Shown one piece after another: positions 1 through 64,000 of a DNA stretch of 64,000 nt. The notes beneath the pieces were generated by a model, which did not search any database, had not been told where the DNA came from, and saw nothing but the letters and a program-made list of their open reading frames with translations. The stretch lies in the IMG/VR virus record IMGVR_UViG_3300045942_000110. One strand, 5' to 3'. Numbering within the stretch: the stretch's first letter is position 1; each line of letters begins with the position of its first letter. The DNA comes from a virus. The position numbers and the translations under genes were made by a program.

Positions 1-806
1 GGCCGGCGAACGGCTATCTCAGCCTGGACAACGTCGGCTGGTGGCCGAAGGAGTCGCCGGCGGTGTGGACGCAAATCGGAGCGGCAGGCTCGAGCGCGGA
101 GGTGCGTTTCGCCAGCACCAACTTCGGTACCGACCCCGGCTGGATCACCCAGTTCGGCTACCCGGCGTACTACGTCGACATGTTCGGGCTGATGCATTTC
201 CGAGGGCTGATCAAGAACAACGTCGCGCTGTCGACGGACAACACCCCGATGGTGGTGCTGCCGGCGAAGTGGAACGATCCGTTCGACGAGCATCTCGTGT
301 GCGCGGCCGACGACGGCTTCGGCTTCCTCGGGACCAACCGAGGCGCGAGCACGGCGGGTAACGGCTTCCTGCACTGGAAGGTCGGCTCCCCGCCCAGCGC
401 CGGCGCGTGGCACTCGATGGGCGGTGTGAGCGTCACCGGGCGCGCGGCGCTGGCGGGATCCACCTGGTTCGCGCCGAGCTGGGTGCGCAACGGCAACTGG
501 AACCTGCAGTACGGAGCCGACTTCCCGCCGTTCATGTGGACGGTGCGCGAGGACGGGCTCCGGATGCTTCGCGGGCTGGTGAAGGCGACGGTGAACAGCG
601 AGTTCACGACCCTGCCCCGCGAGTTCTGGGGCGCCGGCAAGATTCTGCTGCACACGGTGGCCACGGGCAGCCGGGCGCGATATGAGATCAAGGGGATCGA
701 CGGCGACAACAACTCCTCGAACAAGGGTCTGATCACGGCATCCTCTGGATGGACTCCGGACACCGGATGGCTCAGCTTTGAGGGTCAGAAGTTCCTGATC
801 AGCTGA
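1..806 (+). CDS. minor tail / receptor-binding-like protein, C-terminal fragment (gene starts upstream of window)
   Basis: Frame 3 is open from base 3 (PANGYLSLDNVGWW...) to the stop at 804-806. Gly/Trp/Asn-rich beta-type composition with two similar halves. Last gene before the lysis cassette. Confidence 0.6.
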   Translation, partial: PANGYLSLDNVGWWPKESPAVWTQIGAAGSSAEVRFASTNFGTDPGWITQFGYPAYYVDMFGLMHFRGLIKNNVALSTDNTPMVVLPAKWNDPFDEHLVCAADDGFGFLGTNRGASTAGNGFLHWKVGSPPSAGAWHSMGGVSVTGRAALAGSTWFAPSWVRNGNWNLQYGADFPPFMWTVREDGLRMLRGLVKATVNSEFTTLPREFWGAGKILLHTVATGSRARYEIKGIDGDNNSSNKGLITASSGWTPDTGWLSFEGQKFLIS

Positions 807-828
807 TCGGGAGAGAGAAAGGGAGCAC

Positions 829-1101
829 ATGGACGACACGCAGGAAGAGAAGGCTCGGGTCTACCTCGAGAACCTCTCCGACGACGACAAGGCAGTGCTG
901 AAGAGCTCGCTCGAGCGCTGGAAGGCCGAGGGAGTGGAGAAGCCGCTCATCCCGACCGACTACGACGTCGATGGGGACGGGAAGACCGATTCGTTCGGCC
1001 TGAACGACGCCGGAGAGCTGACGGTCATCTTCGGAGCGACCTACGACGACACCGTCGCGGTCTCCGAAGGCGACGAAGCGGTCGAAGGGACGGCTGACTG
1101 A
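829..1101 (+). CDS. hypothetical acidic protein
   Basis: ATG 829 follows a purine-rich gagagagaaagggag. Its stop overlaps the endolysin start (TGATG). Contains a DYDVDGDGKTD calcium-loop-like motif. Confidence 0.6.
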   Translation: MDDTQEEKARVYLENLSDDDKAVLKSSLERWKAEGVEKPLIPTDYDVDGDGKTDSFGLNDAGELTVIFGATYDDTVAVSEGDEAVEGTAD

Positions 1102-2165
1102 TGTCCTGGGAGTACATCGACGGCCAGCGGGTCGCTTCGGCGGTAGCCAGCGACTTCCGGGCCATGAACGAGGAGTTCAAGCGGGTCTTCCCGGGCGTCA
1201 GCCTGGTGATCGTGTCCGGAACGCGCACCACGGCGGAGCAGGAGCAGATCTTCCGCGCGCGGTACGTCACTGCGGGCGACGTGCGGGGCCGCCGGGTCTA
1301 TGACACGCGCATCTGGAACGGTGTGCGGTGGTACCGCGTCTCCAGCGCCGGCACGGTGGCGGTTCCGCGCACCTCGAACCACGAGGAGAACGGTCCGATC
1401 GGTCCTCGGGCCCTCGATCTGGCCGACACGGGCTCGGATGCCGGCATCAAGACCGCAGGGTCCACTCGAGGGCGCTGGTTCCGCCAGAACAGCCACCGGT
1501 GGAACTTCAACAACGTCGGTGACACGTTCGGGGAGGGCTGGCACAAGGAGTGGACCGGCAACGACCCTCACGGCGGCGTCGGAGTGGGCGGGAACCGCGC
1601 AGGCTACGCCGACGGGAGCGCTGAGCTGCGCAGCTTCCAGGAGAAGCTCATCCAGATGGGCCACAACCTCGGAGACTCCGGGGCGGACGCTCAGCTGGGC
1701 GAGAAGACGAAGGCGGCGACGAAGTTCGAGCAGGGCATGGCCGCGAAGAACGGCTACCCCGGCGGCGGGCTGACCGAAGACGGCATTCCGGGCGACAAGA
1801 CGAACGCCTACCTCGACTGGTGGCTGGCGGGCGGTCACGGCAAGCCGCAGACGGCTCCCTCGGGCGCAAAGCCGACGGACATCTGGGGCTGGAACTGGAA
1901 CGGCATCGCGGCGATGCTGCGCTGCACCGGACGCTACTCGGGCAACAACCAGCCCGGGCCGCAGATGATGAAGGCGTTCCAGCGGTTCCTGGGTGTGGCG
2001 GCCGACGGCGCGCCCGGCGCGGTGACGATCAAGGCGATGCAGCGGTGGCTGAACAACACCGGCCGCAACGCCGGCGCCGTCGACGGAGTCCCGGGCGGTC
2101 AGACGCACGAGGCGTTCAAGCGGGCCGAGGTGGAGAACTGGAACGCGTTCCCGAAGTGCCGCTAG
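1101..2165 (+). CDS. endolysin: VanY/peptidase M15-like domain plus two peptidoglycan-binding repeats
   Basis: N-terminal signatures SGTRTTAEQ, SNHEENGPIGPRALD and GEGWHKEW. C-terminal PG_binding_1-like repeats LRSFQEKLIQMGH... and MKAFQRFLGVAADG...IKAMQRWLN. Confidence 0.85.
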   Translation: MSWEYIDGQRVASAVASDFRAMNEEFKRVFPGVSLVIVSGTRTTAEQEQIFRARYVTAGDVRGRRVYDTRIWNGVRWYRVSSAGTVAVPRTSNHEENGPIGPRALDLADTGSDAGIKTAGSTRGRWFRQNSHRWNFNNVGDTFGEGWHKEWTGNDPHGGVGVGGNRAGYADGSAELRSFQEKLIQMGHNLGDSGADAQLGEKTKAATKFEQGMAAKNGYPGGGLTEDGIPGDKTNAYLDWWLAGGHGKPQTAPSGAKPTDIWGWNWNGIAAMLRCTGRYSGNNQPGPQMMKAFQRFLGVAADGAPGAVTIKAMQRWLNNTGRNAGAVDGVPGGQTHEAFKRAEVENWNAFPKCR

Positions 2166-2200
2166 GCTGATTGCGGGTAGCTACCGGGACACACGGTAGG

Positions 2201-2238
2201 ACGAGGGCCTCGGAGAGTCATTCCTCCGGGGCCTTCGT
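2201..2238 (+). terminator. stem-loop after endolysin gene
   Basis: 14-bp stem acgagggcctcgga / tccggggccttcgt (two G-U pairs) with a 10-nt loop. Only a weak T tract follows. Confidence 0.5.
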
Positions 2239-2320
2239 CTATCCTGAGCGGAGGGAAAGCGGAGAGAACGACGTCGCTGGCGGTTGGGCCGGATGTCACC
2301 ACGAAAGGTGACGGCACGAC

Positions 2321-2866
2321 ATGAACTTGCTGACGGAGATGGTTCTCGCAGCCGTCGTTCGACTATCGGAGACGGGTGGCGGGAGCCCGCTGGCACCCTC
2401 TCTGGTCATCGACCTTCTCGACCTGCAGTGGTGGCAGCTGCTCCTCGGCATCACGGCGGCAGCGGGCCTGAGCCCGGCGCCCTGGCTTCTCGGGCTGGCG
2501 CGCAACAAGATCCAGTTCACCGGGCCGGCGGATGCCGCGCATCAGAAGCAGCTGGCCGAGGCCGAGGAGGCACACGATCGTGAACTCGCCGCACGAGACG
2601 CCGCCTCAGATCGCGAGCGTCAAGCCCTCATCGCATATCACGCCACCCTGGATGCTGCAAAGGATCAGCGGTACGCTGACCTCGAAGTTGCCAACCAGCG
2701 CAACATCGAGGCGGCAGAGGCTCAGCGTGTCAGGGCGGACACCGTCACCGAGGCTCTCACCGAATCCAGTCAGGCCCTGAAGATGACGAGCCACATCCTG
2801 CAGGAGCTCAAGCGCAGTGCAGAGGAGGTGACTCCCAGTGACGGACAACCCGAGCTCACGCAGTGA
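2321..2866 (+). CDS. membrane-anchored coiled-coil protein (lysis-cassette associated)
   Basis: One hydrophobic segment (WWQLLLGITAAAGLSPAPWLLGLA) followed by a long charged helical region. Lies between the endolysin and the holin-like genes. Confidence 0.6.
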   Translation: MNLLTEMVLAAVVRLSETGGGSPLAPSLVIDLLDLQWWQLLLGITAAAGLSPAPWLLGLARNKIQFTGPADAAHQKQLAEAEEAHDRELAARDAASDRERQALIAYHATLDAAKDQRYADLEVANQRNIEAAEAQRVRADTVTEALTESSQALKMTSHILQELKRSAEEVTPSDGQPELTQ

Positions 2867-3179
2867 ACGGCGTCGCGCCGAGATCGAAGCTCAGGGCCAC
2901 AGTGTTCAGCCCGAGGACGTTGCTGCTCGAGCGCGATTGGCGACAGCCACAGCGCATCTTGACGACGACTGGGACGAGACCGAGACCACGGCGAAGCGCC
3001 ATGCCAGAAACGCAGCCGAGACCCTCGAAACCGCAGAGCACGACACCGCTGTCAGCGCGGCTGCAGTAAACGACTGGCGCTCGACCCTAGGGTTCTTCCG
3101 AGACTTGTACGACAAGAACGGTTTCGGGGAGGACATCATGAAGATCTGGCGAGGTACACCACGACGGAGAGCGTCATGA
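2838..3179 (+). CDS. hypothetical protein
   Basis: GTG start overlapping the previous gene by 29 nt. Acidic, helical composition. No family recognised. Confidence 0.45.
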   Translation: MTDNPSSRSERRRAEIEAQGHSVQPEDVAARARLATATAHLDDDWDETETTAKRHARNAAETLETAEHDTAVSAAAVNDWRSTLGFFRDLYDKNGFGEDIMKIWRGTPRRRAS

Positions 3180-3649
3180 GCATGCTTTCGGGACTGCCCG
3201 AGAACTGGCTCGATCATCTGCTGCCGAGCGACTGGGGGCTGGCCGTTTTCGCCGCTCTGGTGCTCGTGTTCATCGTGGATTACGGCGTCTTCTCGCCGTG
3301 GTGGCGGCATCCGATCGGCTACGTCGTGTTGATGTACTCGATCAGCGTTGCGCTGCTGGTTTTCCTGATCCTCTGGGCGACAGCCACGGGCGCTCGCATC
3401 GACGAGTGGGCCCGGCAGCTGGTCGTGATCCTGCTGATCCTTGGAATCGTAGGGAAGATGGTGATCCTTCACGTCTCCCGTTACCAGGGGATGATCGAGC
3501 GACGTAAGGAGCGCGCGAAGGCGCATTACGACGCGGTACGGCATTCGACAGGGCGGTCGCATCAGCTCATCACGGGCCCGAACCCTCTCGTGAGAGAACC
3601 GTCCGAGCGTCATCGCGGCGCCGGCAACGACAAGGAAGGTGACCTCTGA
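3176..3649 (+). CDS. membrane protein (about 3 TM helices)
   Basis: ATGA overlap with the upstream stop. Hydrophobic helices WGLAVFAALVLVFIV, IGYVVLMYSISVALLVFLILW and LVVILLILGIVGKMVIL. Confidence 0.7.
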   Translation: MSMLSGLPENWLDHLLPSDWGLAVFAALVLVFIVDYGVFSPWWRHPIGYVVLMYSISVALLVFLILWATATGARIDEWARQLVVILLILGIVGKMVILHVSRYQGMIERRKERAKAHYDAVRHSTGRSHQLITGPNPLVREPSERHRGAGNDKEGDL

Positions 3650-4212
3650 TGGTCCTCAACAAGTACAGCGCCGGGCTGCTCACGCTGCTCGGCACCGTCG
3701 TCTTCGCGCTGCAGACGGCGTACTCCGACGGGATCATCTCGTCGAAGGAAGCCTGGGAGATTGGCGGCCTGTTCGCCGGCACCGTGGCGACGATCTTCGT
3801 GCCCCTGCTGAAGGGCAACTGGGCCTCGAGCCTGAAGATCGGGTCGGCGATCGCTCTCGCGCTCATCGGTGTGGTCCTCGGGCAGGTCACCACGGGCGGC
3901 GGATGGTCGGATTCAACCACGATGACCCTGATCTTCGCCGGTGTGAACGCGCTGCTCGCTCAGTTGGGCATCTACATGCGCCTCGACGACGTGAAGCAGG
4001 CCCTGGCGGACGTGACGAAGCCCGTGACGGCCGTAGAGGCCCTCGATGCACCCGCGGTGGCCGTGGCAGTGGCTCAGAACGCCGAAATCAACCACGTGGC
4101 CGACGAGATCATCCAGGGACGCCTCGGAAACGACGCTCTGGTCGATGCGACGCCGATCTACGCCCAGGTGGAAGACACGCACGACGAGCGGGACAAGAAC
4201 ACGACCGATTAA
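3649..4212 (+). CDS. holin-like membrane protein (4 TM helices)
   Basis: TGATG coupling to the previous gene. Four hydrophobic helices followed by an acidic tail. Last gene of the lysis cassette. Confidence 0.6.
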   Translation: MVLNKYSAGLLTLLGTVVFALQTAYSDGIISSKEAWEIGGLFAGTVATIFVPLLKGNWASSLKIGSAIALALIGVVLGQVTTGGGWSDSTTMTLIFAGVNALLAQLGIYMRLDDVKQALADVTKPVTAVEALDAPAVAVAVAQNAEINHVADEIIQGRLGNDALVDATPIYAQVEDTHDERDKNTTD

Positions 4213-4257
4213 GCTCGGATCGTGGTCCCGATGGCCACGCAGGTCCCCATGACCTGA

Positions 4258-4290
4258 GAGACCCCGTGTTCCTAGCCGGCACGGGGTCTC
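4258..4290. terminator. bidirectional stem-loop between convergent genes
   Basis: Perfect 11-bp stem gagaccccgtg / cacggggtctc with an 11-nt loop, followed by T-rich tcgtcgtttct. Confidence 0.7.
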
Positions 4291-4309
4291 TCGTCGTTTC
4301 TGGGGGCCC

Positions 4310-4492
4310 TCAGGCGTCGGGAACGTCCGGATGGAACACCAGACGTCCGAAACGTGCCACAGCGGCGCTCCCGCGGCCGCCGGGGACGAACATCGAGGCG
4401 GGAACGTACTCGACGCGGCCACAACGGCCGAGAGTGTCGATGCCGCGGTTCGGATCGTGCGGATCCACGATGAAATTGGACTCAGCGCTCAT
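4310..4492 (-). CDS. hypothetical protein
   Basis: ATG at 4492 overlaps the upstream gene by 11 nt. The longer track ORF (up to 4759) collides with a better-supported frame. Confidence 0.45.
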   Translation of the reverse strand: MSAESNFIVDPHDPNRGIDTLGRCGRVEYVPASMFVPGGRGSAAVARFGRLVFHPDVPDA

Positions 4493-4919
4493 CGGTCGGC
4501 TTGTACTCGAGGGTGGAGTCGTCCCAGCTGACAATGCGGTGAGTCGCGGGCATCCCACGACCGCAGTTGTTGCAGACGGCGAAGTCCAGGTCATAGCAGG
4601 CCGAGCAGGACACAAGAGCCTTGCCGGGCTCGTTGTTGAAGCCACCAACAATGATCGTTTTGGTTGGCTCGACAAGAGGGGGCACGAGAGCGTAGTCGCG
4701 CTGGTGAGCAGGCAGCGGCGCCATGAACGCGCGGCCGAACTCGGTGAAGGCGGCTCCAACCTCCTGAGCCCACTTCCCGAGGGTCTCGGCGAGGATCTTG
4801 GACACCTCAGCGAAGAGGGACATCATCCGCTCCGGGTCCTGCATCAGCTCGCGTTGCAGTCGACGGGCCTTGCGGATAGCGCGACCCTCGTGGCGGCGCT
4901 TGGATGCGCGAGCGCTCAC
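4482..4919 (-). CDS. hypothetical protein with C-terminal Cys cluster
   Basis: GTG at 4919 in a GTGA overlap with the upstream stop. Basic N-terminus. C-terminal CSACYDLDFAVCNNC (CxxC...CxxC). Confidence 0.6.
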   Translation of the reverse strand: MSARASKRRHEGRAIRKARRLQRELMQDPERMMSLFAEVSKILAETLGKWAQEVGAAFTEFGRAFMAPLPAHQRDYALVPPLVEPTKTIIVGGFNNEPGKALVSCSACYDLDFAVCNNCGRGMPATHRIVSWDDSTLEYKPTDER

Positions 4920-5233
4920 TCGAACCACGTCCCTTCCGTCGCCATCGCCAGAATCTCGCGGGCGGAGAGGCCGTTCTTGTCGATCTGCACGGCGACGTCG
5001 GAGGTGCACGCGGCGCAGGTCGACAGGCCGATGATCGTGGTGATCGCCGGGCGGATGTCTCCACGGCCGTCAGGGCCGAGGTAGTGCAGGACGCAGTAGT
5101 TGGCGCCGCGGGGGTCGGGAGTGGGCATGAAGTGCCGGCGGATGAAGCCGCGAGCTCTGACCTGCTCCTGTTCCTCGAGGCGATTCCGGATGTCGCCGAT
5201 GTCGGCGGTGAAGGGTTCTGACTTGGCGGTCAC
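4916..5233 (-). CDS. hypothetical protein (first gene of reverse-strand cassette)
   Basis: GTG at 5233 with GGAG 5 nt upstream. Alternative starts at 5248 and 5299. Confidence 0.55.
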   Translation of the reverse strand: MTAKSEPFTADIGDIRNRLEEQEQVRARGFIRRHFMPTPDPRGANYCVLHYLGPDGRGDIRPAITTIIGLSTCAACTSDVAVQIDKNGLSAREILAMATEGTWFE

Positions 5234-5290
5234 GGTGACTCCGATCACGGGAGGACGGGTGGACGCGCGCGGCCTGTGCAGGAAGCGGGC

Positions 5291-5310
5291 GTGATACACT
5301 TGTACTACAG
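5291..5310 (+). promoter_or_regulatory. class-1 promoter-like motif, copy A
   Basis: gtgatacacttgtactacag: TGnTACAnT extended -10-like element plus GTAnTAC core, 39 nt before ATG 5349. The opposite strand carries TTGACT. Confidence 0.6.
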
Positions 5311-5348
5311 GGCGACGCGAGAGTCAAGCCCCGAGGGATGGAGACCTC

Positions 5349-5762
5349 ATGAGCAAGATGACGACGGACGAGCGTACGCCGATCCGCGAGCCGTTCGCGA
5401 ACGGGTCGATCGTGGTGCTCGGCGACGGCCTGGTGACGTACCGACGCAGCATCGACGCCTACAAGCAGCACGCCTGGCAGGCTGTTTACCGGTCGCCGTC
5501 TGGTGGCTCGCCACGGATCGTGACGCTGCACAACATCGAGACCTGGGACGTCGTCCTGGCCGAGGACATCAAGAGCGGTCGGGCGACGCTGGTGTCGCGC
5601 GGCGACGCTGGCTGCGCCCAGCCGACCGGCTACTTGCGTCACGAGAACAGCAACGTGCTGGAGCCCAGCGAGTGGTGCATGCTGGACCGCGAGTATGACG
5701 ATGACCTCTGCGCCGTGCACCATCGCGAGCGCCTCGAGCAGCTGCACGCAGAGACGGTCTGA
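5349..5762 (+). CDS. hypothetical protein
   Basis: ATG preceded by gagggatggag. First + strand gene after motif A. Confidence 0.7.
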   Translation: MSKMTTDERTPIREPFANGSIVVLGDGLVTYRRSIDAYKQHAWQAVYRSPSGGSPRIVTLHNIETWDVVLAEDIKSGRATLVSRGDAGCAQPTGYLRHENSNVLEPSEWCMLDREYDDDLCAVHHRERLEQLHAETV

Positions 5763-6013
5763 TGTTCCTCCGAGGACGATTCTTCATCCGACGGCCGAGC
5801 GGCTACATGTCGCCGTATCCGATCCAGATGTTCTACGGTTCGTGGAGAGCTGACACCTACTTCCGCGCGAAGTATCCGACGGGCAAGCCGGCGTCGACGC
5901 CGTACGTCTGGCTCTTCGGGCAGTATCGACGGGTGCCGGCCTGGATCATGCACACGGTCTTCCGGCCGTTCAACACGTACCGCGCGACTCAGCGCGGAGA
6001 GAGGTTCTGCTGA
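5762..6013 (+). CDS. hypothetical basic, aromatic-rich protein
   Basis: TGATG coupling at both ends. Unusual R/F/Y/W-rich composition. Confidence 0.55.
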   Translation: MFLRGRFFIRRPSGYMSPYPIQMFYGSWRADTYFRAKYPTGKPASTPYVWLFGQYRRVPAWIMHTVFRPFNTYRATQRGERFC

Positions 6014-6174
6014 TGACTCATCAGGTCCGATACGGCATCGAAGTCGCAGGTGATGCGATGGGCGGGAGCCGTACCAACATCATCTCGTGCACCGAGGAGG
6101 AAGCCCGCGCGCACCAGAATGACGGCTGGTCGCGTGGCGTGAAGATCACCGTCGAAGACGTGGGACAGAACTGA
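6013..6174 (+). CDS. hypothetical small protein (53 aa, below ORF-track cutoff)
   Basis: My translation is MTHQVRYGIEVAGDAMGGSRTNIISCTEEEARAHQNDGWSRGVKITVEDVGQN. It exactly fills the gap, with TGATG overlaps on both sides. Confidence 0.55.
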   Translation: MTHQVRYGIEVAGDAMGGSRTNIISCTEEEARAHQNDGWSRGVKITVEDVGQN

Positions 6175-8201
6175 TGGCCGGTGGCGTACAGAACGACGGC
6201 AACAAGCCGAAAGGACCCGTCACCTGGGTCATGAACGACGAGGACTTCGAGAACCTCCTCGAGGCAATCCGCGTGTGCCAGGAGTCGGTCATCGACCTCG
6301 AGACCACCGGGCTGGTCGAATACGCGTGGACCGACGGTCCGACGAACGGCGGCGTGGCCGCGCGCGTGGCGCTGGCAGCGCTGACGCTCCCCGAGGCCAC
6401 GCACCCGATGGGCGACCAGTGGAACGGCGTCGAGCCGACGACATGGGTCCTGCCGTTGTCGCACCCTGACAGCCCGTTCGTGGGCGAGTGGCGTCAGCGT
6501 CTGCGAGATGTGATGCTCGCGCACGTCGAGACTTCTCGGCCGATCAGCAACGTGAACGTGAAGTTCGACGCCCGCTGGTGGTTTCGTCACACCAAGGTCG
6601 ACGTCACGCACCTGATCGCGTGGGATCCGCAGGTGTCGGGCCACGTGATGGACGAGCTGCAGCCTCGCAAGCTGAAGGACCGCGCGCCGCTGGTCTTTGG
6701 GATCGACCGCTGGGACGACGTGGAGTTCACTTCCCCGGGCGCCGCTGAGCGAGCGCCACTGATCGACCTGGGCTCGTACGCAGCGCGCGACACCTACTGG
6801 ACGTGGGCGCTGAAGGTGCACGACCTGCACGAGCTGTACCTCGACGGCCGCATCGAAGACGGCGACGAGCCCGTGTTCGCGGAGGAGGTCCAGAACGCGC
6901 GGTTCGGCAAGCTCTGCACGTGGGTGTCGATGCCGTCGGTGGCGGCGCTCACGGGCATCGAGCAGCGCGGCATCCGTCTTGACCTCGAGTGGGTGAAGGA
7001 GCGCTCCGAGCTGGAGTACGAGACCTACCGGCGCAACATGGACTGGATGATCGAGGTCACCGGGATGCCGCCTCGAGGCGAGTCGATCCACGCGACGGCG
7101 AACTGGTTCAAGAAGATGATGGGCGTCGTCGTCGACAAGAAGCTGATGCACGTCGCGGCGATGACGGAGGGTGGATCACCTCAGTGGAACAAGAACGTGG
7201 TGATCCGTCAGCAGCGGCAGTGGGACGGCCCTGACGAGACGAACTTCCCGATGCACTTGCTCGAGGCTCGGCAGGCGGACAAGCGGCTGAGCTACCTGCG
7301 AGCGTGGCAGCACCTGGCGACGCGTGACGGCTTCATCCACGCGAAGTACAACGTCGGCTCGGTGGTGACCGGGCGCCTGTCGTCGTCGGATCCGAACATG
7401 CAGCAGGTGACGAAGAAGCTCCGGCCGGCGTTCATCCCTCGGGACGGCTTCGTGATCGGCGCTCTCGACTACAGCCAGCTGGAACTGCGCATCGCGGCGT
7501 TCATCTCCCGCAGCGCTCCGATGATCCAGGCGTACCTCGACGGCAAGGATCTGCACCGGATGCTGGCGGCCAAGATCAACGGCATCACCGAGGACGAGGT
7601 CACTGCGGAGCTGCGCACGCAGGCGAAGGCCGGCAACTTCGGGCTGCTGTACATGATGGGCGCCAAGGGCTTCCGCGAGTACGCGGAGAACACGTACGGC
7701 GTCGTGTTGACCGACAAGGAGGCCGTGGCGGTGTACCGCGCGTTCTTCGACCAGTGGACGGGGATGCACGAGTGGCACCTCGAGACCATGAGCAAGGTCG
7801 CACGGGACGGCTACATCACCAGCCCGATCGGGCGCGTGCGCCGGCTGCCGGGCATCTGGTCCAACGACGATCGCATGGTCGCGTTCGCACAGCGCGCGGG
7901 GGTGAACAGCCCCGTGCAGGGCTTCGGCGCCGACCTGATGAACATGGGCCTGGCATCCGCTGCGGGTCTGCTCCCGGGCACGACGAAGGTGAAGGGCGCC
8001 TACGCGGTCAACACCGTGCACGACGAGGGCACGTTTGAGATCGACGAGCGGTACTGGCAGGAGATCGTGCCGGAGCTGCAGGAGCGCATGACGAACCTCA
8101 ACCCGTTCCTGAAGAAGATGGGCTGCGAGCTGGACGTCCCGCTGGTCGTGGACGCGACTATCGGCACACGCTGGGCTCTGTCGGACGTGGGTGAGATGTG
8201 A
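6174..8201 (+). CDS. polA: DNA polymerase I (family A) with 3'-5' exonuclease domain
   Basis: DLETTGL exonuclease motif. LDYSQLELR (motif A), KAGNFGLLYMMG (motif B) and VHDEG (motif C). Confidence 0.95.
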   Translation: MAGGVQNDGNKPKGPVTWVMNDEDFENLLEAIRVCQESVIDLETTGLVEYAWTDGPTNGGVAARVALAALTLPEATHPMGDQWNGVEPTTWVLPLSHPDSPFVGEWRQRLRDVMLAHVETSRPISNVNVKFDARWWFRHTKVDVTHLIAWDPQVSGHVMDELQPRKLKDRAPLVFGIDRWDDVEFTSPGAAERAPLIDLGSYAARDTYWTWALKVHDLHELYLDGRIEDGDEPVFAEEVQNARFGKLCTWVSMPSVAALTGIEQRGIRLDLEWVKERSELEYETYRRNMDWMIEVTGMPPRGESIHATANWFKKMMGVVVDKKLMHVAAMTEGGSPQWNKNVVIRQQRQWDGPDETNFPMHLLEARQADKRLSYLRAWQHLATRDGFIHAKYNVGSVVTGRLSSSDPNMQQVTKKLRPAFIPRDGFVIGALDYSQLELRIAAFISRSAPMIQAYLDGKDLHRMLAAKINGITEDEVTAELRTQAKAGNFGLLYMMGAKGFREYAENTYGVVLTDKEAVAVYRAFFDQWTGMHEWHLETMSKVARDGYITSPIGRVRRLPGIWSNDDRMVAFAQRAGVNSPVQGFGADLMNMGLASAAGLLPGTTKVKGAYAVNTVHDEGTFEIDERYWQEIVPELQERMTNLNPFLKKMGCELDVPLVVDATIGTRWALSDVGEM

Positions 8202-8248
8202 GGCGCGCAGAAGCGCTCACAGGCGATCTGAGGTGAGGACGGCGAGCC

Positions 8249-8293
8249 GTGATACTCCGGTAGCTCGGATTCATTTACACTGGGTACAGACCA
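8249..8293 (+). promoter_or_regulatory. two degenerate class-1 motif copies
   Basis: gtgatactccggtagctcgg followed by tttacactgggtacagacc, about 25 nt before the strong SD aaggaaggagg of gene 8316. Confidence 0.4.
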
Positions 8294-8315
8294 ACGGGGA
8301 AAGGAAGGAGGAAGA

Positions 8316-8711
8316 ATGTCGGATTCGACGAAGACGGGGCAGGTGAGTGCCGTCGCAAAGACCAAGCCGCATTCGATTCGTACGACGGAGAGCCTCTGGC
8401 TTTCCGCGAAACGACGGGCTGACGGCGAGGGCTACAAGATCAACTTCGTGGTGATCGAGCTGCTGGAGGGCTACGCCGCAGGCGCGCTCAAGCTGCCGAC
8501 GCCGCAGAAGGTCGGCGACTCGACGGCGAAGCGCGTGCCGGGCCACTCGGTGCGTTCCACGGACGCGCTCTGGAACAGTGCACGGCGCCGCGCAGCGGGC
8601 GACGGCCTGAACATGAACGACGTCATCACGGCGATCCTGGGCGGCTACAGTCGAGGACTGTTGGACCTGCCCAAGGTCACGAAGACGTTCGCAACCCCCA
8701 AGGCGGTGTGA
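8316..8711 (+). CDS. tandem ribbon-helix-helix (RHH) DNA-binding protein
   Basis: Two internal repeats, HSIRTTESLWLSAKRRADGEGYKINFVVIELLEGY and HSVRSTDALWNSARRRAAGDGLNMNDVITAILGGY, each with a beta-strand/helix/helix pattern. Confidence 0.7.
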   Translation: MSDSTKTGQVSAVAKTKPHSIRTTESLWLSAKRRADGEGYKINFVVIELLEGYAAGALKLPTPQKVGDSTAKRVPGHSVRSTDALWNSARRRAAGDGLNMNDVITAILGGYSRGLLDLPKVTKTFATPKAV

Positions 8712-8745
8712 CCCGGAATCCGGGTTACACCAGCCCCAAAAAAGA

Positions 8746-8782
8746 AGCAGTGCCCCTGGTTGACGGGACCAGGGGCACTGCT
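8746..8782 (+). terminator. strong stem-loop terminator
   Basis: 15-bp perfect stem agcagtgcccctggt / accaggggcactgct with a 7-nt loop, preceded by an A-rich run. Confidence 0.75.
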
Positions 8783-8795
8783 GCGAGATGAAGCT

Positions 8796-11087
8796 ATGGA
8801 GAGCGACCTCGTGCAGAACGATACAGCAAACGCAGATCGGCCGGCCAACGTGCAGGCGGCCCTGGATGCGATCGACCGCGGCTACTCGCCGTTGCCGATC
8901 CACAGCCACAGCAAGAAGCCGGCGGGCCTGGACTGGACGCGCGGCATCGGAACGACGGTCCCGGCGGAGGTAGAGAAGATCTTCCGGGATCACGCGGAGA
9001 AGCAGCACGACAACATCGGCCTGCTCCTCGGCGACGCGTCCGGGGGCCTGATCGACATCGACCTGGACCACCCCAAGACCCGCAGGCTGAAGGACCACTT
9101 CATGCCGCCGACGGCGATGCGTTCCGGGCGCGCGGGTCGACCGGGGTCGCACTACTGGTACATGGCGAAACCCGGCACGCTGCAGGGCTACCGCAAGTAC
9201 ACGATGCCCAAGAAGGCCGACGGCAAGACCGGCGACGTGATCGTGGAGTATCGCTCCACCGGCGGCCAGTCTGTGATCCCGCCGTCGATCCACCCCTCTG
9301 GTGAGAGCTACCGCTGGGAGGGCGACCCCTGGGGCGGCACTTCGGGACCCGCGCTGATCGACGGGCGCGTGCTGCAGGTGCAGGCGGCCTGTCTGGCGCT
9401 GGCGGTCGTGCTGCTGGACAACTGGCCTATGCAGGGCTCCCGGCATGAGGCGTACCTCGCGCTCGCCGGCGGGCTGCTCTGGTACGGGGACCGGGAGGTG
9501 CACCCGTTCTGGGAGAAGAACGTCGGCGTGCTCATCGAGGCCCTGGCCGAGGCCACGCTGGATGAGGACGGCGGTGAGAGCCGGAAGGCGGAGGTCCTTC
9601 GGACCACGCTGAACAAGATCCGTGACGGCCGTCTGGTCCAGGGCTTCGGGAAGCTCGCGGACATCATCGGCCTCGAGCACGTGAAGCAGGCGCGCATCCT
9701 CATCGGTGAGGTGGAGTCCGCTGCCGGCTACGTGTCACGCCAGGCCAGCGAACTGCCGGACGTCATGATGGCGGATCCGGAGCAGGCGCTCGATCAGCAC
9801 GCTTCGGAGATCGCGGCCAAGCCGATGGAGGACCGGGACCCGCTGGAGGACCGCCTCAACACCTGGCAGACCCTCGACCTGGAGCCCTACCTTGCTGGGC
9901 GCGTGAAGCCGGTGGAGCCCGCGGTTCTGGAGCGCATGAACGTCGACGGCTCGTTGTCGTACCTGATGTACCCCGGCCGCGTGAACATGCTGTTCGGTTC
10001 CTCGGAGTCGGCGAAGTCGTGGATCGCTCTGCAGATCGCTCGGCAGATGCTGAGCCAGCGGGTGCTGTACCTCGACATGGAGGACGACCCGGTGAACACC
10101 CTGGGCCGTCTGTTCACGCTCGGGAGCAGCCGGGACGACCTGGACAAGCAGTTCTACTACATCCGGCCGGAGGAGCCTCTCGCGCCGATGCAGCGCAACC
10201 GCTGGGGCAAGTCGGAGGCGACTCCCGGTGGTCAGGCGGGCCAGGAGCTGTTCGAGCACCAGCTGGCGCTGATCGACCCGGGGCTCATCATCCTGGACGG
10301 CATGAGCGTGCTCTACGGCCTGCACGGGCTGAACACGAACGACACGGTGGACACGGACGTCATCACCTCGTGGGCGAAGAAGCTGACGCGCAACGGCCGG
10401 TCGACGGTGATCATCATCGACCACACCGGAAAGGGCGCGGAGCGGGGCAGCATGCCGATCGGCAGCCAGCACAAAGTGTCGATGGTCCAGGGCACGCTGC
10501 TGCAGGTCTGGCCGGTGGCACAGCCGATGCCGGGAGCCCTCGGGAAGGTCGAGCTCATCGTTCTGAAGGACCGACCGGGTGAGGTGCGCAAGATCAGCAT
10601 GCGCAGCAACGGCGGGAAGGCCCAGCTGGCCGCAGAGGTGACGATGGACTCGCGGCAGCCCGGCCAGGTCATCATGGACATCACGGAGCCGATGATCGGT
10701 CCCATCGCCGGCAACGTCACAGCGGACCTCAAACGCCAGCGGGACGCGGACAAGGCCGCTCGTCGTCATGAGGAAGAGGAGCTGATCTTCTACGCCTTTG
10801 AGGGCCGGGACGACCTGAGTCTGAGCATGGCGGAGCTGAGTGGCCGTCTGCCGGATGGATTCATCTGGCGCACCCTGAAGTCCACCGGCGGCGGCTACAA
10901 CGCGTGGCGAGGCCCGGGCGTGCGTGCCCTGACGCGTCTGAGCGACCCGGATCGACCGCAGGGACAGGCTGTCTTCAAGGTGGGCAACACCCGGGACGCT
11001 CGCTACATGCTCTCGGTCGGTCTGGACGGGTACAACGAGATGCCGGACTGGGACGGCAAGGACGATGAGGACGACAAGGACGACTGA
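8796..11087 (+). CDS. bifunctional primase-polymerase (PrimPol) / RepA-DnaB-like helicase
   Basis: N-terminal IDIDLDH and IPPSIHPSGESYRWEG (PrimPol). Central P-loop-like GSSESAKSW and a RecA-type core (LIILDG, IIIDHTGK). The ATG at 8796 lies just 3' of the terminator hairpin. Confidence 0.85.
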   Translation: MESDLVQNDTANADRPANVQAALDAIDRGYSPLPIHSHSKKPAGLDWTRGIGTTVPAEVEKIFRDHAEKQHDNIGLLLGDASGGLIDIDLDHPKTRRLKDHFMPPTAMRSGRAGRPGSHYWYMAKPGTLQGYRKYTMPKKADGKTGDVIVEYRSTGGQSVIPPSIHPSGESYRWEGDPWGGTSGPALIDGRVLQVQAACLALAVVLLDNWPMQGSRHEAYLALAGGLLWYGDREVHPFWEKNVGVLIEALAEATLDEDGGESRKAEVLRTTLNKIRDGRLVQGFGKLADIIGLEHVKQARILIGEVESAAGYVSRQASELPDVMMADPEQALDQHASEIAAKPMEDRDPLEDRLNTWQTLDLEPYLAGRVKPVEPAVLERMNVDGSLSYLMYPGRVNMLFGSSESAKSWIALQIARQMLSQRVLYLDMEDDPVNTLGRLFTLGSSRDDLDKQFYYIRPEEPLAPMQRNRWGKSEATPGGQAGQELFEHQLALIDPGLIILDGMSVLYGLHGLNTNDTVDTDVITSWAKKLTRNGRSTVIIIDHTGKGAERGSMPIGSQHKVSMVQGTLLQVWPVAQPMPGALGKVELIVLKDRPGEVRKISMRSNGGKAQLAAEVTMDSRQPGQVIMDITEPMIGPIAGNVTADLKRQRDADKAARRHEEEELIFYAFEGRDDLSLSMAELSGRLPDGFIWRTLKSTGGGYNAWRGPGVRALTRLSDPDRPQGQAVFKVGNTRDARYMLSVGLDGYNEMPDWDGKDDEDDKDD

Positions 11088-11102
11088 TCACGGCTTCGCG
11101 AT

Positions 11103-11184
11103 TGAAAGATCGCTGAAAGATGTAGCACGCTGAGAATCGTGCTGCTGAAAGATCAATCGGCGGGAGAAAGATCGCTGAAAGATC
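11103..11184. repeat. iteron-like direct repeats (five TGAAAGAT units)
   Basis: TGAAAGAT at 11103, 11114, 11146 and 11176, and AGAAAGAT at 11165. The 18-mer GAAAGATCGCTGAAAGAT occurs at 11104-11121 and 11166-11183. Confidence 0.75.
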
Positions 11185-11279
11185 AGGAGCGGGTCTGGTG
11201 GGTGCTCCATCATCCGTCAGGCCCGTTTCCCACAGGTGGGGATAACCCTGTGGATGAGTAGCCATACAGTCACAGGGGA

Positions 11280-11400
11280 GTCGGCCTCATACGGGCGCGC
11301 ACCAATTTCTTTCATTTCTCCCGCACGTGTGCAGGGTCCTACGGACCCTGCACCGGGCAGGTGAAGTGAAAGAAGTTGGTGCGAGCACGCAGAGGCCGAC
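11280..11400. repeat. three-level nested inverted repeat
   Basis: Outer stem gtcggcctc / gaggccgac. Middle 20-bp AT-rich stem 11299-11318 / 11363-11382. Inner perfect 11-bp stem 11329-11339 / 11343-11353. Confidence 0.75.
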
Positions 11401-11446
11401 CCAATGAGAAATGGGGCGGAGAAAGTTCAAGTGCCCTCACCTCGGC

Positions 11447-11466
11447 GTGATACACTTGTACTACGG
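11447..11466 (+). promoter_or_regulatory. class-1 promoter-like motif, copy B
   Basis: gtgatacacttgtactacgg, upstream of gene 11509. Confidence 0.6.
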
Positions 11467-11508
11467 ACAGGGAAGGGCCCTGGACGGGATGGGAACACCG
11501 TGTTGACG

Positions 11509-11715
11509 ATGCCGACTGTGCAGGTGCACATCATCGACGAGTCCGAGATTGGGCTGACGGAGTGCGGGCAGCTGCTGCCCTGGAAGTCGGCGAGCGACCC
11601 GACGCCGTGGGATACGGGACGCGAGGAGAATGTGGCCATCTGGCCCGAGGAGCCGTCGCCCGAGGGCAGCGAGTTCTGCAACCGGTGCCTGAACGCCTAC
11701 ATGGCTCACGCATGA
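11509..11715 (+). CDS. hypothetical protein
   Basis: ATG 11509 (alternative GTG 11500) lies downstream of motif B. The track ORF start at 11404 would lie upstream of the promoter motif. Confidence 0.55.
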   Translation: MPTVQVHIIDESEIGLTECGQLLPWKSASDPTPWDTGREENVAIWPEEPSPEGSEFCNRCLNAYMAHA

Positions 11716-11927
11716 CCGGCGCGACGAGCACGACGGTTCGTCGACGGGACAAGTCGAAGCGGATCAAGTGCACGGACTGCGGCAAGAACATCGGGATGAA
11801 GAAGGAGCTGGTGCGGGGTGAGGACGGCTTGCCGTACCACCTGCTGTGCGCCGGATTCATCCACCACCCGAAGCTGGATCCCTGCGGTGAGTGCTTCACC
11901 ATCAAGCCGTGCCTCTGCGGCGACTGA
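11712..11927 (+). CDS. small Cys-rich (zinc-finger-like) protein
   Basis: ATGA overlap with the upstream gene. Contains CTDCGKN...LLCAGF...CGECFTIKPCLC. Confidence 0.6.
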   Translation: MTGATSTTVRRRDKSKRIKCTDCGKNIGMKKELVRGEDGLPYHLLCAGFIHHPKLDPCGECFTIKPCLCGD

Positions 11928-11953
11928 CGAACGAACAAGAGAGCGAGAACGAC

Positions 11954-12334
11954 ATGGGCAAGATGATCACCCCGTTCGACACGGGCATTCGACTCCAGGA
12001 TCTGGAGCTGGTCGATACGACGTACAACGACGTCACCGTCTGGCTGACGAAGTATTTCAACGACGCCCCGGCGTTGCTGCTGACGATCGAGGAGCCGGGC
12101 GGCCGCGAGAACCTCGCGATCGTGAGCTCGAATCTCGGGACGCTGCCGGCTGAGGGCTGCATCTGGGTGAAGGACTACAGCGAGAACGCCGGCGTGCTGG
12201 CACAGCTGCAGTCGCAGGGCCTGCTGGAGACCACCGGCGTCACGCAGCCCTCGGGATGGGTGGTCCTGCCCGAGGCGCGCTTCATCGGCGACCTCGCGGT
12301 GGCCTTCGAGCGGTTCAAGGAGGTGGCGTACTGA
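11954..12334 (+). CDS. hypothetical protein
   Basis: Internal ATG of track ORF 11891-12334. The stop is coupled (TGATG) to the next gene. Confidence 0.6.
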   Translation: MGKMITPFDTGIRLQDLELVDTTYNDVTVWLTKYFNDAPALLLTIEEPGGRENLAIVSSNLGTLPAEGCIWVKDYSENAGVLAQLQSQGLLETTGVTQPSGWVVLPEARFIGDLAVAFERFKEVAY

Positions 12335-12816
12335 TGGGCGCCGAAGAGCAGGGTCCCACGCTGGAAGAGCTGGGCTGGAAGATCGACCCCAATGGCAAGC
12401 TGGTCGTCGCAGCCACGGGCAGGCCGATCGTGCTGACCGACGCGCAGAAGGCGCTGATGGTCGATGTCCAGGCGCAGATCGACGCGTCGGTGAGCGAGCG
12501 GGCGCGGCAGATTGTCATCCGTGGAGTCGCGATGGACGTGCTCGCGGCCGACGTCGACCTGGGCAAGCTCGACGTGCGCGGCGCCGACTATGAGGGCGTG
12601 GTCCGCGTATCGCTGCGAGAGATGCACGAGCTGATGATCCTCGCGATCGAGGCCGACCGGACCGCACAGTCGGGCACGTACCGCCTCGAGCTGGCAGAGA
12701 ACGCCGCGTTCGAGGAGTACGCCATTGCAATGCCGGCGAACAGCGAGGACATGCGGCCGATCGTGCGCCAGGCGATCCTGAACGCGATCAACCCGAAGCC
12801 GGAGTCGCTCTCATGA
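12334..12816 (+). CDS. hypothetical protein
   Basis: ATG 12334 overlaps the upstream stop. Normal protein-like composition. Confidence 0.65.
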   Translation: MGAEEQGPTLEELGWKIDPNGKLVVAATGRPIVLTDAQKALMVDVQAQIDASVSERARQIVIRGVAMDVLAADVDLGKLDVRGADYEGVVRVSLREMHELMILAIEADRTAQSGTYRLELAENAAFEEYAIAMPANSEDMRPIVRQAILNAINPKPESLS

Positions 12817-13055
12817 GCCTGCGGACGCCGCTGCGTCGCGGCGACTGGGTCAAGCTCGAGTCGACCTCGGGATCGGTCATCATCGGGCAGGCTCAGCACG
12901 ACAAGGCGGTCGGAGGCTATTCCGACCTGCGAGTCCTCGTCGGTGGCGACCTCAACTCGAAGCGCGAGCCCGCTCAGACGTTCACGATCAACGTGAATAT
13001 GAACTACTGGACCGTCACGATCGTCCAGCCGAACAACCTGGTGGACGAGGGATGA
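12813..13055 (+). CDS. hypothetical protein
   Basis: ATGA coupling at both ends. Confidence 0.6.
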   Translation: MSLRTPLRRGDWVKLESTSGSVIIGQAQHDKAVGGYSDLRVLVGGDLNSKREPAQTFTINVNMNYWTVTIVQPNNLVDEG

Positions 13056-13546
13056 GCGGCCAGGAGCTGGACGAGGCCGTCGGTCGGATGCCGGGTCTGG
13101 TGTCCGTCAATCCTCGCTGGTCAGAATCGGTTGCTGCGCTGATGCGGCAGGAAATCGGTGACGAGTTCGAGCCTGGCGTGCAGGGCCTCTTCCGGTTTGA
13201 CAACAGCTGGGGCGCCTCGGTCATCACCGGCTACGGTGCGCACGGCGTCGAGCTGATGCTCACGGTCTGGCGCCCGGACGCGCAGAACGACGAGGAGGGC
13301 GCGTGGATGCTGGCGCAAAACCTCAAGGCTCCGCACTTTCAGAGCATGATCCCTGACGACCTGCGTTACGGCGACGTCGGCTGGCTCGACGCTGCGGGCC
13401 TGCTCGAGACGCTGAAGCGCATCGCCGAGCTGCCTGATTTGCGGCAGTTCCTCCGGCCCGAGACGAAGGACACTGTCGGTCTGATGGACGTTCTTCGCTG
13501 GCTTACCCCGAAGATCACGCTCTACCCGAAGGACATCGAATCGTGA
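13052..13546 (+). CDS. hypothetical protein
   Basis: ATGA coupling. No motif recognised. Confidence 0.65.
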   Translation: MSGQELDEAVGRMPGLVSVNPRWSESVAALMRQEIGDEFEPGVQGLFRFDNSWGASVITGYGAHGVELMLTVWRPDAQNDEEGAWMLAQNLKAPHFQSMIPDDLRYGDVGWLDAAGLLETLKRIAELPDLRQFLRPETKDTVGLMDVLRWLTPKITLYPKDIES

Positions 13547-13812
13547 GCAGCAAGAAGCAGATCCGTGAAGCGAAGCGCGTGGATACCCGCGGTCGCCGCC
13601 GTGCACCGAAGCGGACGTCCGGGCCCACTTTCCAGGGTCCCGACGGGCAGGCGTGGACGCTCGTGGCGGGCGATCCGGCCACGGGTAAGGGCATCGTGCT
13701 GTTCGAGACCTTCGGGTCCGCTCAGGGACCGCGGAATAAGCGTCCGGCGCCGGCGGTGTTCAAGCGGGACTACTCGCCGATCGGTCGTGGGGCGGTGGGC
13801 GGTCGTGCCTGA
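13543..13812 (+). CDS. hypothetical basic protein
   Basis: GTGA coupling. K/R-rich N-terminus. Confidence 0.55.
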   Translation: MSSKKQIREAKRVDTRGRRRAPKRTSGPTFQGPDGQAWTLVAGDPATGKGIVLFETFGSAQGPRNKRPAPAVFKRDYSPIGRGAVGGRA

Positions 13813-14113
13813 GCCGATCCTGCCCTGGCGCGTAGAGCGCTTCCTGATTCAGGCTGTGAAGGCCGGCCCGAGATGGGTGCAGCGGGATGCGCAGCAGCTG
13901 CTGGACACGTACGAGGGCCTGACCAACCTCGAGAAGGCCAAGCAGATCGTCGACGAGTCTAAGGAGCTGCGCGAGGTTCAGAACCACCTCAGGGCAGCGT
14001 TCAAGAACGACGAGCTGGACGGCGGCTGGCAGACGGCTCTCGAGCACCCGCTCTACCTGCAGGCAGCTGAGCGTTTGCAAGAGCTCAAGCAGCAGCTGAA
14101 GGAACTGATCTGA
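13805..14113 (+). CDS. hypothetical helical protein
   Basis: GTG 13805 overlaps the upstream gene by 8 nt. The remainder of track ORF 13565-14113 upstream of this is Arg/Ser-rich noise. Confidence 0.55.
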   Translation: MPEPILPWRVERFLIQAVKAGPRWVQRDAQQLLDTYEGLTNLEKAKQIVDESKELREVQNHLRAAFKNDELDGGWQTALEHPLYLQAAERLQELKQQLKELI

Positions 14114-14114
14114 T

Positions 14115-14336
14115 ATGGCTATTCGCAAGATCACCGTCGCGGAGTGTGACAACCCGCTGTGTGAGACCCGACGTGAGCACACCGCTGAAAGCGGGCCCGC
14201 GCTGGGGATCTTCATCGACAAGGGACAGTGGCACTTCGAGGCGGGCGGCATGCCGCTGCCGAAGACGTATGCGTGCTCGTTCGAGTGCTTGATGCTCGCC
14301 CTGCAGCACACGACACAGGAGGAACTGAGACGATGA
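14115..14336 (+). CDS. hypothetical protein
   Basis: ATG 2 nt after the upstream stop. Cysteines at CDNPLC and CSFEC. Confidence 0.6.
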   Translation: MAIRKITVAECDNPLCETRREHTAESGPALGIFIDKGQWHFEAGGMPLPKTYACSFECLMLALQHTTQEELRR

Positions 14337-14692
14337 CCGACATTGACACCGAAGAGCAGAAGCCCACCCCGCCCACGCCCGAAGAGCGCAAGCGGGGCAA
14401 GATCTTCCAGCGACTCGACTTGGGCATGTCGGTCTGGTTCAAGCGTCGGCCCTACAGCAGCCGCGGGAACTACTCCACGACACCACTGTGGCACCGCCTC
14501 GAGAAGATCGTGACCCTGGAGCGGTACGACAGCGGGGCCACGGCCAAGGAGACCTGGCAGGCCCTGTGCGGGTACACCGTCGAGTTGAGGCCGTGGATCG
14601 ACGGCATGCCGGACGTGCAGCATCAGGTCAAGACCGCGAAGATCCGCTGCACGAAGTGCACGAAGCTGTCCGAGAGGCTGATCACGTCATGA
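14333..14692 (+). CDS. hypothetical protein
   Basis: ATGA overlap. C-terminal CTKCTK motif. Confidence 0.6.
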   Translation: MTDIDTEEQKPTPPTPEERKRGKIFQRLDLGMSVWFKRRPYSSRGNYSTTPLWHRLEKIVTLERYDSGATAKETWQALCGYTVELRPWIDGMPDVQHQVKTAKIRCTKCTKLSERLITS

Positions 14693-15072
14693 CCGGGGTG
14701 CGGAATGACATGCGGGTCGAGCTGGCGCAACGCGCGGCCAAGATGCTCGGCGTGCCGACGTCGCGAGCGCTGGCGCTGATGCTCACTTACGAGGAGGCGC
14801 AGCACACCTACGACGAGGACACCCGCTTGCAGGCTGCGCGAGCGATTCTCTACTGGCACGACAACGTGAACCACGGCCACATGCTTCTCGGGCAGTTTGA
14901 GCTGACGCTTCTGCAGCTATGGGGCCAGGCCGATGACGTGAACAAGGACCGGCTGGCAATCGCGTTCCCGGCGATGGCCGATGCGCTTGACGTCTGGAAG
15001 ATCGCCGGCCGCGAGGGCTTGCAGGCATGGGCCGAGGGCACCTTCACCAAAGACAGCGGGAGGACAGCGTGA
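14689..15072 (+). CDS. hypothetical protein
   Basis: ATGA overlap. Internal ATG of track ORF 14488-15072. Confidence 0.6.
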   Translation: MTGVRNDMRVELAQRAAKMLGVPTSRALALMLTYEEAQHTYDEDTRLQAARAILYWHDNVNHGHMLLGQFELTLLQLWGQADDVNKDRLAIAFPAMADALDVWKIAGREGLQAWAEGTFTKDSGRTA

Positions 15073-15314
15073 TTGTGCGGGGCACCCGCGTACGCATCAC
15101 CGGCGTCATGAACGACCCGGCGCCGCTGCCGCTCGGCCTTGAGGGCACGGTGACGACGGTGATGAACCAGGGCACCTCCATCGAGCAGATCGCGGTTGAC
15201 TGGGACCTCATCGAAGGCGACCATCGGCCTCGGAGCCTCATGCTTCTGCGCGGGGACCCATTCGAGGTTGTTCCGCCCAAGCCGGCGACGCGATCGCGCC
15301 GCACAACGACGTAA
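15069..15314 (+). CDS. DUF4314-like small protein
   Basis: GTGA overlap. The pattern GTRVRITGVMNDPAPLPLGLEGTVT...VDWD...LLRGDPFEVV resembles the DUF4314 family as I recall it. Confidence 0.6.
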   Translation: MIVRGTRVRITGVMNDPAPLPLGLEGTVTTVMNQGTSIEQIAVDWDLIEGDHRPRSLMLLRGDPFEVVPPKPATRSRRTTT

Positions 15315-15339
15315 CTACGACCCAGGGAGTGACGAGCCC

Positions 15340-16482
15340 ATGACCGAACACGGCGACATCATCAAGACCACCTCGAGCCCGCACTACCGGGCTGAGGGCG
15401 TTCTGGACATGCGCAATCACTATTCCGAGGTGTATGAGACCCTTCGAGAACGTGAGAACAGCCTTGTACGCAAAATCCGAGGGACGTGGAATCGACTCTG
15501 GATCGCAACGGGCGCGTTTGTTCTTCAGTTTCCGATCCTGGGCATCATCATCATGGTGGGTGGTGAGCCGAACTGGCTGAACGCTGTCGCACTAGGTATG
15601 GGCGGAGCTTCTGTGGGTCTTTCCGCGCATCTCGGGCGAACCTCTCGACGGTCGCTGCGCTCGATGATCGAATCCAATCGCCTGGCCTTAGCTGAGCCGG
15701 CAATACTTCTGCGGGTGTGGGAGCGAGCACTCGAGATGAAGGATTGGGACGAGCAGCTTGCCGCTCTCGAGGCGGAGAACTGGCGTGAGCTGAAGCTCTA
15801 CGGCGAGCACAAGGTGCTGAACGAGAAGCCCTCGCCCAGGGTGAATATCCGAGGCGAGTCCTACGCGAGCATGGACAAGGCGTTCGGCGGTCAGGCGGGT
15901 CCGAAGACGCTGGCTGCTTTGAACGAGTTGAAAGCTTCGGGCGGCTGGTCTCCTCAGATCGACGAGAACTCCGAGGCTCGTGAGATAGCCCGCAAGCTGA
16001 TCGCCGGCTTGGACGAACTTCTGACCTCTGCCCAGGTCGAGGAGACGATGGACGTCATTGAGAAGCTCGGTGACCTTGACGTGGTTCCCGACTACGAGGT
16101 GCTGAGTGCTCTACGGCGCGGCGGCCACCGTCTTCGCAAGCTCCAGAAGACCGAGGAAGAGGTAGTCGACCTCACCGACTGGCAGGGTGACCTGGATCCT
16201 CGTCGGCTGTGGGCCGAGGACAACGAGCGGGAGCGCCGTGAACGCCTCGAGGAGAACCGACGAGCGTCAGGGTGGACCCAGCTGCAGATCGACCTGCAGG
16301 CGGCGGACGAGGCGTCCCGGCGTGCTTTCGAGGCATCGGGCTTGGCCGATTCGATCCACCCGCCGCGACGTCGTGGCGATCGCCGGCCGCCTTTCGATTC
16401 CAGTGTTCCGCACTACGAGGACTGTGCGTGGTGTGCGCATGACCCTCACCAGGCGAATCACAGCCATGAGGGCGGTCTCTGA
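15340..16482 (+). CDS. membrane protein with long helical C-terminal domain
   Basis: agggag SD about 10 nt upstream. Two TM helices (LWIATGAFVLQFPILGIIIMVGG, AVALGMGGASVGLSAHL) followed by a ~250-aa charged helical region. Ends in a His/Cys-rich tail. Confidence 0.7.
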   Translation: MTEHGDIIKTTSSPHYRAEGVLDMRNHYSEVYETLRERENSLVRKIRGTWNRLWIATGAFVLQFPILGIIIMVGGEPNWLNAVALGMGGASVGLSAHLGRTSRRSLRSMIESNRLALAEPAILLRVWERALEMKDWDEQLAALEAENWRELKLYGEHKVLNEKPSPRVNIRGESYASMDKAFGGQAGPKTLAALNELKASGGWSPQIDENSEAREIARKLIAGLDELLTSAQVEETMDVIEKLGDLDVVPDYEVLSALRRGGHRLRKLQKTEEEVVDLTDWQGDLDPRRLWAEDNERERRERLEENRRASGWTQLQIDLQAADEASRRAFEASGLADSIHPPRRRGDRRPPFDSSVPHYEDCAWCAHDPHQANHSHEGGL

Positions 16483-16545
16483 ACCATTCCGACCCTCGAA
16501 AGATCACGCCAGGACAGGCTGAGAGCCTGGTCAGAGCGGTTTTCG

Positions 16546-16564
16546 AGGTACACTAGTAGCACGG
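16546..16564 (+). promoter_or_regulatory. class-1 promoter-like motif, copy G (divergent)
   Basis: aggtacactagtagcacgg, 36 nt before GTG 16600. Confidence 0.45.
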
Positions 16565-16599
16565 CCAATCGCCTGATAGATCATAGGAAGAGAGCGTCT

Positions 16600-18378
16600 G
16601 TGAGCGACGACGTAAAGCCCAAGACGGTGTTCATCCCCGGGGGACCGGAGCGGTTCCCTCACCAGAAACGAGGACTCAAGAAGATCATCGAGACCCGCGG
16701 CGTCTGTGCGCTGCTGTTCGACCCGGGTCTCGGCAAGACGGCGACCACGCTGGACTTCGCCTCTCTGCTGGCGCTGAAGGCGCCGCACGTGCTCGACAGC
16801 TTCGGCCGGCAGGTCCGAGAGGCACGAATCCTGGTCGTGGCTCCGCTGGCGGCCGTCGATACGTGGGTGCTGCAGAGCGATCTGTGGGTGAGCCCGCAGG
16901 TCGACTTCTGGGCCGAGGCGTTGGGCGGAACCATCCAGCAGCGCGCGGAGGCGATTGCGTCTCGCGGCGGCCAGCCGTTCCGCCCGAAGAAGGGCGCACG
17001 GAAGAACCCCTACGCGAAGCGAGCGCTGCACGTGGACAAGTCGTTCGCCTGGTCGGCGCGGTCCGAGGGTCGTTCGTCCGATCGGCCGATCACCCGGTCC
17101 GAGGGTCCCGACGGCCTGGGCGATCGCCCGCGCATCGTGCTGATCGCGACGAACTTCGACACGTTCGCGTCACGCCAGCAGGTGAAGGGCATGTCGAAGC
17201 CGATGTCGGACCACCTGCTCGACGCGGTGCGGCGGTTCAACCCCGACCTTTTGGTCGTCGACGAGATGCACAAGATCAAGGGCCCGACCTCGAACACGGG
17301 CCGACTCCTCGGACGCGTCGCAGAGTACGTGCCACGCCGGATCGGTCTCACGGGCACGCCGATGCCGAACGGTCCGCTCGACATCTTCGGTCAGTGGCGG
17401 TTCCTCGAGCCGTTCGCGTTTGGTGATCTGGCGGTCGACGGCTCGCGGAAGCGGGCGACGTTCGGGGCGTTCAAGGACAAGTACGCGGTGATGGGCGGCT
17501 ACATGGGCCGTGAGGTGAAGGGCTTCCGCAACCTCGACGAGATGCAGTCGATCATGAGCACGAACTCGTCGGTGGCGCGCAAGCGGGACGAGCTGAAGTT
17601 CCTCCCGCCCGACCAGGACACCGAGGTCATGATCCTGCTGAACCCGCGGGAGCTGAAGGCGTACAACGACATGAAGAAGGGCCTGGCGACGAAGCTGACG
17701 TCGGGCAACGGGGTCCAGAACGACGCTACGGCGGGCAGCCGGCTGACGCAGATGCTGCGGCTGCGGCAGATCACCGCCGGTCATCTCCCGGACGACAACG
17801 GCAACCTGCACCTGCTGGGTACCTCGAAGGTGGACGCCATCCAGTCCCTCGTGCACGACACCCTCGTGGGTGAGGATCGCGTGGTGGTGTTCTGCTACTT
17901 CAAGGAGGAGGTCGCTCAGCTGCGGACGAAGCTGGCCGACAAGCAGACGGAGATCATGGTCGTCGACGGAGAGACGCCGAGCACGGAGCGTCTGACGATG
18001 CGACAGCGATTCGGCGATCGGTCGGTGAAGCAGCGGATCGTGATGATCGCTCAGATCCGCACGATGAGCCTGGCTGTCAACGAGCTGGTGACCGCCTCGA
18101 ACGCGGTGTTCGCCAGCCTTCCGCAGACGCGTGACGACATCGTGCAGGCGCGCGACCGGCTGAACCGCATCGGTCAGACGCTGCCGACGACGTTCTGGTT
18201 CGTACTGGCGCCGGGCACGGTCGACACGGTGATCTATCGCTCCTACAAGGACAAGACCTCCCTCGAGGAGGCCGTGCTCGCGCACATTCTCGACCTCGAT
18301 CCGTCGACGGAGAGCGAGAAGCTGGAGTTCCAGCCGATACCCACCGACATCGACGAGCTGGTTGGAGCGGACGCGTGA
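16600..18378 (+). CDS. SNF2/DEAD-like helicase
   Basis: LFDPGLGKT (motif I), VVDEMHKIK (motif II) and QARDRLNRIGQ (motif VI). Confidence 0.85.
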   Translation: MSDDVKPKTVFIPGGPERFPHQKRGLKKIIETRGVCALLFDPGLGKTATTLDFASLLALKAPHVLDSFGRQVREARILVVAPLAAVDTWVLQSDLWVSPQVDFWAEALGGTIQQRAEAIASRGGQPFRPKKGARKNPYAKRALHVDKSFAWSARSEGRSSDRPITRSEGPDGLGDRPRIVLIATNFDTFASRQQVKGMSKPMSDHLLDAVRRFNPDLLVVDEMHKIKGPTSNTGRLLGRVAEYVPRRIGLTGTPMPNGPLDIFGQWRFLEPFAFGDLAVDGSRKRATFGAFKDKYAVMGGYMGREVKGFRNLDEMQSIMSTNSSVARKRDELKFLPPDQDTEVMILLNPRELKAYNDMKKGLATKLTSGNGVQNDATAGSRLTQMLRLRQITAGHLPDDNGNLHLLGTSKVDAIQSLVHDTLVGEDRVVVFCYFKEEVAQLRTKLADKQTEIMVVDGETPSTERLTMRQRFGDRSVKQRIVMIAQIRTMSLAVNELVTASNAVFASLPQTRDDIVQARDRLNRIGQTLPTTFWFVLAPGTVDTVIYRSYKDKTSLEEAVLAHILDLDPSTESEKLEFQPIPTDIDELVGADA

Positions 18379-18707
18379 TTCCCGCAGGACAGAGAGTGAT
18401 CAGCGGCATCGAGCCGCACGGCAACGACGAGCAGGGTCGGCCTCAGTGGCGGGCCTACGTCGGTAGTCGCTGGGCGTGGAAGTACATCGTGATCAGCGAC
18501 GAGCTGGCGCGTGAGATGTACCCGATCCTCCAGTTCGAGGAGCGTCTGGTCGTGCCGATTCCCGACACGTTCGAGGTGCACCTCGTGCCGACGGAGAACC
18601 GCCTCGACGACGCCGACACGGCCAAGGAGCGGTTCTACCGCATCGAGGCGCTCATGAAGCGGCCGGCCGGCACGCCGTTCGAGGAGGCTGACCTCGGTGG
18701 TATCTGA
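18375..18707 (+). CDS. hypothetical protein
   Basis: GTGA overlap with the helicase stop. Confidence 0.6.
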   Translation: MIPAGQRVISGIEPHGNDEQGRPQWRAYVGSRWAWKYIVISDELAREMYPILQFEERLVVPIPDTFEVHLVPTENRLDDADTAKERFYRIEALMKRPAGTPFEEADLGGI

Positions 18708-19011
18708 GCTGTACATCTGCGACCACGTCGACGTCGGAGACGACGGCATCGAGAGGATGTGCGGCAAGGAGTACAGCACGCCCCGAGCTCTGGCGATTCA
18801 TCGGGCGGCGCACGACCGGCAGAAGGTGAAGTGCCCGAAGTGCGGCCGCCCGGTGATGTACCTCGAGACGCACATGGCGAAGGTCCACCAGATCGACACC
18901 GAGGCCGTGCGCTCCGTCGTGCACGACCTGATCGACGAGTTCGTGCGGCTGACGCGCGAGGTCGAACGACTTCGGGCGGAAAATATCCGCCTCCGACAGC
19001 AGCAGAACTAA
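18697..19011 (+). CDS. C2H2-type zinc-finger protein with C-terminal coiled coil
   Basis: CGKEYSTPRALAIHRAAH and CPKCGRPVMYLETHMAKVH. Confidence 0.65.
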   Translation: MVSELYICDHVDVGDDGIERMCGKEYSTPRALAIHRAAHDRQKVKCPKCGRPVMYLETHMAKVHQIDTEAVRSVVHDLIDEFVRLTREVERLRAENIRLRQQQN

Positions 19012-19015
19012 TTCA

Positions 19016-19090
19016 TTCCTCTCCTCTTTCCTCTCTCTCCCTTTCTATAGAAAGGGAGAGGAGAGAGGGAAAGGAGAAAGAGAGAAGAGA
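19016..19090 (+). repeat. polypyrimidine/polypurine inverted repeat (long hairpin), copy 1
   Basis: The CT-only arm ttcctctcctctttcctctctctccctttc pairs, around a tata loop, with the AG-only arm gaaagggagaggagagagggaaaggagaaag. It lies between stop 19011 and ATG 19096. Confidence 0.8.
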
Positions 19091-19095
19091 GACAG

Positions 19096-20493
19096 ATGGC
19101 AGACGAACAGCCGGGTCGCGAAGACTTCTACGACCACGACGGCGAGAAGGTCCAGGCTCACTACAGCAGCCTCACGCTGCACCGGAAGTGCCCGCAGGCG
19201 TGGCTCTACCGCTATGGCCTGGGCATCCGGCAGAAGCCCGATGGGCAGCCGATGCCCTACCTGCACGCGGGCAGTTGGTGGGGAGCGCTGCGCGCCGCCG
19301 ACATCTTCGAGCGCGGGCGCGCGCTGGACTCGATCCTGTGGGAGCTGGTGCGCCCGTTCAAGGGCGTCGACACGATGGGTGACGGTTCGGCGGCGCCGAA
19401 GTTCGATCCGAAGACGGTCACGCGGAAGGACGTCCTCCGAGCGGCTCAGCTGTGGTGGAAGTCGCTGGTCCAGGAGCACCGCGACGAGTTCGTCGAGAAG
19501 ATCGGCAAGGAGCTGGTCCCGCACCTGATCTACACGTTCCAGCAGTGGCGCGATCGGTACGCCGAGGAGATCAAGTACGAGCGCCCGCTCGGCGCCGAGG
19601 TGTTCTGGAAGAGGGAGCTGCCGCGGCCGGAGGCCGACGCGATGTTCAACGTGGGCGAGGGTGAGATGCCGCGTATCTTTCTGCTGGGCTACATCGACGA
19701 GCTGTACTACGACAGCGCGCGTGAGATGTTCGTGGTCCGCGACCACAAGTTCAACAGCTCGCTCGGGATCAATACCGCGTTCGACGACATGATGGACAGC
19801 CAGCTGCAGCTGTACGCGTGGGGCATCAACAGCAAGCTGCACTCGCTCGGCATCCCGCCGGTGCGCGCGGTGGCGTACGACCGTGCTCGATCGGTGGCTC
19901 CGAAGCCGCCGAGCCTGACGACGGCCGGCAAGCTGGCATCCCGTCTCGGCGAGCCCTCGGTGAACTCGTCGGACCTGCGGACGTACCTCGAGTGGGCCAA
20001 CGGCGAGGACGGTGAGGGTCGACCTTGGCGCGGGGCGGCCTATCCTCGGAATGCTGCGGAGAAGGCGGATCCCAACCTGCCGACGCGGTACAAGGAGGGC
20101 GGCATCTACAAGCCCGAGGACGCGATCATCGAGAAGCTGTCGTCGGCCGGCCAGGTGGCGCAGTGGTTCCAGCGCAAGCTGATGCCGCTGAACAGCCACA
20201 TCGTCGACGCGCACCTGCGATCGGCGATCGACTCGGCGACGGACATCTGGCGCACCGAGCGACGGGCGGAGGTAACGGCCGAGGCGGGCCGGAACCTCAC
20301 GAAGTCCGGCTGCCGGTTCTGCGACTACCAGCTGCTCTGTCAGGCGCAGCTGCGCGGCGGCGCGCGCGGGGTGTACGACCTGCCGGAGTTCGGCCTTCTC
20401 GGGAAGGACAAGGCCGAGGTGCTGGCCGACGGGAAGATCATTCCGTTCGAGGAGCCGGAAGAGAGCCCGGAGTACGTGTCCGAGCTGGTGTAG
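19096..20493 (+). CDS. PD-(D/E)XK exonuclease, Cas4/RecB-like
   Basis: GYIDELYYD...VVRDHKF nuclease core and a C-terminal Cys cluster CRFCDYQLLC. Confidence 0.8.
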   Translation: MADEQPGREDFYDHDGEKVQAHYSSLTLHRKCPQAWLYRYGLGIRQKPDGQPMPYLHAGSWWGALRAADIFERGRALDSILWELVRPFKGVDTMGDGSAAPKFDPKTVTRKDVLRAAQLWWKSLVQEHRDEFVEKIGKELVPHLIYTFQQWRDRYAEEIKYERPLGAEVFWKRELPRPEADAMFNVGEGEMPRIFLLGYIDELYYDSAREMFVVRDHKFNSSLGINTAFDDMMDSQLQLYAWGINSKLHSLGIPPVRAVAYDRARSVAPKPPSLTTAGKLASRLGEPSVNSSDLRTYLEWANGEDGEGRPWRGAAYPRNAAEKADPNLPTRYKEGGIYKPEDAIIEKLSSAGQVAQWFQRKLMPLNSHIVDAHLRSAIDSATDIWRTERRAEVTAEAGRNLTKSGCRFCDYQLLCQAQLRGGARGVYDLPEFGLLGKDKAEVLADGKIIPFEEPEESPEYVSELV

Positions 20494-20646
20494 CCACACA
20501 ATCGGCGTGGACATCGACAGAAGAACGAGGGCTAGCGCGCTGGATGGTTGGGCGCGTATGCGTCAAGATGGCCCTCGTCGCCGATCACGGGTCCGGGGAA
20601 GTCTCGTCAACTTCCTCGGGCCCGCGTCCTTCCCGGGAACGAATCC

Positions 20647-20666
20647 GTGCTACACTTGTACTACGG
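20647..20666 (+). promoter_or_regulatory. class-1 promoter-like motif, copy C
   Basis: gtgctacacttgtactacgg, 48 nt before ATG 20714. Confidence 0.6.
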
Positions 20667-20713
20667 CAGGGAGGAAGGGCCTCACCGCCGTGCAACGACC
20701 TGGGGAGGTCATC

Positions 20714-21025
20714 ATGAGCACGAACGAAGAGATCCTCGAGCGCGCGCAAGTCGCAGCACTTCGCGACATCCGCTACGCGGCACAGACGCTGCGCAGCGAG
20801 TTGGCGGGGGCACAGCGCGACATCGCACACGCGATCGTCTCGATGGAGCAGGGTAACTTGCCGGCCGGCTCGCGTAGCTCGGGACCGATCGGGCATCAGC
20901 GGCCGTTCGACGTCACGAAGGCCAGCGTCCAGCTGGACACCGCGCGCGCGTGGGCACAGAGCCTGCGCTGCACGCACGAGCAGATCGAAGAGGCGTACGC
21001 CGCCGGTGTGAAGGCGGGTGCCTGA
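20714..21025 (+). CDS. hypothetical helical protein
   Basis: ggggagg SD 6 nt upstream of the ATG. Confidence 0.7.
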   Translation: MSTNEEILERAQVAALRDIRYAAQTLRSELAGAQRDIAHAIVSMEQGNLPAGSRSSGPIGHQRPFDVTKASVQLDTARAWAQSLRCTHEQIEEAYAAGVKAGA

Positions 21026-21231
21026 TGGTCGTGCTCGACTGGCTCATGGACAACTGGCTGATCATCGTCTGCTGGGCGCTGTCGGTGATGCTGATCGCCG
21101 GCATGTCGTACGGCCTCGGCTATCGCGACGCTCAGCGTGACGAGCGCCGTACCGCACGCACCGCGCTGATCCGCGCGCGGGCGGGCGCGCACCCCGACCA
21201 ATACGAAACGTCCCTCAGGTCCGATACCTGA
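21025..21231 (+). CDS. small membrane protein
   Basis: TGATG coupling. One TM helix, WLIIVCWALSVMLIAGMSYGL. Confidence 0.65.
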   Translation: MVVLDWLMDNWLIIVCWALSVMLIAGMSYGLGYRDAQRDERRTARTALIRARAGAHPDQYETSLRSDT

Positions 21232-21234
21232 GGG
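21212..21234 (+). terminator. stem-loop overlapping stop codon
   Basis: 9-bp stem ccctcaggt / acctgaggg with a 5-nt loop. No T tract follows. Confidence 0.45.
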
Positions 21235-21262
21235 CTGCACTAGGGCACCCCCACAGCCTGGA

Positions 21263-21392
21263 TTGTGCGGGTCGCTACTCTCTCTTCCCCGTGAGAGTGG
21301 CGGTCCGGGCCTACCCAGCCCCTGTCGCCCTTCGACAGCTGCACTGAGTGTGCGGGCCGCTTCCAGTTCCCCCTGGAGGCGGTTCGGGCTTT
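21263..21392 (+). repeat. two paralogous ~45-nt hairpins in a 212-bp untranslated gap
   Basis: Unit 1 spans 21263-21312 and unit 2 spans 21347-21392. Both share the flanks tgtgcggg.cgc and gcggt.cgggc around 10-bp stems extendable to about 14 bp. Confidence 0.6.
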
Positions 21393-21442
21393 CAGTCCCA
21401 CGACGCCGCGCAGGGCGAGCGTCAGGAAGGAACACCACCACC

Positions 21443-21838
21443 ATGTCCGACGACACCCCGAAGACCGAGACGGCTTCCCCGCCGCTCTTCGAGCTGTACA
21501 TCACGTTCGGCCAGAAGTACGCGCCCGAGGGCTCGACCGACTGGCTCTACTCGGAGGAGAACCGACACCCGCTCGGGATGCACCGCGACGGCTACGCCGT
21601 CATCGAAGCGCCGAACTACGCGATCGCGCGAGGCATCGCGAACGCGGTGTTCGGTCAGCAGTTCGCGTTCGATTACCCGGCCGACAACTGGGACGCCGAG
21701 CAGAACGCGCAGATGGGCTGGTACACCGCCGGCGAGCTGCTCCGGATTGAGTGGGTCAACACCGACCGCCTTCAGGCTCGGAAGCAGCTGATGGAGACCG
21801 CTGAGCGCGTCGGTCGAGAGTCGGGAGTGATCCGATGA
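21443..21838 (+). CDS. hypothetical protein
   Basis: ATG after the aggaagg SD. The upstream part of track ORF 21263-21838 runs through the hairpins. Confidence 0.7.
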   Translation: MSDDTPKTETASPPLFELYITFGQKYAPEGSTDWLYSEENRHPLGMHRDGYAVIEAPNYAIARGIANAVFGQQFAFDYPADNWDAEQNAQMGWYTAGELLRIEWVNTDRLQARKQLMETAERVGRESGVIR

Positions 21839-22179
21839 GCCTCCCCGTCCTGGTCAAGGCCGCTCGCACGTTCCTCCAGCAGGACGCCAAGCGTCGTTCG
21901 CGGCCGCTGCTCACACCCGCAGAGAAGGGTCGTCTGAGCCTCGAGCTGAACGCTATCGAGGGTGGTGGCGTGCCAAGTGACGCGATCATGTCGCGCGTGC
22001 GCCGCGGCGATCTGGCCGCGAGCATCGCCGGTTACAACGACACGTTCGACGAGGTGGCAGCCAACGTCATCGCCGACATCCTGCACGCCGCTGAGGCGCG
22101 CGGTCAGAACCCTCTCCAGATCGTCGCTCGTGCGCGGTCGTACTACTTCCAGGAAGCTCCGAAGGAGGCCATCTCGTGA
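21835..22179 (+). CDS. hypothetical protein
   Basis: ATGA coupling. Confidence 0.65.
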   Translation: MSLPVLVKAARTFLQQDAKRRSRPLLTPAEKGRLSLELNAIEGGGVPSDAIMSRVRRGDLAASIAGYNDTFDEVAANVIADILHAAEARGQNPLQIVARARSYYFQEAPKEAIS

Positions 22180-22529
22180 ACCGCAAGACCATCATCGAGA
22201 TCGACGGCGTCGAGTACGAAGCTCAGGAGGCCGTCGTCTACGAGGCCCACCTCGGTCTTGAGCCCGACCACGGCATCTTCACGATCAACATCGACTTCCG
22301 AGGCGTGGCGAGCGGCTGGGGTCAGGGCACGGGACACTACGCCCAGAACGAAGCGTCGCTCTACCGCTGGGTGAAGGAGCTGACGAACCTCCTCGGGCCC
22401 TGGCAGCAGATGAAGGGTCGCGAGGTGTGGGTGCTGCGCACCTCGTACAGCGGTCCGATCGTGGGCCTGGCTTCCAAGAACTCCAGCGACTACGTCATGA
22501 TCGCCGACCTCGCGAAGAGTGACAGCTGA
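22176..22529 (+). CDS. hypothetical protein
   Basis: GTGA coupling. Confidence 0.65.
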   Translation: MNRKTIIEIDGVEYEAQEAVVYEAHLGLEPDHGIFTINIDFRGVASGWGQGTGHYAQNEASLYRWVKELTNLLGPWQQMKGREVWVLRTSYSGPIVGLASKNSSDYVMIADLAKSDS

Positions 22530-23071
22530 TGGGCTCGCACATGTTCCTCGCGGCCGTCGAGGTCCCGCGTTACGAGCCCGAGTGCTTTGCGTTGTTGAGC
22601 CAAGTGCATCCGCGCTCCGACGGTCCTGGCGAGACGGCGGAGTCGCGCAGCGACACCGACCTGATGAAGCTGCTGCGCACGGTCATGCACGTCCGGGTCC
22701 GCGAGTGGGAGTCCGAGCTCGAGGATCACGAGGTGCAGGACCTGGGCGAGGAGTTCCTGGACTGGTACTCCACCGACGGCAGCGTGCTGGACGAGGACAT
22801 GGAGGGCCTGCGCACGATCCTGCGCAACCGCGTCATGCAGGCGCTGCAGACCACGTTCCTCCAGCGCAACACCGAGACGGTGGAGATCGACCTGAACGGC
22901 AAGCTCTACGCCTTCACCGGTGGCCTCTCCTCGGGAGACACTCCCACCGACTCGTACCTGCCGATGCAGCTGCTCGAGCGCTCGGAGATCACCCGCAAGG
23001 AAGTCACGCTCTCGGAGGCCGAGGCCGCGTGGGCGCAGATGAAGGCCGAGAAGGCGAAGGAGCGGGCATGA
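22529..23071 (+). CDS. hypothetical acidic protein
   Basis: TGATG coupling. Confidence 0.65.
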   Translation: MGSHMFLAAVEVPRYEPECFALLSQVHPRSDGPGETAESRSDTDLMKLLRTVMHVRVREWESELEDHEVQDLGEEFLDWYSTDGSVLDEDMEGLRTILRNRVMQALQTTFLQRNTETVEIDLNGKLYAFTGGLSSGDTPTDSYLPMQLLERSEITRKEVTLSEAEAAWAQMKAEKAKERA

Positions 23072-23583
23072 CCGGCAAGAAGTCCGACGAGGAGATCATC
23101 CAGCAGGGTCTGGAGGTCTTCGGGCTCAACATCTCGATGGATGCCACGGCTGTGACGGACGCGGTGAGGTCGGCGTTGTGGCGCGTGCTCACCGAGGGCT
23201 TGAAGGTCGCGAACGGCGCGCGTGAGCGCAGCCTGGAGGCAATCGACGCGCTCAGCTACGTCGACGACAGCACGGACGCGCACGAGATGGCTCACAAGAC
23301 GATCCAGATTCTCCAGGGCGTCGAGCTGACCGATTTCGAGTACGAGAGCGCCGACAACGACGAGGACATCGCCGACAACCCGTACCCGCGGCCGCCGATG
23401 GTCGGCGACGTCGTGGAGAACATCGTCGTCTCGGGTCTGGATTGGCGTGAGGTCGTTGCTGTGTCCGAGCACTCGCTGGTGCTGGCCCTGCCCGGCACAG
23501 ACCTCAACGACATCTCGACCTGGGCCTGGCTGCCGATCGACCGCTTCGCGGTCCGCATCCCGCGCACGAGGACTCAGCAGTGA
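23068..23583 (+). CDS. hypothetical protein
   Basis: ATGA coupling. Internal ATG of track ORF 22519-23583. Confidence 0.65.
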   Translation: MTGKKSDEEIIQQGLEVFGLNISMDATAVTDAVRSALWRVLTEGLKVANGARERSLEAIDALSYVDDSTDAHEMAHKTIQILQGVELTDFEYESADNDEDIADNPYPRPPMVGDVVENIVVSGLDWREVVAVSEHSLVLALPGTDLNDISTWAWLPIDRFAVRIPRTRTQQ

Positions 23584-23828
23584 GCGTCTCCGGCGAGGCC
23601 CAGGTGCCTCCCCTCGAGGAGCGCCTGCGGAACTACGTCATGGTCCGCAAGGCCACCGTGGCGGAGTCTGAGCGCGTCTCGAGAGCGATCCACGAGAAGT
23701 TCCCCGAGGGCGCCGAGACGTCTGAGTTGGATGCCGCTGTGCGCGCGCAGAAGCACATCTTCGGAGAGCTTGACCGGCTGCTGGCCGGCGAGGAGGTCGT
23801 GAAAGTGGCAGGAGGCAAGCGTGACTGA
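23580..23828 (+). CDS. hypothetical protein
   Basis: GTGA coupling. Confidence 0.55.
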   Translation: MSVSGEAQVPPLEERLRNYVMVRKATVAESERVSRAIHEKFPEGAETSELDAAVRAQKHIFGELDRLLAGEEVVKVAGGKRD

Positions 23829-24252
23829 TCAGGACACCGTGCAGGGCGTGCACATGCCCGAGAGCACGAAGCTGCTTGCGGTAGCAGCGACGAGCCAGCA
23901 GATCGGTGAGTTCCTTGACTGGGCCAGCCAGCAGAACGCTCAGCTGATGACCTACGTCGAGCGCGACTACGAAGAGGTGTGCATCGGCGAGCTTTTCTCG
24001 GCAGGTTGCGACGGCGGCAAGAAGGTCGTGGACTTCGGTCCGAACTCCACGTTGAGCCCGTACACCTCGGAGATGACCTGCCGTCACTGCGGCGGCACGG
24101 GTACCGTGGTGAAGCACTTCGAGGGCTGGGAGCCGATGTTCCCGAGCATCGAGCGCGCGCTGGCGTCGTTCTTCGATATCGACCTGGCGGCCGTCGATCG
24201 GGAGCGTGCCGAGCTGCTCAAGGCCGTTCAGGAACAGGCGGCACGAGCATGA
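23821..24252 (+). CDS. hypothetical protein with CxxCGGTG motif
   Basis: GTG start overlapping the upstream gene by 8 nt. Contains CRHCGGTG. Confidence 0.6.
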   Translation: MTDQDTVQGVHMPESTKLLAVAATSQQIGEFLDWASQQNAQLMTYVERDYEEVCIGELFSAGCDGGKKVVDFGPNSTLSPYTSEMTCRHCGGTGTVVKHFEGWEPMFPSIERALASFFDIDLAAVDRERAELLKAVQEQAARA

Positions 24253-24641
24253 AGCGGAACTGGACGGGGGTGATCGCTCTCGAAGGTGTGCCGACGGTCG
24301 ATGATCGTCAGCTGAGGCCCGGAGGCATTGACTGGAAGTCGCGTCTTCCGAGGCCGTTGATGGGTGCGACTCATTCTGATCTCGAACAGTACGGCTGGCG
24401 TCCTGTGGGCAGCGTTCACAGCGTCATCGTCGACGAGGGCGTGGTCACGGCGCACGGTTACGTCGTGATTGACGACATCCCGGCCGGCGAGCACATGGTG
24501 GCGATCACCCTCGGAAGCACTGAAGTGTACGGGCGCGTGATGAGCGGTCAGTTCCTCTCCCTGCACCTGGTCGCCGAGGGCACGGAGCCCGCGTGGCCGT
24601 CGACGCGCATCACGATCGACGAGAACGGATCAGACGAATGA
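24249..24641 (+). CDS. hypothetical protein
   Basis: ATGA coupling. Confidence 0.6.
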   Translation: MKRNWTGVIALEGVPTVDDRQLRPGGIDWKSRLPRPLMGATHSDLEQYGWRPVGSVHSVIVDEGVVTAHGYVVIDDIPAGEHMVAITLGSTEVYGRVMSGQFLSLHLVAEGTEPAWPSTRITIDENGSDE

Positions 24642-25093
24642 CCCCGATTGATGGCTACACGACCACGGTCTCACCCGAGCGCACCTCCGAGCAAATCGCG
24701 AAGCTGCTGCGTCAGTACGGCGTCACCTCGGTGGTGACCATGTACGCACCGAGCATCGGCGGACCGTCGACGGCCGTGGGCATGCTGTTCACGCTGCCGA
24801 CGAAGTGGGGCCCTCGAGAGTTCAGCCTGCCGATCCGCGCAGAGGGCGTCTTGGAGACGCTGAAGCGCGACAAGGTCGCGAAGGCTCACCAGACCATTCA
24901 CCAGGCCCGACGGGTCGCGTGGCGCATCGCCCTGAAGTGGATCCAGGCGCAGCTGGCGCTGGTCGATGCCGGCGGCGTGGACGTGGCCGAGGTCTTCTTC
25001 CCGTACATCGTCGCCCAGTGGGACCAGAACACCGGGCGTCCCGTCACCTCCTACGAGGTCTACACCTCACAGCAGAAAGAGATCAGCGCATGA
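24638..25093 (+). CDS. hypothetical protein
   Basis: ATGA coupling. Confidence 0.65.
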   Translation: MTPIDGYTTTVSPERTSEQIAKLLRQYGVTSVVTMYAPSIGGPSTAVGMLFTLPTKWGPREFSLPIRAEGVLETLKRDKVAKAHQTIHQARRVAWRIALKWIQAQLALVDAGGVDVAEVFFPYIVAQWDQNTGRPVTSYEVYTSQQKEISA

Positions 25094-25572
25094 AGAACAA
25101 GCTGCAGAACGATGTCACCGCCTTCCACAAGGCGTTCGGGCATCCGGCGCCGGACGAGCCCGTGCTCGATCTCGACATCGCCGAGAGGTTTCTGCTGATC
25201 AACCGCGCGACGTGGATGATCGAGGAGGCCGTCGAGATGATCCAGGCCGCGATCGTCGGTGACCTCATCGGGGTGATCGACGCGCTCGCGGACTCGACCT
25301 ACTTCTCGGTCGGCGGGTTCGTCACCCTCGCGATGGACCTCGAGGACTTCTGGGACAACGTCCAGGCCGCGAACATGGACAAGCTCGGCGAGGACGGCAA
25401 GCCCGTGCCGCACCCGACGATCCCCGGCAAGATCGGCAAGCGCGAGGGCTGGGTGCCGCCCGAGGCGCGTCACAAGGCCGTCCTCGAAGAGCTGAAGGCC
25501 GAGCGGTTGCGCCAGATCGAGGCGTCGCGCCCTAAGGGCCCGAACGGGGACGCTGACGAGGTGGGTGACTGA
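25090..25572 (+). CDS. MazG-like nucleotide pyrophosphohydrolase
   Basis: Helical MazG-type pattern: FHKAFGHP, EEAVEMIQA and ALADSTYF acidic helices. Confidence 0.7.
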   Translation: MKNKLQNDVTAFHKAFGHPAPDEPVLDLDIAERFLLINRATWMIEEAVEMIQAAIVGDLIGVIDALADSTYFSVGGFVTLAMDLEDFWDNVQAANMDKLGEDGKPVPHPTIPGKIGKREGWVPPEARHKAVLEELKAERLRQIEASRPKGPNGDADEVGD

Positions 25573-25763
25573 TGGCACGCCTGGCCTACGGCTCGGCGGT
25601 CATCAAGGCGTCCAACGGCAAGGTGCTCGATGTCGAGGTGAAGTCGCTGAGCAACGCTCGCCAGGACGTCATCGACGGGTCCCGTCTCGTTCGAGAGGCC
25701 GCCGAGAAGGGCATCGAGCTTCCCTTCCGGCTGGCTGTCGTGCGCATCATCGAGGAGACGTGA
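25572..25763 (+). CDS. hypothetical protein
   Basis: TGATG coupling at both ends. Confidence 0.55.
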   Translation: MARLAYGSAVIKASNGKVLDVEVKSLSNARQDVIDGSRLVREAAEKGIELPFRLAVVRIIEET

Positions 25764-25942
25764 TGAGCGGGAAGAACCGCGCGGAGGACGCACCTATCTC
25801 GAAGACGGTCGAATGCCCGGTCTGCATGGCGGCCGTCGGCCAGCCCTGCACGAACGCCACGAACACCAGTCGGCGTGAGGTGAAGTGGTTCCACCTGAAG
25901 CGCACGACCGCGGCGATGGAGATGCTCGAGGATCGGTTCTGA
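25763..25942 (+). CDS. small zinc-finger-like protein (59 aa)
   Basis: Contains CPVCMAAVGQPC. TGATG coupling. Confidence 0.55.
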   Translation: MSGKNRAEDAPISKTVECPVCMAAVGQPCTNATNTSRREVKWFHLKRTTAAMEMLEDRF

Positions 25943-26202
25943 TGACCGAGGTGCGCTGGGACGACCTGCTCAAACCGCGCTGCTCGTGCATGTCGAGCTT
26001 CGACGGCGAGGGTGACGGCACGTGCGCTGTCCACGCCCAGAACCCGGAGCATCCGTTCTGTCCGTACTGCATGTCTGATCAGACCGACATTCTGACGGAC
26101 CCGCTCGGCATCGAGCCGACGACGATCGAGTGCCACGATTGCGGCACCTCGGCCCTGGTGCGAGCACAGAAACCCACCTCGGGAGACGCTCAGAGACCGT
26201 AG
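25942..26202 (+). CDS. small Cys-rich protein
   Basis: Contains CSC...CAVH...CPYC...CHDC. TGATG coupling. Confidence 0.6.
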   Translation: MTEVRWDDLLKPRCSCMSSFDGEGDGTCAVHAQNPEHPFCPYCMSDQTDILTDPLGIEPTTIECHDCGTSALVRAQKPTSGDAQRP

Positions 26203-26218
26203 GTGATCCTCCGCCGCC

Positions 26219-26239
26219 GTGCTACAATATGTAATACGG
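26219..26239 (+). promoter_or_regulatory. class-1 promoter-like motif, copy H
   Basis: gtgctacaatatgtaatacgg followed by the hairpin ggctttgcttcggaaagcc. Lies 43 nt before ATG 26282. Confidence 0.55.
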
Positions 26240-26281
26240 CTTTGCTTCGGAAAGCCCGTAAAATCAAGGGAGAACGCGCCT

Positions 26282-27106
26282 ATGTCTTCAAGTTTTGGCG
26301 GAGTTGAGCTCAACTCGCTGGAATCCATGCCGGATGACTACGGGCGGTGGCTCATCCACGGTCCGCAGGGTGCCGGCAAGTCCACTCTCGCGTCGACGGT
26401 CGCGGAGATGGGAAAGACCCTGTTCATCGACCTCAACGGTGAGAAGGGCATCAAGTCGTTCAAGGGCGCTCCGTACGCCGCGAACATCGTCGTCGCGAGG
26501 CCCACCTCGATCACGGCCCTCGACGACATCTTCTGGGAGCTGAACAAGGGCAACCACGACTTCGTCGCGGTGGTCATCGACTCGCTCACCGGTTTCCAGA
26601 AGATGACCATGCGGTACCTGCTGAAGCACGACGAGACCGCCGTGCGCGAGATCAAGCAGGGGTCGGCTCCCGCTGACATCCGCACCTGGGGTCAGTCGCT
26701 CGATGTCATGACCGACACCGCGACGTTCTGGTACGGCCTCAGCGACGGCAACCGCCCGCGTCCGATGCACGTCATCATGACGGCGCAGACGAAGTACCTC
26801 GAGAACGAGAACACCGGTGAGAAGTCGGCGACGCCCGACGTGCAGAAGGGCGCTCTCAGCATCACGCTGGCCAGCCCGGACTACATCGTCTACTGCGACC
26901 TCGAGGACAACGATGAGGCGATGTCGGACGAGAGTCTGCCTCCTCAGCGGCACGTCGTGCGCTTCGGCGCGAACAACGACTACCGCACCAAAGCCCGCGT
27001 GCCGATCAACCTGCGGGGCAAGATCCCGCCGGTGCTCGGCCGCACCAAGCCGACGAGCCTTGCAACCCTGAGTAAGGTCCTCGGAATCGGTGGGGCTGCG
27101 GCGTAG
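26282..27106 (+). CDS. Sak4-like RecA-family ATPase (recombination)
   Basis: Walker A HGPQGAGKST and Walker B VVIDSLT. Sits immediately upstream of the DUF669-like gene, as in known Sak4 modules. Confidence 0.75.
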   Translation: MSSSFGGVELNSLESMPDDYGRWLIHGPQGAGKSTLASTVAEMGKTLFIDLNGEKGIKSFKGAPYAANIVVARPTSITALDDIFWELNKGNHDFVAVVIDSLTGFQKMTMRYLLKHDETAVREIKQGSAPADIRTWGQSLDVMTDTATFWYGLSDGNRPRPMHVIMTAQTKYLENENTGEKSATPDVQKGALSITLASPDYIVYCDLEDNDEAMSDESLPPQRHVVRFGANNDYRTKARVPINLRGKIPPVLGRTKPTSLATLSKVLGIGGAAA

Positions 27107-27158
27107 GCCGCGGCTCGACCGATAGTTCAGTCAGGGTCAACAACAGAGAGATGGTGCT

Positions 27159-27773
27159 ATGAGCGATGTCATGACGATTGACCTCTCCAACTACAAGGAT
27201 CGGGTCGGCGCCCGCGTGACGCCGGGTCGCTACCGTGTGGTGGTGGAGGACGTCGAGCAGGACAAGTCCAAGACCGGTGGCAACCCGATGATCAACGTCT
27301 GGTACAAGATCATCGGCGGCGAGTTCGACGGGCAGACGCTGATCGACCGCCTGACGATCACGGAGAAGGCCCTCTTCCGAGTGGTCGGCTTCATGCAGGC
27401 GATCGGCCTCCCCACGCCGAAGAAGAAGCTGCAGATCAACCCGCGGCGGTTCCTCGGTCAGAAGCTGGACGTGGACGTCGACGACGGAGAGCCGTACAAC
27501 GGTCGCGTGAAGTCCGAAATCCGCGGCTACGTCCGCATCCCGAAGGACCAGCGCGACAACGAGGCCCAGGACCTCGAGACCGAGTCGGCCGAAGCGCCCG
27601 ACGCGACCTCGAACCCGGACCCCGCGCTCGCTGCGGGAGCCGCGACGGCTGCGGCCGCCACGGGAGAGACCCCCGGACCCGCCGGCGGCTCCGCGAACAC
27701 CAACGCTTCGGCGTCGGCATCCGCGGCATCCGACGACGACGGTGAGGTCGACCTCGACAACCTGGATCTCTGA
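27159..27773 (+). CDS. DUF669-like single-strand DNA-binding protein
   Basis: N-terminal OB-like region (GRYRVVVEDVEQDKSKTGGNPMINVWYKI), a low-complexity linker and an acidic tail DDDGEVDLDNLDL. Confidence 0.65.
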   Translation: MSDVMTIDLSNYKDRVGARVTPGRYRVVVEDVEQDKSKTGGNPMINVWYKIIGGEFDGQTLIDRLTITEKALFRVVGFMQAIGLPTPKKKLQINPRRFLGQKLDVDVDDGEPYNGRVKSEIRGYVRIPKDQRDNEAQDLETESAEAPDATSNPDPALAAGAATAAAATGETPGPAGGSANTNASASASAASDDDGEVDLDNLDL

Positions 27774-27790
27774 TCCAGCGCTGAGGCGGT

Positions 27791-27823
27791 AGGGCGGGTG
27801 TCTCCCACCGGGGCACCCGCTCT
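27791..27823 (+). terminator. stem-loop after SSB-like gene
   Basis: 10-bp stem agggcgggtg / cacccgctct (one G-U pair) with a 13-nt loop. Confidence 0.45.
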
Positions 27824-27828
27824 ACGCT
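27823..27828 (+). promoter_or_regulatory. TACGCT -10-like hexamer (leaderless type)
   Basis: TACGCT, then 7 nt, then ATG 27836. No SD in between. Confidence 0.45.
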
Positions 27829-27835
27829 CGACAGC

Positions 27836-28198
27836 ATGGCAGCCACCAACGAGACCGGCCTCGTGAATCAGATCACGAAGGCGGTCAAGACGCGGTTCCC
27901 CGACTCCTGGGTCATGAAGGTCCACGGTGGGCCGATGCAGGTAGCCGGCATCCCCGACCTCATCATCATCGTTCACGGCGTCGTCGTGGCCGCTGAGGTC
28001 AAGCATCAGAAGCCTCGTGAGAGCGAGGCGCACGCTCGCGGAAGGGCCACGGCCATTCAGTGGGCACAGATCAAGAAGCTCCGCGCCGCGGGCGCGACCA
28101 GTGGGGTCGTGCTGAGCGTCGAGGAGACGATGACTCTGATCGAGCAAGCGCTCGACAGGCGATACGCCCAGGCAGGGCAGAGAGAAGAACCATCATGA
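27836..28198 (+). CDS. VRR-NUC / PD-(D/E)XK nuclease (Holliday-junction resolvase-like)
   Basis: IPDLIIIVHGVVVAAEVKHQKP matches the D...ExK nuclease core. Confidence 0.75.
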   Translation: MAATNETGLVNQITKAVKTRFPDSWVMKVHGGPMQVAGIPDLIIIVHGVVVAAEVKHQKPRESEAHARGRATAIQWAQIKKLRAAGATSGVVLSVEETMTLIEQALDRRYAQAGQREEPS

Positions 28199-28572
28199 GC
28201 GAGCAGTATCCCGTGAAGCCCGACGTGGCCAGCAGCGCGCAGTCGGAGCCCGTCCGCGAGGCACCCTCGACCGACGTGCACGTCCTCGGCAACGACGTCC
28301 AGAGTGCCGTCGCGCGGCTCCGTTCCGACCTGCAGAAGGTCAAGCCCTTCCCCGACGGCACCATCCTCGCGTTCACCTCGGTCTCCAGCCAGGGTCAGCA
28401 CTACCACTACTCCGCGATCTTCGCCGCGGGTCAGTGGTGGTTCACCGGGCAGGGCAACGGCTACTTCCCCAAGTCCGCCGGCCACCAGGAGCTGGTCGAG
28501 CTGCTGGCCACTCGCGGTCACACCATCTTCGACCTCAAGGTCGCCACCCAGTTCGAGTCCATCGAGCTCTGA
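28195..28572 (+). CDS. hypothetical protein
   Basis: ATGA coupling. Confidence 0.65.
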   Translation: MSEQYPVKPDVASSAQSEPVREAPSTDVHVLGNDVQSAVARLRSDLQKVKPFPDGTILAFTSVSSQGQHYHYSAIFAAGQWWFTGQGNGYFPKSAGHQELVELLATRGHTIFDLKVATQFESIEL

Positions 28573-28598
28573 GCACGACCCCCGAAGGAGACAGACGC

Positions 28599-29624
28599 AT
28601 GTCACACGAAATCACCGCATCCGATGGGATGTTCACGGTCCGCCTCGCTGCCTGGCACGGCCTCGGAACCGTCTTCGAGGACTACCCCAAGCGCGAGGAG
28701 GCGCAGGCGATCGCCCACCCGTGGGACGTCGTCGAGGAGCCGCTGTTCCGCAAGATCAAGGCCGACTCCAACGGCATCGAGACGGTCGTCGACGGCGACG
28801 GGGTGGACTACGACCGCCTCGAGCAGGTCAAGGGCTTCAAGGCGAACGTCCGCTCGGACAACGACATGACGCTGGGCGTCGTCACCGAGAAGTTCACCAA
28901 CGTCACGAACCACGAGCTGTGGGACGTGGCCGAGTCGCTGGAGCGCTCCGGCGCCGACGTCATGTTCGAGACGGGCGGGTCGCTCAAGGGCGGCCGCAAC
29001 GTCTGGGTGCTGCTGCGTCTGCAGGAGCCGCTCGTGGTGAAGGGTGACCCCCGCGGCGAGACGATCCCGTACTACGCGCTGCAGAACAGCTTCGACGGCT
29101 CGGGCGCGTTCCGCGGTCAGGCGACCATGACCCGCATCGTCTGCGCGAACACCGCGCGCGTCGCGGACATGGACGCGAAGGCCCGCGGCACGGAGTTCAC
29201 GTTCCGTCACTCCACGAACGTCGGCGAGCGCGTCGAGGAGGCCCGCATCGCGCTGGCCCAGTGGCGTGAGTCGCTCACGGCCTGGCAGGCGCAGGCGGAG
29301 GCCCTCGTGGAGCGCAAGCTGCCCGAGATGAGCGCCTCCGCGTTCCTGGACCGGTTCATTCCGGTGCCGCCGGCGAACCTCGTCACCGAGCGCGTCATGC
29401 AGAACGTGATCAAGGACCGCAGCAAGTGGCTGGAGGCGTACAACGGCGTCACCGGTGAGGGGCTGCGCGACACCGCGTACGGTCTCGTGCAGGCGTCGGT
29501 GGAGTTCCTCGAGTGGGGCCGCAAGGCGTTCACCGCGGAGAGCCGCTTCCAGCGCTCGTTCCTCAGCAAGAACGACCTGGTCACGCACGCGGTGAACCTC
29601 GCGATGGAGGCTCCGCTCCGATGA
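28599..29624 (+). CDS. DUF932-like phage/plasmid protein
   Basis: gaaggag SD 8 nt upstream. The N-terminus MSHEITASDGMFTVRLAAWHGLG is typical of the family as I recall it. Confidence 0.7.
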   Translation: MSHEITASDGMFTVRLAAWHGLGTVFEDYPKREEAQAIAHPWDVVEEPLFRKIKADSNGIETVVDGDGVDYDRLEQVKGFKANVRSDNDMTLGVVTEKFTNVTNHELWDVAESLERSGADVMFETGGSLKGGRNVWVLLRLQEPLVVKGDPRGETIPYYALQNSFDGSGAFRGQATMTRIVCANTARVADMDAKARGTEFTFRHSTNVGERVEEARIALAQWRESLTAWQAQAEALVERKLPEMSASAFLDRFIPVPPANLVTERVMQNVIKDRSKWLEAYNGVTGEGLRDTAYGLVQASVEFLEWGRKAFTAESRFQRSFLSKNDLVTHAVNLAMEAPLR

Positions 29625-30370
29625 CGCAGTCATTCGTGTCTTCCGAGGGGTTGGGGTTTGTCGCCCTGACCCTTCGGGAGGGCGGTGAGCTCTGGCTCGC
29701 TGCCGCAAGCATCTACGCCGTCGAGAAGGACCCGAACGAGGACTTCACGATGATCAAGACTGTCGCCGAGCCGATTGGTGTCCAGGAGTCGCCCGGCGTC
29801 ATCTTCGATGCGATTGCTCAGCTGGAGGTCAACAACAACGACCGCGGGCGTGAGCGTCACGAGCAGGAGTTCGTCCAGCACGTCAAGGAGAACAGCATCC
29901 AGGTGGTCGGTCACGAGGACGACGACATCCACTTGCGGTACTCGGATCCGCACTGGAAGGCGCTCGTCACCGACGGTTACGTCGCGGCGGCTCCGGACAA
30001 CTCGAACCCGGCCTCGACCGGAGCGCGGCTGTCCGACCTCGTGAACTCTCCGGTCAGCACGCCGGGGTACGTGGTTCGTGCCGAGAAGCAGGCCGAGGAG
30101 AGCGATCTTTCTGACGAGGAGAAGGGCGACGACGCAGCGGTGCTGCAGGTCTTCCAGTCTTCGGACGAGGCAACGCTCGGTGCGGCGGCGATCGTGCAGG
30201 GTGTGCCCAGCATGGCGCGCGCGAACATCAGCGCGTCGCTCGCGCGTCACGTCGCCTCCGGCGTTCTCGATGTGGACGAGTCCACCGGGAAGAAGCGCTG
30301 GTCCCTCGCGGCCGAAGGCGACTTCCAGATCGACCTGAGTGGCTACGACCACTCGGAGTCGGCGGGCTGA
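29621..30370 (+). CDS. hypothetical acidic protein, possible C-terminal winged helix
   Basis: ATGA coupling. C-terminal ISASLARHVASGVLDVDESTGKKRWSL. Confidence 0.6.
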   Translation: MTQSFVSSEGLGFVALTLREGGELWLAAASIYAVEKDPNEDFTMIKTVAEPIGVQESPGVIFDAIAQLEVNNNDRGRERHEQEFVQHVKENSIQVVGHEDDDIHLRYSDPHWKALVTDGYVAAAPDNSNPASTGARLSDLVNSPVSTPGYVVRAEKQAEESDLSDEEKGDDAAVLQVFQSSDEATLGAAAIVQGVPSMARANISASLARHVASGVLDVDESTGKKRWSLAAEGDFQIDLSGYDHSESAG

Positions 30371-30371
30371 C

Positions 30372-30746
30372 GTGCTGATCCGGGACGGGCGGGTCGACCT
30401 GGATCACGACTTCGCTCGAGACGCTCTGCAGATCATCCACGATCGCCCTCGGGAGGTGTTCGTCCAAGACCGGCGCTTCCAGGTCATGCGGCCTGGAGCC
30501 CGGCTGGAGGGCATCCTCTTGTTCGGCGAGAAGCATTACTCGGGCTGGTCGCGGAAGCTGTGGCCTGGTGAGGTCATCACCTGCGACGGCTGGCGACCGG
30601 GATTCGACAACACGGCCGAGGGCGTGAATTGGACGGGACCGCGGGTCCCGGAGAACGCTCTGTGGGTGCAGGTCTGGCCCATGCAGGGACTTTTCACCCC
30701 CTGGCCGATGGATGGCGTGCTTCGTGCGCTGCCCGACGAGAACTGA
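30372..30746 (+). CDS. hypothetical protein
   Basis: GTG 30372 lies 2 nt after the upstream stop. Confidence 0.55.
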   Translation: MLIRDGRVDLDHDFARDALQIIHDRPREVFVQDRRFQVMRPGARLEGILLFGEKHYSGWSRKLWPGEVITCDGWRPGFDNTAEGVNWTGPRVPENALWVQVWPMQGLFTPWPMDGVLRALPDEN

Positions 30747-30758
30747 GACGGAGACATC

Positions 30759-30959
30759 ATGGCTCTTGCGAAAGAAGCCTTCACCCAGGAGTCGCTCGAC
30801 TCTTTGGCGCAAGACAAGATCCACGAGCTGTACGACGTCATCGAGCGTCGGCGGCCGGCGGATCAGCCGCCTTCCGAGGTGGCGAAGCTGCTGAAGATGT
30901 GGGACCTCGACGATCACTATCGCGAGTGGTTTGAGACCGGCGACGAGGAGTGGAGCTGA
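30759..30959 (+). CDS. hypothetical protein
   Basis: ATG after gagacggagac. Confidence 0.6.
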   Translation: MALAKEAFTQESLDSLAQDKIHELYDVIERRRPADQPPSEVAKLLKMWDLDDHYREWFETGDEEWS

Positions 30960-30961
30960 GT

Positions 30962-31171
30962 ATGACGAAGTACACCGGGTACGACTCCACGGGCGTTGAG
31001 CTGTTCGTCGAGGAGTCGTCGAACCTCCCGCGTCTGCTGGCGCTCAAGGATCCGTCCGAAGAGGGCGGTCTCGGCCGCACGTTCGAGCAGATCGTCCGCG
31101 ACAACGACGGGTACATCGAAGACCACAACACCGTGGTCGTCTTCGATTCCCAGGACGACGATCGGCCATGA
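30962..31171 (+). CDS. hypothetical acidic protein
   Basis: ATG 30962 (alternative GTG 30950). Confidence 0.55.
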   Translation: MTKYTGYDSTGVELFVEESSNLPRLLALKDPSEEGGLGRTFEQIVRDNDGYIEDHNTVVVFDSQDDDRP

Positions 31172-31680
31172 GCAGCATCGAGAGCGTCTACAAGCCGCAC
31201 ATCCTCGACAAGGCTCGTGAGCTGATCGGGCTGCCGCATGCGGTGCAGCGCGACGCCGAGGATCGCACCGTCTGGTGGGTGAAGGGCTTGCGTGGGTCGA
31301 AGTACCGTGTGCAGCTGATCGTCCCGCGCGACGAGGAGGACGGCGAGGATCAGACCGTCGTGATCAACGACGAGCTCGAGCGCGAGGGCGTGCAGGTCGG
31401 CAACTACGTCGACGGCTTCCGTGTCATCCCTCGTCAGGCCGACGTGCCGCTGGTCAGCTGCTCGTGCCCGAACGGCATGAACCGCGGTGGCCGGCCGCAG
31501 TGCTATCACACGGCTGCGGTGTTGCTCTTGCTCGAAGAGGGCAAGGCCGACGAGGCGCCGACCATGACGGACCCGAATCCCCTGAACGAGGACTTCACCG
31601 GTGGCGGTGGCGACGCTGAAATCGAGCGTCTCCGTGCCGAGGGGTACACCGACACCGAGATCGAGTTCCTCCGTTCCTGA
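31168..31680 (+). CDS. SWIM zinc-finger protein
   Basis: CSCPNGMNRGGRPQCYH matches the CxC...CxH SWIM pattern. Confidence 0.7.
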   Translation: MSSIESVYKPHILDKARELIGLPHAVQRDAEDRTVWWVKGLRGSKYRVQLIVPRDEEDGEDQTVVINDELEREGVQVGNYVDGFRVIPRQADVPLVSCSCPNGMNRGGRPQCYHTAAVLLLLEEGKADEAPTMTDPNPLNEDFTGGGGDAEIERLRAEGYTDTEIEFLRS

Positions 31681-31686
31681 GAACAC

Positions 31687-31710
31687 GCCTCCGGCCAGTA
31701 GGCTGGAGGT
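31687..31710 (+). terminator. stem-loop after SWIM gene
   Basis: 10-bp stem gcctccggcc / ggctggaggt (two G-U pairs) with loop agta. Confidence 0.55.
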
Positions 31711-31891
31711 ACAAATCGTGGGCGTCCCGATGTCGCCCGCGCGCAAACGCGGCAGAGCCAATACCTTCGTCGGATGAGGCTCGACGGGTCCTAGGATCCA
31801 CCGGTGGATTGGTCTCCACAGAACGACAAGTGCGACGCGTGAGCTGAGGTTTTGGCCTCACACCTGGTCCCGGGTGGCGAAAAGGGCGCGA

Positions 31892-32015
31892 TCCGAAGTA
31901 GCTCAGTGGCAGAGCAGCGGCAGGGCCCGCCGGACAAGGACTATGGCAGAGCGTACGACGCGGCTTATGTTCCCGGTGCGACCGCAGGTCAGAGGTTCAA
32001 ATCCTCTCTTCGGAA
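31892..32015 (+). tRNA. tRNA-like element, non-canonical (59 nt in place of the 7-nt anticodon loop)
   Basis: Acceptor stem tccgaag / cttcgga. D arm gctc-agtggca-gagc. T arm agagg-ttcaaat-cctct. Stem gcgg / ccgc in the anticodon-stem position, followed by a 5-nt variable loop aggtc. Internal duplicate of tggcagagc. Confidence 0.45.
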
Positions 32016-32170
32016 CAGGCGTCACGAAGTAACGGATACGGCCAAGGCACCCTGCCGCCAGCGGCCCAAGACCGACTACTCACGACCCTTGGTGGCGACC
32101 TATATACGCACAGCAGACCCGGCAAGGTCATCCCGTTTAAGGGCTGAACCTACCGGGTCTTGCTGTTTCC

Positions 32171-32220
32171 AGCCCCGGCTTGGACTACATCATCAAATGT
32201 GGTTCAGGCCGGGGCTTTTT
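32171..32220 (+). terminator. intrinsic terminator (GC stem plus T5)
   Basis: agccccggc / gccggggct extendable to about 16 bp, followed by ttttt. It ends the untranslated 31.7-32.2 kb locus. Confidence 0.8.
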
Positions 32221-32258
32221 CGTGCCCAAGTCGGGGTACGACGGCCGGAGCGTTAGGC

Positions 32259-32283
32259 AGCGTAGTACGGGGCGTAGTACGCT
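32259..32283 (+). promoter_or_regulatory. class-2 element: duplicated GCGTAGTACG, second copy ending in TACGCT
   Basis: agcgtagtacgg ggcgtagtacgct. TACGCT is at 32278-32283, then 6 nt, then GTG 32290, with no SD. Confidence 0.55.
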
Positions 32284-32289
32284 CCCTCC

Positions 32290-32565
32290 GTGGCCGATCC
32301 TCTCAGCACCCCCGGGCTTCCCTGCCCCGAGTGTCGAGAGCGCCTACGCAGCGACGGCCAAGAGGTCACTGGCATGAACCGGATCGGCAACCGCCGCGGG
32401 ATCTGCATGACGTGCAACGCGTTCGTACAGGCTGTGAAGCGGCATGCGGCTTCGCGCCTGAAGGAGCTGCACGCCGAGGACTACGAGCGCATGCGCCTGG
32501 CCGTCGAGATGGACCTGTACCCGGGTGTCATCGAGAAGTGGAACCTCGAGAAGGGCCTGCGATGA
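32290..32565 (+). CDS. small zinc-ribbon-like protein
   Basis: Contains CPECRERL...CMTCNAF. Predicted leaderless GTG start. Confidence 0.55.
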   Translation: MADPLSTPGLPCPECRERLRSDGQEVTGMNRIGNRRGICMTCNAFVQAVKRHAASRLKELHAEDYERMRLAVEMDLYPGVIEKWNLEKGLR

Positions 32566-33284
32566 CCGTCCTGCTCTACAGCTACAAGGCTGCCCTCGAC
32601 GACGGAGTCGAGCTCAAGCACTCGCTGCGCTCGGTGCAGCAGAACCTCCAGTTGGGCGACGAGCTGCAGGTGATGCTGGTCGGCGACCGACCGCCGGCGT
32701 GGTGCATTCCCGACGAGTGGGTGCAGGGCAACCCCGGCGACGACAAGGTCGCGAACATGGCCTACAACGTGCGGGCTGCCCTCGGGAAGCTTCGTGACAT
32801 CGCCGATCAGGGCGTCAACTTCGGAGACATCCTCTACCTGTCCGACGACTACTTCCTCCTGGACGTGGCGACGGCGGTACCGACGCTGAACGCGGGACTG
32901 CTGCGTGACCACGTCGAGCGCTGCCGCCGGGACCTGAGTGCTGGCCACTGGTACACCGCGGCGCTGGGCATGACGCATCAGGCCGTTCTGGGCATCCCTG
33001 GCGGGCCGTCATGGCCGCTGAGCTACGAGCTGCACCGCCCGTTTCCGCTCGACCTGTACACCGCGATCGACGCTCTCGACACCCTCCCCGATAAGGCGCT
33101 GTGGCGCACGTGGTACGGCAATTATGCCGAGCCCACCAGCTTCGCGGCGCGCGACGGTCGCTATGTCGGCCGGTCGTTCCCGATGGGCGTGCCGTGGGTG
33201 TCGACCGAAGAGTCCGCCTGGGCATCCTGGGCGGGCAAGCGCCTGGCCACGATGTTCCCGAACCCCTCGAGGTGGGAGCGATGA
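32562..33284 (+). CDS. putative glycosyl/hexose-phosphate transferase (Stealth-like?)
   Basis: ATGA coupling. ILYLSDDYFLL resembles the acidic DD motif of Stealth/GT-A enzymes. The assignment is tentative. Confidence 0.5.
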   Translation: MTVLLYSYKAALDDGVELKHSLRSVQQNLQLGDELQVMLVGDRPPAWCIPDEWVQGNPGDDKVANMAYNVRAALGKLRDIADQGVNFGDILYLSDDYFLLDVATAVPTLNAGLLRDHVERCRRDLSAGHWYTAALGMTHQAVLGIPGGPSWPLSYELHRPFPLDLYTAIDALDTLPDKALWRTWYGNYAEPTSFAARDGRYVGRSFPMGVPWVSTEESAWASWAGKRLATMFPNPSRWER

Positions 33285-33997
33285 CCGCGACTTTCCCCGT
33301 CCTGCCCGTCAAGCTGACGCCGGGCCCGATCCCGGCCGTCGTGCACCAGGTGTGGGTCGGCGGCGAGCCGCCCGCCTGGGTGCGTCCGCTCTGGGACCGC
33401 TGGGACGACTACGCGGCCGCACACCACCTCGAGATCCGACGGTGGACGGATGCCAACACCGAGCACACGCTGAGCCATCGGCTCATGGAGCAGTTTCACC
33501 TCACGCCGGTGCAGATGAGCGACTTCCTACGTATCGAGGTTCTGGCGATGCAGGGCGGCATCTACATGGACAGCGACACGTTCCCGCTGCAGCCGCTGCG
33601 CGAGGCGTACGGCGAAATGCCGGCGTGGTTCGCGCACGGGCAGGACTACATCAAGTCCGGAGCGCCGACCGTGTCGAACGCGATGATGGGCTTTCCGCAG
33701 GGCCACCCGTTCCTCTCGGACCTGTTCGACCACGGCGTGCGCGCGCTGCGTCGCGGGGTGAAGAACACGTTCGACATCATCGGGCCGGCGGCGATCCGCC
33801 GCGAGCTCGACAAGGTCGTTCTGACCAGTCCGGCCACAGAGATCAAGGTGGCGCCGGCGAAGCTGTTCCCCGCCTACCGGAAGGCCGACAAGGCCCTCGA
33901 GGCATCCCTCGGACGTCCGCTGAGCGAGGACGAGCTGCAGAAGCGCTTCCCGAACGCGCTGGTCGTGCACCGCAGCGCAGTGAGCTGGGTGAACTGA
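33281..33997 (+). CDS. glycosyltransferase, GT32-like (DXD)
   Basis: VHQVWVGG...PAW, SDFLRIEVLAMQGGIYMDSDTFPL. Confidence 0.75.
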   Translation: MTATFPVLPVKLTPGPIPAVVHQVWVGGEPPAWVRPLWDRWDDYAAAHHLEIRRWTDANTEHTLSHRLMEQFHLTPVQMSDFLRIEVLAMQGGIYMDSDTFPLQPLREAYGEMPAWFAHGQDYIKSGAPTVSNAMMGFPQGHPFLSDLFDHGVRALRRGVKNTFDIIGPAAIRRELDKVVLTSPATEIKVAPAKLFPAYRKADKALEASLGRPLSEDELQKRFPNALVVHRSAVSWVN

Positions 33998-34704
33998 TGT
34001 CGAAGATCAAGCTTCCCTCCCTGCCCGTCGACGAACACGAGGTCGGCATTCCGAAGGTCCTTCACCGCATCTGGGTCGGAGGTCCGATCCCGGCGTGGGT
34101 CCAGGCCAGCTGGGACCGTCAGGATCGCTCTCTCGCCGTGGCGCACGACGGCTGGCAGGTATGGACGTATACCGACGAGACGCTGGTGCACCTGCCGGGC
34201 ATCTTCCAGCACGTGGCCGAGGTAGCTGACGCCTACGGGCTGCCTCCTCGAGGGAAGGCAGACCTGCTGCGCGTCGCTGCAGTCGGACTGCATGGTGGGT
34301 TCTACCTCGACGCTGACGTCGTGATTCTGCGATCGCTCGACGACATCTTCGAGAACTCCGGGGTCAGCACGTGGACGACGTCGCACGCGGAGAGCTACGA
34401 CCAGCAGGTGCTGTGGAACGGCGGGTTCGCTGCCACCCGCTTCAGCCCGTACATGGCGGAGATCATGGCCTTCGCTCAGCACAAGCTCGAGCGGGGCGTT
34501 ACGAACGAGCACTTCCTCGCCGGCCCGCGGGCGTACCGGACGTTCCTGCCGACGGGACCCACCTCGATCACCGAGTGGAACTTCCAGTTCGAGGCCACCG
34601 CGGCCGAGCGGCGCATAATGGCCGCCGGCGGCGAGTTCGACCTGGTGGACATGCGCCGCGCGTACCCCGCTCGGCTGAAGCACGTGGGACCGAGGGAGGA
34701 CTGA
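33997..34704 (+). CDS. glycosyltransferase, GT32-like paralogue
   Basis: LHRIWVGGPIPAW, ADLLRVAAVGLHGGFYLDADVVIL. Confidence 0.75.
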   Translation: MSKIKLPSLPVDEHEVGIPKVLHRIWVGGPIPAWVQASWDRQDRSLAVAHDGWQVWTYTDETLVHLPGIFQHVAEVADAYGLPPRGKADLLRVAAVGLHGGFYLDADVVILRSLDDIFENSGVSTWTTSHAESYDQQVLWNGGFAATRFSPYMAEIMAFAQHKLERGVTNEHFLAGPRAYRTFLPTGPTSITEWNFQFEATAAERRIMAAGGEFDLVDMRRAYPARLKHVGPRED

Positions 34705-34705
34705 G

Positions 34706-35473
34706 ATGAAGCTGCCCACCCTGCACATCCTGACCGTGGCGGATGCCGGCGACGAGCGCGACGACATCGTGGCGTCGTATGTTGACGGAGCCACTCCGGA
34801 CTCCAAGGTGTTGGTCCACGTGGACGAGGAACGCCGTGGGATCATGTGGAACTGGCTGCACACCGCTGAGCACGCCCTGGCGTATGACGACACGAAGTGG
34901 TCGATCATCATCCAGGACGATGCAGCCGCACTGCCGGGCTGGCGCACGCTGTTGCCCGAGGCGCTGTGGTTCTCGCCGGCGCCGATCCTAGGCATGAGCC
35001 ACTTCGGCCAGATCACGGATACCGCCCACCGCGCTGGTGTCCCCTACCTGGTGGGCCCTCACCTCATCTGGGGTGCGGCCGTGGCCTACCGCCGGGACTT
35101 CCTCGAGGGTCTCGTACCGTGGGCGCGCCGGGTGTACGAGGCGACCGGCTACCCGCACGACGATCGGCTGGTGTCGGCGTACGCGAACAAGATCGGCGTC
35201 GACACGGCGTTGACCACGCGTGCGCTGTTCGACCAGCCCGTCGAGAAGAGCACGGTGGGCCACGGCGGCCAGAACCGTCGGCCGGGTCACACCATCCTCG
35301 AGCCGGGCGCGCACTACGGTGTGCGGCCTCGTGCACGGCGCAAGGCCAGCGGCGGAGCGCCTGAGCAGCGCGAGTGGCTCAAGGATCTCTTCACCCCGAA
35401 CGAACACCCCACCCACGGCTTCCAGGTCATCCGCAGCGGTGCGGTCACCTGGGCAGCGAAGGAGACCTCGTGA
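34706..35473 (+). CDS. glycosyltransferase, GT-A fold
   Basis: WSIIIQDDAAALPGW DXD-type motif. gagggagg SD upstream. Confidence 0.6.
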   Translation: MKLPTLHILTVADAGDERDDIVASYVDGATPDSKVLVHVDEERRGIMWNWLHTAEHALAYDDTKWSIIIQDDAAALPGWRTLLPEALWFSPAPILGMSHFGQITDTAHRAGVPYLVGPHLIWGAAVAYRRDFLEGLVPWARRVYEATGYPHDDRLVSAYANKIGVDTALTTRALFDQPVEKSTVGHGGQNRRPGHTILEPGAHYGVRPRARRKASGGAPEQREWLKDLFTPNEHPTHGFQVIRSGAVTWAAKETS

Positions 35474-35937
35474 TCACGCTGCACATCGGCATCACCGTGC
35501 GGGATTCGCGCGTGCAGGAGCTGCTCGAGCTGCTCGACTACGAGTACATCGGCATGTATGGCGAGCCCGATCCAGACCCGCGGGGCGGCATCTATGGCTC
35601 GGACGCCATCCTGCTGACGGAGACCAGCCTGTCGCGCAATACGTCCGATTTCCCGATCGCCGTGTGCGGCGTCAGCTGGAGTGCGAGCGAGAAGGCGCAC
35701 GTGCTACATCGTCTGTTCGTGCGCTACTCGCGACGCGGCCAGGGCCACTCCCGGACGCTCATGACGGCCGCCGAGCTGTTCGTGCGTCAGAACGACGGCA
35801 CGCGGCTCATCCTGGAGACCGGTGAGACGCAGACGGCCGCGCTGGCACTGTACAAGAACCTCGGGTACACCCCGACGGAGCCTTTCGGCTACTACGCTGA
35901 CCAGCCCACCAGCCGATTCCTCGGAAAGGACCTCTGA
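35470..35937 (+). CDS. GNAT family N-acetyltransferase
   Basis: LFVRYSRRGQGHSRTLMTAAE...ALALYKNLGY matches the acetyl-CoA binding motif A. GTGA coupling. Confidence 0.75.
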   Translation: MITLHIGITVRDSRVQELLELLDYEYIGMYGEPDPDPRGGIYGSDAILLTETSLSRNTSDFPIAVCGVSWSASEKAHVLHRLFVRYSRRGQGHSRTLMTAAELFVRQNDGTRLILETGETQTAALALYKNLGYTPTEPFGYYADQPTSRFLGKDL

Positions 35938-36938
35938 TGCCGAAGAGGATCGAGGTGCTGACCGCGCCTCCCGCGTTCACGCCCACGCTGCACCAGGAGG
36001 AGCTGGAGTGGTTCATGGCCAACGCTCCGACGTGGGGCTGGCACTGGGCCAAGACGTTCGCGAAGGGCGCCCATCACTCGTACGTGATGAAGGGCAAGCA
36101 CCTCGACGCAGAGACTTACGAGCGCGCGGTGCGCGTGGTCATGGCGCTGGGACAGCCGGCGAACTTCCACCGGCGGGTGAACCTCGAGCTGCACCTGCAC
36201 AACCTGGAGATGCCGTACGGCGCTCCGGGCGAGGAGCAGGTGTTGCGGGGCTTCAAGTTCTGGCCGATGACGAACGAGATGTCGATCAGCCAGGCGTTCA
36301 ACGTGGCGCCGGTGCACCTGTCGTACGGTGCGCAGACGGCGGTGGCGTCCAGAGACGAGCTCACGCGCCCGGACCAGTGGGACTTCCCGGCGGCCGACCT
36401 CGACTGGTACCTCAACAACCCCGAGGTCCGGACGCTCGAGCGGTGGAAGGGCGCGCTGCACAAGGCCCTCGGGATCCCCTCGGGGAACTTCGTCAACAGC
36501 GCGATCGAGCTGGGCCCGTCGACGGGCTTCGCCAAGGACCTGGGCCTGATCGCCGACAACGCGGAGTACCGTCTCGTACAGGGCAGCCAGGGCCTGATGA
36601 ACCAGGCGATCTTCAAGCACGACGTGCGCGACATCCGCCCGATGGACGTCAACGAGTACCTCGACCCGTGGCACTGGGAGGCCGGCGACACGGCGAACAC
36701 GGTACTCGCGCTCTTCGGCGCCGCGTCATACTTGAGCCCAGGGGCTGTGGAGCAGGCGTTCGTTCGAGCGCGCAGCCGTCTGGTGCTCATGCACCACCTG
36801 CCCGATACGGGGACGCAGCGCGACTTCGGAGTGCGTCTGCACCCGGAGCACCGCGAGTCGCTGCAGACGGCTGAGAACCTGCCGGGCGCGCGCACGGTGC
36901 GAGCCCAGGGATACGCGATCACGGTGGTGAGGAAGTAA
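35937..36938 (+). CDS. hypothetical protein, possible SAM-methyltransferase-like C-terminal half
   Basis: TGATG coupling at both ends. AIELGPSTGF loosely resembles methyltransferase motif I. The function is weakly supported. Confidence 0.5.
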   Translation: MPKRIEVLTAPPAFTPTLHQEELEWFMANAPTWGWHWAKTFAKGAHHSYVMKGKHLDAETYERAVRVVMALGQPANFHRRVNLELHLHNLEMPYGAPGEEQVLRGFKFWPMTNEMSISQAFNVAPVHLSYGAQTAVASRDELTRPDQWDFPAADLDWYLNNPEVRTLERWKGALHKALGIPSGNFVNSAIELGPSTGFAKDLGLIADNAEYRLVQGSQGLMNQAIFKHDVRDIRPMDVNEYLDPWHWEAGDTANTVLALFGAASYLSPGAVEQAFVRARSRLVLMHHLPDTGTQRDFGVRLHPEHRESLQTAENLPGARTVRAQGYAITVVRK

Positions 36939-38311
36939 TGGCTCTGACGGTCGAAGAGAAGGAGCAGCGCGCCGCAGAGCGGCAGCGTCTGCGGGACGAG
37001 CGGGCGGCCACCCTCGCGAAGGAGAAGGCGGACGCCAAGGCGGAGCGCGACCAGGAGCGGGCGGCACGCAAGGCGACCGAGGAGGCCGAGAAGGCCGAGC
37101 GCGCACGTCTGCGCCAGGAGGCGCGCGACGCGCCGTTCATCAACCGTGCGCTGGTCGAGATCGACATGCCCGTCTATGACGCGGCGCTTGAGCGGATCCG
37201 CTGGCTCTGGAAGGAGTTCGACGGCAACCTCTCGGTGAGCATCTCCGGCGGCAAGGACTCCACGGTGATCATGGAGCTGGCTGCGATCGTCGCGCGCGAG
37301 AACGGCGCTCGGCTGAAGGTGCAGTTCCTCGACCAGGAGGCGGAGTGGCAGGCCACGCGTGACTACCTGCGAGAGCTGAAGGACACGCGCGAGGACATCG
37401 ACTTCGACTGGTACCAGGTGCCCTTCAAGCTGTTCAACGCGTCGAGCCACGGCGCCGAGGGCGAGTGGGGTTACATGTGGCCGGAGATCGAGCCCGAGAG
37501 CGGCTACATGCGGCCACCCGAGCACGACTCGATCCGCGTCAACGACTTCGGGGTGGACCGCTTCACCGAGGTGCTGCATGAGATGAACCGCCGCGCCGGC
37601 GGCGTGCACCTGTCCGGAATGCGCGCCGAGGAGGCGCCCACCCGCCGTCTGGGTATGACGTCGAAGCCTGCGTACAAGTGGGCGACGTGGGGCGCTGGGG
37701 ACCCCTCGGGGACGCCGAACACGCCGGGCCAGTTCTGGTTCATGCACCCGATCTACGACTGGTCGTTCCGCGACATCTGGAAGGCGATCGAGGCCAACGG
37801 GTGGAAGTACAACCGTCTCTACGACGAGATGTACCGCTACGGCGTGAACCACCGTGAGATGCGCGTGAGCAGCCTCATCCACTCGGGCGCCGTGCGCCAC
37901 ATCGAGCAGATTCAGGAGATCGAGCCCGCGACGTGGGAGCGCCTGGTGGGCCGGTACGGCGGCGTGAACGCTGCAGCGCACGTCGGCGAGGACTCTCTCG
38001 AGGAGTTCCGCCGGAAGCGGCCGTGGATGTTCGACAGCTGGCTGGAGTACGCCGAGTACCTGATCGACAACCTCATCGAGCCGGAGCACCGGCCGAAGTT
38101 CCGCAAGCTGATCGCCACGTACAAGGCCCAGTGCCCGTGGATGCACATCGACCGGGTGGCGCAGAAGATGCTGCCGCTGATCATGAAGAACGACTACTTC
38201 AGCGACTACTCCTTCGGGAAGATGCTGAACACGAGCAAGACCTGGGCGGACCAGTACCAGGAGAAGAACGGGCCGCTGCCCGTCGACTGGGCCAAGCCCG
38301 TCGAGGACTGA
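36938..38311 (+). CDS. PAPS-reductase / PP-loop ATP-pyrophosphatase family protein (IbrA-like)
   Basis: PP-loop SISGGKDST. About 60 aa of K/E/R/A-rich N-terminal extension. Followed by ParB-fold genes. Confidence 0.75.
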   Translation: MALTVEEKEQRAAERQRLRDERAATLAKEKADAKAERDQERAARKATEEAEKAERARLRQEARDAPFINRALVEIDMPVYDAALERIRWLWKEFDGNLSVSISGGKDSTVIMELAAIVARENGARLKVQFLDQEAEWQATRDYLRELKDTREDIDFDWYQVPFKLFNASSHGAEGEWGYMWPEIEPESGYMRPPEHDSIRVNDFGVDRFTEVLHEMNRRAGGVHLSGMRAEEAPTRRLGMTSKPAYKWATWGAGDPSGTPNTPGQFWFMHPIYDWSFRDIWKAIEANGWKYNRLYDEMYRYGVNHREMRVSSLIHSGAVRHIEQIQEIEPATWERLVGRYGGVNAAAHVGEDSLEEFRRKRPWMFDSWLEYAEYLIDNLIEPEHRPKFRKLIATYKAQCPWMHIDRVAQKMLPLIMKNDYFSDYSFGKMLNTSKTWADQYQEKNGPLPVDWAKPVED

Positions 38312-38324
38312 GGGGAAGCAGAGC

Positions 38325-39071
38325 ATGACAGAGAAGGCGATCGGCACGGCCGTCGTGGAGGGGCGCACCACGCGCGTCCAGATCCCTCCGGTGGACCCGG
38401 AGAAGCAGGCGGTGGTCGACCAGATCAACGAGACGAACCGGCTGAACTACGAGCGCCTCGTCGAGGCGGGCGTGCTCGCGGACGACATGCCGGTGGCGCG
38501 CGTGCAGCTGCTGCACATCAGCCGTGTCCAGGCGAACGACTACAACCCCAACGCGGTGGCGGCCGACGAGATGCGCCTGCTGCACACCTCGATCAGCGAG
38601 GACGGCTACACGATGCCGATCGTCGCGATCTGGGACGCGGAGGCCGACGGCGGCCAGGGCAAGGCGATCATCGTGGACGGGTTCCACCGCTACACAACGA
38701 TGCGGATGTTCCAGGACATTGCGGACCGCAACAGCGGGTACCTGCCCGTCTCGCTGATCAAGAAGGACGTCAGCGACCGCATCGCCTCGACCGTGCGCCA
38801 CAACCGCGCGCGCGGGAAGCACTCCGTCGCCGGCATGGGCACGCTGGTGTTCCAGATGCTCGAGCAGGGCGAGGACGACCTCACCATCTGCAACAAGCTG
38901 GGAGTCGACGTCGAGGAGCTGGCGCGTCTGAAGCACGTGACCGGATACTCGAAGCTGTACGGTCCCGACAAGGCGCCGGCGTACTCGAACGTCGTGCTGA
39001 CCGGCAGCCAGATGCAGGCCAAGGCCGACTACAAGAAGGAGCACCCCGATGAGTCCGTCCCCCGCTACTGA
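38325..39071 (+). CDS. ParB/sulfiredoxin-fold protein (IbrB-like)
   Basis: VQANDYNPN, IIVDGFHRY, VRHNRARGKH. Confidence 0.7.
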   Translation: MTEKAIGTAVVEGRTTRVQIPPVDPEKQAVVDQINETNRLNYERLVEAGVLADDMPVARVQLLHISRVQANDYNPNAVAADEMRLLHTSISEDGYTMPIVAIWDAEADGGQGKAIIVDGFHRYTTMRMFQDIADRNSGYLPVSLIKKDVSDRIASTVRHNRARGKHSVAGMGTLVFQMLEQGEDDLTICNKLGVDVEELARLKHVTGYSKLYGPDKAPAYSNVVLTGSQMQAKADYKKEHPDESVPRY

Positions 39072-39633
39072 GGGCATGGAGCTGCGCGAGGTCGCGGTCT
39101 CCGATCTGATCCCGTACTGGCGCAACCCGCGTCGCATCAGCGACGAGGCCGTCGAGGCGATCATGCAGTCGATCGAGGAGTACGGCTACCAGCAGCCGAT
39201 CGTCGTGGACAGCGAGATGGTCATCGTGATGGGTCATACCCGCCACGCGGCGATCCGCCGGATGGGCTACCAGCGCGTCAACGTGCTCGTGGCCTCGGGG
39301 CTGTCGGCGAAGCAGATCAAGGAGCTGCGCACGATCGACAACCGCACCTCGGAGTTCACGCGGTGGGACTTCGACAAGCTCATGGACGAGCTCGGCACAG
39401 TGGACCAGAACCTCATGGCCTCGTTCTTCCCCGAGATCATCGACCCGGTGAAGGCTGAGGTGGTCGACGAGGACGGCAACATCGAGCAGCTGACGATCGA
39501 GGTCACCGCGAAGAAGGAGGACCCGGAGGCGGAGTTCATCTGCCCCGAGTGCTTCCACGGCTGGAAGATGCAGATCAGCAAGGAGGACGTGCTCTCGGGC
39601 CACCTCTACGTCAAGAAGGAGACCCAGGCGTGA
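39049..39633 (+). CDS. ParB N-terminal domain protein, paralogue 1
   Basis: aaggag SD 7 nt upstream. LIPYWRNPRRI, QQPIVVD...VIVMGHTRH. C-terminal CPECFHG. Confidence 0.7.
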   Translation: MSPSPATEGMELREVAVSDLIPYWRNPRRISDEAVEAIMQSIEEYGYQQPIVVDSEMVIVMGHTRHAAIRRMGYQRVNVLVASGLSAKQIKELRTIDNRTSEFTRWDFDKLMDELGTVDQNLMASFFPEIIDPVKAEVVDEDGNIEQLTIEVTAKKEDPEAEFICPECFHGWKMQISKEDVLSGHLYVKKETQA

Positions 39634-40265
39634 GCGACGCGACGAACACCGAGGCGCCGGCGCGCGACCTCGTTCCGGGATTGGTCGGCGAGCTGAAGTT
39701 TGTGCCGATCGAGACGCTGGTCCCGTACGAGAACAACCCGCGCTCGATCCCGCAGGACGCCATCGACGCGGTGGCGGAGAGCATCAAGCGCTACGGCTGG
39801 CAGCAGCCGATCGTGGTCGACGAGGAGATGGTGATCGTCGTTGGTCACACCCGGCGACAGGCCGCGCTGAGCCTCGGGCTCACCTCGGTGCCGATCCACG
39901 TCACGAAGCTGCCGGCGGAGAAGATCCGTGAGTACCGGTTGGTGGACAACCGCACGGGCGAGATGTCGAGCTGGGATCACGACTCGCTCGTCATGGAGCT
40001 GCGTGAGTTCGACAACGACCTGCTGCAGGTCTTCTTCCCGGAGATCGACCTCGAGTCGAATCTCATCGCCAACGCGACGGGACCCACCGAGCAGGAGATG
40101 AAGTGGGCCGAGGAGAAGGCCGGCAACGTCAAGGGCGCCTCGGATGCCAGCATGCACACGACCGACGTGACGTGCCCGTCGTGCGAGGGGCACTTCAAGG
40201 TGAAGACGCGCTCGCTGCCGGGCATGGACACCAAGACCATCGAGGACATGGCGGATGGCGACTGA
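39630..40265 (+). CDS. ParB N-terminal domain protein, paralogue 2
   Basis: GTGA coupling. LVPYENNPRSI, QQPIVVD...VIVVGHTRR. C-terminal CPSCEGH. Confidence 0.7.
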   Translation: MSDATNTEAPARDLVPGLVGELKFVPIETLVPYENNPRSIPQDAIDAVAESIKRYGWQQPIVVDEEMVIVVGHTRRQAALSLGLTSVPIHVTKLPAEKIREYRLVDNRTGEMSSWDHDSLVMELREFDNDLLQVFFPEIDLESNLIANATGPTEQEMKWAEEKAGNVKGASDASMHTTDVTCPSCEGHFKVKTRSLPGMDTKTIEDMADGD

Positions 40266-40806
40266 CAGCAACGCAGCACGCGACTCCGCCGAGGAGACGC
40301 TGAGAGGCCGCGGCAACGAGGTCCAGGTGCAGCAGCAGCGTCGAAGCGAGGCGGTGTCGCTGCGCCTGGCCGGCATGAGCTACGAGCAGATCGGTGAGCG
40401 TCTCGGCATCAGCGGCAACGCCGCGGAGCAGATGATCGGCCGAGCTCTGGACCGCAACGAGGTCCGCTCGGTCAGCCAGCTGCGCGCCGAGGAGAATGCT
40501 CGCCTGGACCGTGCGCAGATGGCTATCTGGGGCAAGGTCATCGAGGGCGACATCAAGGCGATCGGCACGTTCCTGCAGATCAGCGCGGCCCGCTCGAAGA
40601 TGAACGGGCTGTACGCTCCCACGCAGGTGCAGGTGTCGATGACCATCCGTCAGGAGATGGAGGAGGCCCTGCAGTCCCTCGAGACGCTGGTGCTCGGCGA
40701 GAGCCAGTACGCACAGAGCGACCCGGTAGGCCCCAACGGCCCGATGCGCCTGGAGGAAGCACGCGATGTCACAGACGCTGGTCACTCAGCCCCGCCTGTC
40801 CCCTGA
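40255..40806 (+). CDS. terS: terminase small subunit-like HTH protein
   Basis: Sigma-70 region-4-like HTH LRLAGMSYEQIGERLGISGNAAEQMIGRAL, then a helical oligomerisation-like region. Lies directly upstream of and overlapping terL. Confidence 0.55.
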   Translation: MATDSNAARDSAEETLRGRGNEVQVQQQRRSEAVSLRLAGMSYEQIGERLGISGNAAEQMIGRALDRNEVRSVSQLRAEENARLDRAQMAIWGKVIEGDIKAIGTFLQISAARSKMNGLYAPTQVQVSMTIRQEMEEALQSLETLVLGESQYAQSDPVGPNGPMRLEEARDVTDAGHSAPPVP

Positions 40807-42484
40807 GGAGTTCAAGAAGCGCCTCGCTGAACTCAAACGCCTGGCGGCCAACGCGGCATCCGAGTCGGAGGGTCGAGAGATCCTCAGCCGTATCGCGCAG
40901 GTCAGCCGCGCGTTCCGTGTGCAGAACGGCATCGGCCTGCCGCTGAACCCCGCGCTGCAGGCGCAGGAGATCGACCCGGGCTTCCGCATTCGCCCGCACA
41001 TCGACTACCTCTCGAACAAGATCGCCGAGGCGGTTCGGGACGTGGAGAACGGCAAGAGCCGACGCCTGATCGTGTCGATGCCACCTCGAGCCGGCAAGAG
41101 CACATTGACGAGCCTCTGGACGCCGCTGTGGATTCTCCGACGGCATCCCGAGTGGAAGTTCATGATGGCGTCCTACGACGGGGCGCTGACGACGAACTGG
41201 GCACGCCAGCAGCGCACGATGATCGAGGACCGGCCCGACCTCGGTGTGGCGCTGATGCGAGACGGCGGTGCCGGCGGTAAGTGGGCCACGGTGGAGAAGG
41301 GCGGCATGTTCGCCACCGGTGTGGGTGGCGCGATGACCGGTCGCGGTGCGAAGGTGATGCTGATCGACGACCCGATCGCCGACTTCGTGAGCGCCCACTC
41401 GCTGCGCATCCGCGACAACCTCTGGAACTGGTGGCTGTCGGTGGCGCAGACACGCCTCGAGCCGCCGTCCCTGGTGATCGTGGTCATGACGCGGTGGCAC
41501 GAGGACGACTTCGTCGGCCGGCTGCTGAGCAAGGAGTACGAGGGCGACCCCTCGGAGTGGGAGGAGATCGTGCTGCCGGCGATCGCCGACCGTGAGAACG
41601 ACCCGCTGGGCCGGGAGATCGGTGAGCCGCTGTACAGCCCGCTCCCGAGCCTGGACTACGAGCTGAACGACCCGGAGGCCGCGGTGCGGCGCTGGGACAA
41701 GGTCAAGGTCGACGTGGGCTCGTACACGTTCGCGTCGATGTACCAGCAGCGGCCGGCGCCCCAGAAGGGTGCCATCTTCGACGCGGGCTGGTGGCGGTTC
41801 TGGACGACGAATCCGAACCGTGCGACCGAGGACGGCCGCGTTATGTTCCTCGACCCGGGCGGTCTGGTCGGTGCGCAGTGGCTGGACAGCTGGGACACGG
41901 CGTTCAAGGCGTCCGAGGACTCCTCGTGGGTGGTGGCGCAGCGCTGGGCGAAGCAGGGACCGAACCGATACCTCATCACGCAGAAGCGCGGGCGCTGGTC
42001 GTTCACGAAGACGCTGCAGGAGTTCAAGAAGTGGGCGGTCAAGGACAACCACGGCGAGAGCCCGTTCGGGAAGTTCGTGCATAAGTCGCTGATGGAGGAG
42101 AAGGCCAACGGTGCCGCCATCATCGACACGGTGAAGGAGGAGATCAGCGGGATCAAGGCGATCAACCCGCGCACCTCGAAGGAGGCGCGTGCGCGCGCGA
42201 TCACGCCCGAGGTGGAGTCCGGTCACGTCTACCTGCCGCACCCGCTGGACCCCGGCAACGAGTGGGTCACCGACCTACTCAGCGAGCTGCGCAACTTCCC
42301 TCACGACACCAATGACGACCAGGTCGACGGTCTGACCCAGGCCCTCGAAGAGTTCCGCGAAGGCGGGGGCGGCGGTATCAGCGTGCCCGGCCGGCGCCCA
42401 GCGCCTGGCATCCAGGGCCGGTCGATCCCTCGGAACATCACGGCGGCCGCTGCGACGATGGGTCGGCGCATCCCTGGCAGGTAG
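40766..42484 (+). CDS. terL: terminase large subunit
   Basis: Walker A PPRAGKST and Walker B-like MLIDDP. C-terminal RNaseH-like nuclease region (DSWDTAFK..., NDDQVD). Confidence 0.85.
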   Translation: MSQTLVTQPRLSPEEFKKRLAELKRLAANAASESEGREILSRIAQVSRAFRVQNGIGLPLNPALQAQEIDPGFRIRPHIDYLSNKIAEAVRDVENGKSRRLIVSMPPRAGKSTLTSLWTPLWILRRHPEWKFMMASYDGALTTNWARQQRTMIEDRPDLGVALMRDGGAGGKWATVEKGGMFATGVGGAMTGRGAKVMLIDDPIADFVSAHSLRIRDNLWNWWLSVAQTRLEPPSLVIVVMTRWHEDDFVGRLLSKEYEGDPSEWEEIVLPAIADRENDPLGREIGEPLYSPLPSLDYELNDPEAAVRRWDKVKVDVGSYTFASMYQQRPAPQKGAIFDAGWWRFWTTNPNRATEDGRVMFLDPGGLVGAQWLDSWDTAFKASEDSSWVVAQRWAKQGPNRYLITQKRGRWSFTKTLQEFKKWAVKDNHGESPFGKFVHKSLMEEKANGAAIIDTVKEEISGIKAINPRTSKEARARAITPEVESGHVYLPHPLDPGNEWVTDLLSELRNFPHDTNDDQVDGLTQALEEFREGGGGGISVPGRRPAPGIQGRSIPRNITAAAATMGRRIPGR

Positions 42485-42525
42485 CACTCTGAGACACGTC
42501 AGGATCTGTTCTCCGTCACCCAGGT

Positions 42526-42546
42526 GTGATACACTTAGTCATACGC
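42526..42546 (+). promoter_or_regulatory. class-1 promoter-like motif, copy D
   Basis: gtgatacacttagtcatacgc followed by the 8-bp hairpin cgcgggga/tccttgcg. Lies 34 nt before ATG 42580. Confidence 0.6.
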
Positions 42547-42579
42547 GGGGAGGGTCCTTGCGTCTCTGAGGAGAGTGTC

Positions 42580-42717
42580 ATGGACGTGCTGACGAGCGTC
42601 ATCGAGATCATCGGCGAGACGGTTCACGCGATTCCGGCGTGGGCCTGGCTCGGCGCCCTGTTTGCGGGCGTCACCCTCGCGGTGGTCGGCATCTGGCTGG
42701 ACCGGAACAATGCCTGA
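42580..42717 (+). CDS. small membrane protein (45 aa)
   Basis: gaggag SD. TM helix WAWLGALFAGVTLAVVGIWL. Confidence 0.6.
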   Translation: MDVLTSVIEIIGETVHAIPAWAWLGALFAGVTLAVVGIWLDRNNA

Positions 42718-42928
42718 CTCACGCGAGCAGGTGGAGATTGAGCTGCGCGTCGCGAAGCACTCCGTCCAGGTCGACAGCCAACGCTCGGAGCGCTACTACG
42801 CGCTGGCCCACAAGCGGAAGAAAGGCGCGACCCGCAAGGCGCGCTTCTACGGCGCCGAGGCGCGGAAGGGACTGCTCATGGTCGACCTGCTGGAGAAGAA
42901 GCTCAGTCGTATGGAGGTCATCGCATGA
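42710..42928 (+). CDS. hypothetical basic protein
   Basis: ATG overlapping the upstream gene by 8 nt. Confidence 0.55.
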   Translation: MPDSREQVEIELRVAKHSVQVDSQRSERYYALAHKRKKGATRKARFYGAEARKGLLMVDLLEKKLSRMEVIA

Positions 42929-43314
42929 CCCTCCAGCAGAGCCTGCAGCGCATCCGCTCGCACTTCGCGGCTCACCTCGACGTGGCGATCGCCGACGAGA
43001 ACCAGATGCAGGCGAAGGGTGCCACGGATCTGCTGGGTGACGTCGACGTTGTGGCCTCAGCGCTGTCCATTCCGCCCGCCGGCGACGTACGCGAAGCGCT
43101 GGCGAAAGCGTGGTCGGCACATCGCCCAACCGCGCGCAACGGGTGGTCGGGGTGTACGTGCGGCGAAGAGAACCCGGGTCTCACGATGAATCTCGACCGC
43201 TGGCACGAGACGCACCTCCTGGCGTCGATGGCAGCCGAGGTTCGCCCGCGCGGGACGGTCACCGAACCCGACGACGAGTCCCTCACGTTCCAGCAGTACG
43301 TCGATGGCACGTGA
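42925..43314 (+). CDS. hypothetical protein
   Basis: ATGA coupling. Confidence 0.6.
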   Translation: MTLQQSLQRIRSHFAAHLDVAIADENQMQAKGATDLLGDVDVVASALSIPPAGDVREALAKAWSAHRPTARNGWSGCTCGEENPGLTMNLDRWHETHLLASMAAEVRPRGTVTEPDDESLTFQQYVDGT

Positions 43315-43480
43315 CGTGGACACGCTCTTCCTCATCGGTCACGGTGAGCCATTCCCGGTGACGGTGCTCACGCGTGCGCACCGCCACAACGACCAGACCT
43401 GCTTGATATCCACCCTCGCCGGCTACACGGCGCGCGTTCGCGCTGACGAGCTGAAGACCCTGAAGGAGTACCTCGGATGA
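43304..43480 (+). CDS. hypothetical small protein (58 aa, below ORF-track cutoff)
   Basis: My translation is MARDVDTLFLIGHGEPFPVTVLTRAHRHNDQTCLISTLAGYTARVRADELKTLKEYLG. Its stop is in an ATGA overlap with the ligase start. Confidence 0.55.
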   Translation: MARDVDTLFLIGHGEPFPVTVLTRAHRHNDQTCLISTLAGYTARVRADELKTLKEYLG

Positions 43481-44493
43481 ACCTGATCAAGCCGATGAAG
43501 ATGACCGACGTCCCCGTGACGACGGCGGAGCAGTACATCACCGACCCGTCGTGGGTGATGGAGCAGAAGATGGACGGCGCCCGAGCGCTGGTGAGCTGGT
43601 CTCTTTCGGAAGGCTTCACCTGGCAGGCGTCCGGCGGCGGTCCGCTGAAGTTCGCCGCGGCGGTGCAGCACTTCGAGGTGATCGAGGCGGAGCTGATTCG
43701 GGTGTTCGGTCGCGCGGGTGTCGTTGACGTCGTGCTCGACGCTGAGCTGATCGTCGAAGACGCCGAGCTGCGGGTGTTCGACGTGGTGCGTGCTGTCGAC
43801 ATGGCTGGTCGAGTGTTCGTCGGCCCTGACAGCGTGACGGCGTACCGCCTTGGGGTACGTGACGGGCTGATCCCTGACAACCTGCGCGTGATGTTGGATC
43901 ACGTCAAGATCGTGCGTACAGCGTGGATAGAGAAAGACAAGCGCTCGATGTGGGAAGACATCAACGCCGCCGGCGTCGAAGGCGCGATGGTGAAGGAGCT
44001 CGGCGGCGTGTACGAGCCGGGTGTGCGCACGAAGAGCGTGCTCAAGCTCAAGCTGGTGAAGACCGTCGACGCGATCGTCACGGCCGTCGACCGGAAGTTC
44101 GACCACAAAGGCATGGTCACGCACGGCTCGGCCGACCTCGCGCTCATGATCCGTCCCGAGCAGGACCCGCTGCCGTACGTCAGCAAGGTCACGGGGAAGC
44201 GCATCACTGCTGAGGCGTACGACCAGGGGCTTTTCCACGGCACCGCCGCTCAGAAAGCCCGGGCGTTGGCTCACGAGCTTGCTCCCCGGGAGCGGATCCA
44301 GGTCGGCGCTGCGAGCCTGATCGGCAAGGATCTCACGATCGACGTCGGCGACGTGGTGGAGGTCGCATACCTCTACTGGGGCGGCGGTGCCCTCGTGCAG
44401 CCCCGCATCCTGCGCAAGCGTCTGCCGGAGGAGAAGCTCCCGGACGACTGCCACATGGACCAGGTGCCGGCATACTCGCGACGGGCGGTGTGA
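43477..44493 (+). CDS. ATP-dependent DNA ligase
   Basis: Adenylation motif I EQKMDGAR (KxDG). EGAMVKE and KLK motifs, plus a C-terminal OB-like region. Confidence 0.85.
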   Translation: MNLIKPMKMTDVPVTTAEQYITDPSWVMEQKMDGARALVSWSLSEGFTWQASGGGPLKFAAAVQHFEVIEAELIRVFGRAGVVDVVLDAELIVEDAELRVFDVVRAVDMAGRVFVGPDSVTAYRLGVRDGLIPDNLRVMLDHVKIVRTAWIEKDKRSMWEDINAAGVEGAMVKELGGVYEPGVRTKSVLKLKLVKTVDAIVTAVDRKFDHKGMVTHGSADLALMIRPEQDPLPYVSKVTGKRITAEAYDQGLFHGTAAQKARALAHELAPRERIQVGAASLIGKDLTIDVGDVVEVAYLYWGGGALVQPRILRKRLPEEKLPDDCHMDQVPAYSRRAV

Positions 44494-44494
44494 C

Positions 44495-45082
44495 ATGGGA
44501 CGCGATCAGCTGAGCGAGCGCATGGCGGACCACGGTCTGCCGGGTCCGGGCACAGAGTCCTCCGGTGAGGCAACGACGAATCGGCTCTGGAACGAGGCCC
44601 AGAATCTCGCCTACCGTGCGGAGCGGGTCTACGACCTGCTCACACGCATGGAGACGTCGCAGGTCATCAATGACCTGGGGTGGCAGAAGGTTCGTGGACA
44701 GCTGCTGGGCCTGATGCGCGGAGGCGTCAGCGTCCCGGATGTCGAGAAGGTACTCGGCGTCAAGGCGCACCCGATCGGCATTGGCGAGGCCCTTCGCAAG
44801 TTGACCGAGAAGGAGCCGGACCTGCAGGTGCAGGACAACCCCGGGCTCATCATGGTCAACAACAAGCTGGTCGAGGTGGCGTCGACCGCCCGGGAGGATG
44901 CGGAGGAACTGGTGTTCTGGCTGACAATCGACCACCTCGATGAGGGCTGGGTAGAGTTCCGCAACCCGACCGACAAGAGCGCGCAGCTGGTGGGCATGAA
45001 CCGCACGACGTGGAACGCCCTCGGGTCGCCCTCGCGCATCCAGGCCGTGATCACCGACCAGCTGAAGGTGGACGAGTCGTGA
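44495..45082 (+). CDS. hypothetical protein
   Basis: ATG 2 nt after the ligase stop. Confidence 0.6.
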   Translation: MGRDQLSERMADHGLPGPGTESSGEATTNRLWNEAQNLAYRAERVYDLLTRMETSQVINDLGWQKVRGQLLGLMRGGVSVPDVEKVLGVKAHPIGIGEALRKLTEKEPDLQVQDNPGLIMVNNKLVEVASTAREDAEELVFWLTIDHLDEGWVEFRNPTDKSAQLVGMNRTTWNALGSPSRIQAVITDQLKVDES

Positions 45083-45327
45083 GCATTGTGCCGATCATGG
45101 TCGCGCGCACAGGCAAGCTGACGTGGACGGCCGTTGGTCCGGTCTGGGGTCACAACGACGATTGCGACCGTGAGAGCTGTGGTGTCGACGGTACGGCGTG
45201 GCACGTGGGGTTCATGGCCAGGAGTCACGTAGGCCCGCGTCACGCTTTCCAGCGCGCGGTGCGGGCGTATCAGGAGGGCAAAGAGGCTGAGGTGGCCCGT
45301 GTCGAAGCTCAAGAGAGAGGGGCCTGA
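45079..45327 (+). CDS. hypothetical protein
   Basis: GTGA coupling. Confidence 0.55.
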   Translation: MSIVPIMVARTGKLTWTAVGPVWGHNDDCDRESCGVDGTAWHVGFMARSHVGPRHAFQRAVRAYQEGKEAEVARVEAQERGA

Positions 45328-45328
45328 G

Positions 45329-45634
45329 ATGGGCCTGAAGTACCTGTCCCCGCTGACCTACAGCCGTGCGCACACGCAGGAGCTCGATCGGCTGATCGAC
45401 ACCGTGCGTGAGACTCAGGAGCCGTTCCACGGCGAGCGCTATTGGGAGCGCACCGAGGAAGAGCGCCGTCGAGAGAAGCCCGTGGCTGCTGCGATGGAGG
45501 CGGCGATGCTCTTCCTCGGAGGGTCCAAGAGCGCGTTCCGATGCGACTGCGGTGGCAACGTCTTCACGAAGCTCGGGCCCACCCGCTACCAGTGCAACAG
45601 CTGCTCGGCGATCTACGAGGGTGCGTCCGAGTGA
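45329..45634 (+). CDS. zinc-ribbon protein
   Basis: CDCGGNVF...YQCNSCSAIY. ATG after gagagagggg. Confidence 0.6.
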   Translation: MGLKYLSPLTYSRAHTQELDRLIDTVRETQEPFHGERYWERTEEERRREKPVAAAMEAAMLFLGGSKSAFRCDCGGNVFTKLGPTRYQCNSCSAIYEGASE

Positions 45635-45843
45635 GCGCGGTCGACGAGCGCCCGAGGATATACCGGGGCCGCACGCTGGTTCATGTAGAGGCTTCGCTGG
45701 ACTCTGCTATCACGTGGGCCCAAGGGTGGACCACCGGGCGCCCCAACACCCTGCTCGAGGTCATACACGAACGTGAGGGCTTCCCCACGTACCTTGCGCG
45801 CGTGCGCAATGGGGTCAGCGAGCTGAGAGAGGTGAAGCGATGA
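45631..45843 (+). CDS. hypothetical protein
   Basis: GTGA coupling. Confidence 0.55.
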   Translation: MSAVDERPRIYRGRTLVHVEASLDSAITWAQGWTTGRPNTLLEVIHEREGFPTYLARVRNGVSELREVKR

Positions 45844-46307
45844 GTCTCATCGAGATAGACCTGCGCACGTCTAAGGCGCAGGAGGTGGGCGTGGCTGGTG
45901 GCCGCGACCTCCCCGTCGACCAGATGGCCTGGCGACCGGAGCTGACGGCGTTCAACGCAGAGCTGGTGTCGACCTACGCGGAGGCCCACTGCAGCGACCC
46001 GTCTCATGGTCGTCACGGGTGGACCGCCGAGATGGCGTACCGCATCCTCGAAGACGACGGCGTTCCTGGCTGGACGCTGGCTGAGCTGGATGCTCTGCAG
46101 CACGCTTTTGGGGAGCACCCGGAGGTCACGGACGCTCGAGTGTTCGAGTTGACGTGGGAAGAGCTTCTGGCGCCGGCGGATGCAGAGGTCACACCGTTGC
46201 GGGCACCGCACGTGCCGTGGCCCAAGCGCGCGGCCAAGGCCACTGCACAGTTCGGCATCGACGTCTGGAACGCGCTCGTGAACCTGTTCAGGCCGTCGTC
46301 GTGGTGA
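45840..46307 (+). CDS. hypothetical protein
   Basis: ATGA coupling. Confidence 0.65.
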   Translation: MSLIEIDLRTSKAQEVGVAGGRDLPVDQMAWRPELTAFNAELVSTYAEAHCSDPSHGRHGWTAEMAYRILEDDGVPGWTLAELDALQHAFGEHPEVTDARVFELTWEELLAPADAEVTPLRAPHVPWPKRAAKATAQFGIDVWNALVNLFRPSSW

Positions 46308-46720
46308 CGCCCGTGAAGTTCACGCACGAGCTGCGGCAGACGTTCCAGCAGATCACCGGCGAGCCGGGAGAGAACCGGGGTGTGCGCCGGCGGGAGCTGA
46401 TGCAGGAGTACATCGTGCGCGCGTCCCAGGGCGCCGTCTTGTTGCGTGTGGTCATCCAGCTGGACACCGACGTGGTCGTGGCGCAGCGAGGCCGCTACAA
46501 GGCTGTGGAGCCCCGTGCGGTGAGCAGTCACTTCACGCATCGGATCAACGACTGGTGGATCGACAGCGACAAGTGCGACGTGCTCGCGCAGGGGCACTGC
46601 TATGGCGACACCGGCTACATGGTCGCCGGCGAGGTCTGGGCGTCGTTCTGTGAGGACGAGGCTCTCGGGTGGAAGCACCTCGAGGACATCTACAACGAGT
46701 GGAGGAAGAAAGATGGCTGA
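46304..46720 (+). CDS. hypothetical protein
   Basis: GTGA coupling. Confidence 0.6.
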   Translation: MTPVKFTHELRQTFQQITGEPGENRGVRRRELMQEYIVRASQGAVLLRVVIQLDTDVVVAQRGRYKAVEPRAVSSHFTHRINDWWIDSDKCDVLAQGHCYGDTGYMVAGEVWASFCEDEALGWKHLEDIYNEWRKKDG

Positions 46721-47126
46721 TCGCACGCTGGTGGCGTACACCGAGCCGGAGGAGTCGGGTCCGTTCCCGGCGACGCTCAGGATCGACCGTTCGGCCGCAG
46801 GCTCGCCGGGCCTGTTCGTGACGGTGCAGAACGCCCTTGAGGAGCAGTCGACGGTGATCTTGCCCGACGGCCTAGCCGTGCTGGCGCCCGTTCTCGCGTG
46901 GCTGCTGGAGGACCCGAACGTGTACAGCCGGTACGGCTTCTATGCGCAGGCCGCCCAGGTCCACCACGAGCGGTCCAAGGACCCTGTGCCGTGGGAGGAC
47001 CTCCTGCCCAGTCAGAAGGCGTACCGGACGCTCAAGCTGCAGGAGTACGTCGAGTCGATGCTCGCGGTGGGCCAGATGCGACAGGACCAGGTCAACGGCA
47101 CGTTGCAGGTGGGACCGAAAGCGTGA
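46713..47126 (+). CDS. hypothetical protein
   Basis: ATG overlapping the upstream gene by 8 nt. Confidence 0.6.
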   Translation: MADRTLVAYTEPEESGPFPATLRIDRSAAGSPGLFVTVQNALEEQSTVILPDGLAVLAPVLAWLLEDPNVYSRYGFYAQAAQVHHERSKDPVPWEDLLPSQKAYRTLKLQEYVESMLAVGQMRQDQVNGTLQVGPKA

Positions 47127-47380
47127 GCGCCGACCACCAGCCCGTCGAGAATCTGGCCTGTCTGCAGGCGTATCCCGGGTCGCTGAAGTACGGCCACCTT
47201 AACGACTGTGCCAAGACCGGCCGGCATTGGAAGCACCAGAACAGCGACGGGAGCATCAAGTGGTGGGGTGGTGACGGGTTGACGGACGACGAGAAGGCGG
47301 AAGCTCAGCGACTGCGTGACCTCGGTCATCCAGACTACGAGAAGGCTGCGGCGTACTTCGAGAGCCAGGTGAAGAGCTGA
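47123..47380 (+). CDS. hypothetical protein
   Basis: GTGA coupling. Confidence 0.6.
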   Translation: MSADHQPVENLACLQAYPGSLKYGHLNDCAKTGRHWKHQNSDGSIKWWGGDGLTDDEKAEAQRLRDLGHPDYEKAAAYFESQVKS

Positions 47381-47559
47381 TGGCGGCGATCGACTACACC
47401 CAGCCGGCACCTCCTCGGAGCAAGGCGTGGTGCTCCGACTGCACCTGGAAGGCGTGGGGCATCTGGGCGCACACCAAGACGCGGTCCCACCTACAGGACA
47501 CGAACGGCAGTCATCTGGTGCACCTGGTGATCCCCGAAACGCCTGGTCAGGGGGCTTGA
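47380..47559 (+). CDS. hypothetical small protein (59 aa, below ORF-track cutoff)
   Basis: My translation starts MAAIDYTQPAPPRSKAWCSDCTWKAWGIWAHTKTRSH... TGATG coupling. Confidence 0.5.
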   Translation: MAAIDYTQPAPPRSKAWCSDCTWKAWGIWAHTKTRSHLQDTNGSHLVHLVIPETPGQGA

Positions 47560-47583
47560 GCTCCCCGTAGACGAGACCCAGGT

Positions 47584-47604
47584 GTGATACAATTAGTCAT
47601 ACGC
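47584..47604 (+). promoter_or_regulatory. class-1 promoter-like motif, copy E
   Basis: gtgatacaattagtcatacgc. It shares the extra upstream acccaggt with copy D. Lies 26 nt before ATG 47630. Confidence 0.6.
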
Positions 47605-47629
47605 AAGGCACCCTGACGAAAGGCCGAGC

Positions 47630-47818
47630 ATGACCACATTCAGCATCGCGAGGACACCGTCCATGCGGCCCAGCCTGCAGCACGTTCTCGATGACGAGAC
47701 CCTGCTCATGACGCTGTGCGGCCAGGACGTGACGCGCTGGTCGCGCGCCTACCAGAAGGCTCCGATCAAGGAGATCCTCTGCAAGAAGTGCGGCAAGAGC
47801 GCAGGGGTCGAGTTCTGA
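47630..47818 (+). CDS. hypothetical small protein
   Basis: First ORF after motif E. Contains a CKKCGK motif. Confidence 0.55.
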   Translation: MTTFSIARTPSMRPSLQHVLDDETLLMTLCGQDVTRWSRAYQKAPIKEILCKKCGKSAGVEF

Positions 47819-48318
47819 TGCAGACGTTCCTCCCGTTCTCCGACTTCGCCAAGAGCGCGCGCGACCTCGACCGAGCCCGTCTGCAGAAGCAGCTGCTCGA
47901 GACCCAGCAGATCATGCGCGCGATCACCGACCCGACGTACGGCTGGCAGAACCACCCGGCCGTGCGCATGTGGCGCGGCTACCCGTACGCGCTAATGCGC
48001 TACCAGGAGGCGTGCGTCGCCGAGTGGGCCGCGCGCGGCTGGACGACGATGCTCGACCAGGTCGACCGCACGCGGCGACTCCTCGAGCGCATGTCCGACG
48101 GTCCCGAGGTCACCGCGTGGTTTGGCGACCCGTCGTGGCTCGGCCACTGGGACTTCCACCACTCGCACCGCTCCAACCTTGTGCGCAAGATGCCCGAGTT
48201 CTACGCCATGAAGTACCCCGACGCTGAGCCGGATGCTCAGTACGTCTGGCCGGTCGGCCGTGACGGCACCTTGATCTACTACCGCGGGCACGAAGCGCCT
48301 CGCAGAAAGGCCGCGTGA
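47818..48318 (+). CDS. pyrimidine-dimer DNA glycosylase (endonuclease V)-like protein
   Basis: MQTFLPFSDFAKSARDLDRARLQKQLLETQQI...GWQNHPAVRMWRGY matches the conserved N-terminus of this family as I recall it. Confidence 0.6.
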   Translation: MQTFLPFSDFAKSARDLDRARLQKQLLETQQIMRAITDPTYGWQNHPAVRMWRGYPYALMRYQEACVAEWAARGWTTMLDQVDRTRRLLERMSDGPEVTAWFGDPSWLGHWDFHHSHRSNLVRKMPEFYAMKYPDAEPDAQYVWPVGRDGTLIYYRGHEAPRRKAA

Positions 48319-48575
48319 TCATGAGCGACGGCAAGTTCACTGTTTCCGACGGACTCCGTTTCCTCGACGGGCTGCGCACTTTCGCGGCAGCCCACGGGAC
48401 GGCTGAGGTCGACGAAGAGCCTGATTACGGCACACCGGGCAAGGGCGACTGGGTCTACCGCCTGCACGTTCCGCCGCAGCACACCGACGCGGTCCTGCAC
48501 GCGCTCATGGCCATCGACTACGACCTCATCGACGAGAACCGCCTCGTCATCCTCAAGGAAGGAGCGGAATCCTGA
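48315..48575 (+). CDS. hypothetical protein
   Basis: GTGA coupling (alternative ATG 48321). Confidence 0.55.
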   Translation: MIMSDGKFTVSDGLRFLDGLRTFAAAHGTAEVDEEPDYGTPGKGDWVYRLHVPPQHTDAVLHALMAIDYDLIDENRLVILKEGAES

Positions 48576-49165
48576 TGTTCGAGCAGATCACCGACCGCAC
48601 GCCCGCCCACATCGGTCTCGACCTGGAGACCACGGGCCTGAACGCCAAGCTGGATCGCATCCTCGAGGTGTCGTTCCAGCTGCTCGATGAGGACTTCGAG
48701 ATCATCCCCACTTCGGGCGCGCACACCTTCGTGGTGCGGATGACCTCGACGCACCGTGCGAAGCTCGTTGACAGCCCGGTGGCGCTCAACATGCACCAGG
48801 GCAACGGGCTCTTCCTCGACGCGCTCCATGCGCCCAAGAGCCACACGATCAAGAAGATCGACGAGCGCATCGACGTCTCCCTCCGCAACATGTACGTCCA
48901 CTTCGGAGGCTTCGAGAAGGTCGGCCGGCTGCCGCTGTTCGGCTCGTCGGTGCACTTCGATCAGGCGTTCGTGAACAACCACATGCCGATGCTCGCGAAG
49001 CTCATCCACTACCGCGTGAGCGACGTCACCTCGATGAAGGCACTGATGGTCCGCAAGGGCTGGGTCGAGCAGGAGGGCCGGCAGATCGCGCACCGCGCGG
49101 CCGACGACCTGCAGTGGTCGATCGACATCGCCCAGGAGCTGCGGGACTTCGAGGCGTCACGGTGA
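48575..49165 (+). CDS. orn: oligoribonuclease (DEDDh 3'-5' exonuclease, Orn-like)
   Basis: Collinear with E. coli Orn as I recall its sequence: GLDLETTGL..DRILEV, LFGSSVHFDQAFV..MP.L....HYRVSDVTSMK, HRAADDL. Confidence 0.85.
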   Translation: MFEQITDRTPAHIGLDLETTGLNAKLDRILEVSFQLLDEDFEIIPTSGAHTFVVRMTSTHRAKLVDSPVALNMHQGNGLFLDALHAPKSHTIKKIDERIDVSLRNMYVHFGGFEKVGRLPLFGSSVHFDQAFVNNHMPMLAKLIHYRVSDVTSMKALMVRKGWVEQEGRQIAHRAADDLQWSIDIAQELRDFEASR

Positions 49166-49428
49166 CCGGTCAGCTGGTAGAGGACTTCGGCAACGACCCG
49201 AAGGCGTTCACATGCGACCGGTGCAAGCAGCCGATCGGTGCAAACCGACCGTTCGTGTCGGCGATGGTCTACCGCCAGAGCAACGAGTGGACGCCGGAGG
49301 CAGGCTACGCGAACGAGGTCTACCTCGAGAGTGTGTTGGTCCATCTGGACCACATGATCGGAACCGGCGGTGTGCACATCCCGTACCCCGCGCCGTACGA
49401 TCCGCGTATTGACGGGCCTCGCGGATGA
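49162..49428 (+). CDS. hypothetical protein
   Basis: GTGA coupling. Contains CDRCKQ. Confidence 0.55.
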   Translation: MTGQLVEDFGNDPKAFTCDRCKQPIGANRPFVSAMVYRQSNEWTPEAGYANEVYLESVLVHLDHMIGTGGVHIPYPAPYDPRIDGPRG

Positions 49429-49604
49429 GCGATGACGGGCGTTGCCGACACTTCTACGTGTTCGCGAGCCACGCCGGCGGCAACGACATGGGTCAGTGCT
49501 TCAAGCCGCAGGGTCACAAGAAGGGTCTCCACGTCTTCGCGGACAAGCTGACCACCGAGCTGACGCAGTGGGCGACCGGCGACCAGAACGAGGTCGTCCG
49601 ATGA
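49425..49604 (+). CDS. hypothetical small protein (59 aa, below ORF-track cutoff)
   Basis: My translation starts MSDDGRCRHFYVFASHAGGNDMGQCFKPQGHKKGLHVF... ATGA coupling at both ends. Confidence 0.5.
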   Translation: MSDDGRCRHFYVFASHAGGNDMGQCFKPQGHKKGLHVFADKLTTELTQWATGDQNEVVR

Positions 49605-49714
49605 GCGCACGGCGCGCGGAGCTCGCGCTGATCATCGGCGTGCTGGTCGTGGTCATCGTCCCGGGTATCGTCGTGGCGCTGATGGGTCTCGACTGGGCGG
49701 CGGTGGCGCCGTGA
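49601..49714 (+). CDS. small membrane protein (37 aa)
   Basis: TM helix LALIIGVLVVVIVPGIVVALMGL. ATGA coupling. Confidence 0.5.
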   Translation: MSARRAELALIIGVLVVVIVPGIVVALMGLDWAAVAP

Positions 49715-49935
49715 CAGAAGAGCAGCCTGAGGTCCGCGACTTCTGGTCGATGACGGAGCAAGAGCAGCGCGACGAGATGGATGAGCTTCAGCAGGCCGCT
49801 TGGATAGCCGCGGATAACGCGTATGACGACCACGTCGAGGCGGCCGTCAAGAAGCTGAACATGACCGAAAACGAAGCTCGTGAGCTGATGGATCACCTGG
49901 CTACGGGCATGTGGTACGGAAGGGCTGCACGATGA
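49711..49935 (+). CDS. hypothetical acidic protein
   Basis: GTGA coupling. Confidence 0.55.
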   Translation: MTEEQPEVRDFWSMTEQEQRDEMDELQQAAWIAADNAYDDHVEAAVKKLNMTENEARELMDHLATGMWYGRAAR

Positions 49936-50360
49936 CTGACGACAAGCTGCGGCCGCGCAAGACGCCGTGTGCCTCGTGCCCGTACCGCCGCGACGTGGCA
50001 TCCGGCGTGTGGGACGAGAGCGAGTACGACAAGCTCGTGCAGTACGACGGCGACACCTCGGACCAGGTGGGCAAGGGCGCGTACGCCGTGTTCATGTGCC
50101 ACCAGCAGGACGGGTGCATGTGCGCGGGCTGGATCGCCGTGCACGATGCGCATGAGCTGCTGGCGCTGCGTCTCGCGAGCGACAGGGTCGACTGGCCGGC
50201 GGCCGTGCACTACAGCACGAGCGTCCCGCTGCACGAGTCCGGCGCCGCTGCACGTGAGCACGGCCTCCGAGAGCTGTACACGCCGGGCGAGAAGGCTCGG
50301 CAGACCATCGAGAAGATCGTGAAGAAGAACGGAGCGACCGGCCATGAAGTTGCTGGATAA
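49932..50360 (+). CDS. Cys-rich protein (DUF6283-like)
   Basis: PCASCPYRRD...FMCHQQDGCMCAGW. Confidence 0.6.
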   Translation: MTDDKLRPRKTPCASCPYRRDVASGVWDESEYDKLVQYDGDTSDQVGKGAYAVFMCHQQDGCMCAGWIAVHDAHELLALRLASDRVDWPAAVHYSTSVPLHESGAAAREHGLRELYTPGEKARQTIEKIVKKNGATGHEVAG

Positions 50361-50718
50361 CGACGAGATCACGTGGCTGTTGAACGTGGCCCGCCGCGTG
50401 AAGCACGAGACCGAGCACCCGACCGCGGTGGCTGCCCTCGAATGGCTCCGGGACGGGAGGCCGGACGAGCAGTGGGCTGTCAAAGACCACGGTGTCCTGC
50501 ACGCTCCGGGCTTCAAGGTCGTGGGAAGTCAGGGTGAGGCCGGTCAGCTTGCCCGCAACATGGGCACCGAGGAGAAGCCGTTCTGGCACTATGTGCCCGC
50601 GGTGCGCACGGTGGTGGAGCTTGACGGCCGCGAGTTCTACTCGGGCTGGACGCTCCGGCCCACCGAGGAGCAGCAGCGACTGAGTGGCTGGCCCGCAGAG
50701 CAGGAGTACCGAGGATGA
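50344..50718 (+). CDS. hypothetical protein
   Basis: ATG overlapping the upstream gene by 17 nt. Confidence 0.55.
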   Translation: MKLLDNDEITWLLNVARRVKHETEHPTAVAALEWLRDGRPDEQWAVKDHGVLHAPGFKVVGSQGEAGQLARNMGTEEKPFWHYVPAVRTVVELDGREFYSGWTLRPTEEQQRLSGWPAEQEYRG

Positions 50719-51197
50719 CGGACTGGACGCCCAGCACGGAGCACAAGCCCAAGCCGCCGATCGACGACGCGCGAGCACGCGAGGTCTACTCGATGGCGTC
50801 GCAGTGGCTTGGCGGTTCCGACGAGACGATCGAGCCGCGCCTTCTCGAGATCCGCAACATGCTCCGCGCGGAGTTCGACACCTGGCTGGCCGAGCACGAT
50901 CGCCGGGTGTGGGAGCAGGGCTTCGAGGCGGCCTGGCGTGCGACCGGTGAGGGCCACAACGGCGAGTGCCCTGACGAGGGCGTGTCGTGGCACAACTCCG
51001 CGGGACGCGAGGAGATGCAGCGCGTTTGGGGTATCGCGCACCCGGAGATCATTGACGGTCCGTTCCTCGGGAGCGTTGAGCAGCTAGCCGCAGCTGTGCA
51101 CATCCACAAGATCATCGAGACCGACACCGGCGCTCGCGTAGAGACCTGCTTCAAGAACCGATACGCGCCGAAGTGCGCAGACAAGGAGCTGTCATGA
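50715..51197 (+). CDS. hypothetical protein
   Basis: ATGA coupling. Confidence 0.6.
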   Translation: MTDWTPSTEHKPKPPIDDARAREVYSMASQWLGGSDETIEPRLLEIRNMLRAEFDTWLAEHDRRVWEQGFEAAWRATGEGHNGECPDEGVSWHNSAGREEMQRVWGIAHPEIIDGPFLGSVEQLAAAVHIHKIIETDTGARVETCFKNRYAPKCADKELS

Positions 51198-51484
51198 AGA
51201 CCGTGTTCAAGTACGAGCTGAATCCCGTCGCCGCCGAAGACCTCGCGGTCCTCGAGATGCCGGAAGGTGCCGAGCCGTTGGAGGTTGGCTTCCAGGGCTC
51301 CCAGCTGTGCCTGTGGGCTTTGGTCGACCCGGAGGTGACTGGTCGTGAGCAGTTCACTTTCATCGTGAAGGGCACAGACCACGAAGGTACCGACGAGCAG
51401 ATGAACTGGGAGACCTACGTCGGCACGGCGATCCACCCGCAGATCCGTCTCGTGGTACACGTCTTCTGCGTCGAGGTTGCGTGA
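51194..51484 (+). CDS. hypothetical small beta-rich phage protein
   Basis: ATGA coupling. The pattern MKTVFKYEL...LCLWALVDP...GTDHE...VVHVF recurs in small phage proteins. Confidence 0.6.
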   Translation: MKTVFKYELNPVAAEDLAVLEMPEGAEPLEVGFQGSQLCLWALVDPEVTGREQFTFIVKGTDHEGTDEQMNWETYVGTAIHPQIRLVVHVFCVEVA

Positions 51485-51720
51485 TGCTGCACGTCGACGC
51501 GCCCACCGTGCGCAAGATCGAGAAGCGGAAGCACACTCGCGTCGAGGTGGTGATCAACCTCAGCGAGCCGATGGACGCCAAGGGCTTCGGGTGGACGACG
51601 AGCTTGGCGATCAAGCGCCTGCGTGAAGAGGGTTCCTCCGAGGGCTACGACGATGAGTTCCACGTCAAGACGCAAGGCGACGATCTCGTGTTCTTCTTCA
51701 AGAAGCGGAAGACGTCGTGA
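51481..51720 (+). CDS. hypothetical protein
   Basis: GTGA coupling. Confidence 0.55.
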   Translation: MMLHVDAPTVRKIEKRKHTRVEVVINLSEPMDAKGFGWTTSLAIKRLREEGSSEGYDDEFHVKTQGDDLVFFFKKRKTS

Positions 51721-51995
51721 CCGTCGGTACCGCGACCGGCGTCAACGGTGAGCGCTCGGCTCAGGCTGTTGGCGCGATCTTGCTGCAGGCTCAGCGCTCG
51801 CAGGAGAACGCCGACTCGTGCAAGACGTCGCTGGAGCATCTCGTGCCGGCGAAGGACTACCCGGCCGAGCGGCGCCAGCTGAACAAGTCGCTGATCGAGC
51901 ACCAGTGCGAGGCCGCGGCCTACCGCTACGCGGCGTCGTTGGCCGCCGAGATTCTCGGAGTGGAGGTGAAGCCGTGGAAGCCGTCGGGGCAGTGA
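51717..51995 (+). CDS. hypothetical protein
   Basis: GTGA coupling. Confidence 0.55.
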   Translation: MTVGTATGVNGERSAQAVGAILLQAQRSQENADSCKTSLEHLVPAKDYPAERRQLNKSLIEHQCEAAAYRYAASLAAEILGVEVKPWKPSGQ

Positions 51996-52321
51996 GGCCG
52001 TGCCCGAAGTGCGAGCTGCCGGCAGCGAGCGCGGAGGTGCTCGAGCAGCATGCGAGCTACTGCATCGGCGAGACGCCGTGGGTCCTGCACAACCGCCGGG
52101 CCGGCATGGTGGTGTACCTCAGCGATGAGGAGTACGAGGCGATGATCAACAACAACCTGGCGATCGCCGCGGGCTCCGAGGAGACCTTCCCCTCCGAGAT
52201 GGCCACCAACATCGCGAACCGAGCGCTGTTCGGCCTGCATGACTGGGAGGCGCCCGAGGGCGACACCGAGTCCTGGAAGGCCCCGCCCGGCTACAGCGTG
52301 TCCATCGACAGCAACGACTGA
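51992..52321 (+). CDS. hypothetical protein with N-terminal CPKC...HASYC motif
   Basis: GTGA coupling. Confidence 0.55.
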   Translation: MRPCPKCELPAASAEVLEQHASYCIGETPWVLHNRRAGMVVYLSDEEYEAMINNNLAIAAGSEETFPSEMATNIANRALFGLHDWEAPEGDTESWKAPPGYSVSIDSND

Positions 52322-52323
52322 TT

Positions 52324-52395
52324 CATTCATTCCTTTCCTCCTTCTCTCCCCCTCCCTTTCAGGGATGGGGAGAGAGAGAAGGGAATAGGTGAATG
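52324..52395 (+). repeat. polypyrimidine/polypurine inverted repeat (long hairpin), copy 2
   Basis: The CT-rich arm cattcattcctttcctccttctctccccctccc pairs with the AG-rich arm gggatggggagagagagaagggaataggtgaatg. Its left border (ttcattcc) is shared with copy 1. Confidence 0.75.
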
Positions 52396-52412
52396 TGAGA
52401 GATGAGAGAAGC

Positions 52413-52763
52413 ATGGGCGCAGAGATCGAGTACGAGATGAAGCGGTCGGACGGACGTCAGCGCACGTTCAAGGCCGTATGGGCCTTTGGCAGGTGGTGGA
52501 GCTGGCACGGCGTGACGCGCACGGCGTCGGCCATGATCCGCCTGTGGGAGCGGAAGTTCCTGCAGCCCGGTGAGACGCCGCTCGACTGGGGTGAGCCTAT
52601 GACGGCGCACTTCAAGGCCCGGGATCAGGAGGGACCCTTTGAGGTTGACGTGCCGGGTGTCACCCTCGATCAGGTAGCAGAGACAGTGGAGAGGGTGAGC
52701 GATGAGCGGGATGCACGAACACGACGAGAGCGCCGTGAGCAGCGTGAGCGACGAGTCGGCTGA
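52413..52763 (+). CDS. hypothetical protein
   Basis: ATG 52413 (alternative GTG 52389, which lies inside the hairpin). The 3' end overlaps the next gene by 62 nt. Confidence 0.55.
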   Translation: MGAEIEYEMKRSDGRQRTFKAVWAFGRWWSWHGVTRTASAMIRLWERKFLQPGETPLDWGEPMTAHFKARDQEGPFEVDVPGVTLDQVAETVERVSDERDARTRRERREQRERRVG

Positions 52764-53010
52764 GCTGACGCCAGAGCAGCTGTCGGAGCTGTACGGCGTG
52801 CCTCAGGGACGGCCGGGAGGTGTGCGCCTCGGCGGTAGCGCGGAGCGCGTGACGGTGCCGTGCCAGACGTGCAACGGCGCCGGTCACTACCCGATAGACA
52901 CCTTCGCCAAGCCCGACGCGAACGGCTACCGCGCGGTCGTTGTCATCGAGAAGACGTGCACGGTCTGCTACGGCACCGGCTCGACGGTCGAGCTGCGGGA
53001 GGGTGAGTAG
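52702..53010 (+). CDS. DnaJ-type zinc-finger-like protein
   Basis: CQTCNGAG and CTVCYGTG (CxxCxGxG repeats). Confidence 0.55.
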   Translation: MSGMHEHDESAVSSVSDESAELTPEQLSELYGVPQGRPGGVRLGGSAERVTVPCQTCNGAGHYPIDTFAKPDANGYRAVVVIEKTCTVCYGTGSTVELREGE

Positions 53011-53012
53011 GC

Positions 53013-53318
53013 ATGGTTGAGGAAGTGATGGAAGGGGTCATCCCGACACCGAACGGCCTGCTGGTGGCGCGTCGAGACGGGTGGGACATCCTCGTGCTGC
53101 CCATGATGGTGAACTGGCGCGTGTTGCTCAGCCGCACCGGCGACGACTACAACGTCGTGGCGGCGTTCTGCTTCCAGGGACGCAGCACTGTGACACGTGA
53201 CCGCGCGATCACCGAGGCGAGAGCATGGGCCGAGGGAGACGTCCTCGAGACGGACCCGGAGGGCTACGTCAAGGTGGCCTTCGACGGACGTGAGCACGAC
53301 TACTGGAACAGGCGCTGA
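53013..53318 (+). CDS. hypothetical protein
   Basis: ATG 3 nt after the upstream stop. Confidence 0.6.
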   Translation: MVEEVMEGVIPTPNGLLVARRDGWDILVLPMMVNWRVLLSRTGDDYNVVAAFCFQGRSTVTRDRAITEARAWAEGDVLETDPEGYVKVAFDGREHDYWNRR

Positions 53319-53345
53319 AGCCCGTCTCGTCGTGCTCACGTTTCC

Positions 53346-53366
53346 GTGATACAATAAGTCATACGC
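53346..53366 (+). promoter_or_regulatory. class-1 promoter-like motif, copy F
   Basis: gtgatacaataagtcatacgc followed by the hairpin cgcagg/cctgcg. Lies 35 nt before ATG 53401. Confidence 0.6.
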
Positions 53367-53400
53367 AGGATGGGCCTGCGTTAGATCGGGGATAGAGACC

Positions 53401-53811
53401 ATGAGCACCATCGAGATCACGACCACGCCGGCGGACGTCGAGCAGGTCACGGCCGATACCGTGGTCGAGGTGCCGGTGACCGTCACGACGGCCGACGAGG
53501 AGACGGTGGGGCTCGCGGTGTGCGGACCGAACGAGGCACACGCCGAGGACGGCAGCTGCGTCCCGATGAGCTACTGGGGCGAGGAGAGCGTGCCCGTCAT
53601 CGTCGACGAGGCGCCGGTCGAGGGCCGCACCGACACGGTGTACGTGCCCGAGACGGGTCAGATCGTGCAGGAGGACACCGGCGAGGTCATCGACCAGCTG
53701 GCTGTGACCGGCATCGAGGACCTCAGCCCGCTCACGGTCATCCTCGGTGCGGCCCTGCTCGTGGCGGGCATCGCCGCGCGGGTGCGCGGAGCGCGTGCAG
53801 GCCGGGCGTAA
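53401..53811 (+). CDS. acidic protein with C-terminal LAxTG-type sorting-signal-like tail
   Basis: C-terminus is LAVTG-IEDLSP-LTVILGAALLVAGIAA-RVRGARAGRA. No N-terminal signal peptide is visible. Confidence 0.65.
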   Translation: MSTIEITTTPADVEQVTADTVVEVPVTVTTADEETVGLAVCGPNEAHAEDGSCVPMSYWGEESVPVIVDEAPVEGRTDTVYVPETGQIVQEDTGEVIDQLAVTGIEDLSPLTVILGAALLVAGIAARVRGARAGRA

Positions 53812-53815
53812 CGTC

Positions 53816-54043
53816 ATGGCCATGACCACGAAGAACCCGTCTACTTCCCAGCTGATGTGCCTCGACACGTGGAGCGACGAGGAGGAAGCGACGTCGATGC
53901 ACGTGTGCAAGCGGCACGACAACCACTCGGGAGCATGCTTCTGCATGTGCACCGCGGTGCGCGTCATCGACGACGAGGTGCCGACGTACTTCTTCGGTGA
54001 GGCGTTCCCGCCGCCGTCGGAGCACGAGCGGCAGCCGGACTGA
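53816..54043 (+). CDS. small Cys/His-rich protein
   Basis: HVCKRHDNHSGACFCMC. Confidence 0.55.
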   Translation: MAMTTKNPSTSQLMCLDTWSDEEEATSMHVCKRHDNHSGACFCMCTAVRVIDDEVPTYFFGEAFPPPSEHERQPD

Positions 54044-54288
54044 TGCGACGCCCAAGCTGGTGGCGCCACAGCGCGAAGGTGATGGGCGTCTTGGTGATGC
54101 TGATCACTGTCAACCAGCTGTTCATCGCCTACCTCATGCCCTCGGTGTGGCACGGGACCTGGATGACATCGGTGGTGGGCGGGGTATTGGGCATGATCAA
54201 CGGTCACGTCGTCTACCGCTGGAGCAAGTACGAGTCCAACCGGGTGTGGACGGCGTACCGCGAGTACGAGAAGGGAATGCAGCGATGA
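54043..54288 (+). CDS. small membrane protein (2 TM)
   Basis: TGATG coupling. Helices VMGVLVMLITVNQLFIAYL and SVVGGVLGMINGHVV. Confidence 0.6.
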   Translation: MRRPSWWRHSAKVMGVLVMLITVNQLFIAYLMPSVWHGTWMTSVVGGVLGMINGHVVYRWSKYESNRVWTAYREYEKGMQR

Positions 54289-54554
54289 GCAGCGAAGGAG
54301 AGACGATGACGGACATCGAGAGCGGCCAGAAGATCCAGGTGTTCGGCACCGAGGTCACGGTCGACAGGCTCAAGGTCAACATCACAGCGATCGGCGAGGG
54401 CTTCACCGTCGTGGCCCAGGTCATCCTCGATGATGAGGACGTGCTGGTGGCTGCGACGGTGTCGTCGAACTCTTGCGACTGGGAGTACGCGGCCGGCGAC
54501 ATGGTCGCGGAGGCCATGCGACAGCTGAACGAGTGGCTGGAGGCGAACCAGTGA
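54285..54554 (+). CDS. hypothetical protein
   Basis: ATGA coupling. Confidence 0.6.
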   Translation: MSSEGETMTDIESGQKIQVFGTEVTVDRLKVNITAIGEGFTVVAQVILDDEDVLVAATVSSNSCDWEYAAGDMVAEAMRQLNEWLEANQ

Positions 54555-54946
54555 CTGGGTCGACATTCGACGGTAAGCCTGAGGGTGGTCAGCCCTCGAG
54601 CTGCTCGCTGACCGGACCGGATCAGCATGGCATGTACACGCTCAGCGTGAACGAGCCGTTCTTCCCGGGCCGCGCTCAGGACGGCTTCCAGGAGCGGGTG
54701 ATGCAGCGTCTCGAGGTGAGCGCGCCGAGCCTGCAGCAGGAGCCGCCGAAGCGGTTCTACGGCCGCGATTTTCACGACCAGGTCACCCGCATGGCCGAGA
54801 CGGTGCACGGCTCGCCGCGCGCCTCGGCGATCGTGCGGGACACCCTGCGGGCACATATCGAAGAGCATGATCGACGGGCGGCTCGTATGTACGTAGACAT
54901 GACGCTCGAGGGTCTCGACAACCCGACCGCAGGGCTTCACGAATGA
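54551..54946 (+). CDS. hypothetical protein
   Basis: GTGA coupling. Confidence 0.55.
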   Translation: MTGSTFDGKPEGGQPSSCSLTGPDQHGMYTLSVNEPFFPGRAQDGFQERVMQRLEVSAPSLQQEPPKRFYGRDFHDQVTRMAETVHGSPRASAIVRDTLRAHIEEHDRRAARMYVDMTLEGLDNPTAGLHE

Positions 54947-55176
54947 GCACGCAGGGGGTGGTGCGCATCACCGCGATCGACCGTGACGGCGTGGAGCTGG
55001 GTACGGTCGACGGCGAGGAGCTGCGGATCAAGGTCAACCCGATCGGTGGCGACCTGCTGATCGACAACGGGCATCGCTCGTTCTTCGGTGAGGAGACGGG
55101 CTACACGCTGGACGAGCTGGCGAACGGACGAGCAGACGACGTGAAGCGCGTCGTCGTGGAGGTGGTGGAGCTGTGA
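54943..55176 (+). CDS. hypothetical protein
   Basis: ATGA coupling. Confidence 0.6.
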   Translation: MSTQGVVRITAIDRDGVELGTVDGEELRIKVNPIGGDLLIDNGHRSFFGEETGYTLDELANGRADDVKRVVVEVVEL

Positions 55177-55469
55177 ACGAGCAGAAGACGGTGACGGACA
55201 TCTTCGCGATGGAGGTGCCGGCCGAGGACAAGCCGATGCATGAGCTGGCCGACAAGCTGAAGGACCCGACGTACGTGGCGCCGGTCGGGAGCACGTGGGT
55301 CCCGAAGCCGGGCCGCGACAACTCCTCGAGGGAGATCAAGGTCACCGGCCACCTCGAGGAGAGCGACAAGCTCGAGGTGATCCGCAAGCGCGCGACCGGC
55401 GTGCGCAGCAAGTCGACGATCAAGCTCAGCGCGCTGCTCGAGCGGTACGACCGGGCGGACCGGCGATGA
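55173..55469 (+). CDS. hypothetical protein
   Basis: GTGA coupling. Confidence 0.6.
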   Translation: MNEQKTVTDIFAMEVPAEDKPMHELADKLKDPTYVAPVGSTWVPKPGRDNSSREIKVTGHLEESDKLEVIRKRATGVRSKSTIKLSALLERYDRADRR

Positions 55470-55921
55470 CCGAGGACGAGTTCTACCAGAAGCTCTGGAC
55501 CTACGCGATGACCGAGATGGGTCAGGCGATGGGGCTGCAGAACATCCCCTGGGTGACCCGGCTGGTGAACAGCGTGGCTCTCGAAGCCGCCCGCCTGCAC
55601 GAGGAGAGCAAGACGTCGTCGCTGCCGGGTGAGGTGAGCGACGCGCTGCACCGGGTGAGTGTCCAGGTGCTTGCTACTGCCGGCCGCGTGATCGCCGACG
55701 TCGGGCCAAGCCAGGACCACGAGGAGGGACAGCGCGCGGCGCGCGAGGACCTCGACCTGATCGCGCGCCACCTGGTGAGCGTGGCGATCCAACCTGCCCC
55801 GCAGTCATCCGGCTACGGGCCGTGGGGCGTCATCGACGACTGTGACTGCCTGGACCGTGAAGCGCTGGTCACTCCCGAGGGCCTGGTGTGCGGGACGTGC
55901 GGGAAGCAGCTGTCGAAGTGA
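55466..55921 (+). CDS. hypothetical protein
   Basis: ATGA coupling. C-terminal CDCLD...CGTCGK. Confidence 0.6.
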   Translation: MTEDEFYQKLWTYAMTEMGQAMGLQNIPWVTRLVNSVALEAARLHEESKTSSLPGEVSDALHRVSVQVLATAGRVIADVGPSQDHEEGQRAAREDLDLIARHLVSVAIQPAPQSSGYGPWGVIDDCDCLDREALVTPEGLVCGTCGKQLSK

Positions 55922-56100
55922 GCGTCGGGCACGACGATCTTCTGCTGATCACCTACGTCCGAGAAGAGCTTCTCGACGAGGGCTGGACGATCGACGAAGT
56001 CCAGACGTATCTGACGAAGATGGACCCGGGTGACTGGCGGAAGTACGTCGGAGACATGACGCGAGCGCATGCCGCCGAGCTGGTTGAGACGCTGCGATGA
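55918..56100 (+). CDS. hypothetical small protein
   Basis: GTGA coupling. Confidence 0.5.
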   Translation: MSVGHDDLLLITYVREELLDEGWTIDEVQTYLTKMDPGDWRKYVGDMTRAHAAELVETLR

Positions 56101-56279
56101 GCCTGACGAGGATCGAAGCGCTGGCGACCGTGGCCAGCCTCTACGACAACGTGATCGCGGAGTGCTGGATGTCCGAGCAGATTCGCGCCCTCGAGGCTGA
56201 GCGAGAACAGGTCTGGGCGGGCCTGGGCGTGACGGAGAAAGAGCGCCGTGAGCTGAGCTGGCCGAGGAAGGTGACGTGA
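56097..56279 (+). CDS. hypothetical small protein
   Basis: ATGA coupling. Confidence 0.5.
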   Translation: MSLTRIEALATVASLYDNVIAECWMSEQIRALEAEREQVWAGLGVTEKERRELSWPRKVT

Positions 56280-56500
56280 ACGGCGGCAAGCTCTCTGACG
56301 TCTACGTCGATGGAATCCGACCGCACTCCATCTGGGACAGGACAGACGATGAGGACCAGGTCGAGTCGATCGAGGTGATCAGGCTGCTCCCTCCGTTCGA
56401 GCTGAAGGTGATCCGCCGCTTCATGACCCTGCGGGACGACCAGCACGCGGTGATGTTCGCCTCGAGCCTGCGCAAGAGGTACACGGAAAGGGAGGTGTAG
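56276..56500 (+). CDS. hypothetical protein
   Basis: GTGA coupling. Confidence 0.55.
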   Translation: MNGGKLSDVYVDGIRPHSIWDRTDDEDQVESIEVIRLLPPFELKVIRRFMTLRDDQHAVMFASSLRKRYTEREV

Positions 56501-56513
56501 TGCACTGTGAGGC

Positions 56514-56526
56514 AGCGTAGTACGCT
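56514..56526 (+). promoter_or_regulatory. class-2 palindrome AGCGTAgTACGCT (leaderless promoter/operator)
   Basis: Perfect 6+1+6 palindrome. TACGCT at 56521-56526, then 7 nt, then GTG 56534, with no SD. Confidence 0.55.
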
Positions 56527-56533
56527 GGGCAGC

Positions 56534-57010
56534 GTGTTCCGTGATACCGCCTCCCAGACCGAACGATCGTTCGCCAGACTGACCGGCCGACTCGCCACGG
56601 CGGCGACTGTGACCCTCGCCGTTGTCCGCGTTGGACGGTTCTTCACGACCGACAAGGCCGGTGAGTGGTGGGTGGTCGGGCCTGCGAAGCGCTGGGCTTG
56701 GCGGAGCACCGAGCCCAACGGCAAGGCTCCCTGGCCGACGGTCAACGCGGCACGCGAGCAGGACTACGTCGCGCAGCCGATGGAGACGCCGCTGCCTAGC
56801 TGGGGCTGGCGCTCCAAGCTGGTGAGCATCTTCGACTGCGGCTTCTGCCTGGCGCCGTGGCTCACCGGTGCAGCGATCATCGTCGAGGCGCTCACCTCCC
56901 CGCGAGTCCCCGTGCTCCGCCGGCTCCGCCCGGTGTGGCGGTGGCTGACCCTGACCCTCGCCGGCTCGTACGTGGCCGGTCACATCTGGAACCGATTGGA
57001 CAACCACTGA
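56534..57010 (+). CDS. DUF1360-like membrane protein
   Basis: TVTLAVVRVGRFFTTDKAGEWW and FDCGFCLAPWL are typical of DUF1360 as I recall it. The start is set at GTG 56534 because track start 56507 includes the palindrome. Confidence 0.6.
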   Translation: MFRDTASQTERSFARLTGRLATAATVTLAVVRVGRFFTTDKAGEWWVVGPAKRWAWRSTEPNGKAPWPTVNAAREQDYVAQPMETPLPSWGWRSKLVSIFDCGFCLAPWLTGAAIIVEALTSPRVPVLRRLRPVWRWLTLTLAGSYVAGHIWNRLDNH

Positions 57011-57294
57011 TGAGCACCCCGAACACGAGCGCACCGGCTGAGGTCGAGGCGACGCAGGGCCGCGTGCGGGTCTACATGCCCGGCTTCGACGGCACCCTCG
57101 GCTGGCAGGAGAGCACGTTCAGCACGGCGGTGGACGGCGCGGTGGAGCAGAAGACGTTCACCGCCGTGCTCCCTGACGGCACGAAGCGGCAGGTGGTCAT
57201 CACCGTCGACGTGCTGCAGAGCGACGAGCCGGTCACCCCGGGCCCGGTGTACCCCGAGTACCCGAACGACGAAGAGACAGAACCCACCACGTAA
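57010..57294 (+). CDS. hypothetical protein
   Basis: TGATG coupling. Confidence 0.6.
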   Translation: MSTPNTSAPAEVEATQGRVRVYMPGFDGTLGWQESTFSTAVDGAVEQKTFTAVLPDGTKRQVVITVDVLQSDEPVTPGPVYPEYPNDEETEPTT

Positions 57295-57337
57295 GCGGCG
57301 AGCGCAGCCGCTCCGATCCCTCTAGGAGAAGCGCATC

Positions 57338-58045
57338 ATGGACTACCACCTCGAACAGGCCCTTGAGACCGTCGAGTACGACAACGCGGATGAGCTGAAG
57401 AAGGTGCTCCTTGGGCGCCGGATCGTCAGCGTGAACCGCACGCACCAGGCCGAGATCATCCGGGCGACGTACTTCCGCCAGCTGGCCGCCTTCGAGCAGG
57501 GCGTGTCCGGCGCGGTGGAGCCGTACAAGCCGTACGACCTCGACCGTGTCAGCCGTAGCTCCTACGACGAGGTGATCGAGTACCACCTCGACAACGGCTG
57601 GACCCTGCGGGCTCACGCCAACGACGGCGGCTGCGCATGCAGCAACGGCTGCTTCAGCGTGGACCTTAGCCAGGAGAACGAGGCCCGGCTGATTGGTGCC
57701 ACGATCCTCGGCGTGCAGGTGGAGGAGACGGTCGAGGGCGGGCACTACGACCACGAGAAGAACGAGTACGTCGAGACCCCGACGGTCTACATCAACGGTG
57801 AGGGCGAGACACCCAGCGACGGCTCCTCGAGCATCAGCGTGTTCGTCTACACCGACCTGACCGCGGCTAACGCCGACGGTGAGCGCATCCCGTTGGTGGA
57901 GAGCGAGGGCGGGGACAACGGCTATTACGGCTGGGGCTTCAGCTTCAGCGTGGACCGGACGATCATCATCGGCGAGCGCGACGCGACCACGGCAGAGGCG
58001 GTCATCGCCTCGATGAACAACGACGAGAGCGGGGACGGGCGATGA
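57338..58045 (+). CDS. hypothetical protein
   Basis: aggag SD 9 nt upstream. No family recognised. Confidence 0.7.
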   Translation: MDYHLEQALETVEYDNADELKKVLLGRRIVSVNRTHQAEIIRATYFRQLAAFEQGVSGAVEPYKPYDLDRVSRSSYDEVIEYHLDNGWTLRAHANDGGCACSNGCFSVDLSQENEARLIGATILGVQVEETVEGGHYDHEKNEYVETPTVYINGEGETPSDGSSSISVFVYTDLTAANADGERIPLVESEGGDNGYYGWGFSFSVDRTIIIGERDATTAEAVIASMNNDESGDGR

Positions 58046-58338
58046 GCTCGACAGGATCCGGGTTCTTCCAGCTGGGCAGCCTGTGGCTGAACATCGACCA
58101 CATCGTGGTGGTGCGCAAGCCTCTTGAGGCTGATATCAGCCGGGGCGTAGCCTCCACGTCGCTGGCGGTGATCGAGACGGATGATGCGCGCCTGTTCGCG
58201 GTGGACATCACCGTCGACGAGGTGATGGACCTGATCACCCGTGCGGCGGGGTGGAACGAGCACGAGTTGCCTCCGCTGTCGTTCCGCATCCCGGCCGAAC
58301 CCGTGGGCGACGAAGACGAGCTGAGGAACCTCGGATGA
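58042..58338 (+). CDS. hypothetical protein
   Basis: ATGA coupling. Confidence 0.6.
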   Translation: MSSTGSGFFQLGSLWLNIDHIVVVRKPLEADISRGVASTSLAVIETDDARLFAVDITVDEVMDLITRAAGWNEHELPPLSFRIPAEPVGDEDELRNLG

Positions 58339-58649
58339 GCGAGCAGGGTTGGACGCTGCCGGACGAGCCGGACGTGACGCCCGCAGAGGCGGAGGAGCTG
58401 GTGCGGGAGGTGCGGAGTGCTGAGCCGATGACGATCCAGGACATCGTGGTCGAGAGCGTGCTCGACACCCTTGACGCGGCGCTGGCTGACGGTCTCAGTT
58501 CCATGCTCGGGCTGAGCGACCTGCAGCTGGCGTCGGAGCATGCCGAGGACTACACCGAGGTGACGGCCTACGACGACGAGGGCGAGAGCCTGGGCGAGTG
58601 GCGGGTCACCGTGAAGGTGGAGCGGATCAACCAGGAGGCAGGGCGATGA
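58335..58649 (+). CDS. hypothetical acidic protein
   Basis: ATGA coupling. Confidence 0.6.
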   Translation: MSEQGWTLPDEPDVTPAEAEELVREVRSAEPMTIQDIVVESVLDTLDAALADGLSSMLGLSDLQLASEHAEDYTEVTAYDDEGESLGEWRVTVKVERINQEAGR

Positions 58650-58879
58650 GCGAGAAGCGGCGAGAGCCTCGGACCATCAGGAACAGCGAGACGATCGAGC
58701 CGGGCACGCTGGTGAGGGTCGCCGGCGGGCGGATTGTGCGGGAGGTCCTCGAGACGAAGGTGCGTGGGCACTACCTGCGAGGTCGCCTGCGTGACACCCG
58801 CACCGGGCGGAGCGTGGGCTGGGAGTACCTCGATCGGATGGTCGTGGTCGACAAGGACGGGAACGAGGTCGAGCGATGA
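58646..58879 (+). CDS. hypothetical basic protein
   Basis: ATGA coupling. Confidence 0.55.
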   Translation: MSEKRREPRTIRNSETIEPGTLVRVAGGRIVREVLETKVRGHYLRGRLRDTRTGRSVGWEYLDRMVVVDKDGNEVER

Positions 58880-59535
58880 GCCAGGACGACGAGACGCCGA
58901 CGCAGCGCGTGGGTGAGAAGCTGCACGTGCACGTCCGCGTGGATGGACAGCAGCATGACGCGGCCCACATCGGCACGGTCTGGGTCACACCCTCGAAGTC
59001 GCACATCAACAGCAGCACGGTGTGGGGCGGGATCACGGTGAGCAAGGTCGAGCTGGCGCGAGCGCTGCGCGTGTTGGCGGACAGCTTCGATCCGGCACCT
59101 GAGCCCGATGAGCTGATCCCTGTGCAGGGCTGGACCGACAAGAGCGTGGCGGAGTTTCACGACGCCGTGCATCAGGGCCTGGTACCCGAGAACGTGGACG
59201 TCGTGGCCGCACAGAACTGGACGCCGCAGGTGTTCACCGACGAGCTGCCGCCGGAGCCCACGGAGCCTGACGAGGAGCCGACGCCGGCGATCGACCGTGA
59301 GGTGTTCCACACGTTCATGCCGCTGACCGAGCAGCTGCGTCTCGCGGCTCACCTCAGTGGGGCGGAGCACACTCTCACTCAGCACCGTGACGGTCTTGAG
59401 CCGTGGTGCCCGCGGTGTGGCCGACGAGGTGACGGGCGGTTCCCGCAGCCGCTCGAGGCGTTCAGCGGCTCAGGCTTGGCGTTCGCGATGAAGTCGGCCA
59501 ACGTGCACAAGGCGAAGTGGGAGGCCAAGCGATGA
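58876..59535 (+). CDS. hypothetical protein
   Basis: ATGA coupling. C-terminal WCPRCGRRGDG. Confidence 0.65.
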   Translation: MSQDDETPTQRVGEKLHVHVRVDGQQHDAAHIGTVWVTPSKSHINSSTVWGGITVSKVELARALRVLADSFDPAPEPDELIPVQGWTDKSVAEFHDAVHQGLVPENVDVVAAQNWTPQVFTDELPPEPTEPDEEPTPAIDREVFHTFMPLTEQLRLAAHLSGAEHTLTQHRDGLEPWCPRCGRRGDGRFPQPLEAFSGSGLAFAMKSANVHKAKWEAKR

Positions 59536-60002
59536 GCGTGACGCCCTCGAGCGATGCCACCGCGAAGGTGTGGGTGGAGTTCAACGACCCGGACGGCAAC
59601 CGAATCCTGCTGGAGACGGTGGGCTCGCTGCCAGCCAACCAGTTCCGCATGGAGTTCCAGCAGGGCGAGACCGCGCACAGCCGCGCTCGGGGCATCCTCG
59701 ATGACGACCGCTTCATGTCGCCGTTGGGTCCGACCCACGCCGACGTGACGCTGAAGTTCCGCGTGAAGAACGACAGCCCGAGTCAGGCGGGGTACATCTT
59801 TGGCAACCGCGAGGACGTTATCAAGCACCCCGAGCACGTCGGCATCCCGATGCACCGCCCCGCGAGCAGCTCCTCCAGCTCGATCGAGGACCGGCTGGGC
59901 CTGGCCTCGGAGCCGACGGGTGACCAGGACGAGGGAGCGTGCGACTGCGCGCGCGGCAAGGTGCTGGCCCACGCGGCCGCGACGGCGGGAGGGCGGCGCT
60001 GA
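59532..60002 (+). CDS. hypothetical protein
   Basis: ATGA coupling. Confidence 0.6.
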   Translation: MSVTPSSDATAKVWVEFNDPDGNRILLETVGSLPANQFRMEFQQGETAHSRARGILDDDRFMSPLGPTHADVTLKFRVKNDSPSQAGYIFGNREDVIKHPEHVGIPMHRPASSSSSSIEDRLGLASEPTGDQDEGACDCARGKVLAHAAATAGGRR

Positions 60003-60235
60003 TGGGCTTCAAGAGAGCGCCCGAGGAGTGCGGCGCGACGTACGGCAAGCGCTGGCCGAGCGCGCCCTCGGACGAGTGGGAGACCGCGACGTGCATTCAG
60101 CACCACGACAAGACGCCGCCTCCGGTGGGCACGGTGCATGACTCCGGCGACGGCACGCGGTGGGTCGAGCTGCCGGGCTTTACCGAGCTGGACGAGGACC
60201 TCCTCGAGAGGCTGGAAGGGCTGCCGAGATCATGA
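60002..60235 (+). CDS. hypothetical protein
   Basis: TGATG coupling. Confidence 0.55.
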   Translation: MGFKRAPEECGATYGKRWPSAPSDEWETATCIQHHDKTPPPVGTVHDSGDGTRWVELPGFTELDEDLLERLEGLPRS

Positions 60236-60669
60236 AGCGTGGAGCTGGCCCCGAGCACTGCCCCTTCTGCAAGAGGATCGCCGAGGAGGACTACGACGCG
60301 TCGTGGCTGGACGGCGTCACCTTCGAGCCGCTCAATCCCGTGACGCCTGGCCACCGCCTGTTCGTCACGCGCTACCACGAGGACCCGAAGGAGTTCCGCT
60401 TCACCTACGAGAGCAACCTCATCCCGCGGGAGCGCGCGGAGCGCGGCTTGCGACCCAACCCTCCTCGAGGTGTGAGCGCTGTGCTGCCGTTGCTGGACAT
60501 GTGGCGGAAGGACCGTCACATCACCGAGGACTTCAATCTGATCCTCAACGCCGGCGAGGCTGCCAGCCAGTCGATCGAGCACCTGCATCTGCACTACATT
60601 CCGCGTCGACCGGGCGACGGGCTGATACTCCCGTGGACCGGGCAGCGACCGATCGGAGAGAGCAAGTGA
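60232..60669 (+). CDS. HIT (histidine triad) family nucleotide hydrolase/transferase
   Basis: CPFC near the N-terminus, NPVTPGH, and the histidine triad IEHLHLHYIPR. Confidence 0.8.
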   Translation: MKRGAGPEHCPFCKRIAEEDYDASWLDGVTFEPLNPVTPGHRLFVTRYHEDPKEFRFTYESNLIPRERAERGLRPNPPRGVSAVLPLLDMWRKDRHITEDFNLILNAGEAASQSIEHLHLHYIPRRPGDGLILPWTGQRPIGESK

Positions 60670-60866
60670 CCTGGCTGGGTAGCCGGATGCACCGACGTCG
60701 CAACGAGGCGATCGGATGGATCGTGGTGTGGGCGATGTGGGCGCTGATCGTCGTGCTTGGCCTGGCATCCCTCAGCCTCGTGCTTATGGCGCGAGCGTGC
60801 GAGAGCGCGGGCGGCACGTGGGACCTGAGCGCGCCGATGGACTGCCGCGTGGAGGTGATCCCGTGA
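60666..60866 (+). CDS. small membrane protein
   Basis: GTGA coupling. TM helix IGWIVVWAMWALIVVLGLASLSLVLM. Confidence 0.55.
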   Translation: MTWLGSRMHRRRNEAIGWIVVWAMWALIVVLGLASLSLVLMARACESAGGTWDLSAPMDCRVEVIP

Positions 60867-61228
60867 GCGCCGCGTACACGCCTCGAGGGCGTCGCCGTCA
60901 CGTTGTCGATCGCACGCGGGTGCGCTCCATCCGGGTCATCGTCGAGATGGACGAGCCCGACGGTGGCATCACGACGTACGAGACGCACGGCCGTCTGCTC
61001 CCCGGCGGCAGCAACGTGGACGTCAGGCCGGAGTACGGGCCGCTGGGTGTGCCGGTGTCGGTGGGCGTGGAGTTCAGCGCGCTGCTGAGGCCCTTCGACC
61101 CCGCGGACCGGGAGTACGCCGACAGCCCGCTGTTCCGCATCACGAACATTCCACCTGAGCAGATTGCGATAGACCCCTCGGCGGCGACCGACAATGTGCT
61201 CATGATCACCGAAGGGCCCAGCGCATGA
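60863..61228 (+). CDS. hypothetical protein
   Basis: GTGA coupling. Confidence 0.6.
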   Translation: MSAAYTPRGRRRHVVDRTRVRSIRVIVEMDEPDGGITTYETHGRLLPGGSNVDVRPEYGPLGVPVSVGVEFSALLRPFDPADREYADSPLFRITNIPPEQIAIDPSAATDNVLMITEGPSA

Positions 61229-61674
61229 AGCTGCTGATGCAGGACGAGAGCAAGCGGGTCTACGTCGACTCCACCGACCACCACTTCTACGAGCTGCCCA
61301 AGCAGGTCCGAGGCCAGACCGTGGTGATGGACACGAAGCGGGACTACGTGCTGCCGCGAGGCGCCCTCGAGGGGATGCACGGCCAGGCGGAGCGGATGCT
61401 GGCCGAGTGGTTCTCATCGAAGGGTGAGGGCGGCAAGATGGGCGTCGAGGCCATCGGAGACGTCAGCTTCCGCACCGTGAAGTACCGTGCGGAGGAAGAG
61501 GACGACGAGGGCAACTGGACGGGCAAGTTCATCTACTCGGTGAAGGTCACCGCTGAGCAGGCGTTCTGGCCGCCGGCTCCGGTGGACCCGACGGGGGATG
61601 AGCCGCCGATGCCGCGCAAGAGCGACTTCATCGGTGACCGGCTCAAGCAGGCCGCAGAGAGCACGAAGGAGTGA
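61225..61674 (+). CDS. hypothetical protein
   Basis: ATGA coupling. Confidence 0.65.
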   Translation: MKLLMQDESKRVYVDSTDHHFYELPKQVRGQTVVMDTKRDYVLPRGALEGMHGQAERMLAEWFSSKGEGGKMGVEAIGDVSFRTVKYRAEEEDDEGNWTGKFIYSVKVTAEQAFWPPAPVDPTGDEPPMPRKSDFIGDRLKQAAESTKE

Positions 61675-62228
61675 CGGGCATGGACGACAAGCGAGACGAC
61701 AGCGACGAGAGCTACCCGCCGATCATCAATCTCGATGAGGTGTACGACCCGGCGAAGCACGATCGCTACCGGGACCTGTTCGTGGAGGAGGGTCTCGTGG
61801 CGCCTGTGGAGCTGACGGGCGAGAAGCGCGAGGTGAAGATCGCCCGCTCCGACGACGGCCGCGGTAGCCTCGGGGTGCCGAGCGACCCGTCGAAGCAGTA
61901 CCCGGGTCAGGAGGCGTACGAGCCGCCCGCATCCGAGACCGAGGAGCCCGAGACCGTGAACCACGTCGAGAGCCCTGAGGCCGCGCGTGCCCGTCGCAAG
62001 GCGAAGCGGAACGAGATCCGAGCGTTCGGGCGCGCGACGCACCGCGGCGACGTGTTCATGAACCGCTGGCACGAGCACGGCCGACACCCCGGCAGCCGGC
62101 AGCTGCGCGTCGAGCAGAACGTGCGCGGCGCTGCGCTGTTCGTGCTGCGCGACACCGGCACGGGGAAGATCACGACGATGCGCGCGCGGACCCTGATGGA
62201 GCGGTACGAGCGAGTCGACCAGCCGTGA
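61671..62228 (+). CDS. hypothetical protein
   Basis: GTGA coupling (alternative ATG 61680). Confidence 0.6.
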   Translation: MTGMDDKRDDSDESYPPIINLDEVYDPAKHDRYRDLFVEEGLVAPVELTGEKREVKIARSDDGRGSLGVPSDPSKQYPGQEAYEPPASETEEPETVNHVESPEAARARRKAKRNEIRAFGRATHRGDVFMNRWHEHGRHPGSRQLRVEQNVRGAALFVLRDTGTGKITTMRARTLMERYERVDQP

Positions 62229-62476
62229 CCGAGTGGCAGACCGAGAACGAGCTGCGCCCTGAGGTCGTCGTCGCCCTTGAGGAGATGGGCGCTCATCCGA
62301 GTCACGTCTGGTGGGACAGGGGCTGGGACGGTGTGGAGTGCACCGTCTGCGGCATCTGCACGGACTGCGACCCGCCGGAGGTTTCCTCGAAAGAGTGCGT
62401 GCCGGCGCTACCCTCGGGCCATGACGATTCCGTTCAGCGAGATGTGGGGCGGCGAGAGCTGGTACCTGATGAGTGA
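62225..62476 (+). CDS. small Cys-rich protein
   Basis: GTGA coupling. Contains CTVCGICTDC. Confidence 0.55.
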   Translation: MTEWQTENELRPEVVVALEEMGAHPSHVWWDRGWDGVECTVCGICTDCDPPEVSSKECVPALPSGHDDSVQRDVGRRELVPDE

Positions 62477-62579
62477 GGCGGAGCGGGAGCGCGTGGAGCA
62501 GGCTCAGCGGGCACAGCGCGCGGACGAGGCATGGCGCCAGGAGTGGGAGCGACGCTGCCGCGAGGAGGGCATCGAGTGA
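62421..62579 (+). CDS. hypothetical small protein (52 aa)
   Basis: ATG inside the previous gene (56-nt overlap), translating MTIPFSEMWGGESWYLMSEAERERVEQAQ... Its stop is coupled (GTGA) to the next gene. Confidence 0.4.
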   Translation: MTIPFSEMWGGESWYLMSEAERERVEQAQRAQRADEAWRQEWERRCREEGIE

Positions 62580-62920
62580 TTTACATGCTGATCACCGACC
62601 CACCCAGCCCGACGTGGTGGACGGTGGCACTCGCGTTCCTGCTGGGCGTTGGCCTGATGTGGATGATCGGCGCCGTCCTGATCTGGCCGCGTCGGCAGGG
62701 CGAGAGCCCGCGGCCCAAGCGCTACGTCGGCGCGGGAGGCAGGCAGGATCTGCGACCGCCGACCACCCCTCCTCGAGCACCCTCCGGTGTGAGCGGCGGC
62801 AGCGACGTCGCCGAGCGTCAGCGCAAGCGGGAGATCAACAACCTGCACGAGATCCAGTGCAACTACCCGTTCGCGCACTGCGTGTGCAAGGCGAGCGGTC
62901 GCGGAGCACGGCGCGCCTGA
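62576..62920 (+). CDS. membrane protein with basic C-terminal region
   Basis: TM helix WWTVALAFLLGVGLMWMIGAVLIW. Alternative ATG at 62585. Confidence 0.55.
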   Translation: MIYMLITDPPSPTWWTVALAFLLGVGLMWMIGAVLIWPRRQGESPRPKRYVGAGGRQDLRPPTTPPRAPSGVSGGSDVAERQRKREINNLHEIQCNYPFAHCVCKASGRGARRA

Positions 62921-63033
62921 GCTACCCTCGAGTCAGGTCGGTCGCCGGACGGGATCGCAGCCTCTTCAAGTTCAGTGGGACCGTCGCTCTGACGATCCAA
63001 CTCATTCGCGTTTCACTTGAATCGAGGCACATC

Positions 63034-63306
63034 ATGGCAGTCAAGGCACGCTTCTGGGTCCAGAAGATCACCCGTCAGGCGGTGAGCAAGAACAACGTCC
63101 AGCGCATCGTCGAGCTGGCGCCGGTCATCCGCGGAGCGGGTCATCCGGACGGTGGTGACAAGGACAACCTGGACTGGTCGAAGTACACGCCCTCGGGCAA
63201 CATCACGCTCACTGTGTCGGCCGACGGCGCCGGCGAGTGGTTCGAGTCGATGCTGGGTGAGGACGTGGCGATCACCTTCGAGGCGGTCACGCCCGCTGCC
63301 GAGTAG
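63034..63306 (+). CDS. hypothetical protein
   Basis: ATG after the gagg SD, preceded by a 113-bp gap. Followed by a terminator. Confidence 0.65.
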   Translation: MAVKARFWVQKITRQAVSKNNVQRIVELAPVIRGAGHPDGGDKDNLDWSKYTPSGNITLTVSADGAGEWFESMLGEDVAITFEAVTPAAE

Positions 63307-63339
63307 ACTCGACACGGCCCTAAGGTCGCCCCCACGCAG

Positions 63340-63369
63340 AGCCCCCGGACACCGTCACCCGGGGGCTTT
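63340..63369 (+). terminator. intrinsic terminator
   Basis: 9-bp GC stem agcccccgg / ccgggggct with a 10-nt loop, followed by ttt. Confidence 0.7.
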
Positions 63370-63380
63370 GCGCTGCCTGC

Positions 63381-63386
63381 TACGCT
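63381..63386 (+). promoter_or_regulatory. isolated TACGCT -10-like hexamer
   Basis: ctgcTACGCTcacc lies just after the terminator and 66 nt before ATG 63452. It has no palindromic partner and no adjacent start codon. Confidence 0.3.
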
Positions 63387-63451
63387 CACCTCAGACTCCC
63401 CGGCGTGAGGCCGGGTAGCCGGCGTGATGCCGGAGAGCGAAGGGAGGCGTC

Positions 63452-63811
63452 ATGCCTCGTGAACGAGTACACCAGGGCCGCACGTGGACCGAGAACACGG
63501 ACCAGGACCCTCGAAGTCCCATCGGTGAGATGCGCCAGGTCTTCCCGGGCGAGAAGCTGCCCGACGGAACACCAGTGAGTCAGGACCCGAGTCTCGACGT
63601 TGGCTGGAACCGTGACACCGGTTGGATGCAGATCATCACGCAGGTCAGCGTGCAGCGGCTGCGCGACATCCTCGCGGCGGTCGAGAACGACGAGCTGCCG
63701 ATGGAGGGCGACCTCGTGGCCATCTGCGTCGACTTCGAGCGGGTGGATGCGAACAAGCTGATCCGCACTGTCCGCCGTGCGCGAGACGCGGCATTCGGCG
63801 TCGACGAGTAG
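63452..63811 (+). CDS. hypothetical protein
   Basis: gaagggagg SD 5 nt upstream. Confidence 0.7.
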   Translation: MPRERVHQGRTWTENTDQDPRSPIGEMRQVFPGEKLPDGTPVSQDPSLDVGWNRDTGWMQIITQVSVQRLRDILAAVENDELPMEGDLVAICVDFERVDANKLIRTVRRARDAAFGVDE

Positions 63812-63841
63812 GTCTCTCGAGGGAGCCTGGGCGGGTCAGCT

Positions 63842-63854
63842 AGCGTAGTACGCT
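63842..63854 (+). promoter_or_regulatory. class-2 palindrome AGCGTAgTACGCT
   Basis: Identical 13-mer to the one at 56514. TACGCT, then 6 nt, then GTG 63861, which opens a 6-codon mini-ORF ending in an ATGA overlap with ATG 63878. Confidence 0.55.
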
Positions 63855-63877
63855 CCCCGAGTGGGATACTCGCAGCC

Positions 63878-64000
63878 ATGACTCCCCAGGCTCCCGACCT
63901 CCACGGCGTGCGCGTCGCCTCCCGTCTCGCGTCCGGGCCCAAGATCCGTGCCGGCTCCTCGTTCACGCAGGGCCAGGTGACGGAGAATCCCCGTGCCGGC
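63878..64000 (+). CDS. hypothetical protein, N-terminal fragment (continues beyond window)
   Basis: My translation MTPQAPDLHGVRVASRLASGPKIRAGSSFTQGQVTENPRAG stays open to the window end. Confidence 0.45.
   Translation, partial: MTPQAPDLHGVRVASRLASGPKIRAGSSFTQGQVTENPRAG

Follow-up and report, generated by a model that had tools for sequence, protein, structure and literature searches.

We regard, with moderate confidence, the tRNA-like gene at positions 31892 to 32015 (plus strand, 124 nt) of the window, the whole 64,000-nt stretch of viral DNA that was analyzed, as a member of a new family of phage tRNA mimics that do not decode. Our best reading is that this family, found in Rogerhendrixvirus-type Microbacterium phages, has not been described before. 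The acceptor stem, D arm, variable loop, and T arm of the gene are all perfect, and the place of the anticodon loop is taken by a conserved module that comprises a 4-bp stem, a bulge, a C-G step, a covarying helix, and a distal hairpin. A first-pass annotation of the same DNA had offered "tRNA mimic" as one of several readings, and as a description of the RNA, a tRNA body with no anticodon loop, the term is supported. The odd design is kept in six related phages and therefore probably represents a working mimic rather than a broken gene.

The stems, arms, and loop listed in that annotation were all recovered where it had placed them, on the plus strand. The 5′ strand of the acceptor stem, UCCGAAG (TCCGAAG in the DNA; 31892 to 31898), forms seven of seven pairs with the 3′ strand CUUCGGA (CTTCGGA; 32008 to 32014), which together with the discriminator A73 occupies 32008 to 32015. 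The gene ends at this discriminator, A32015, and the earlier statement that no CCA is encoded is correct. The D arm, GCUC AGUGGCA GAGC (31901 to 31915), contains A14, G15, G18, G19, and A21. The anticodon stem of the window copy has 4 bp, GCGG (31917 to 31920) pairing with CCGC (31982 to 31985), and a C-A mismatch at the fifth position, leaving 61 nt (31921 to 31981) between the strands; assigning the mismatched pair to the stem gives the 59-nt insert reported earlier. The CCGC strand runs directly into the variable loop AGGUC (AGGTC; 31986 to 31990; the two together span 31982 to 31990), whose C48 is the Levitt pair partner of G15, and then into the T arm, AGAGG UUCAAAU CCUCU (31991 to 32007), which carries G53, T54, psi55, C56, A58, and C61. 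With U8, the G15:C48 pair, and the adjacent G18G19, these residues make up the tertiary contacts of a tRNA.

The insert opens with the conserved bulge C-A-GGGCCC-G (31921 to 31929), which contains the self-complementary hexamer GGGCCC (31923 to 31928). The 5′ strand of its first helix, CCGG (31930 to 31933), pairs with 31973 to 31976 and covaries in the family. At the 3′ boundary (31973 to 31981), the second CCGG strand of this helix is followed by a UG bulge, a CG that is invariant in all seven family members, and an A. Between them lies the distal variable part (31934 to 31972), with a second copy of UGGCAGAGC (31944 to 31952). The internal duplicate seen in the first pass, TGGCAGAGC at 31907 to 31915 and 31944 to 31952, is present and is exclusive to the window phage; the proposal that the insert arose by partial duplication of the D-arm and anticodon-stem half holds for the fast-evolving distal part of the window copy and fails elsewhere. 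The loop CUUAUGU in the distal part, earlier put forward as the best attempt at an anticodon loop, is found in no ortholog and is a chance feature.

Identification of the gene as a tRNA relative rests on the Rfam tRNA model RF00005, which the Infernal/Rfam comparison suggested by the first-pass annotation matched at 52.3 bits (gathering score 29; E = 3.6e-10) over model positions 1 to 71, the alignment accommodating 61 inserted nt in the anticodon region. The window gene combines the RF00005 cloverleaf, the tertiary residues, and a score above gathering. In a permissive Rfam scan of the locus the tRNA model alone matched, and the scan of the whole window in gathering mode with default filters missed the gene. 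ARAGORN, a second check proposed at that stage, called no tRNA and no tmRNA in the window. The match and the existence of orthologs rule out a chance or artefactual origin. The combination of a 7-nt loop, a 5-bp stem, U33, and a purine at position 37 that a functional decoder needs occurs neither in the window gene nor in any ortholog.

A megablast comparison of the window with GenBank phages returned no near relatives; a more distant BLAST search pointed to Hendrix. Six orthologs were found, in the Microbacterium phages Hendrix and Rasputia and in the metagenomic genomes L039, L042, L047, and L049. Those of Hendrix and Rasputia sit in unannotated gaps of ~350 nt in the tRNA clusters of both GenBank genomes, and the published description of Hendrix stops at four tRNAs (PMC7302621). 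The GenBank records list both phages and their host, Microbacterium foliorum NRRL B-24224, as cultured isolates. A covariance model of the family, R1, scores its members at 85 to 100 bits, and the window's 89.2 bits follow by construction since the window is in the seed alignment; the seed played no part in finding L047 and L049. The same model gives canonical tRNAs at most 55 bits and unrelated insert-bearing tRNA-like sequences 44 to 53 bits. All features that define R1 are present in the window gene: the tRNA body, the 4-bp stem, C-A-GGNNCC, the C-G step, and the covarying helix. A broader class, taking in any tRNA with a long anticodon insert, was considered after a pattern scan and rejected: its examples (L001, L002, and L003), which were kept out of the family counts, are heterogeneous, do not have the boundary motif in common, and score with R1 like ordinary tRNAs. 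Further pattern scans of IMG/VR and GTDB genomes, together with BLAST, yielded no additional members; the seven that were found all come from a single, narrow group of phages. Since the close relatives Leaf, Dewdrop, L031 to L033, L040, and L041 do without the gene, it is dispensable. ARAGORN overlooked six of the seven members and called the minimal ortholog, L042, as "tRNA-??? (gatc)".

Across the seven-member alignment, 98.9% of 175 base-pair cells are paired, compared with 38 to 53% in shifted pairing registers, and 13 of the 25 pairs have changed on both sides, a count that includes changes inherited by several members. Six of seven acceptor pairs and three of five T-stem pairs covary; the anticodon stem is 100% paired with both-sided change in two of its four pairs, and the D stem is invariant in all seven members. 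The only departure from pairing is at position 39, in two members. The tertiary-contact residues were all kept in the five members checked by script and are invariant in the seven-sequence alignment. When Hendrix is compared with Rasputia, identity is ~93% in the tRNA-like halves and near random in the flanking spacers, and the interior of the insert does not align. Judged from these substitution patterns, the tRNA body is under purifying selection with compensatory changes. Some of the stem differences may reflect recombination with neighboring tRNA genes instead of compensation in place; for example, the acceptor and T stems of the window copy equal those of the canonical tRNA-Asn in L041.

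This record bears directly on whether the gene is simply dead, a tRNA disrupted by an insertion and now drifting. The failure of ARAGORN to call the window gene, its missing anticodon, the unconstrained insert interior, and the absence of the gene from close relatives would all fit such a history. However, a drifting gene would hardly hold 25 helix positions paired in seven diverged copies with 13 of them changed on both sides, retain every tertiary-contact residue, and stay ~93% conserved in its body beside randomized spacers, nor would the bulge and boundary be conserved in a form specific to the R1 family. The seven copies are not recent transfers of one sequence, because their stems and inserts differ. 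We consider a dead gene highly improbable. The "decayed tRNA" of the first-pass annotation is contradicted by a flawless cloverleaf in seven orthologs, and free drift of the acceptor, D, and T pairings, which it had named as the mark of a pseudogene, is not what the covariation comparison it suggested revealed: the pairings are kept and compensatory changes are present.

Constraint within the insert is confined to its proximal part. The conserved core consists of the bulge C-A-GGNNCC, the C-G step, and a helix that takes the forms CCGG/CCGG, CUCC/GGAG, CCCGA/UCGGG, CCUCGUG/CACGAGG, CCC/GGG, and CCUCC/GGAGG; the boundary architecture, including the 3′ CG, is common to all seven members. Beyond this core, the distal part cannot be aligned between orthologs and is dispensable. 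Insert length ranges from 24 to 96 nt as the distal hairpin, of free sequence, varies from 0 to about 70 nt; the 24-nt insert of L042 is reduced to the bulge, a 3-bp helix, and a GAAA tetraloop. Insert stability gave no signal relative to shuffled sequence (z = +0.33, the window value, +0.16, and −1.04), and a selected stable hairpin was rejected on these scores. By inspection, no bulge-helix-bulge, kink-turn, or loop-E motif fits the junction, and the insert has no antisense target of more than 10 nt within the window.

Conserved boundaries around an interior that is free in length and sequence are also what an intron would produce, and excision of all that lies between G39 and position 40 would leave five of the seven members with a 7-nt loop closed by a 5-bp stem. 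The insert would then be excised and the halves joined into a decoding tRNA by, for example, the RtcB ligase, which Hendrix and Rasputia encode and which Leaf and Dewdrop lack together with the tRNA-like gene. However, the loop so produced, AGGRYCC, has G33 and C37, making U33 plus a purine at 37 impossible in all members, and removal of the insert restores an anticodon loop nowhere in the family. Position 39 is A in L042 and L047, and therefore the fifth pair is not restored there. A bulge-helix-bulge, with its 3-nt bulges and 4-bp helix at the boundaries, was seen in none of the orthologs by inspection; no ribozyme or group I intron matched, and inserts of 24 to 96 nt fall far short of a P3-P9 core of ~200 nt or more. 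A strict co-occurrence with RtcB is broken by the window, which has the gene without the ligase although it spans the syntenic interval; among ~40 window ORFs searched with Pfam and PHROGs for RNA-repair or splicing enzymes, only an RNase T-like exonuclease (48575 to 49165) was found. In addition, the first insert helix covaries like a functional structure. Thus, with no removal scheme giving U33 and a purine at 37, with neither a bulge-helix-bulge nor a ribozyme, with no RtcB in the window, and with a covarying proximal insert, the earlier suggestion of a tRNA needing processing finds little to sustain it, and we judge an intron-containing tRNA quite unlikely.

The non-decoding mimic that we favor lies in the phage tRNA cluster, on the same strand, and in the window it replaces the cluster altogether, being situated between the leader spacer of the cluster and a conserved downstream element with a terminator. 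The leader spacer (31681 to 31891, plus strand) is homologous to the spacer before the first tRNA (Asn) in Hendrix, Rasputia, and Leaf (alignment A5), with conserved blocks ACAAATCGT, GCGCGCA, and CACCG..GGATTGGTCTCC.C.GAACGAC. The noncoding element (32016 to 32216, plus strand) begins directly after the discriminator and runs into an intrinsic terminator at 32171 to 32216; the transcript that includes the gene probably ends here. The tRNA cluster is a recombination hot spot with chimeric genes, which in relatives otherwise holds tRNAs or a Ro60 gene. Directly downstream lies a modification operon encoding glycosyltransferases, a methyltransferase, and an acetyltransferase.

This arrangement raises the alternative that the gene is structural punctuation, its tRNA shape recruiting RNase P and the 3′ enzymes to set the 5′ end of the downstream RNA. 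The element adjoins the last tRNA or tRNA-like discriminator in five of five loci compared (alignment A4), the window cluster has collapsed to one gene between leader and element, and in L032 and L033, which have no tRNA, the 5′ half of the element is gone as well. For this purpose, however, any tRNA would do. A canonical tRNA adjoins the element or sits 3′ of the tRNA-like gene in Hendrix, Rasputia, L039, L047, and L049, and punctuation therefore cannot explain why the anticodon-arm module is conserved. As an account of the gene it is unlikely.

What a mimic would do with its module is suggested by the bulge hexamer, which is self-complementary in all seven members as GGAUCC, GGGCCC, or GGUACC. 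Its central pair is A-U in three members, G-C in three, and U-A in one, a covariation that amounts to two substitution events at one pair; this pattern was matched by 5 of 500 shuffles. The hexamer is predicted to be mostly unpaired, and its self-duplexes are predicted at −8.2 to −12.5 kcal/mol. No trans partner with the same hexamer was found at the syntenic site. A local hairpin, or "giant variable arm," is disfavored, as this rival pairing reaches 82% with no compensation.

A palindrome could also act as DNA, as a site that a dimeric protein binds or cleaves or as a recombination hot spot, and GGATCC, GGGCCC, and GGTACC are classic dimeric-protein sites. The recombination hot spot around the gene, with its chimeric genes, and the scarcity of GGGCCC in the window (21 observed vs. 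79 expected) are compatible with this. Yet the symmetric change of the central pair fits base pairing, while a protein site would need a co-evolving protein, and the palindrome never changes its place within an RNA structure that covaries. We give a role as DNA almost no credence.

The acceptor end carries a second signal. A73 is present in all seven members and G3:U70 in six, which thus have G1-G2-G3:U70 plus A73, the alanine identity set that works independently of the anticodon. These six members are therefore probably chargeable by alanyl-tRNA synthetase, an enzyme that can dispense with the anticodon. The window copy has A73 but C3:G70 in place of G3:U70; its acceptor stem is identical to, and has presumably been swapped for, that of tRNA-Asn as found in L041, and therefore it is probably not chargeable by the alanine route. 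The identity set of the six, a synthetase indifferent to the anticodon, and the modification operon directly downstream could together point to an alanine carrier for nonribosomal transfer, to the cell wall or through another transferase, excluded from translation by the missing anticodon. Against this reading, G3:U70 is absent from the window copy, neither searches of the window nor the annotation of Hendrix turned up an aminoacyl-tRNA-dependent transferase family, and the conserved palindromic bulge is left unexplained. We find a dedicated alanine carrier very unlikely.

Under the mimic reading, the RNA would be transcribed with the cluster, released by RNase P and the 3′ tRNA-processing enzymes, given a CCA, and folded into the tRNA L-shape. 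A precedent exists in the actinobacterium M. smegmatis, where RNase P cleaves a tRNA-like Y RNA that also gains CCA in vivo (PMC4201824). The resulting RNA could not read codons. It would act through tRNA mimicry and the conserved bulge, occupying a tRNA-binding partner while presenting the hexamer, which would most simply pair with its counterpart in another copy of the RNA, giving a kissing dimer. Its role would most likely lie in phage–host conflict over tRNAs, as the gene is an accessory one in the hot spot for tRNAs or Ro60 and two members have an RtcB ligase at another place in the genome. Service as an anticodon-nuclease decoy, raised in the first pass, would be odd for an RNA without the loop that such enzymes recognize. 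A more specific version, which we put forward tentatively as possible but doubtful, is that the mimic is alanine-chargeable and self-dimerizes through its palindrome, located at the usual site of the anticodon, into a two-headed tRNA-like particle that would trap or redirect a host tRNA-binding factor during infection, the window copy having lost its alanine identity by recombination with tRNA-Asn. Candidates for a factor trapped by such a dimer include a defense nuclease, a toxin that modifies acceptor ends, and a synthetase.

Phage tRNA genes are now viewed as weapons against host enzymes that cut or modify tRNAs, and to our knowledge the cases worked out so far all concern working decoder tRNAs. 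This family would differ in keeping the features recognized by tRNA-processing and tRNA-binding proteins and in replacing the loop with a motif that apparently pairs with itself. Standard annotation misses such genes, as seen from ARAGORN in six of seven members, from the default Rfam filters in the window, and from the ~350-nt gaps in GenBank.

Comparison with known systems places the mimic near several RNAs. Phage tRNAs that evade or neutralize tRNA-targeting defenses, namely mycobacteriophage tRNAs, the T5 tRNA-Lys acting against PARIS, and tRNA-Tyr acting against retrons (PMC10264068, PMC11464382, PMC11555353), are likewise phage-encoded, accessory, located in tRNA clusters, and altered in the anticodon region. 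However, those tRNAs do decode, their point changes falling within a loop of the normal 7 nt, and the mimic, having no anticodon loop, therefore cannot replace a depleted tRNA. Like intron-containing tRNAs of archaea and eukaryotes, the mimics have an insert (24 to 96 nt) in the anticodon arm and, in two phages, an RtcB-type ligase; unlike them, they have no bulge-helix-bulge, no canonical position 37/38, and no functional loop after removal. We know of no splicing endonuclease in the bacterial host.

A further parallel is the tRNA-like domain of tmRNA. Six of seven members share its G3:U70 and A73, the T arm is canonical, the anticodon arm gives way to a long helix leading to other structure, the molecule ends in an acceptor stem, and charging would need no anticodon. 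In contrast to tmRNA, the mimic has no tag frame and no pseudoknots, has a full D arm, and measures 87 to 160 nt rather than about 350 to 400 nt; ARAGORN found no tmRNA, and the window copy, with C3:G70, lacks the G3:U70 of the other six. In the window neither a tag frame with a stop nor pseudoknots are present, and no stop codon lies inside the insert. Hendrix has a short frame, but a tmRNA-like tag was rejected because the Rasputia insert has no stop codon in any frame.

YrlA (RF02553), a bacterial Y RNA and likewise noncoding, also has a tRNA-like module, with D arm, T arm, and tertiary residues, whose "anticodon stem" continues into another helix, and a Ro60 gene occupies the same hot spot in relatives that have no mimic gene. 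The topology is permuted, however: the mimic ends in its acceptor stem and the extension is capped, whereas YrlA ends in the Ro60-binding stem and its acceptor stem is capped. The tRNA-like gene gave no Rfam YrlA match and lacks the Ro60-binding motif GNCGAAN0-1G (PMC4201824), and no Ro60-binding stem is formed from its ends. A tblastn search with the L040 Ro60 protein found nothing in the window, Hendrix, or Leaf, and the Ro60 (TROVE) gene is present only in relatives without the mimic. Topology, motif, and the absence of Ro60 together rule out a Y RNA.

For the hexamer, the parallel is kissing-loop dimerization, as in the HIV-1 DIS, and the intermolecular loop pairing of phi29 pRNA. As in the DIS, a single-stranded six-base palindrome has a flanking purine and its variants stay self-complementary; in the mimic, by contrast, the palindrome is part of an internal bulge within a tRNA-like molecule, and dimerization is a prediction. 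For the molecule as a whole, a parallel is the "tRNA scaffold," reportedly engineered for RNA expression by Ponchon and Dardel in 2007, in which the tRNA body is kept, the anticodon stem-loop is exchanged for a foreign hairpin, and the chimera is processed and stabilized like a tRNA. The mimic differs in being natural and in conserving the junction bulge rather than the inserted hairpin. If expressed, it would be a natural counterpart of this laboratory design, a compact tRNA mimic to set beside tmRNA and the Y RNAs.

The 124-nt gene at 31892-32015 (+ strand) reads TCCGAAG TA GCTC AGTGGCA GAGC A GCGG C-(insert)-A CCGC AGGTC AGAGG TTCAAAT CCTCT CTTCGGA A. On re-reading, every arm listed in the first-pass annotation is present, the acceptor stem pairs at seven of seven positions and, as that annotation had also stated, no CCA is encoded. 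The anticodon stem, described there as 4-5 bp around a 59-nt insert, is present with four pairs; its fifth position is a C-A mismatch, and 61 nt separate the strands. ARAGORN, one of the checks proposed in the annotation, called no tRNA over the whole window, and a default Rfam scan of the window gave no match. In a permissive local scan the gene matched the Rfam tRNA model with a score of 52.3 bits (E 3.6e-10; the gathering score is 29); the match takes in all 71 model positions and places 61 inserted nt in the anticodon region. Folded without constraints, the 124-nt sequence shows no unusual stability (z = -1.5).

The window phage (G+C ~65%) encodes a family A DNA polymerase, a primase-polymerase, an SNF2 helicase, a large terminase and a DNA ligase. 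No close relative was found among GenBank phages; distant BLAST matches and a small Cys-rich protein of 91 aa (32290-32565), conserved in relatives and encoded just downstream of the tRNA-like gene, link it to the genus Rogerhendrixvirus of Microbacterium phages (Hendrix, Rasputia, Leaf and Dewdrop; 95-98 kb). After a PAPS-reductase plus DUF3440 protein (36938-38311) come three ORFs (38325-40265), in the place where Hendrix has its annotated ParB-like gp1-gp3; the first of the three had no Pfam match. The terminase (40766-42484) is next. The region 36938-40265 spans the start of the Hendrix genome map, and its gene order resembles IbrA/IbrB.

The BLAST match in Hendrix lies in the tRNA cluster, where 349 nt between tRNA-Trp and tRNA-Phe are without annotation, and the Rasputia cluster has a gap of the same kind. 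Each gap contains a gene built in the same way, whose insert is 96 nt long in Hendrix and 56 nt in Rasputia. The Hendrix paper counts "four tRNAs" and an RtcB-like ligase and mentions no fifth gene (PMC7302621). Further members were found through the Cys-rich protein, by collecting its homologs from a large protein database and fetching the surrounding DNA; these metagenomic relatives are L039 (2020-2142, 123 nt), L042 (2028-2114, 87 nt), L047 (1973-2078, 106 nt) and L049 (437-566, 130 nt). A family covariance model seeded with five members, L047 and L049 being outside the seed, scored the seven genes at 85-100 bits, canonical tRNAs in 26 loci at no more than 55 bits, and three unrelated tRNA-like genes with inserts, taken from other phage contigs, at 44-53 bits. 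The gene is single copy in each genome. It is absent from Leaf and from the loci L031-L034, L040, L041, L043-L046, L048, L050 and L051; Dewdrop gave no match in any DNA search with it, additional scanning of IMG/VR, GTDB genomes and GenBank phages yielded no more members, and the literature searched gave no account of an element like it. Separately, three unrelated phage contigs from IMG/VR, one of them belonging to a 532-kb phage, hold tRNA-model matches 98-130 nt long (L001 5540-5651; L002 3372-3473, 4974-5071 and 12516-12645; L003 5058-5166), in which the anticodon or variable region contains an insert of 36-60 nt and the anticodon is unreadable. They do not carry the family's boundary motif, and insert-bearing tRNA-like genes may be commoner in phages than annotation suggests.

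The first-pass annotation had considered a decayed tRNA and had proposed covariation analysis in related phages. In an alignment of the seven sequences, with unalignable distal insert parts replaced by the GAAA cap natural to L042, standard pairs occupy 98.9% of 175 pair cells and 13 of 25 pairs have changed on both sides (acceptor 6/7, T stem 3/5, anticodon stem 2/4, first helix of the insert 2/3), whereas pairing falls to 38-53% when the 3' partners are shifted by 1-3 columns. None of 500 column shuffles matched the observed pairing or covariation score, a count that, with seven related sequences, is indicative and not a probability. Residues U8, A14, G15:C48, G18G19, A21, G53, T54, psi55, C56, A58 and C61 are kept in the family, and because these tertiary-contact residues are retained, the L-shape should form. 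Every member gene is intact, with the anticodon stem and bulge, variable loop RGGUC, A26 (G in L042), a canonical T loop (UUCRARU) and A73. Between Hendrix and Rasputia the tRNA-like halves are ~93% identical, the adjoining spacers are near random and the insert interior is unalignable, which is not what a decaying pseudogene would look like; that explanation shares the last rank among the rivals. Stems of different members do resemble different neighboring tRNAs: the acceptor and T stems of the window gene are identical to those of a canonical tRNA-Asn in L041, and the Hendrix-type body is similar to tRNA-Trp in its 5' half. Judged from these resemblances, part of the apparent compensation may therefore reflect recombination among clustered tRNA genes. 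Collectively, the seven genes form a conserved family of structured, tRNA-shaped RNAs, of which the window gene is a bona fide member.

An intron-containing tRNA, the second-ranked rival and the "needing processing" option of the first-pass annotation, would have to yield a readable anticodon. None of the seven members has a loop of 7 nt that carries U33 and a purine at 37. The neatest excision, between G39 and position 40, gives a 5-bp stem and a loop AGGRYCC with G33 and C37, and leaves the fifth pair unrestored in L042 and L047, where position 39 is A. No bulge-helix-bulge motif was found in the family and no ribozyme or group I intron signal at the locus in a permissive Rfam scan, which argues against splicing. 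RtcB is encoded by Hendrix and Rasputia; neither Leaf nor Dewdrop is among the matches listed (at least 43% identity) in the RtcB search, and none is annotated in the Leaf syntenic interval. The correlation between gene and RtcB that these four phages appear to show is broken by the window, which has the gene and, in its 64 kb including the syntenic interval, no RtcB. No further RNA-repair or splicing enzymes were found in the window, and beyond an RNase T-like DEDD exonuclease (48575-49165; "oligoribonuclease" in the Hendrix annotation), a possible candidate for tRNA 3'-end trimming, no other RNA-processing enzymes were detected there.

In place of the anticodon loop, the family carries a conserved bulge-and-helix module with a dispensable tip. 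All seven members align through a 4-bp anticodon stem followed by single-stranded C-A-GGNNCC, after which position 39 is G in five and A in two. The first helix of the insert covaries (CCGG/CCGG, CUCC/GGAG, CCG/CGG, CCCGA/UCGGG, CCUCGUG/CACGAGG, CCC/GGG and CCUCC/GGAGG), and on its 3' strand a 2-3-nt bulge, an invariant CG and one extra base precede closure of the stem. In L042, the minimal member, the sequence is UCGG C A GGAUCC A CCC GAAA GGG CG CG U CCGA, and ARAGORN reports this gene as "tRNA-??? anticodon gatc". Beyond the first helix the insert is free sequence, ranging from nothing (L042) to ~70 nt (Hendrix), unalignable even among the closest members and no more stable than dinucleotide shuffles (z = +0.33, +0.16 and -1.04); no antisense target of the insert was found within the window. 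The repeat noted previously, 9-nt TGGCAGAGC at 31907 and 31944, does exist, but the duplicated D-arm fragment it belongs to sits in this free distal part and is not conserved in the family; the same holds for the CUUAUGU loop. The ARAGORN reading of L042 implies a local pairing of the anticodon-stem 5' strand with the CCGC after the bulge, which is disfavored, as 82% of its cells pair with zero compensation and every substitution breaks a pair.

The GGNNCC hexamer (positions 33-38) is GGAUCC in Hendrix, Rasputia and L042, GGGCCC in the window, L039 and L049, and GGUACC in L047. It is thus a perfect palindrome in all seven, with the central pair in three Watson-Crick forms, a pattern equaled by 5 of 500 shuffles. 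As GGGCCC occurs in both body types (window and L039 versus L049), the hexamer is not simply a clade marker. Predicted self-duplexes range from -8.2 to -12.5 kcal/mol, and in ensembles constrained to the cloverleaf the hexamer is predicted to stay largely unpaired. The neighboring sequence has no second copy at a conserved position, and the fetched L047 and L049 DNA has just the one. Since a six-base palindrome is unable to fold on itself and there is no conserved second copy, the simplest explanation, resting on two substitution events, would be pairing with the same hexamer on a second molecule. A palindrome serving at the DNA level shares the last rank among the rivals. Across the window GGGCCC is strongly depleted, with 21 occurrences where base composition predicts ~79, and GGATCC is near expectation (16 against 21.5); the GGGCCC scarcity may mean that a host restriction site is being avoided.

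In six members the acceptor end carries G1:C72, G2:C71, G3:U70 and A73. The identity set for alanyl-tRNA synthetase consists of G3:U70 plus A73, and this enzyme works independently of the anticodon, accepting tmRNA and minihelices as substrates. In the window copy the corresponding positions are U1:A72, C2:G71, C3:G70 and A73. This is the acceptor stem of tRNA-Asn, but the tRNA-Asn of these phages carries G73; judged by these determinants, the window copy probably escapes both enzymes. A dedicated alanine donor, the third-ranked rival, draws on the six-member pattern; the tRNA-Asn-type stem with A73 means that alanine charging is not claimable for the window gene. Charging may thus matter for the family, the window gene not included.

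The spacer at 31681-31891 is homologous to the leader before the first tRNA (Asn) of the cluster in Hendrix, Rasputia and Leaf. A conserved block of this leader includes, at 31796-31809, a perfect 14-nt palindrome, ATCCACCGGTGGAT, where relatives have the nonpalindromic CACCGAAGGATTGG. Downstream, a conserved noncoding element runs from 32016 to about 32110-32160 (CAGGCGTCACGAARTAACGG, a variable hairpin, then CAGACGAYTACTCACGACCC..GCGACC.ATA.ACGCA), with counterparts at L004 (Hendrix) 3248-3345, L029 2429-2530, L028 2426-2530, L034 20-130, L039 2243-2345 and L047 about 2290-2400. With leader homology on one side and this element on the other, the whole cluster is reduced in the window to the single tRNA-like gene. 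The element begins directly after the discriminator base of the cluster's last tRNA or tRNA-like gene in five of five loci compared, ends at the cluster terminator (in the window, an intrinsic terminator at 32171-32216) and matches nothing in Rfam. It resembles a small RNA that tRNA 3' processing would release. Punctuation for this downstream RNA, the first-ranked rival, is plausible as a secondary role of the gene in the window but leaves the special module unexplained. Farther on, a tandem direct repeat, AGCGTAGTACG(N4-8)GTAGTACGCTCCC (32258-32290), lies just upstream of the start codon of the Cys-rich protein; invariant across the relatives aligned, it is probably an operator or promoter of the downstream glycosyltransferase/methyltransferase operon.

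This hot spot is very plastic, holding zero to seven tRNA-type genes among relatives. In Hendrix an orphan T-arm copy, GCAGGTTCGAGTCCTGC (L004 2825-2900), lies just after tRNA-Trp; it matches the YrlA model at 25.6 bits, below threshold, and looks like a recombination remnant illustrating this plasticity. L040 and L041 instead carry a Ro60 (TROVE plus vWA) gene (223-1887 and 334-1986, respectively) followed by a conserved noncoding region of ~200-270 nt (1925-2150 and 2030-2260), a copy of which lies beside the tRNA-like gene at L049 567-800. This region is structured, with motifs GCTGAAG.CATCTGAAGC, CCGTAGA and CACCTCC..CCAACCG, has no match to Rfam YrlA and may be a new phage Y RNA.

We propose that the family RNA would be transcribed together with the tRNA cluster, or in its place, and mature like a tRNA, decoding not being possible. 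It would then work through tRNA mimicry plus the conserved hexamer, probably as a dimer, with alanine charging probable in most members and not in the window copy. Among tRNA-shaped noncoding RNAs of Actinobacteria, Mycobacterium smegmatis YrlA is cut by RNase P and receives CCA in vivo (PMC4201824). The tRNA-like gene itself was rejected as a Y RNA: it lacks the Ro60-binding motif, its arms are arranged in a topology permuted with respect to that of YrlA, and searching the window, Hendrix and Leaf revealed no Ro60. The accessory distribution, the company of tRNAs and Ro60 at the hot spot and the presence of RtcB elsewhere in two genomes place the family in the conflict over tRNAs documented between phages and their hosts (PMC10264068, PMC11464382, PMC11555353).

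Follow-up and report, generated by a model that had tools for sequence, protein, structure and literature searches.

The proteins IbrA and IbrB of E. coli, to which YbdN and YbdM correspond in strain K-12, are said to activate prophage gene expression, a result reportedly obtained by Sandt et al. in 2002 and with which the SEED label agrees. To our knowledge, this activation is the only published IbrA/IbrB phenotype, and it counts against the reading favoured below. A full-text literature search found no paper demonstrating the chemistry of an IbrA/IbrB-type module, in line with the first-pass annotation, which had described that chemistry as undemonstrated. In the phosphorothioation systems of DndC, SspD and BrxP, a PAPS-reductase-like PP-loop enzyme acts on DNA together with DndB, a ParB-superfamily protein of the DGQHR type (PMC10853773). 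ParB homologues can also activate or power DNA-modifying enzymes, as do those of the ParB-dependent thymine dioxygenases (PMC13229309), with DpdB and DpdA being a further precedent in the summary that PMC12839542 gives of them.

The window analysed here is a 64-kb stretch of DNA from a Microbacterium-type phage, in which no tRNA genes were found. The module that it carries belongs to a known, widespread but biochemically uncharacterised kind of gene set and most likely has phage DNA as its target. Tentatively, it can be read as an NTP-gated and ParB-guided system placing an adenylylation-type mark on phage DNA at packaging time. Its conservation was surveyed in the 80 best-scoring viral relatives of its 457-aa protein, which do not sample the family at random; gene contents were counted over 79 related viral loci, distances to the large terminase subunit (TerL) over 54 assessable ones and ORF-free stretches over 55. 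All features described below lie on the + strand.

The PP-loop enzyme and its IbrB-like partner

The gene at 36938..38311 encodes an IbrA/YbdN-type PP-loop ATP pyrophosphatase (adenylyltransferase-like), composed of an N-terminal charged helix, a PP-loop domain with the motif SISGGKDST and a C-terminal DUF3440 domain. Pfam scores were 51.9 bits for PAPS_reduct (gathering cut-off 22.5) and 37.1 bits for DUF3440 (cut-off 25), and alignment with YbdN, end to end and DUF3440 included, gave 28% identity (E 6e-36). The SGGKDS motif and the K/E/R/A-rich N-terminal extension had already been pointed out and are indeed present, the latter covering residues 1-66, of which 5-64 form a single long helix in the AF2 model. 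The extension is shared by the closest relatives alone and is no conserved feature of the enzyme family. Among 21 diverse homologs (alignment A1), the SGGKDS PP-loop and polar residues including LDQE.E, G.R..E...RR and MRVS...H are invariant, and no cysteine is conserved, including the single one of the window protein; because of this the enzyme is neither CysH nor DndC-like. The best Foldseek matches of its fold were the PAPS domain of FAD synthase, PAPS/APS reductases, FMN adenylyltransferase and CysD (E 1e-6 to 6e-4, target TM-score 0.45-0.68). Transfer of AMP to an oxyanion is the reaction catalysed by FMN adenylyltransferase and CysD.

After a 13-nt spacer, read from the sequence, follows the gene of a 248-aa IbrB/YbdM-type protein of ParB/Srx fold (38325..39071), recognised by alignment A2, profile comparison and 40% identity to YbdM (E 6e-38). 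It carries the motifs IVDGFHRYT and VRHNRARGKHS and has an HTH-like C-terminal part (alignment A2). The ParB_N model of Pfam gave no match in this protein itself; it matched 16 of 20 IbrB family members, and hhalign profile-profile comparison of the IbrB-like protein with the ParB_N paralog family gave 81% probability (E 1.2e-5). The serine kinase SerK and SbnI are weak matches of the IbrB profile, about equal to ParB. With 55-65% identity, the family is unusually well conserved, and its gene directly follows that of the enzyme in 78 of the 79 viral loci and stands beside it in all 48 lineages left after dereplication at 70% identity. In bacterial genomes IbrB adjoins nearly all strong PAPS-like matches having enough flanking sequence, the weak ones occurring without it. 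The identities to YbdN and YbdM bear out the earlier recognition of the pair as IbrA/IbrB type and of its second member, through DGFHR and HNRARGKH, as an IbrB-like ParB/sulfiredoxin-fold protein.

The ParB_N proteins and the transcription unit

Two further ParB-fold proteins are encoded at 39076..39633 (alternative start 39049; Pfam ParB_N, phrog_620 and the N-terminal domain of phrog_498) and at 39630..40265 (Pfam ParB_N, E 9.5e-10). Both are above the Pfam threshold, contain GHTR and have a C-terminal CPxC motif, CPEC in the first and CPSC in the second (alignment A3). They had been proposed to be paralogs, which is confirmed by 36% protein identity and by a repeat (D1) of 137 nt at 70% DNA identity, with a spacing of 611 nt. 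Their family is similar to the CTPase domains of Noc, Spo0J and ParB (E 3e-14 to 8e-11) and to the ParB domain of phage ParB-DNA-methyltransferase fusions (PADLOC MTase_II, E 1e-19). Of the 79 loci, 74 encode a ParB_N protein with an invariant CPxC at its end, and the duplicated form also occurs in relatives of only 47-49% identity. Considering this frequency and that of IbrB, the "1+3" arrangement, initially taken for an unusual expansion, amounts to a conserved core of three parts, one of them duplicated.

The unit to which these genes belong is limited upstream by a strong terminator-like hairpin (32171..32216; 20-bp stem, then a T run), with no further + strand site of this kind from 32216 to 46000. 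Its first gene (32562..33284, 240 aa) matches phrog_7999, of unknown function (E 1.2e-32), has no Pfam match and overlaps by 4 nt the gene of a DXD-type glycosyltransferase (Gly_transf_sug, 33281..33997; PF04488, E 1.4e-8), whose counterpart by synteny in phage Rasputia bears a glycosyltransferase annotation. The ATG of a second such enzyme (33997..34704; PF04488, E 3.5e-7 with a query that began at 34018, not 33997) overlaps the preceding stop by 1 nt. Next come a glucosyltransferase-like gene of the conserved neighbourhood (34706..35473; phrog_854, E 4.2e-10; HMM of neighbourhood family f38, E 1.3e-6), phrog_854 being also matched by families f8 and f38 in other phages, and a GNAT acetyltransferase gene (35470..35937; NCBIfam and PHROG acetyltransferase matches), the start of which overlaps the upstream stop as GTGA. 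Among the 79 loci, 24 have glycosyltransferase-like genes and 19 a GNAT gene upstream of the enzyme.

The last gene before the enzyme (35937..36938) encodes a conserved, unnamed domain of ~90 aa, here F3, fused to a class I methyltransferase fold. F3 (HMM E 1.9e-7), at about residues 18-125, corresponds to no Pfam family and is without relatives in the PDB. In the AF2 model (pLDDT 88.5), the C-terminal half is matched in Foldseek by small-molecule and sugar-nucleotide methyltransferases, such as TcaB9 and TylM1 (~E 1e-6). This fold is nearer to such enzymes than to DNA methyltransferases, an observation that goes against a DNA target. A DNA methyltransferase of the type found as a separate gene (f4) in other loci, where it matches the methyltransferase half of the phrog_498 fusion, is absent from the window, another point against the favoured reading. 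The module therefore reaches upstream of the operon first delimited at 36938-40806, including the F3-methyltransferase, GNAT and glucosyltransferase-like genes; the tight coupling claimed for that operon holds and its start does not, since the gene string begins at ~32562, just after the hairpin.

Downstream of the IbrB-like gene the coupling is equally apparent, with a 4-nt spacer before the first ParB_N gene (or a 23-nt overlap with the 39049 start), a GTGA overlap between the two copies, an 11-nt overlap with an HTH gene (40255..40806) and a 41-nt overlap of the latter with TerL (40766..42484; Terminase_6N and Terminase_6C; phrog_38, E 2.4e-95). The overlapping run into the terminase genes was thus correctly described, the name "terS-like" deriving only from the HTH (Sigma70_r4_2, 27.9 bits) and the position of what is a putative small terminase subunit, for which no TerS family match was found. 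A small HTH or TerS-like gene occupies the matching position in 39/79 loci. The suggested physical coupling to packaging genes extends beyond the window to many unrelated phages, TerL lying within about 4 kb downstream of the module in 44 of the 54 assessable loci, and in 45/55 no stretch longer than 50 nt between the enzyme gene and TerL is free of + strand ORFs. The adjoining TerLs fall into four Pfam types, with cos (GpA) as well as headful enzymes among them. The two core genes are also found together far from any terminase, in S. thermophilus phages, mycobacteriophage Nebkiss and the E. coli K-12 chromosome, and therefore packaging is no obligatory part of the module activity; this location is a further point against the favoured reading.

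Possible functions of the module

The best explanation, put forward tentatively, is that of a late-expressed machine working on phage DNA and built around the IbrA/IbrB pair. The enzyme would spend ATP to adenylylate a substrate oxygen with release of pyrophosphate, as its nearest structural relatives do on phosphate or sulfate groups. The IbrB-like protein would be its obligate partner, holding a nucleotide in the ParB/Srx pocket (DGFHR, RHNRARGKH) and contacting DNA via the HTH-like part. The two ParB_N proteins may function as nucleotide-gated DNA clamps or loaders that bring the enzyme to DNA or keep it there, possibly dimerising via CPxC motifs that share a zinc ion. The F3-methyltransferase, GNAT and glucosyltransferase-like proteins could tailor the product, and the DNA in released virions would carry a mark or be protected. 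Because the module shares its transcript with the terminase genes and is coupled to them in translation, it would be active when concatemeric DNA nears packaging. The sequence data establish the domain identities, the conserved residues and the order of the genes together with its conservation; DNA as substrate, adenylylation, zinc-mediated dimerisation, the timing and the protective purpose are inferences, as is the DNA-modification, nicking or anti-restriction role put forward in the first-pass annotation. The analysis of the window gave no sequence signal pointing to modified DNA or to another effect on DNA, and no hydroxymethylase, dioxygenase or cysteine desulfurase of a precursor pathway was recognisable in the phage or its annotated relatives. 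An alternative task of the glycosyltransferases, GNAT and methyltransferase could be to make a virion or cell-envelope glycan, which also speaks against this reading.

The slot just upstream of terS is the classic place of late activators in many siphoviruses. Together with the HTH-like part of IbrB and the LysR-type regulator gene adjoining E. coli ybdNM, this would suit a regulator acting on late genes or on horizontally acquired ones, in which IbrB and ParB_N act as nucleotide-gated clamps that turn transcription on or relieve silencing, as do ParB-family regulators such as KorB or VirB, with the PP-loop enzyme giving a modifying or energy-using step. We regard such a role as unlikely: the overlaps with terS-like and TerL genes leave no room for a regulated promoter in the window, ORF-free stretches before TerL are similarly short in most loci, and a plain regulator needs neither an enzyme with a fully conserved catalytic site nor methyltransferase, GNAT and glycosyltransferase partners.

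Somewhat less probable still is a packaging accessory, with the ParB-fold proteins nicking, end-processing or condensing concatemers, or joining TerS at the packaging start site, and the enzyme adenylylating DNA ends or a packaging protein. Four unrelated TerL types, cos-type GpA and headful ones included, adjoin the module, which speaks against involvement in any particular way of cutting; the core pair is also found without a nearby terminase, and the surroundings of the module showed no repeat array resembling parS or pac. The tight coupling to the HTH/TerS-like gene and TerL, and the downstream position of TerL in most of the assessable loci, would nevertheless be accounted for; moreover, relatives of the window phage use headful packaging (PMC7302621), and ParB/Srx proteins can nick DNA (Maindola 2014 and Johnson 1999, both cited by PMC12839542).

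It is improbable that the module forms a pathway to an ADP-activated donor, where IbrB would be a kinase (compare the ParB-fold serine kinase SerK, and sulfiredoxin), IbrA would adenylylate the phosphate, and the glycosyltransferases, GNAT and methyltransferase would transfer the group to virion proteins or the cell envelope, not to DNA, and tailor it there. FMN adenylyltransferase/FAD synthase and CysD are the top fold matches of the enzyme, the IbrB profile matches SerK and SbnI about as well as ParB, the methyltransferase fold resembles TcaB9 and TylM1, and one unit holds three glycosyltransferases and a GNAT. However, the ParB_N proteins clearly belong with the DNA clamps (Noc/Spo0J) and with the ParB domains fused to DNA methyltransferases, and are far more frequent (74/79) than glycosyltransferase-like genes (24/79), while IbrB keeps its HTH-like part. 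Finally, an auxiliary metabolic CysH boosting host sulfate assimilation, as the PAPS_reduct match and the "phosphoadenosine phosphosulfate reductase" label in PHROG and many genome annotations would have it, is effectively refuted by the lack of a conserved cysteine, by NCBIfam cysH and PAPS_reductase scores of 24-31 bits against cut-offs of 165-254 (31 against 165 for cysH), and by the constant pairing with ParB-fold proteins instead of sulfur-metabolism genes.

Comparison with known systems

The closest gene strings are those of the Microbacterium phages Hendrix, Rasputia, Leaf and Dewdrop (genus Rogerhendrixvirus), with 73-85% DNA identity to the window, which comes from a separate, 97.7-kb metagenomic relative. 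They present the same order: three glycosyltransferases, acetyltransferase, "methyltransferase", PAPS-reductase-like, three ParB-like, HTH and terminase genes. Their genomes are circularly permuted and packaged by headful (PMC7302621), and the adjacency is hidden in the records, where the genome is opened so that the first ParB-like gene comes first and the PAPS-like gene last.

E. coli IbrA/IbrB and K-12 YbdN/YbdM share with the window the two-gene order and the motifs DGFHR and RHNRARG(K/R)H. In contrast, K-12 ybdNM is chromosomal and has no ParB_N/CPxC, F3, glycosyltransferase, GNAT or terminase genes alongside, and YbdN lacks the extra N-terminal charged helix.

With respect to the DNA-modifying systems, BrxP gives a weak PADLOC match over the PP-loop region of the window enzyme. 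The latter, however, has neither the cysteine dyad nor the Fe-S cysteines of DndC/SspD/BrxP, BrxP and DndC have additional domains of their own, and a cysteine desulfurase and DndD/E are absent from the annotations of the window's relatives. In the 5mYOX thymine dioxygenase/ParB and DpdA/DpdB pairs, a neighbouring ParB-fold protein of a phage or mobile element, devoid of the canonical parS-binding domain, is needed by or powers the DNA-modifying enzyme; the window partner is instead a PP-loop ATP pyrophosphatase, not a dioxygenase or transglycosylase, and its module has two distinct ParB-fold families. Lastly, the N-terminal ParB domain of the phrog_498 ParB-DNA methyltransferase fusions is matched by both ParB_N proteins of the window (E 1e-31 and 9e-30), which, unlike the fusions, end in CPxC and carry no methyltransferase domain.

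The PP-loop enzyme and its ParB/Srx-fold partner

The first-pass annotation had listed a 457-aa protein with the PP-loop motif SGGKDS, which is indeed encoded at 36938-38311 (+), and an IbrB-like protein with the motifs DGFHR and HNRARGKH, likewise present at 38325-39071 (+; 248 aa, DGFHR and RHNRARGKH), and had taken them for a pair of the IbrA/IbrB type. This kinship is borne out by the similarity of the two proteins to YbdN and YbdM of E. coli K-12, by the adjoining position of the ParB/Srx gene and by the scores of the enzyme, which lie above both Pfam thresholds (PAPS_reduct, 51.9 bits with a cut-off of 22.5; DUF3440, 37.1 bits with a cut-off of 25). The enzyme aligns with YbdN over its full length (28% identity, E 6e-36), while the IbrB-like protein shares 40% identity and the same motifs with YbdM (E 6e-38). 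This enzyme family is sizeable, its profile matching 514 clusters (50% identity, E<=1e-30) in a library of 1.84 billion representative proteins.

An alignment of 21 enzyme homologs, reaching down to 40% identity, showed the PP-loop to be invariant, along with several polar residues including LDQE.E, G.R..E...RR and MRVS...H. No cysteine is conserved in this alignment, the lone Cys of the window enzyme sitting at a non-conserved position, and sulfur chemistry of the CysH and DndC types is thereby excluded. An assimilatory PAPS/APS reductase (CysH) is ruled out by the lack of the catalytic C-terminal Cys (ECGLH-type motif), and the curated NCBIfam models for CysH remain far below their cut-offs (TIGR00434, 31 vs 165.1; TIGR02057, 23.9 vs 254.2). 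DNA phosphorothioation of the DndC/SspD/BrxP-like kind is ruled out as well, because the enzyme is devoid of conserved cysteines for sulfur transfer or Fe-S, the relevant cysteine features of DndC and BrxP being those described in PMC10853773 and PMC12839542. The annotations of syntenic genomes include neither a cysteine desulfurase nor DndD/E-type partners, and PADLOC gave a weak BrxP match over the PP-loop region of the enzyme and otherwise no defence-system assignment.

In the AF2 model of the enzyme (pLDDT 80.9), fold matches are confined to the N-terminal alpha/beta domain and comprise the PAPS domain of FAD synthase, PAPS/APS reductases, FMN adenylyltransferase and CysD, with weaker matches to tRNA thiolases. 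No fold partner was found for the all-helical DUF3440 region, and sequence and profile searches of the PDB returned the generic PP-loop fold and no solved close relative. The K/E/R/A-rich N-terminal extension reported previously is present, with residues 5-64 modelled as a single long helix, but it does not stand as a family feature: it is confined to the closest relatives and was for that reason set aside as a conserved functional element.

The IbrB-like family is very conserved, with 55-65% identity among diverse members, and the motifs DGxHR and RHNRARG are invariant in the alignment of its homologs. It is only distantly ParB-like (hhalign probability 81%); Pfam ParB_N is matched by 16/20 family members and GmrSD_N by 9/20. 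In the PDB its profile matches ParB and the serine kinase SerK only weakly, and sequence and profile searches there found the generic ParB fold and no solved close relative.

The two ParB_N proteins and the F3 domain

The two further proteins with a GHTR motif, encoded at 39076-39633 and 39630-40265 (+), both score above the Pfam ParB_N threshold, in agreement with the first-pass annotation. They measure 185 and 211 aa and are true paralogs, as had been stated, with 36% protein identity and a stretch of 137 nt at 70% DNA identity. The three ParB-fold proteins of the window thus belong to two distinct families, IbrB-like and ParB_N. The profile of the ParB_N family matches the CTPase-domain structures of Noc, Spo0J and ParB (E 3e-14 to 8e-11), the box motifs PY..NPR, GH.R..A and ADN..SE are kept, and PDB searches gave this generic ParB fold and no solved close relative. 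The family carries neither the parS-binding HTH nor the ParB C-terminal domain; instead, its C-terminal end is a nearly invariant CPxC...F containing the only two conserved cysteines of the family. Two chains might share one zinc ion, much like a zinc hook, in place of the usual dimerisation domain.

A partition ParB of the ParABS type was considered and rejected, given that the N-terminal domain alone was matched by TIGR00180 (30.9 and 42 vs a cut-off of 58.45). No ParA is annotated in the relatives, and no repeat array was detected near the module in a search made without a defined parS sequence. In sequence, the ParB_N family is close to the ParB domain that phages carry fused to a DNA methyltransferase (phrog_498; PADLOC MTase_II). 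The window proteins are not such fusions themselves: the ParB part alone aligns (profile positions 33-176 of 633), and no methyltransferase of the phrog_498-fusion type occurs in the window.

A domain of about 90 aa, here called F3, recurs beside the enzyme. In most loci it is a stand-alone protein with the pattern W.FAKTMP..PH.Y...IR..G...KYWTMG...INRA, and in some, as well as in the window (35937-36938), it forms a fusion with a class I methyltransferase fold. Pfam has no family for F3, and no sequence related to it was found in the PDB. The model of the window fusion (pLDDT 88.5, pTM 0.88) gave Foldseek matches dominated by the methyltransferase half, this C-terminal half resembling small-molecule and sugar-nucleotide methyltransferases and having ELGP(S/T)TG as its glycine-rich motif instead of DxGCGTG. 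At one surveyed locus (L056:1355-1732), the ORF adjoining the PAPS-like gene is not of the F3 family and matches AdoMet_dc, S-adenosylmethionine decarboxylase (E 1.5e-10).

Gene neighbourhood and transcription unit

The survey of gene order before terminases that the first-pass annotation had called for was performed on the 80 best viral loci encoding relatives of the enzyme, in which ORFs were called, clustered and searched with HMMs; these loci are the closest relatives of the window enzyme and no random sample of the family. The enzyme gene could be called in 79 of them. IbrB adjoins it in 78, nearly always on its 3' side, and ParB_N/CPxC was found in 74, where it either directly follows IbrB or precedes the enzyme gene by 1-2 kb. 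Also nearby were F3 (53/79), a TerS-like small HTH gene (39/79), a glucosyltransferase-like gene (24/79), a DNA-methyltransferase-like gene (22/79) and a GNAT (19/79). The trend persists in the 48 lineages left after dereplication at 70% identity, with IbrB in 48, ParB_N in 46 and F3 in 37. Independent contexts with precomputed Pfam labels display the same order with two ParB_N genes in relatives at 47-49% identity.

The link to TerL recurs: a recognised TerL lies downstream in 55/79 loci, and within about 4 kb in 44 of the 54 loci having at least 4 kb of downstream sequence (41 found by HMM, at a median distance of 1.7 kb, and 3 of the GpA type). These TerLs span four Pfam groups, namely Terminase_3, Terminase_6N/6C, TerL_ATPase/TerL_nuclease and GpA. 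From the enzyme gene to TerL, the longest ORF-free stretch on the + strand is 50 nt or less in 45/55 loci; as each ORF was extended to its maximal length, this figure is a lower bound. In Arthrobacter phage Laroye the order is ParB, PAPS-reductase, ParB-like, methyltransferase, HTH and TerL, and in bacterial genomes of many phyla strong enzyme matches are again accompanied by IbrB and often by ParB_N and TerL, whereas weak PAPS-like matches stand without all three. Counter-examples exist, the pair being placed after the lysis genes in S. thermophilus phages, among replication genes in mycobacteriophage Nebkiss, between TerL and portal in Flavobacterium phage FCV-1 and on the chromosome of E. 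coli K-12. At a locus whose enzyme is 49% identical (L160:9101-10622), the terminase gene is seemingly interrupted: after an Endonuclease_7 ORF comes a TerL fragment that Intein_splicing matches weakly.

The window (G+C 64-68%) shares 73-85% DNA identity, in the best-matching pieces, with the Microbacterium phages Hendrix, Rasputia, Leaf and Dewdrop (genus Rogerhendrixvirus), and a 97,735-bp JGI contig encodes two of its proteins with 100% identity. All examined ORFs of the window and almost all genes of the annotated relatives are on the + strand. In the GenBank records of the Hendrix-type relatives the PAPS-reductase-like gene comes last and the first ParB-like gene is gene 1; since the Hendrix genome is circularly permuted and packaged by headful (PMC7302621), this break is a drawing convention only and hides a gene order that agrees with that of the window.

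The coupling of the module to the terminase genes was confirmed, but the operon does not start at 36938 as first described: the coupled unit already begins upstream, at about 32562, from where genes overlap or nearly abut. Its order is phrog_7999 (function not assigned), two DXD-type glycosyltransferases, a phrog_854 glucosyltransferase-like gene, GNAT, a 333-aa protein that annotations of the relatives call 'methyltransferase', and the PAPS-like gene. Spacers of 13 nt and 4 nt separate the enzyme gene from the IbrB-like gene and the latter from the first ParB_N gene; the two ParB_N genes overlap by GTGA, the second overlaps the HTH gene by 11 nt, and the HTH gene (40255-40806, +) overlaps TerL (40766-42484, +) by 41 nt. 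Shine-Dalgarno-like sequences precede most starts. A very strong terminator-like hairpin at 32171-32216 (+), with a 20-bp stem and a T run, has no counterpart on the + strand from 29 to 46 kb, and a scan of the same interval for sigma-70-type promoters found no site. Searches around the module detected no repeats, palindromes or parS/pac-like arrays except for the paralogy of the two ParB_N genes.

The gene previously called terS-like encodes a small protein of DNA-binding type (183 aa, N-terminal HTH) and is coupled to TerL immediately upstream of it, but it could not be assigned to a recognised TerS family: it matches no TerS in Pfam or NCBIfam, nor the TerS-like HMMs from other loci, and PDB searches found no solved close relative. 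It matches phrog_645, labelled 'Rnase E', a name also borne by Hendrix gene 4 in RefSeq, which looks like a propagated misnomer, the sequence giving an RNase no support. Beyond TerL (42500-64000) come many small ORFs and a DNA-ligase-like ORF (43477-44493) and not the portal, an arrangement shared with Hendrix, whose terminase and portal are 40 ORFs apart.

Elsewhere in the window, the motif TACACTTGTACTAC, with cGTGa just before it, has five matches in + orientation (0.52 expected by chance), with exact copies at 5295-5308, 11451-11464 and 20651-20664 and copies with three mismatches each at 3100-3113 and 16549-16562. The motif, perhaps a phage promoter or a regulatory element, was not found ahead of the glycosyltransferase-to-TerL unit. 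A perfect 20-bp palindrome, TCCCTTTCTATAGAAAGGGA, lies at 19038-19057, its centre being AT-rich in a genome of 65% G+C. ARAGORN detected no tRNA genes in the window (1-64000); Rasputia has three (Asn, Trp, Tyr) directly upstream of the syntenic glycosyltransferase cluster.

Possible roles of the module and comparison with known systems

Several precedents associate ParB homologs with DNA-modifying enzymes. They activate or power neighbouring enzymes of this kind, as in ParB-dependent thymine dioxygenases (PMC13229309) and in DpdB with DpdA (PMC12839542), and phage ParB-fold proteins, which bind CTP, ATP or GTP, frequently occur as fusions with methyltransferases (PMC12704722). Together with these precedents, the cysteine-free PP-loop enzyme with its intact active site and constant ParB/Srx partner, the relation of the clamp-type ParB_N to proteins fused to DNA methyltransferases, the variable tailoring enzymes and the predicted co-transcription with terminase genes lead us to favour, tentatively, a module performing NTP-gated, ParB-guided modification of phage DNA by adenylylation-type chemistry at packaging time. 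The interpretation given in the first-pass annotation is partly supported.

A late-gene or anti-silencing regulator is a less probable role. IbrA/IbrB was reportedly found by Sandt et al. in 2002 to activate the expression of prophage genes, and annotation labels say the same; the intact active site and the tailoring enzymes speak against a plain regulator. An accessory of packaging, to which the recurrent TerL would be relevant, seems rather unlikely: the module occurs beside both cos-type and headful-type terminases, which argues against one cutting mechanism and favours a link through timing. With glycosyltransferases in the coupled unit on one side and the ParB-fold partners on the other, a pathway making an ADP-activated donor for the decoration of virions or of the envelope appears improbable. 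A sulfur-metabolism gene can be practically dismissed in view of the missing cysteines.

Within the favoured modification reading, a more specific and rather speculative version is that the IbrA-IbrB-ParB_N/CPxC trio plus F3 constitutes an undescribed kind of DNA-modification machine. ParB-fold, nucleotide-gated clamps would carry the cysteine-free PP-loop adenylyltransferase along phage concatemers, where the enzyme would install an adenylyl-activated mark that in some phages might then be glycosylated, acetylated or methylated. Were this marking in step with packaging, encapsidated DNA alone would be marked. The model is concrete and testable, as Hendrix and Rasputia are culturable on Microbacterium foliorum. 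A DNA mark as the product would bring a new enzyme class into phage DNA modification and show the ParB fold in a new role; with any other product, a widespread annotation would still be corrected.

By sequence, the module belongs to the IbrA/IbrB (YbdN/YbdM) family, and the same succession of genes has already been deposited in GenBank from four Microbacterium phages. The full-text literature searched contained annotation-level mentions of IbrA/IbrB-type pairs and no published chemistry, and the accessible full texts contained no description of a regular third component, of the F3 domain or of a terminase linkage. Pairs of this type are common, and annotations routinely misname them as genes of sulfur metabolism or as partition proteins. 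What is new here is that a third, clamp-like ParB_N/CPxC protein and the F3 domain are normal companions of the pair, that tailoring enzymes of several kinds usually accompany it, and that among the surveyed phage relatives it precedes terminases of unrelated types.
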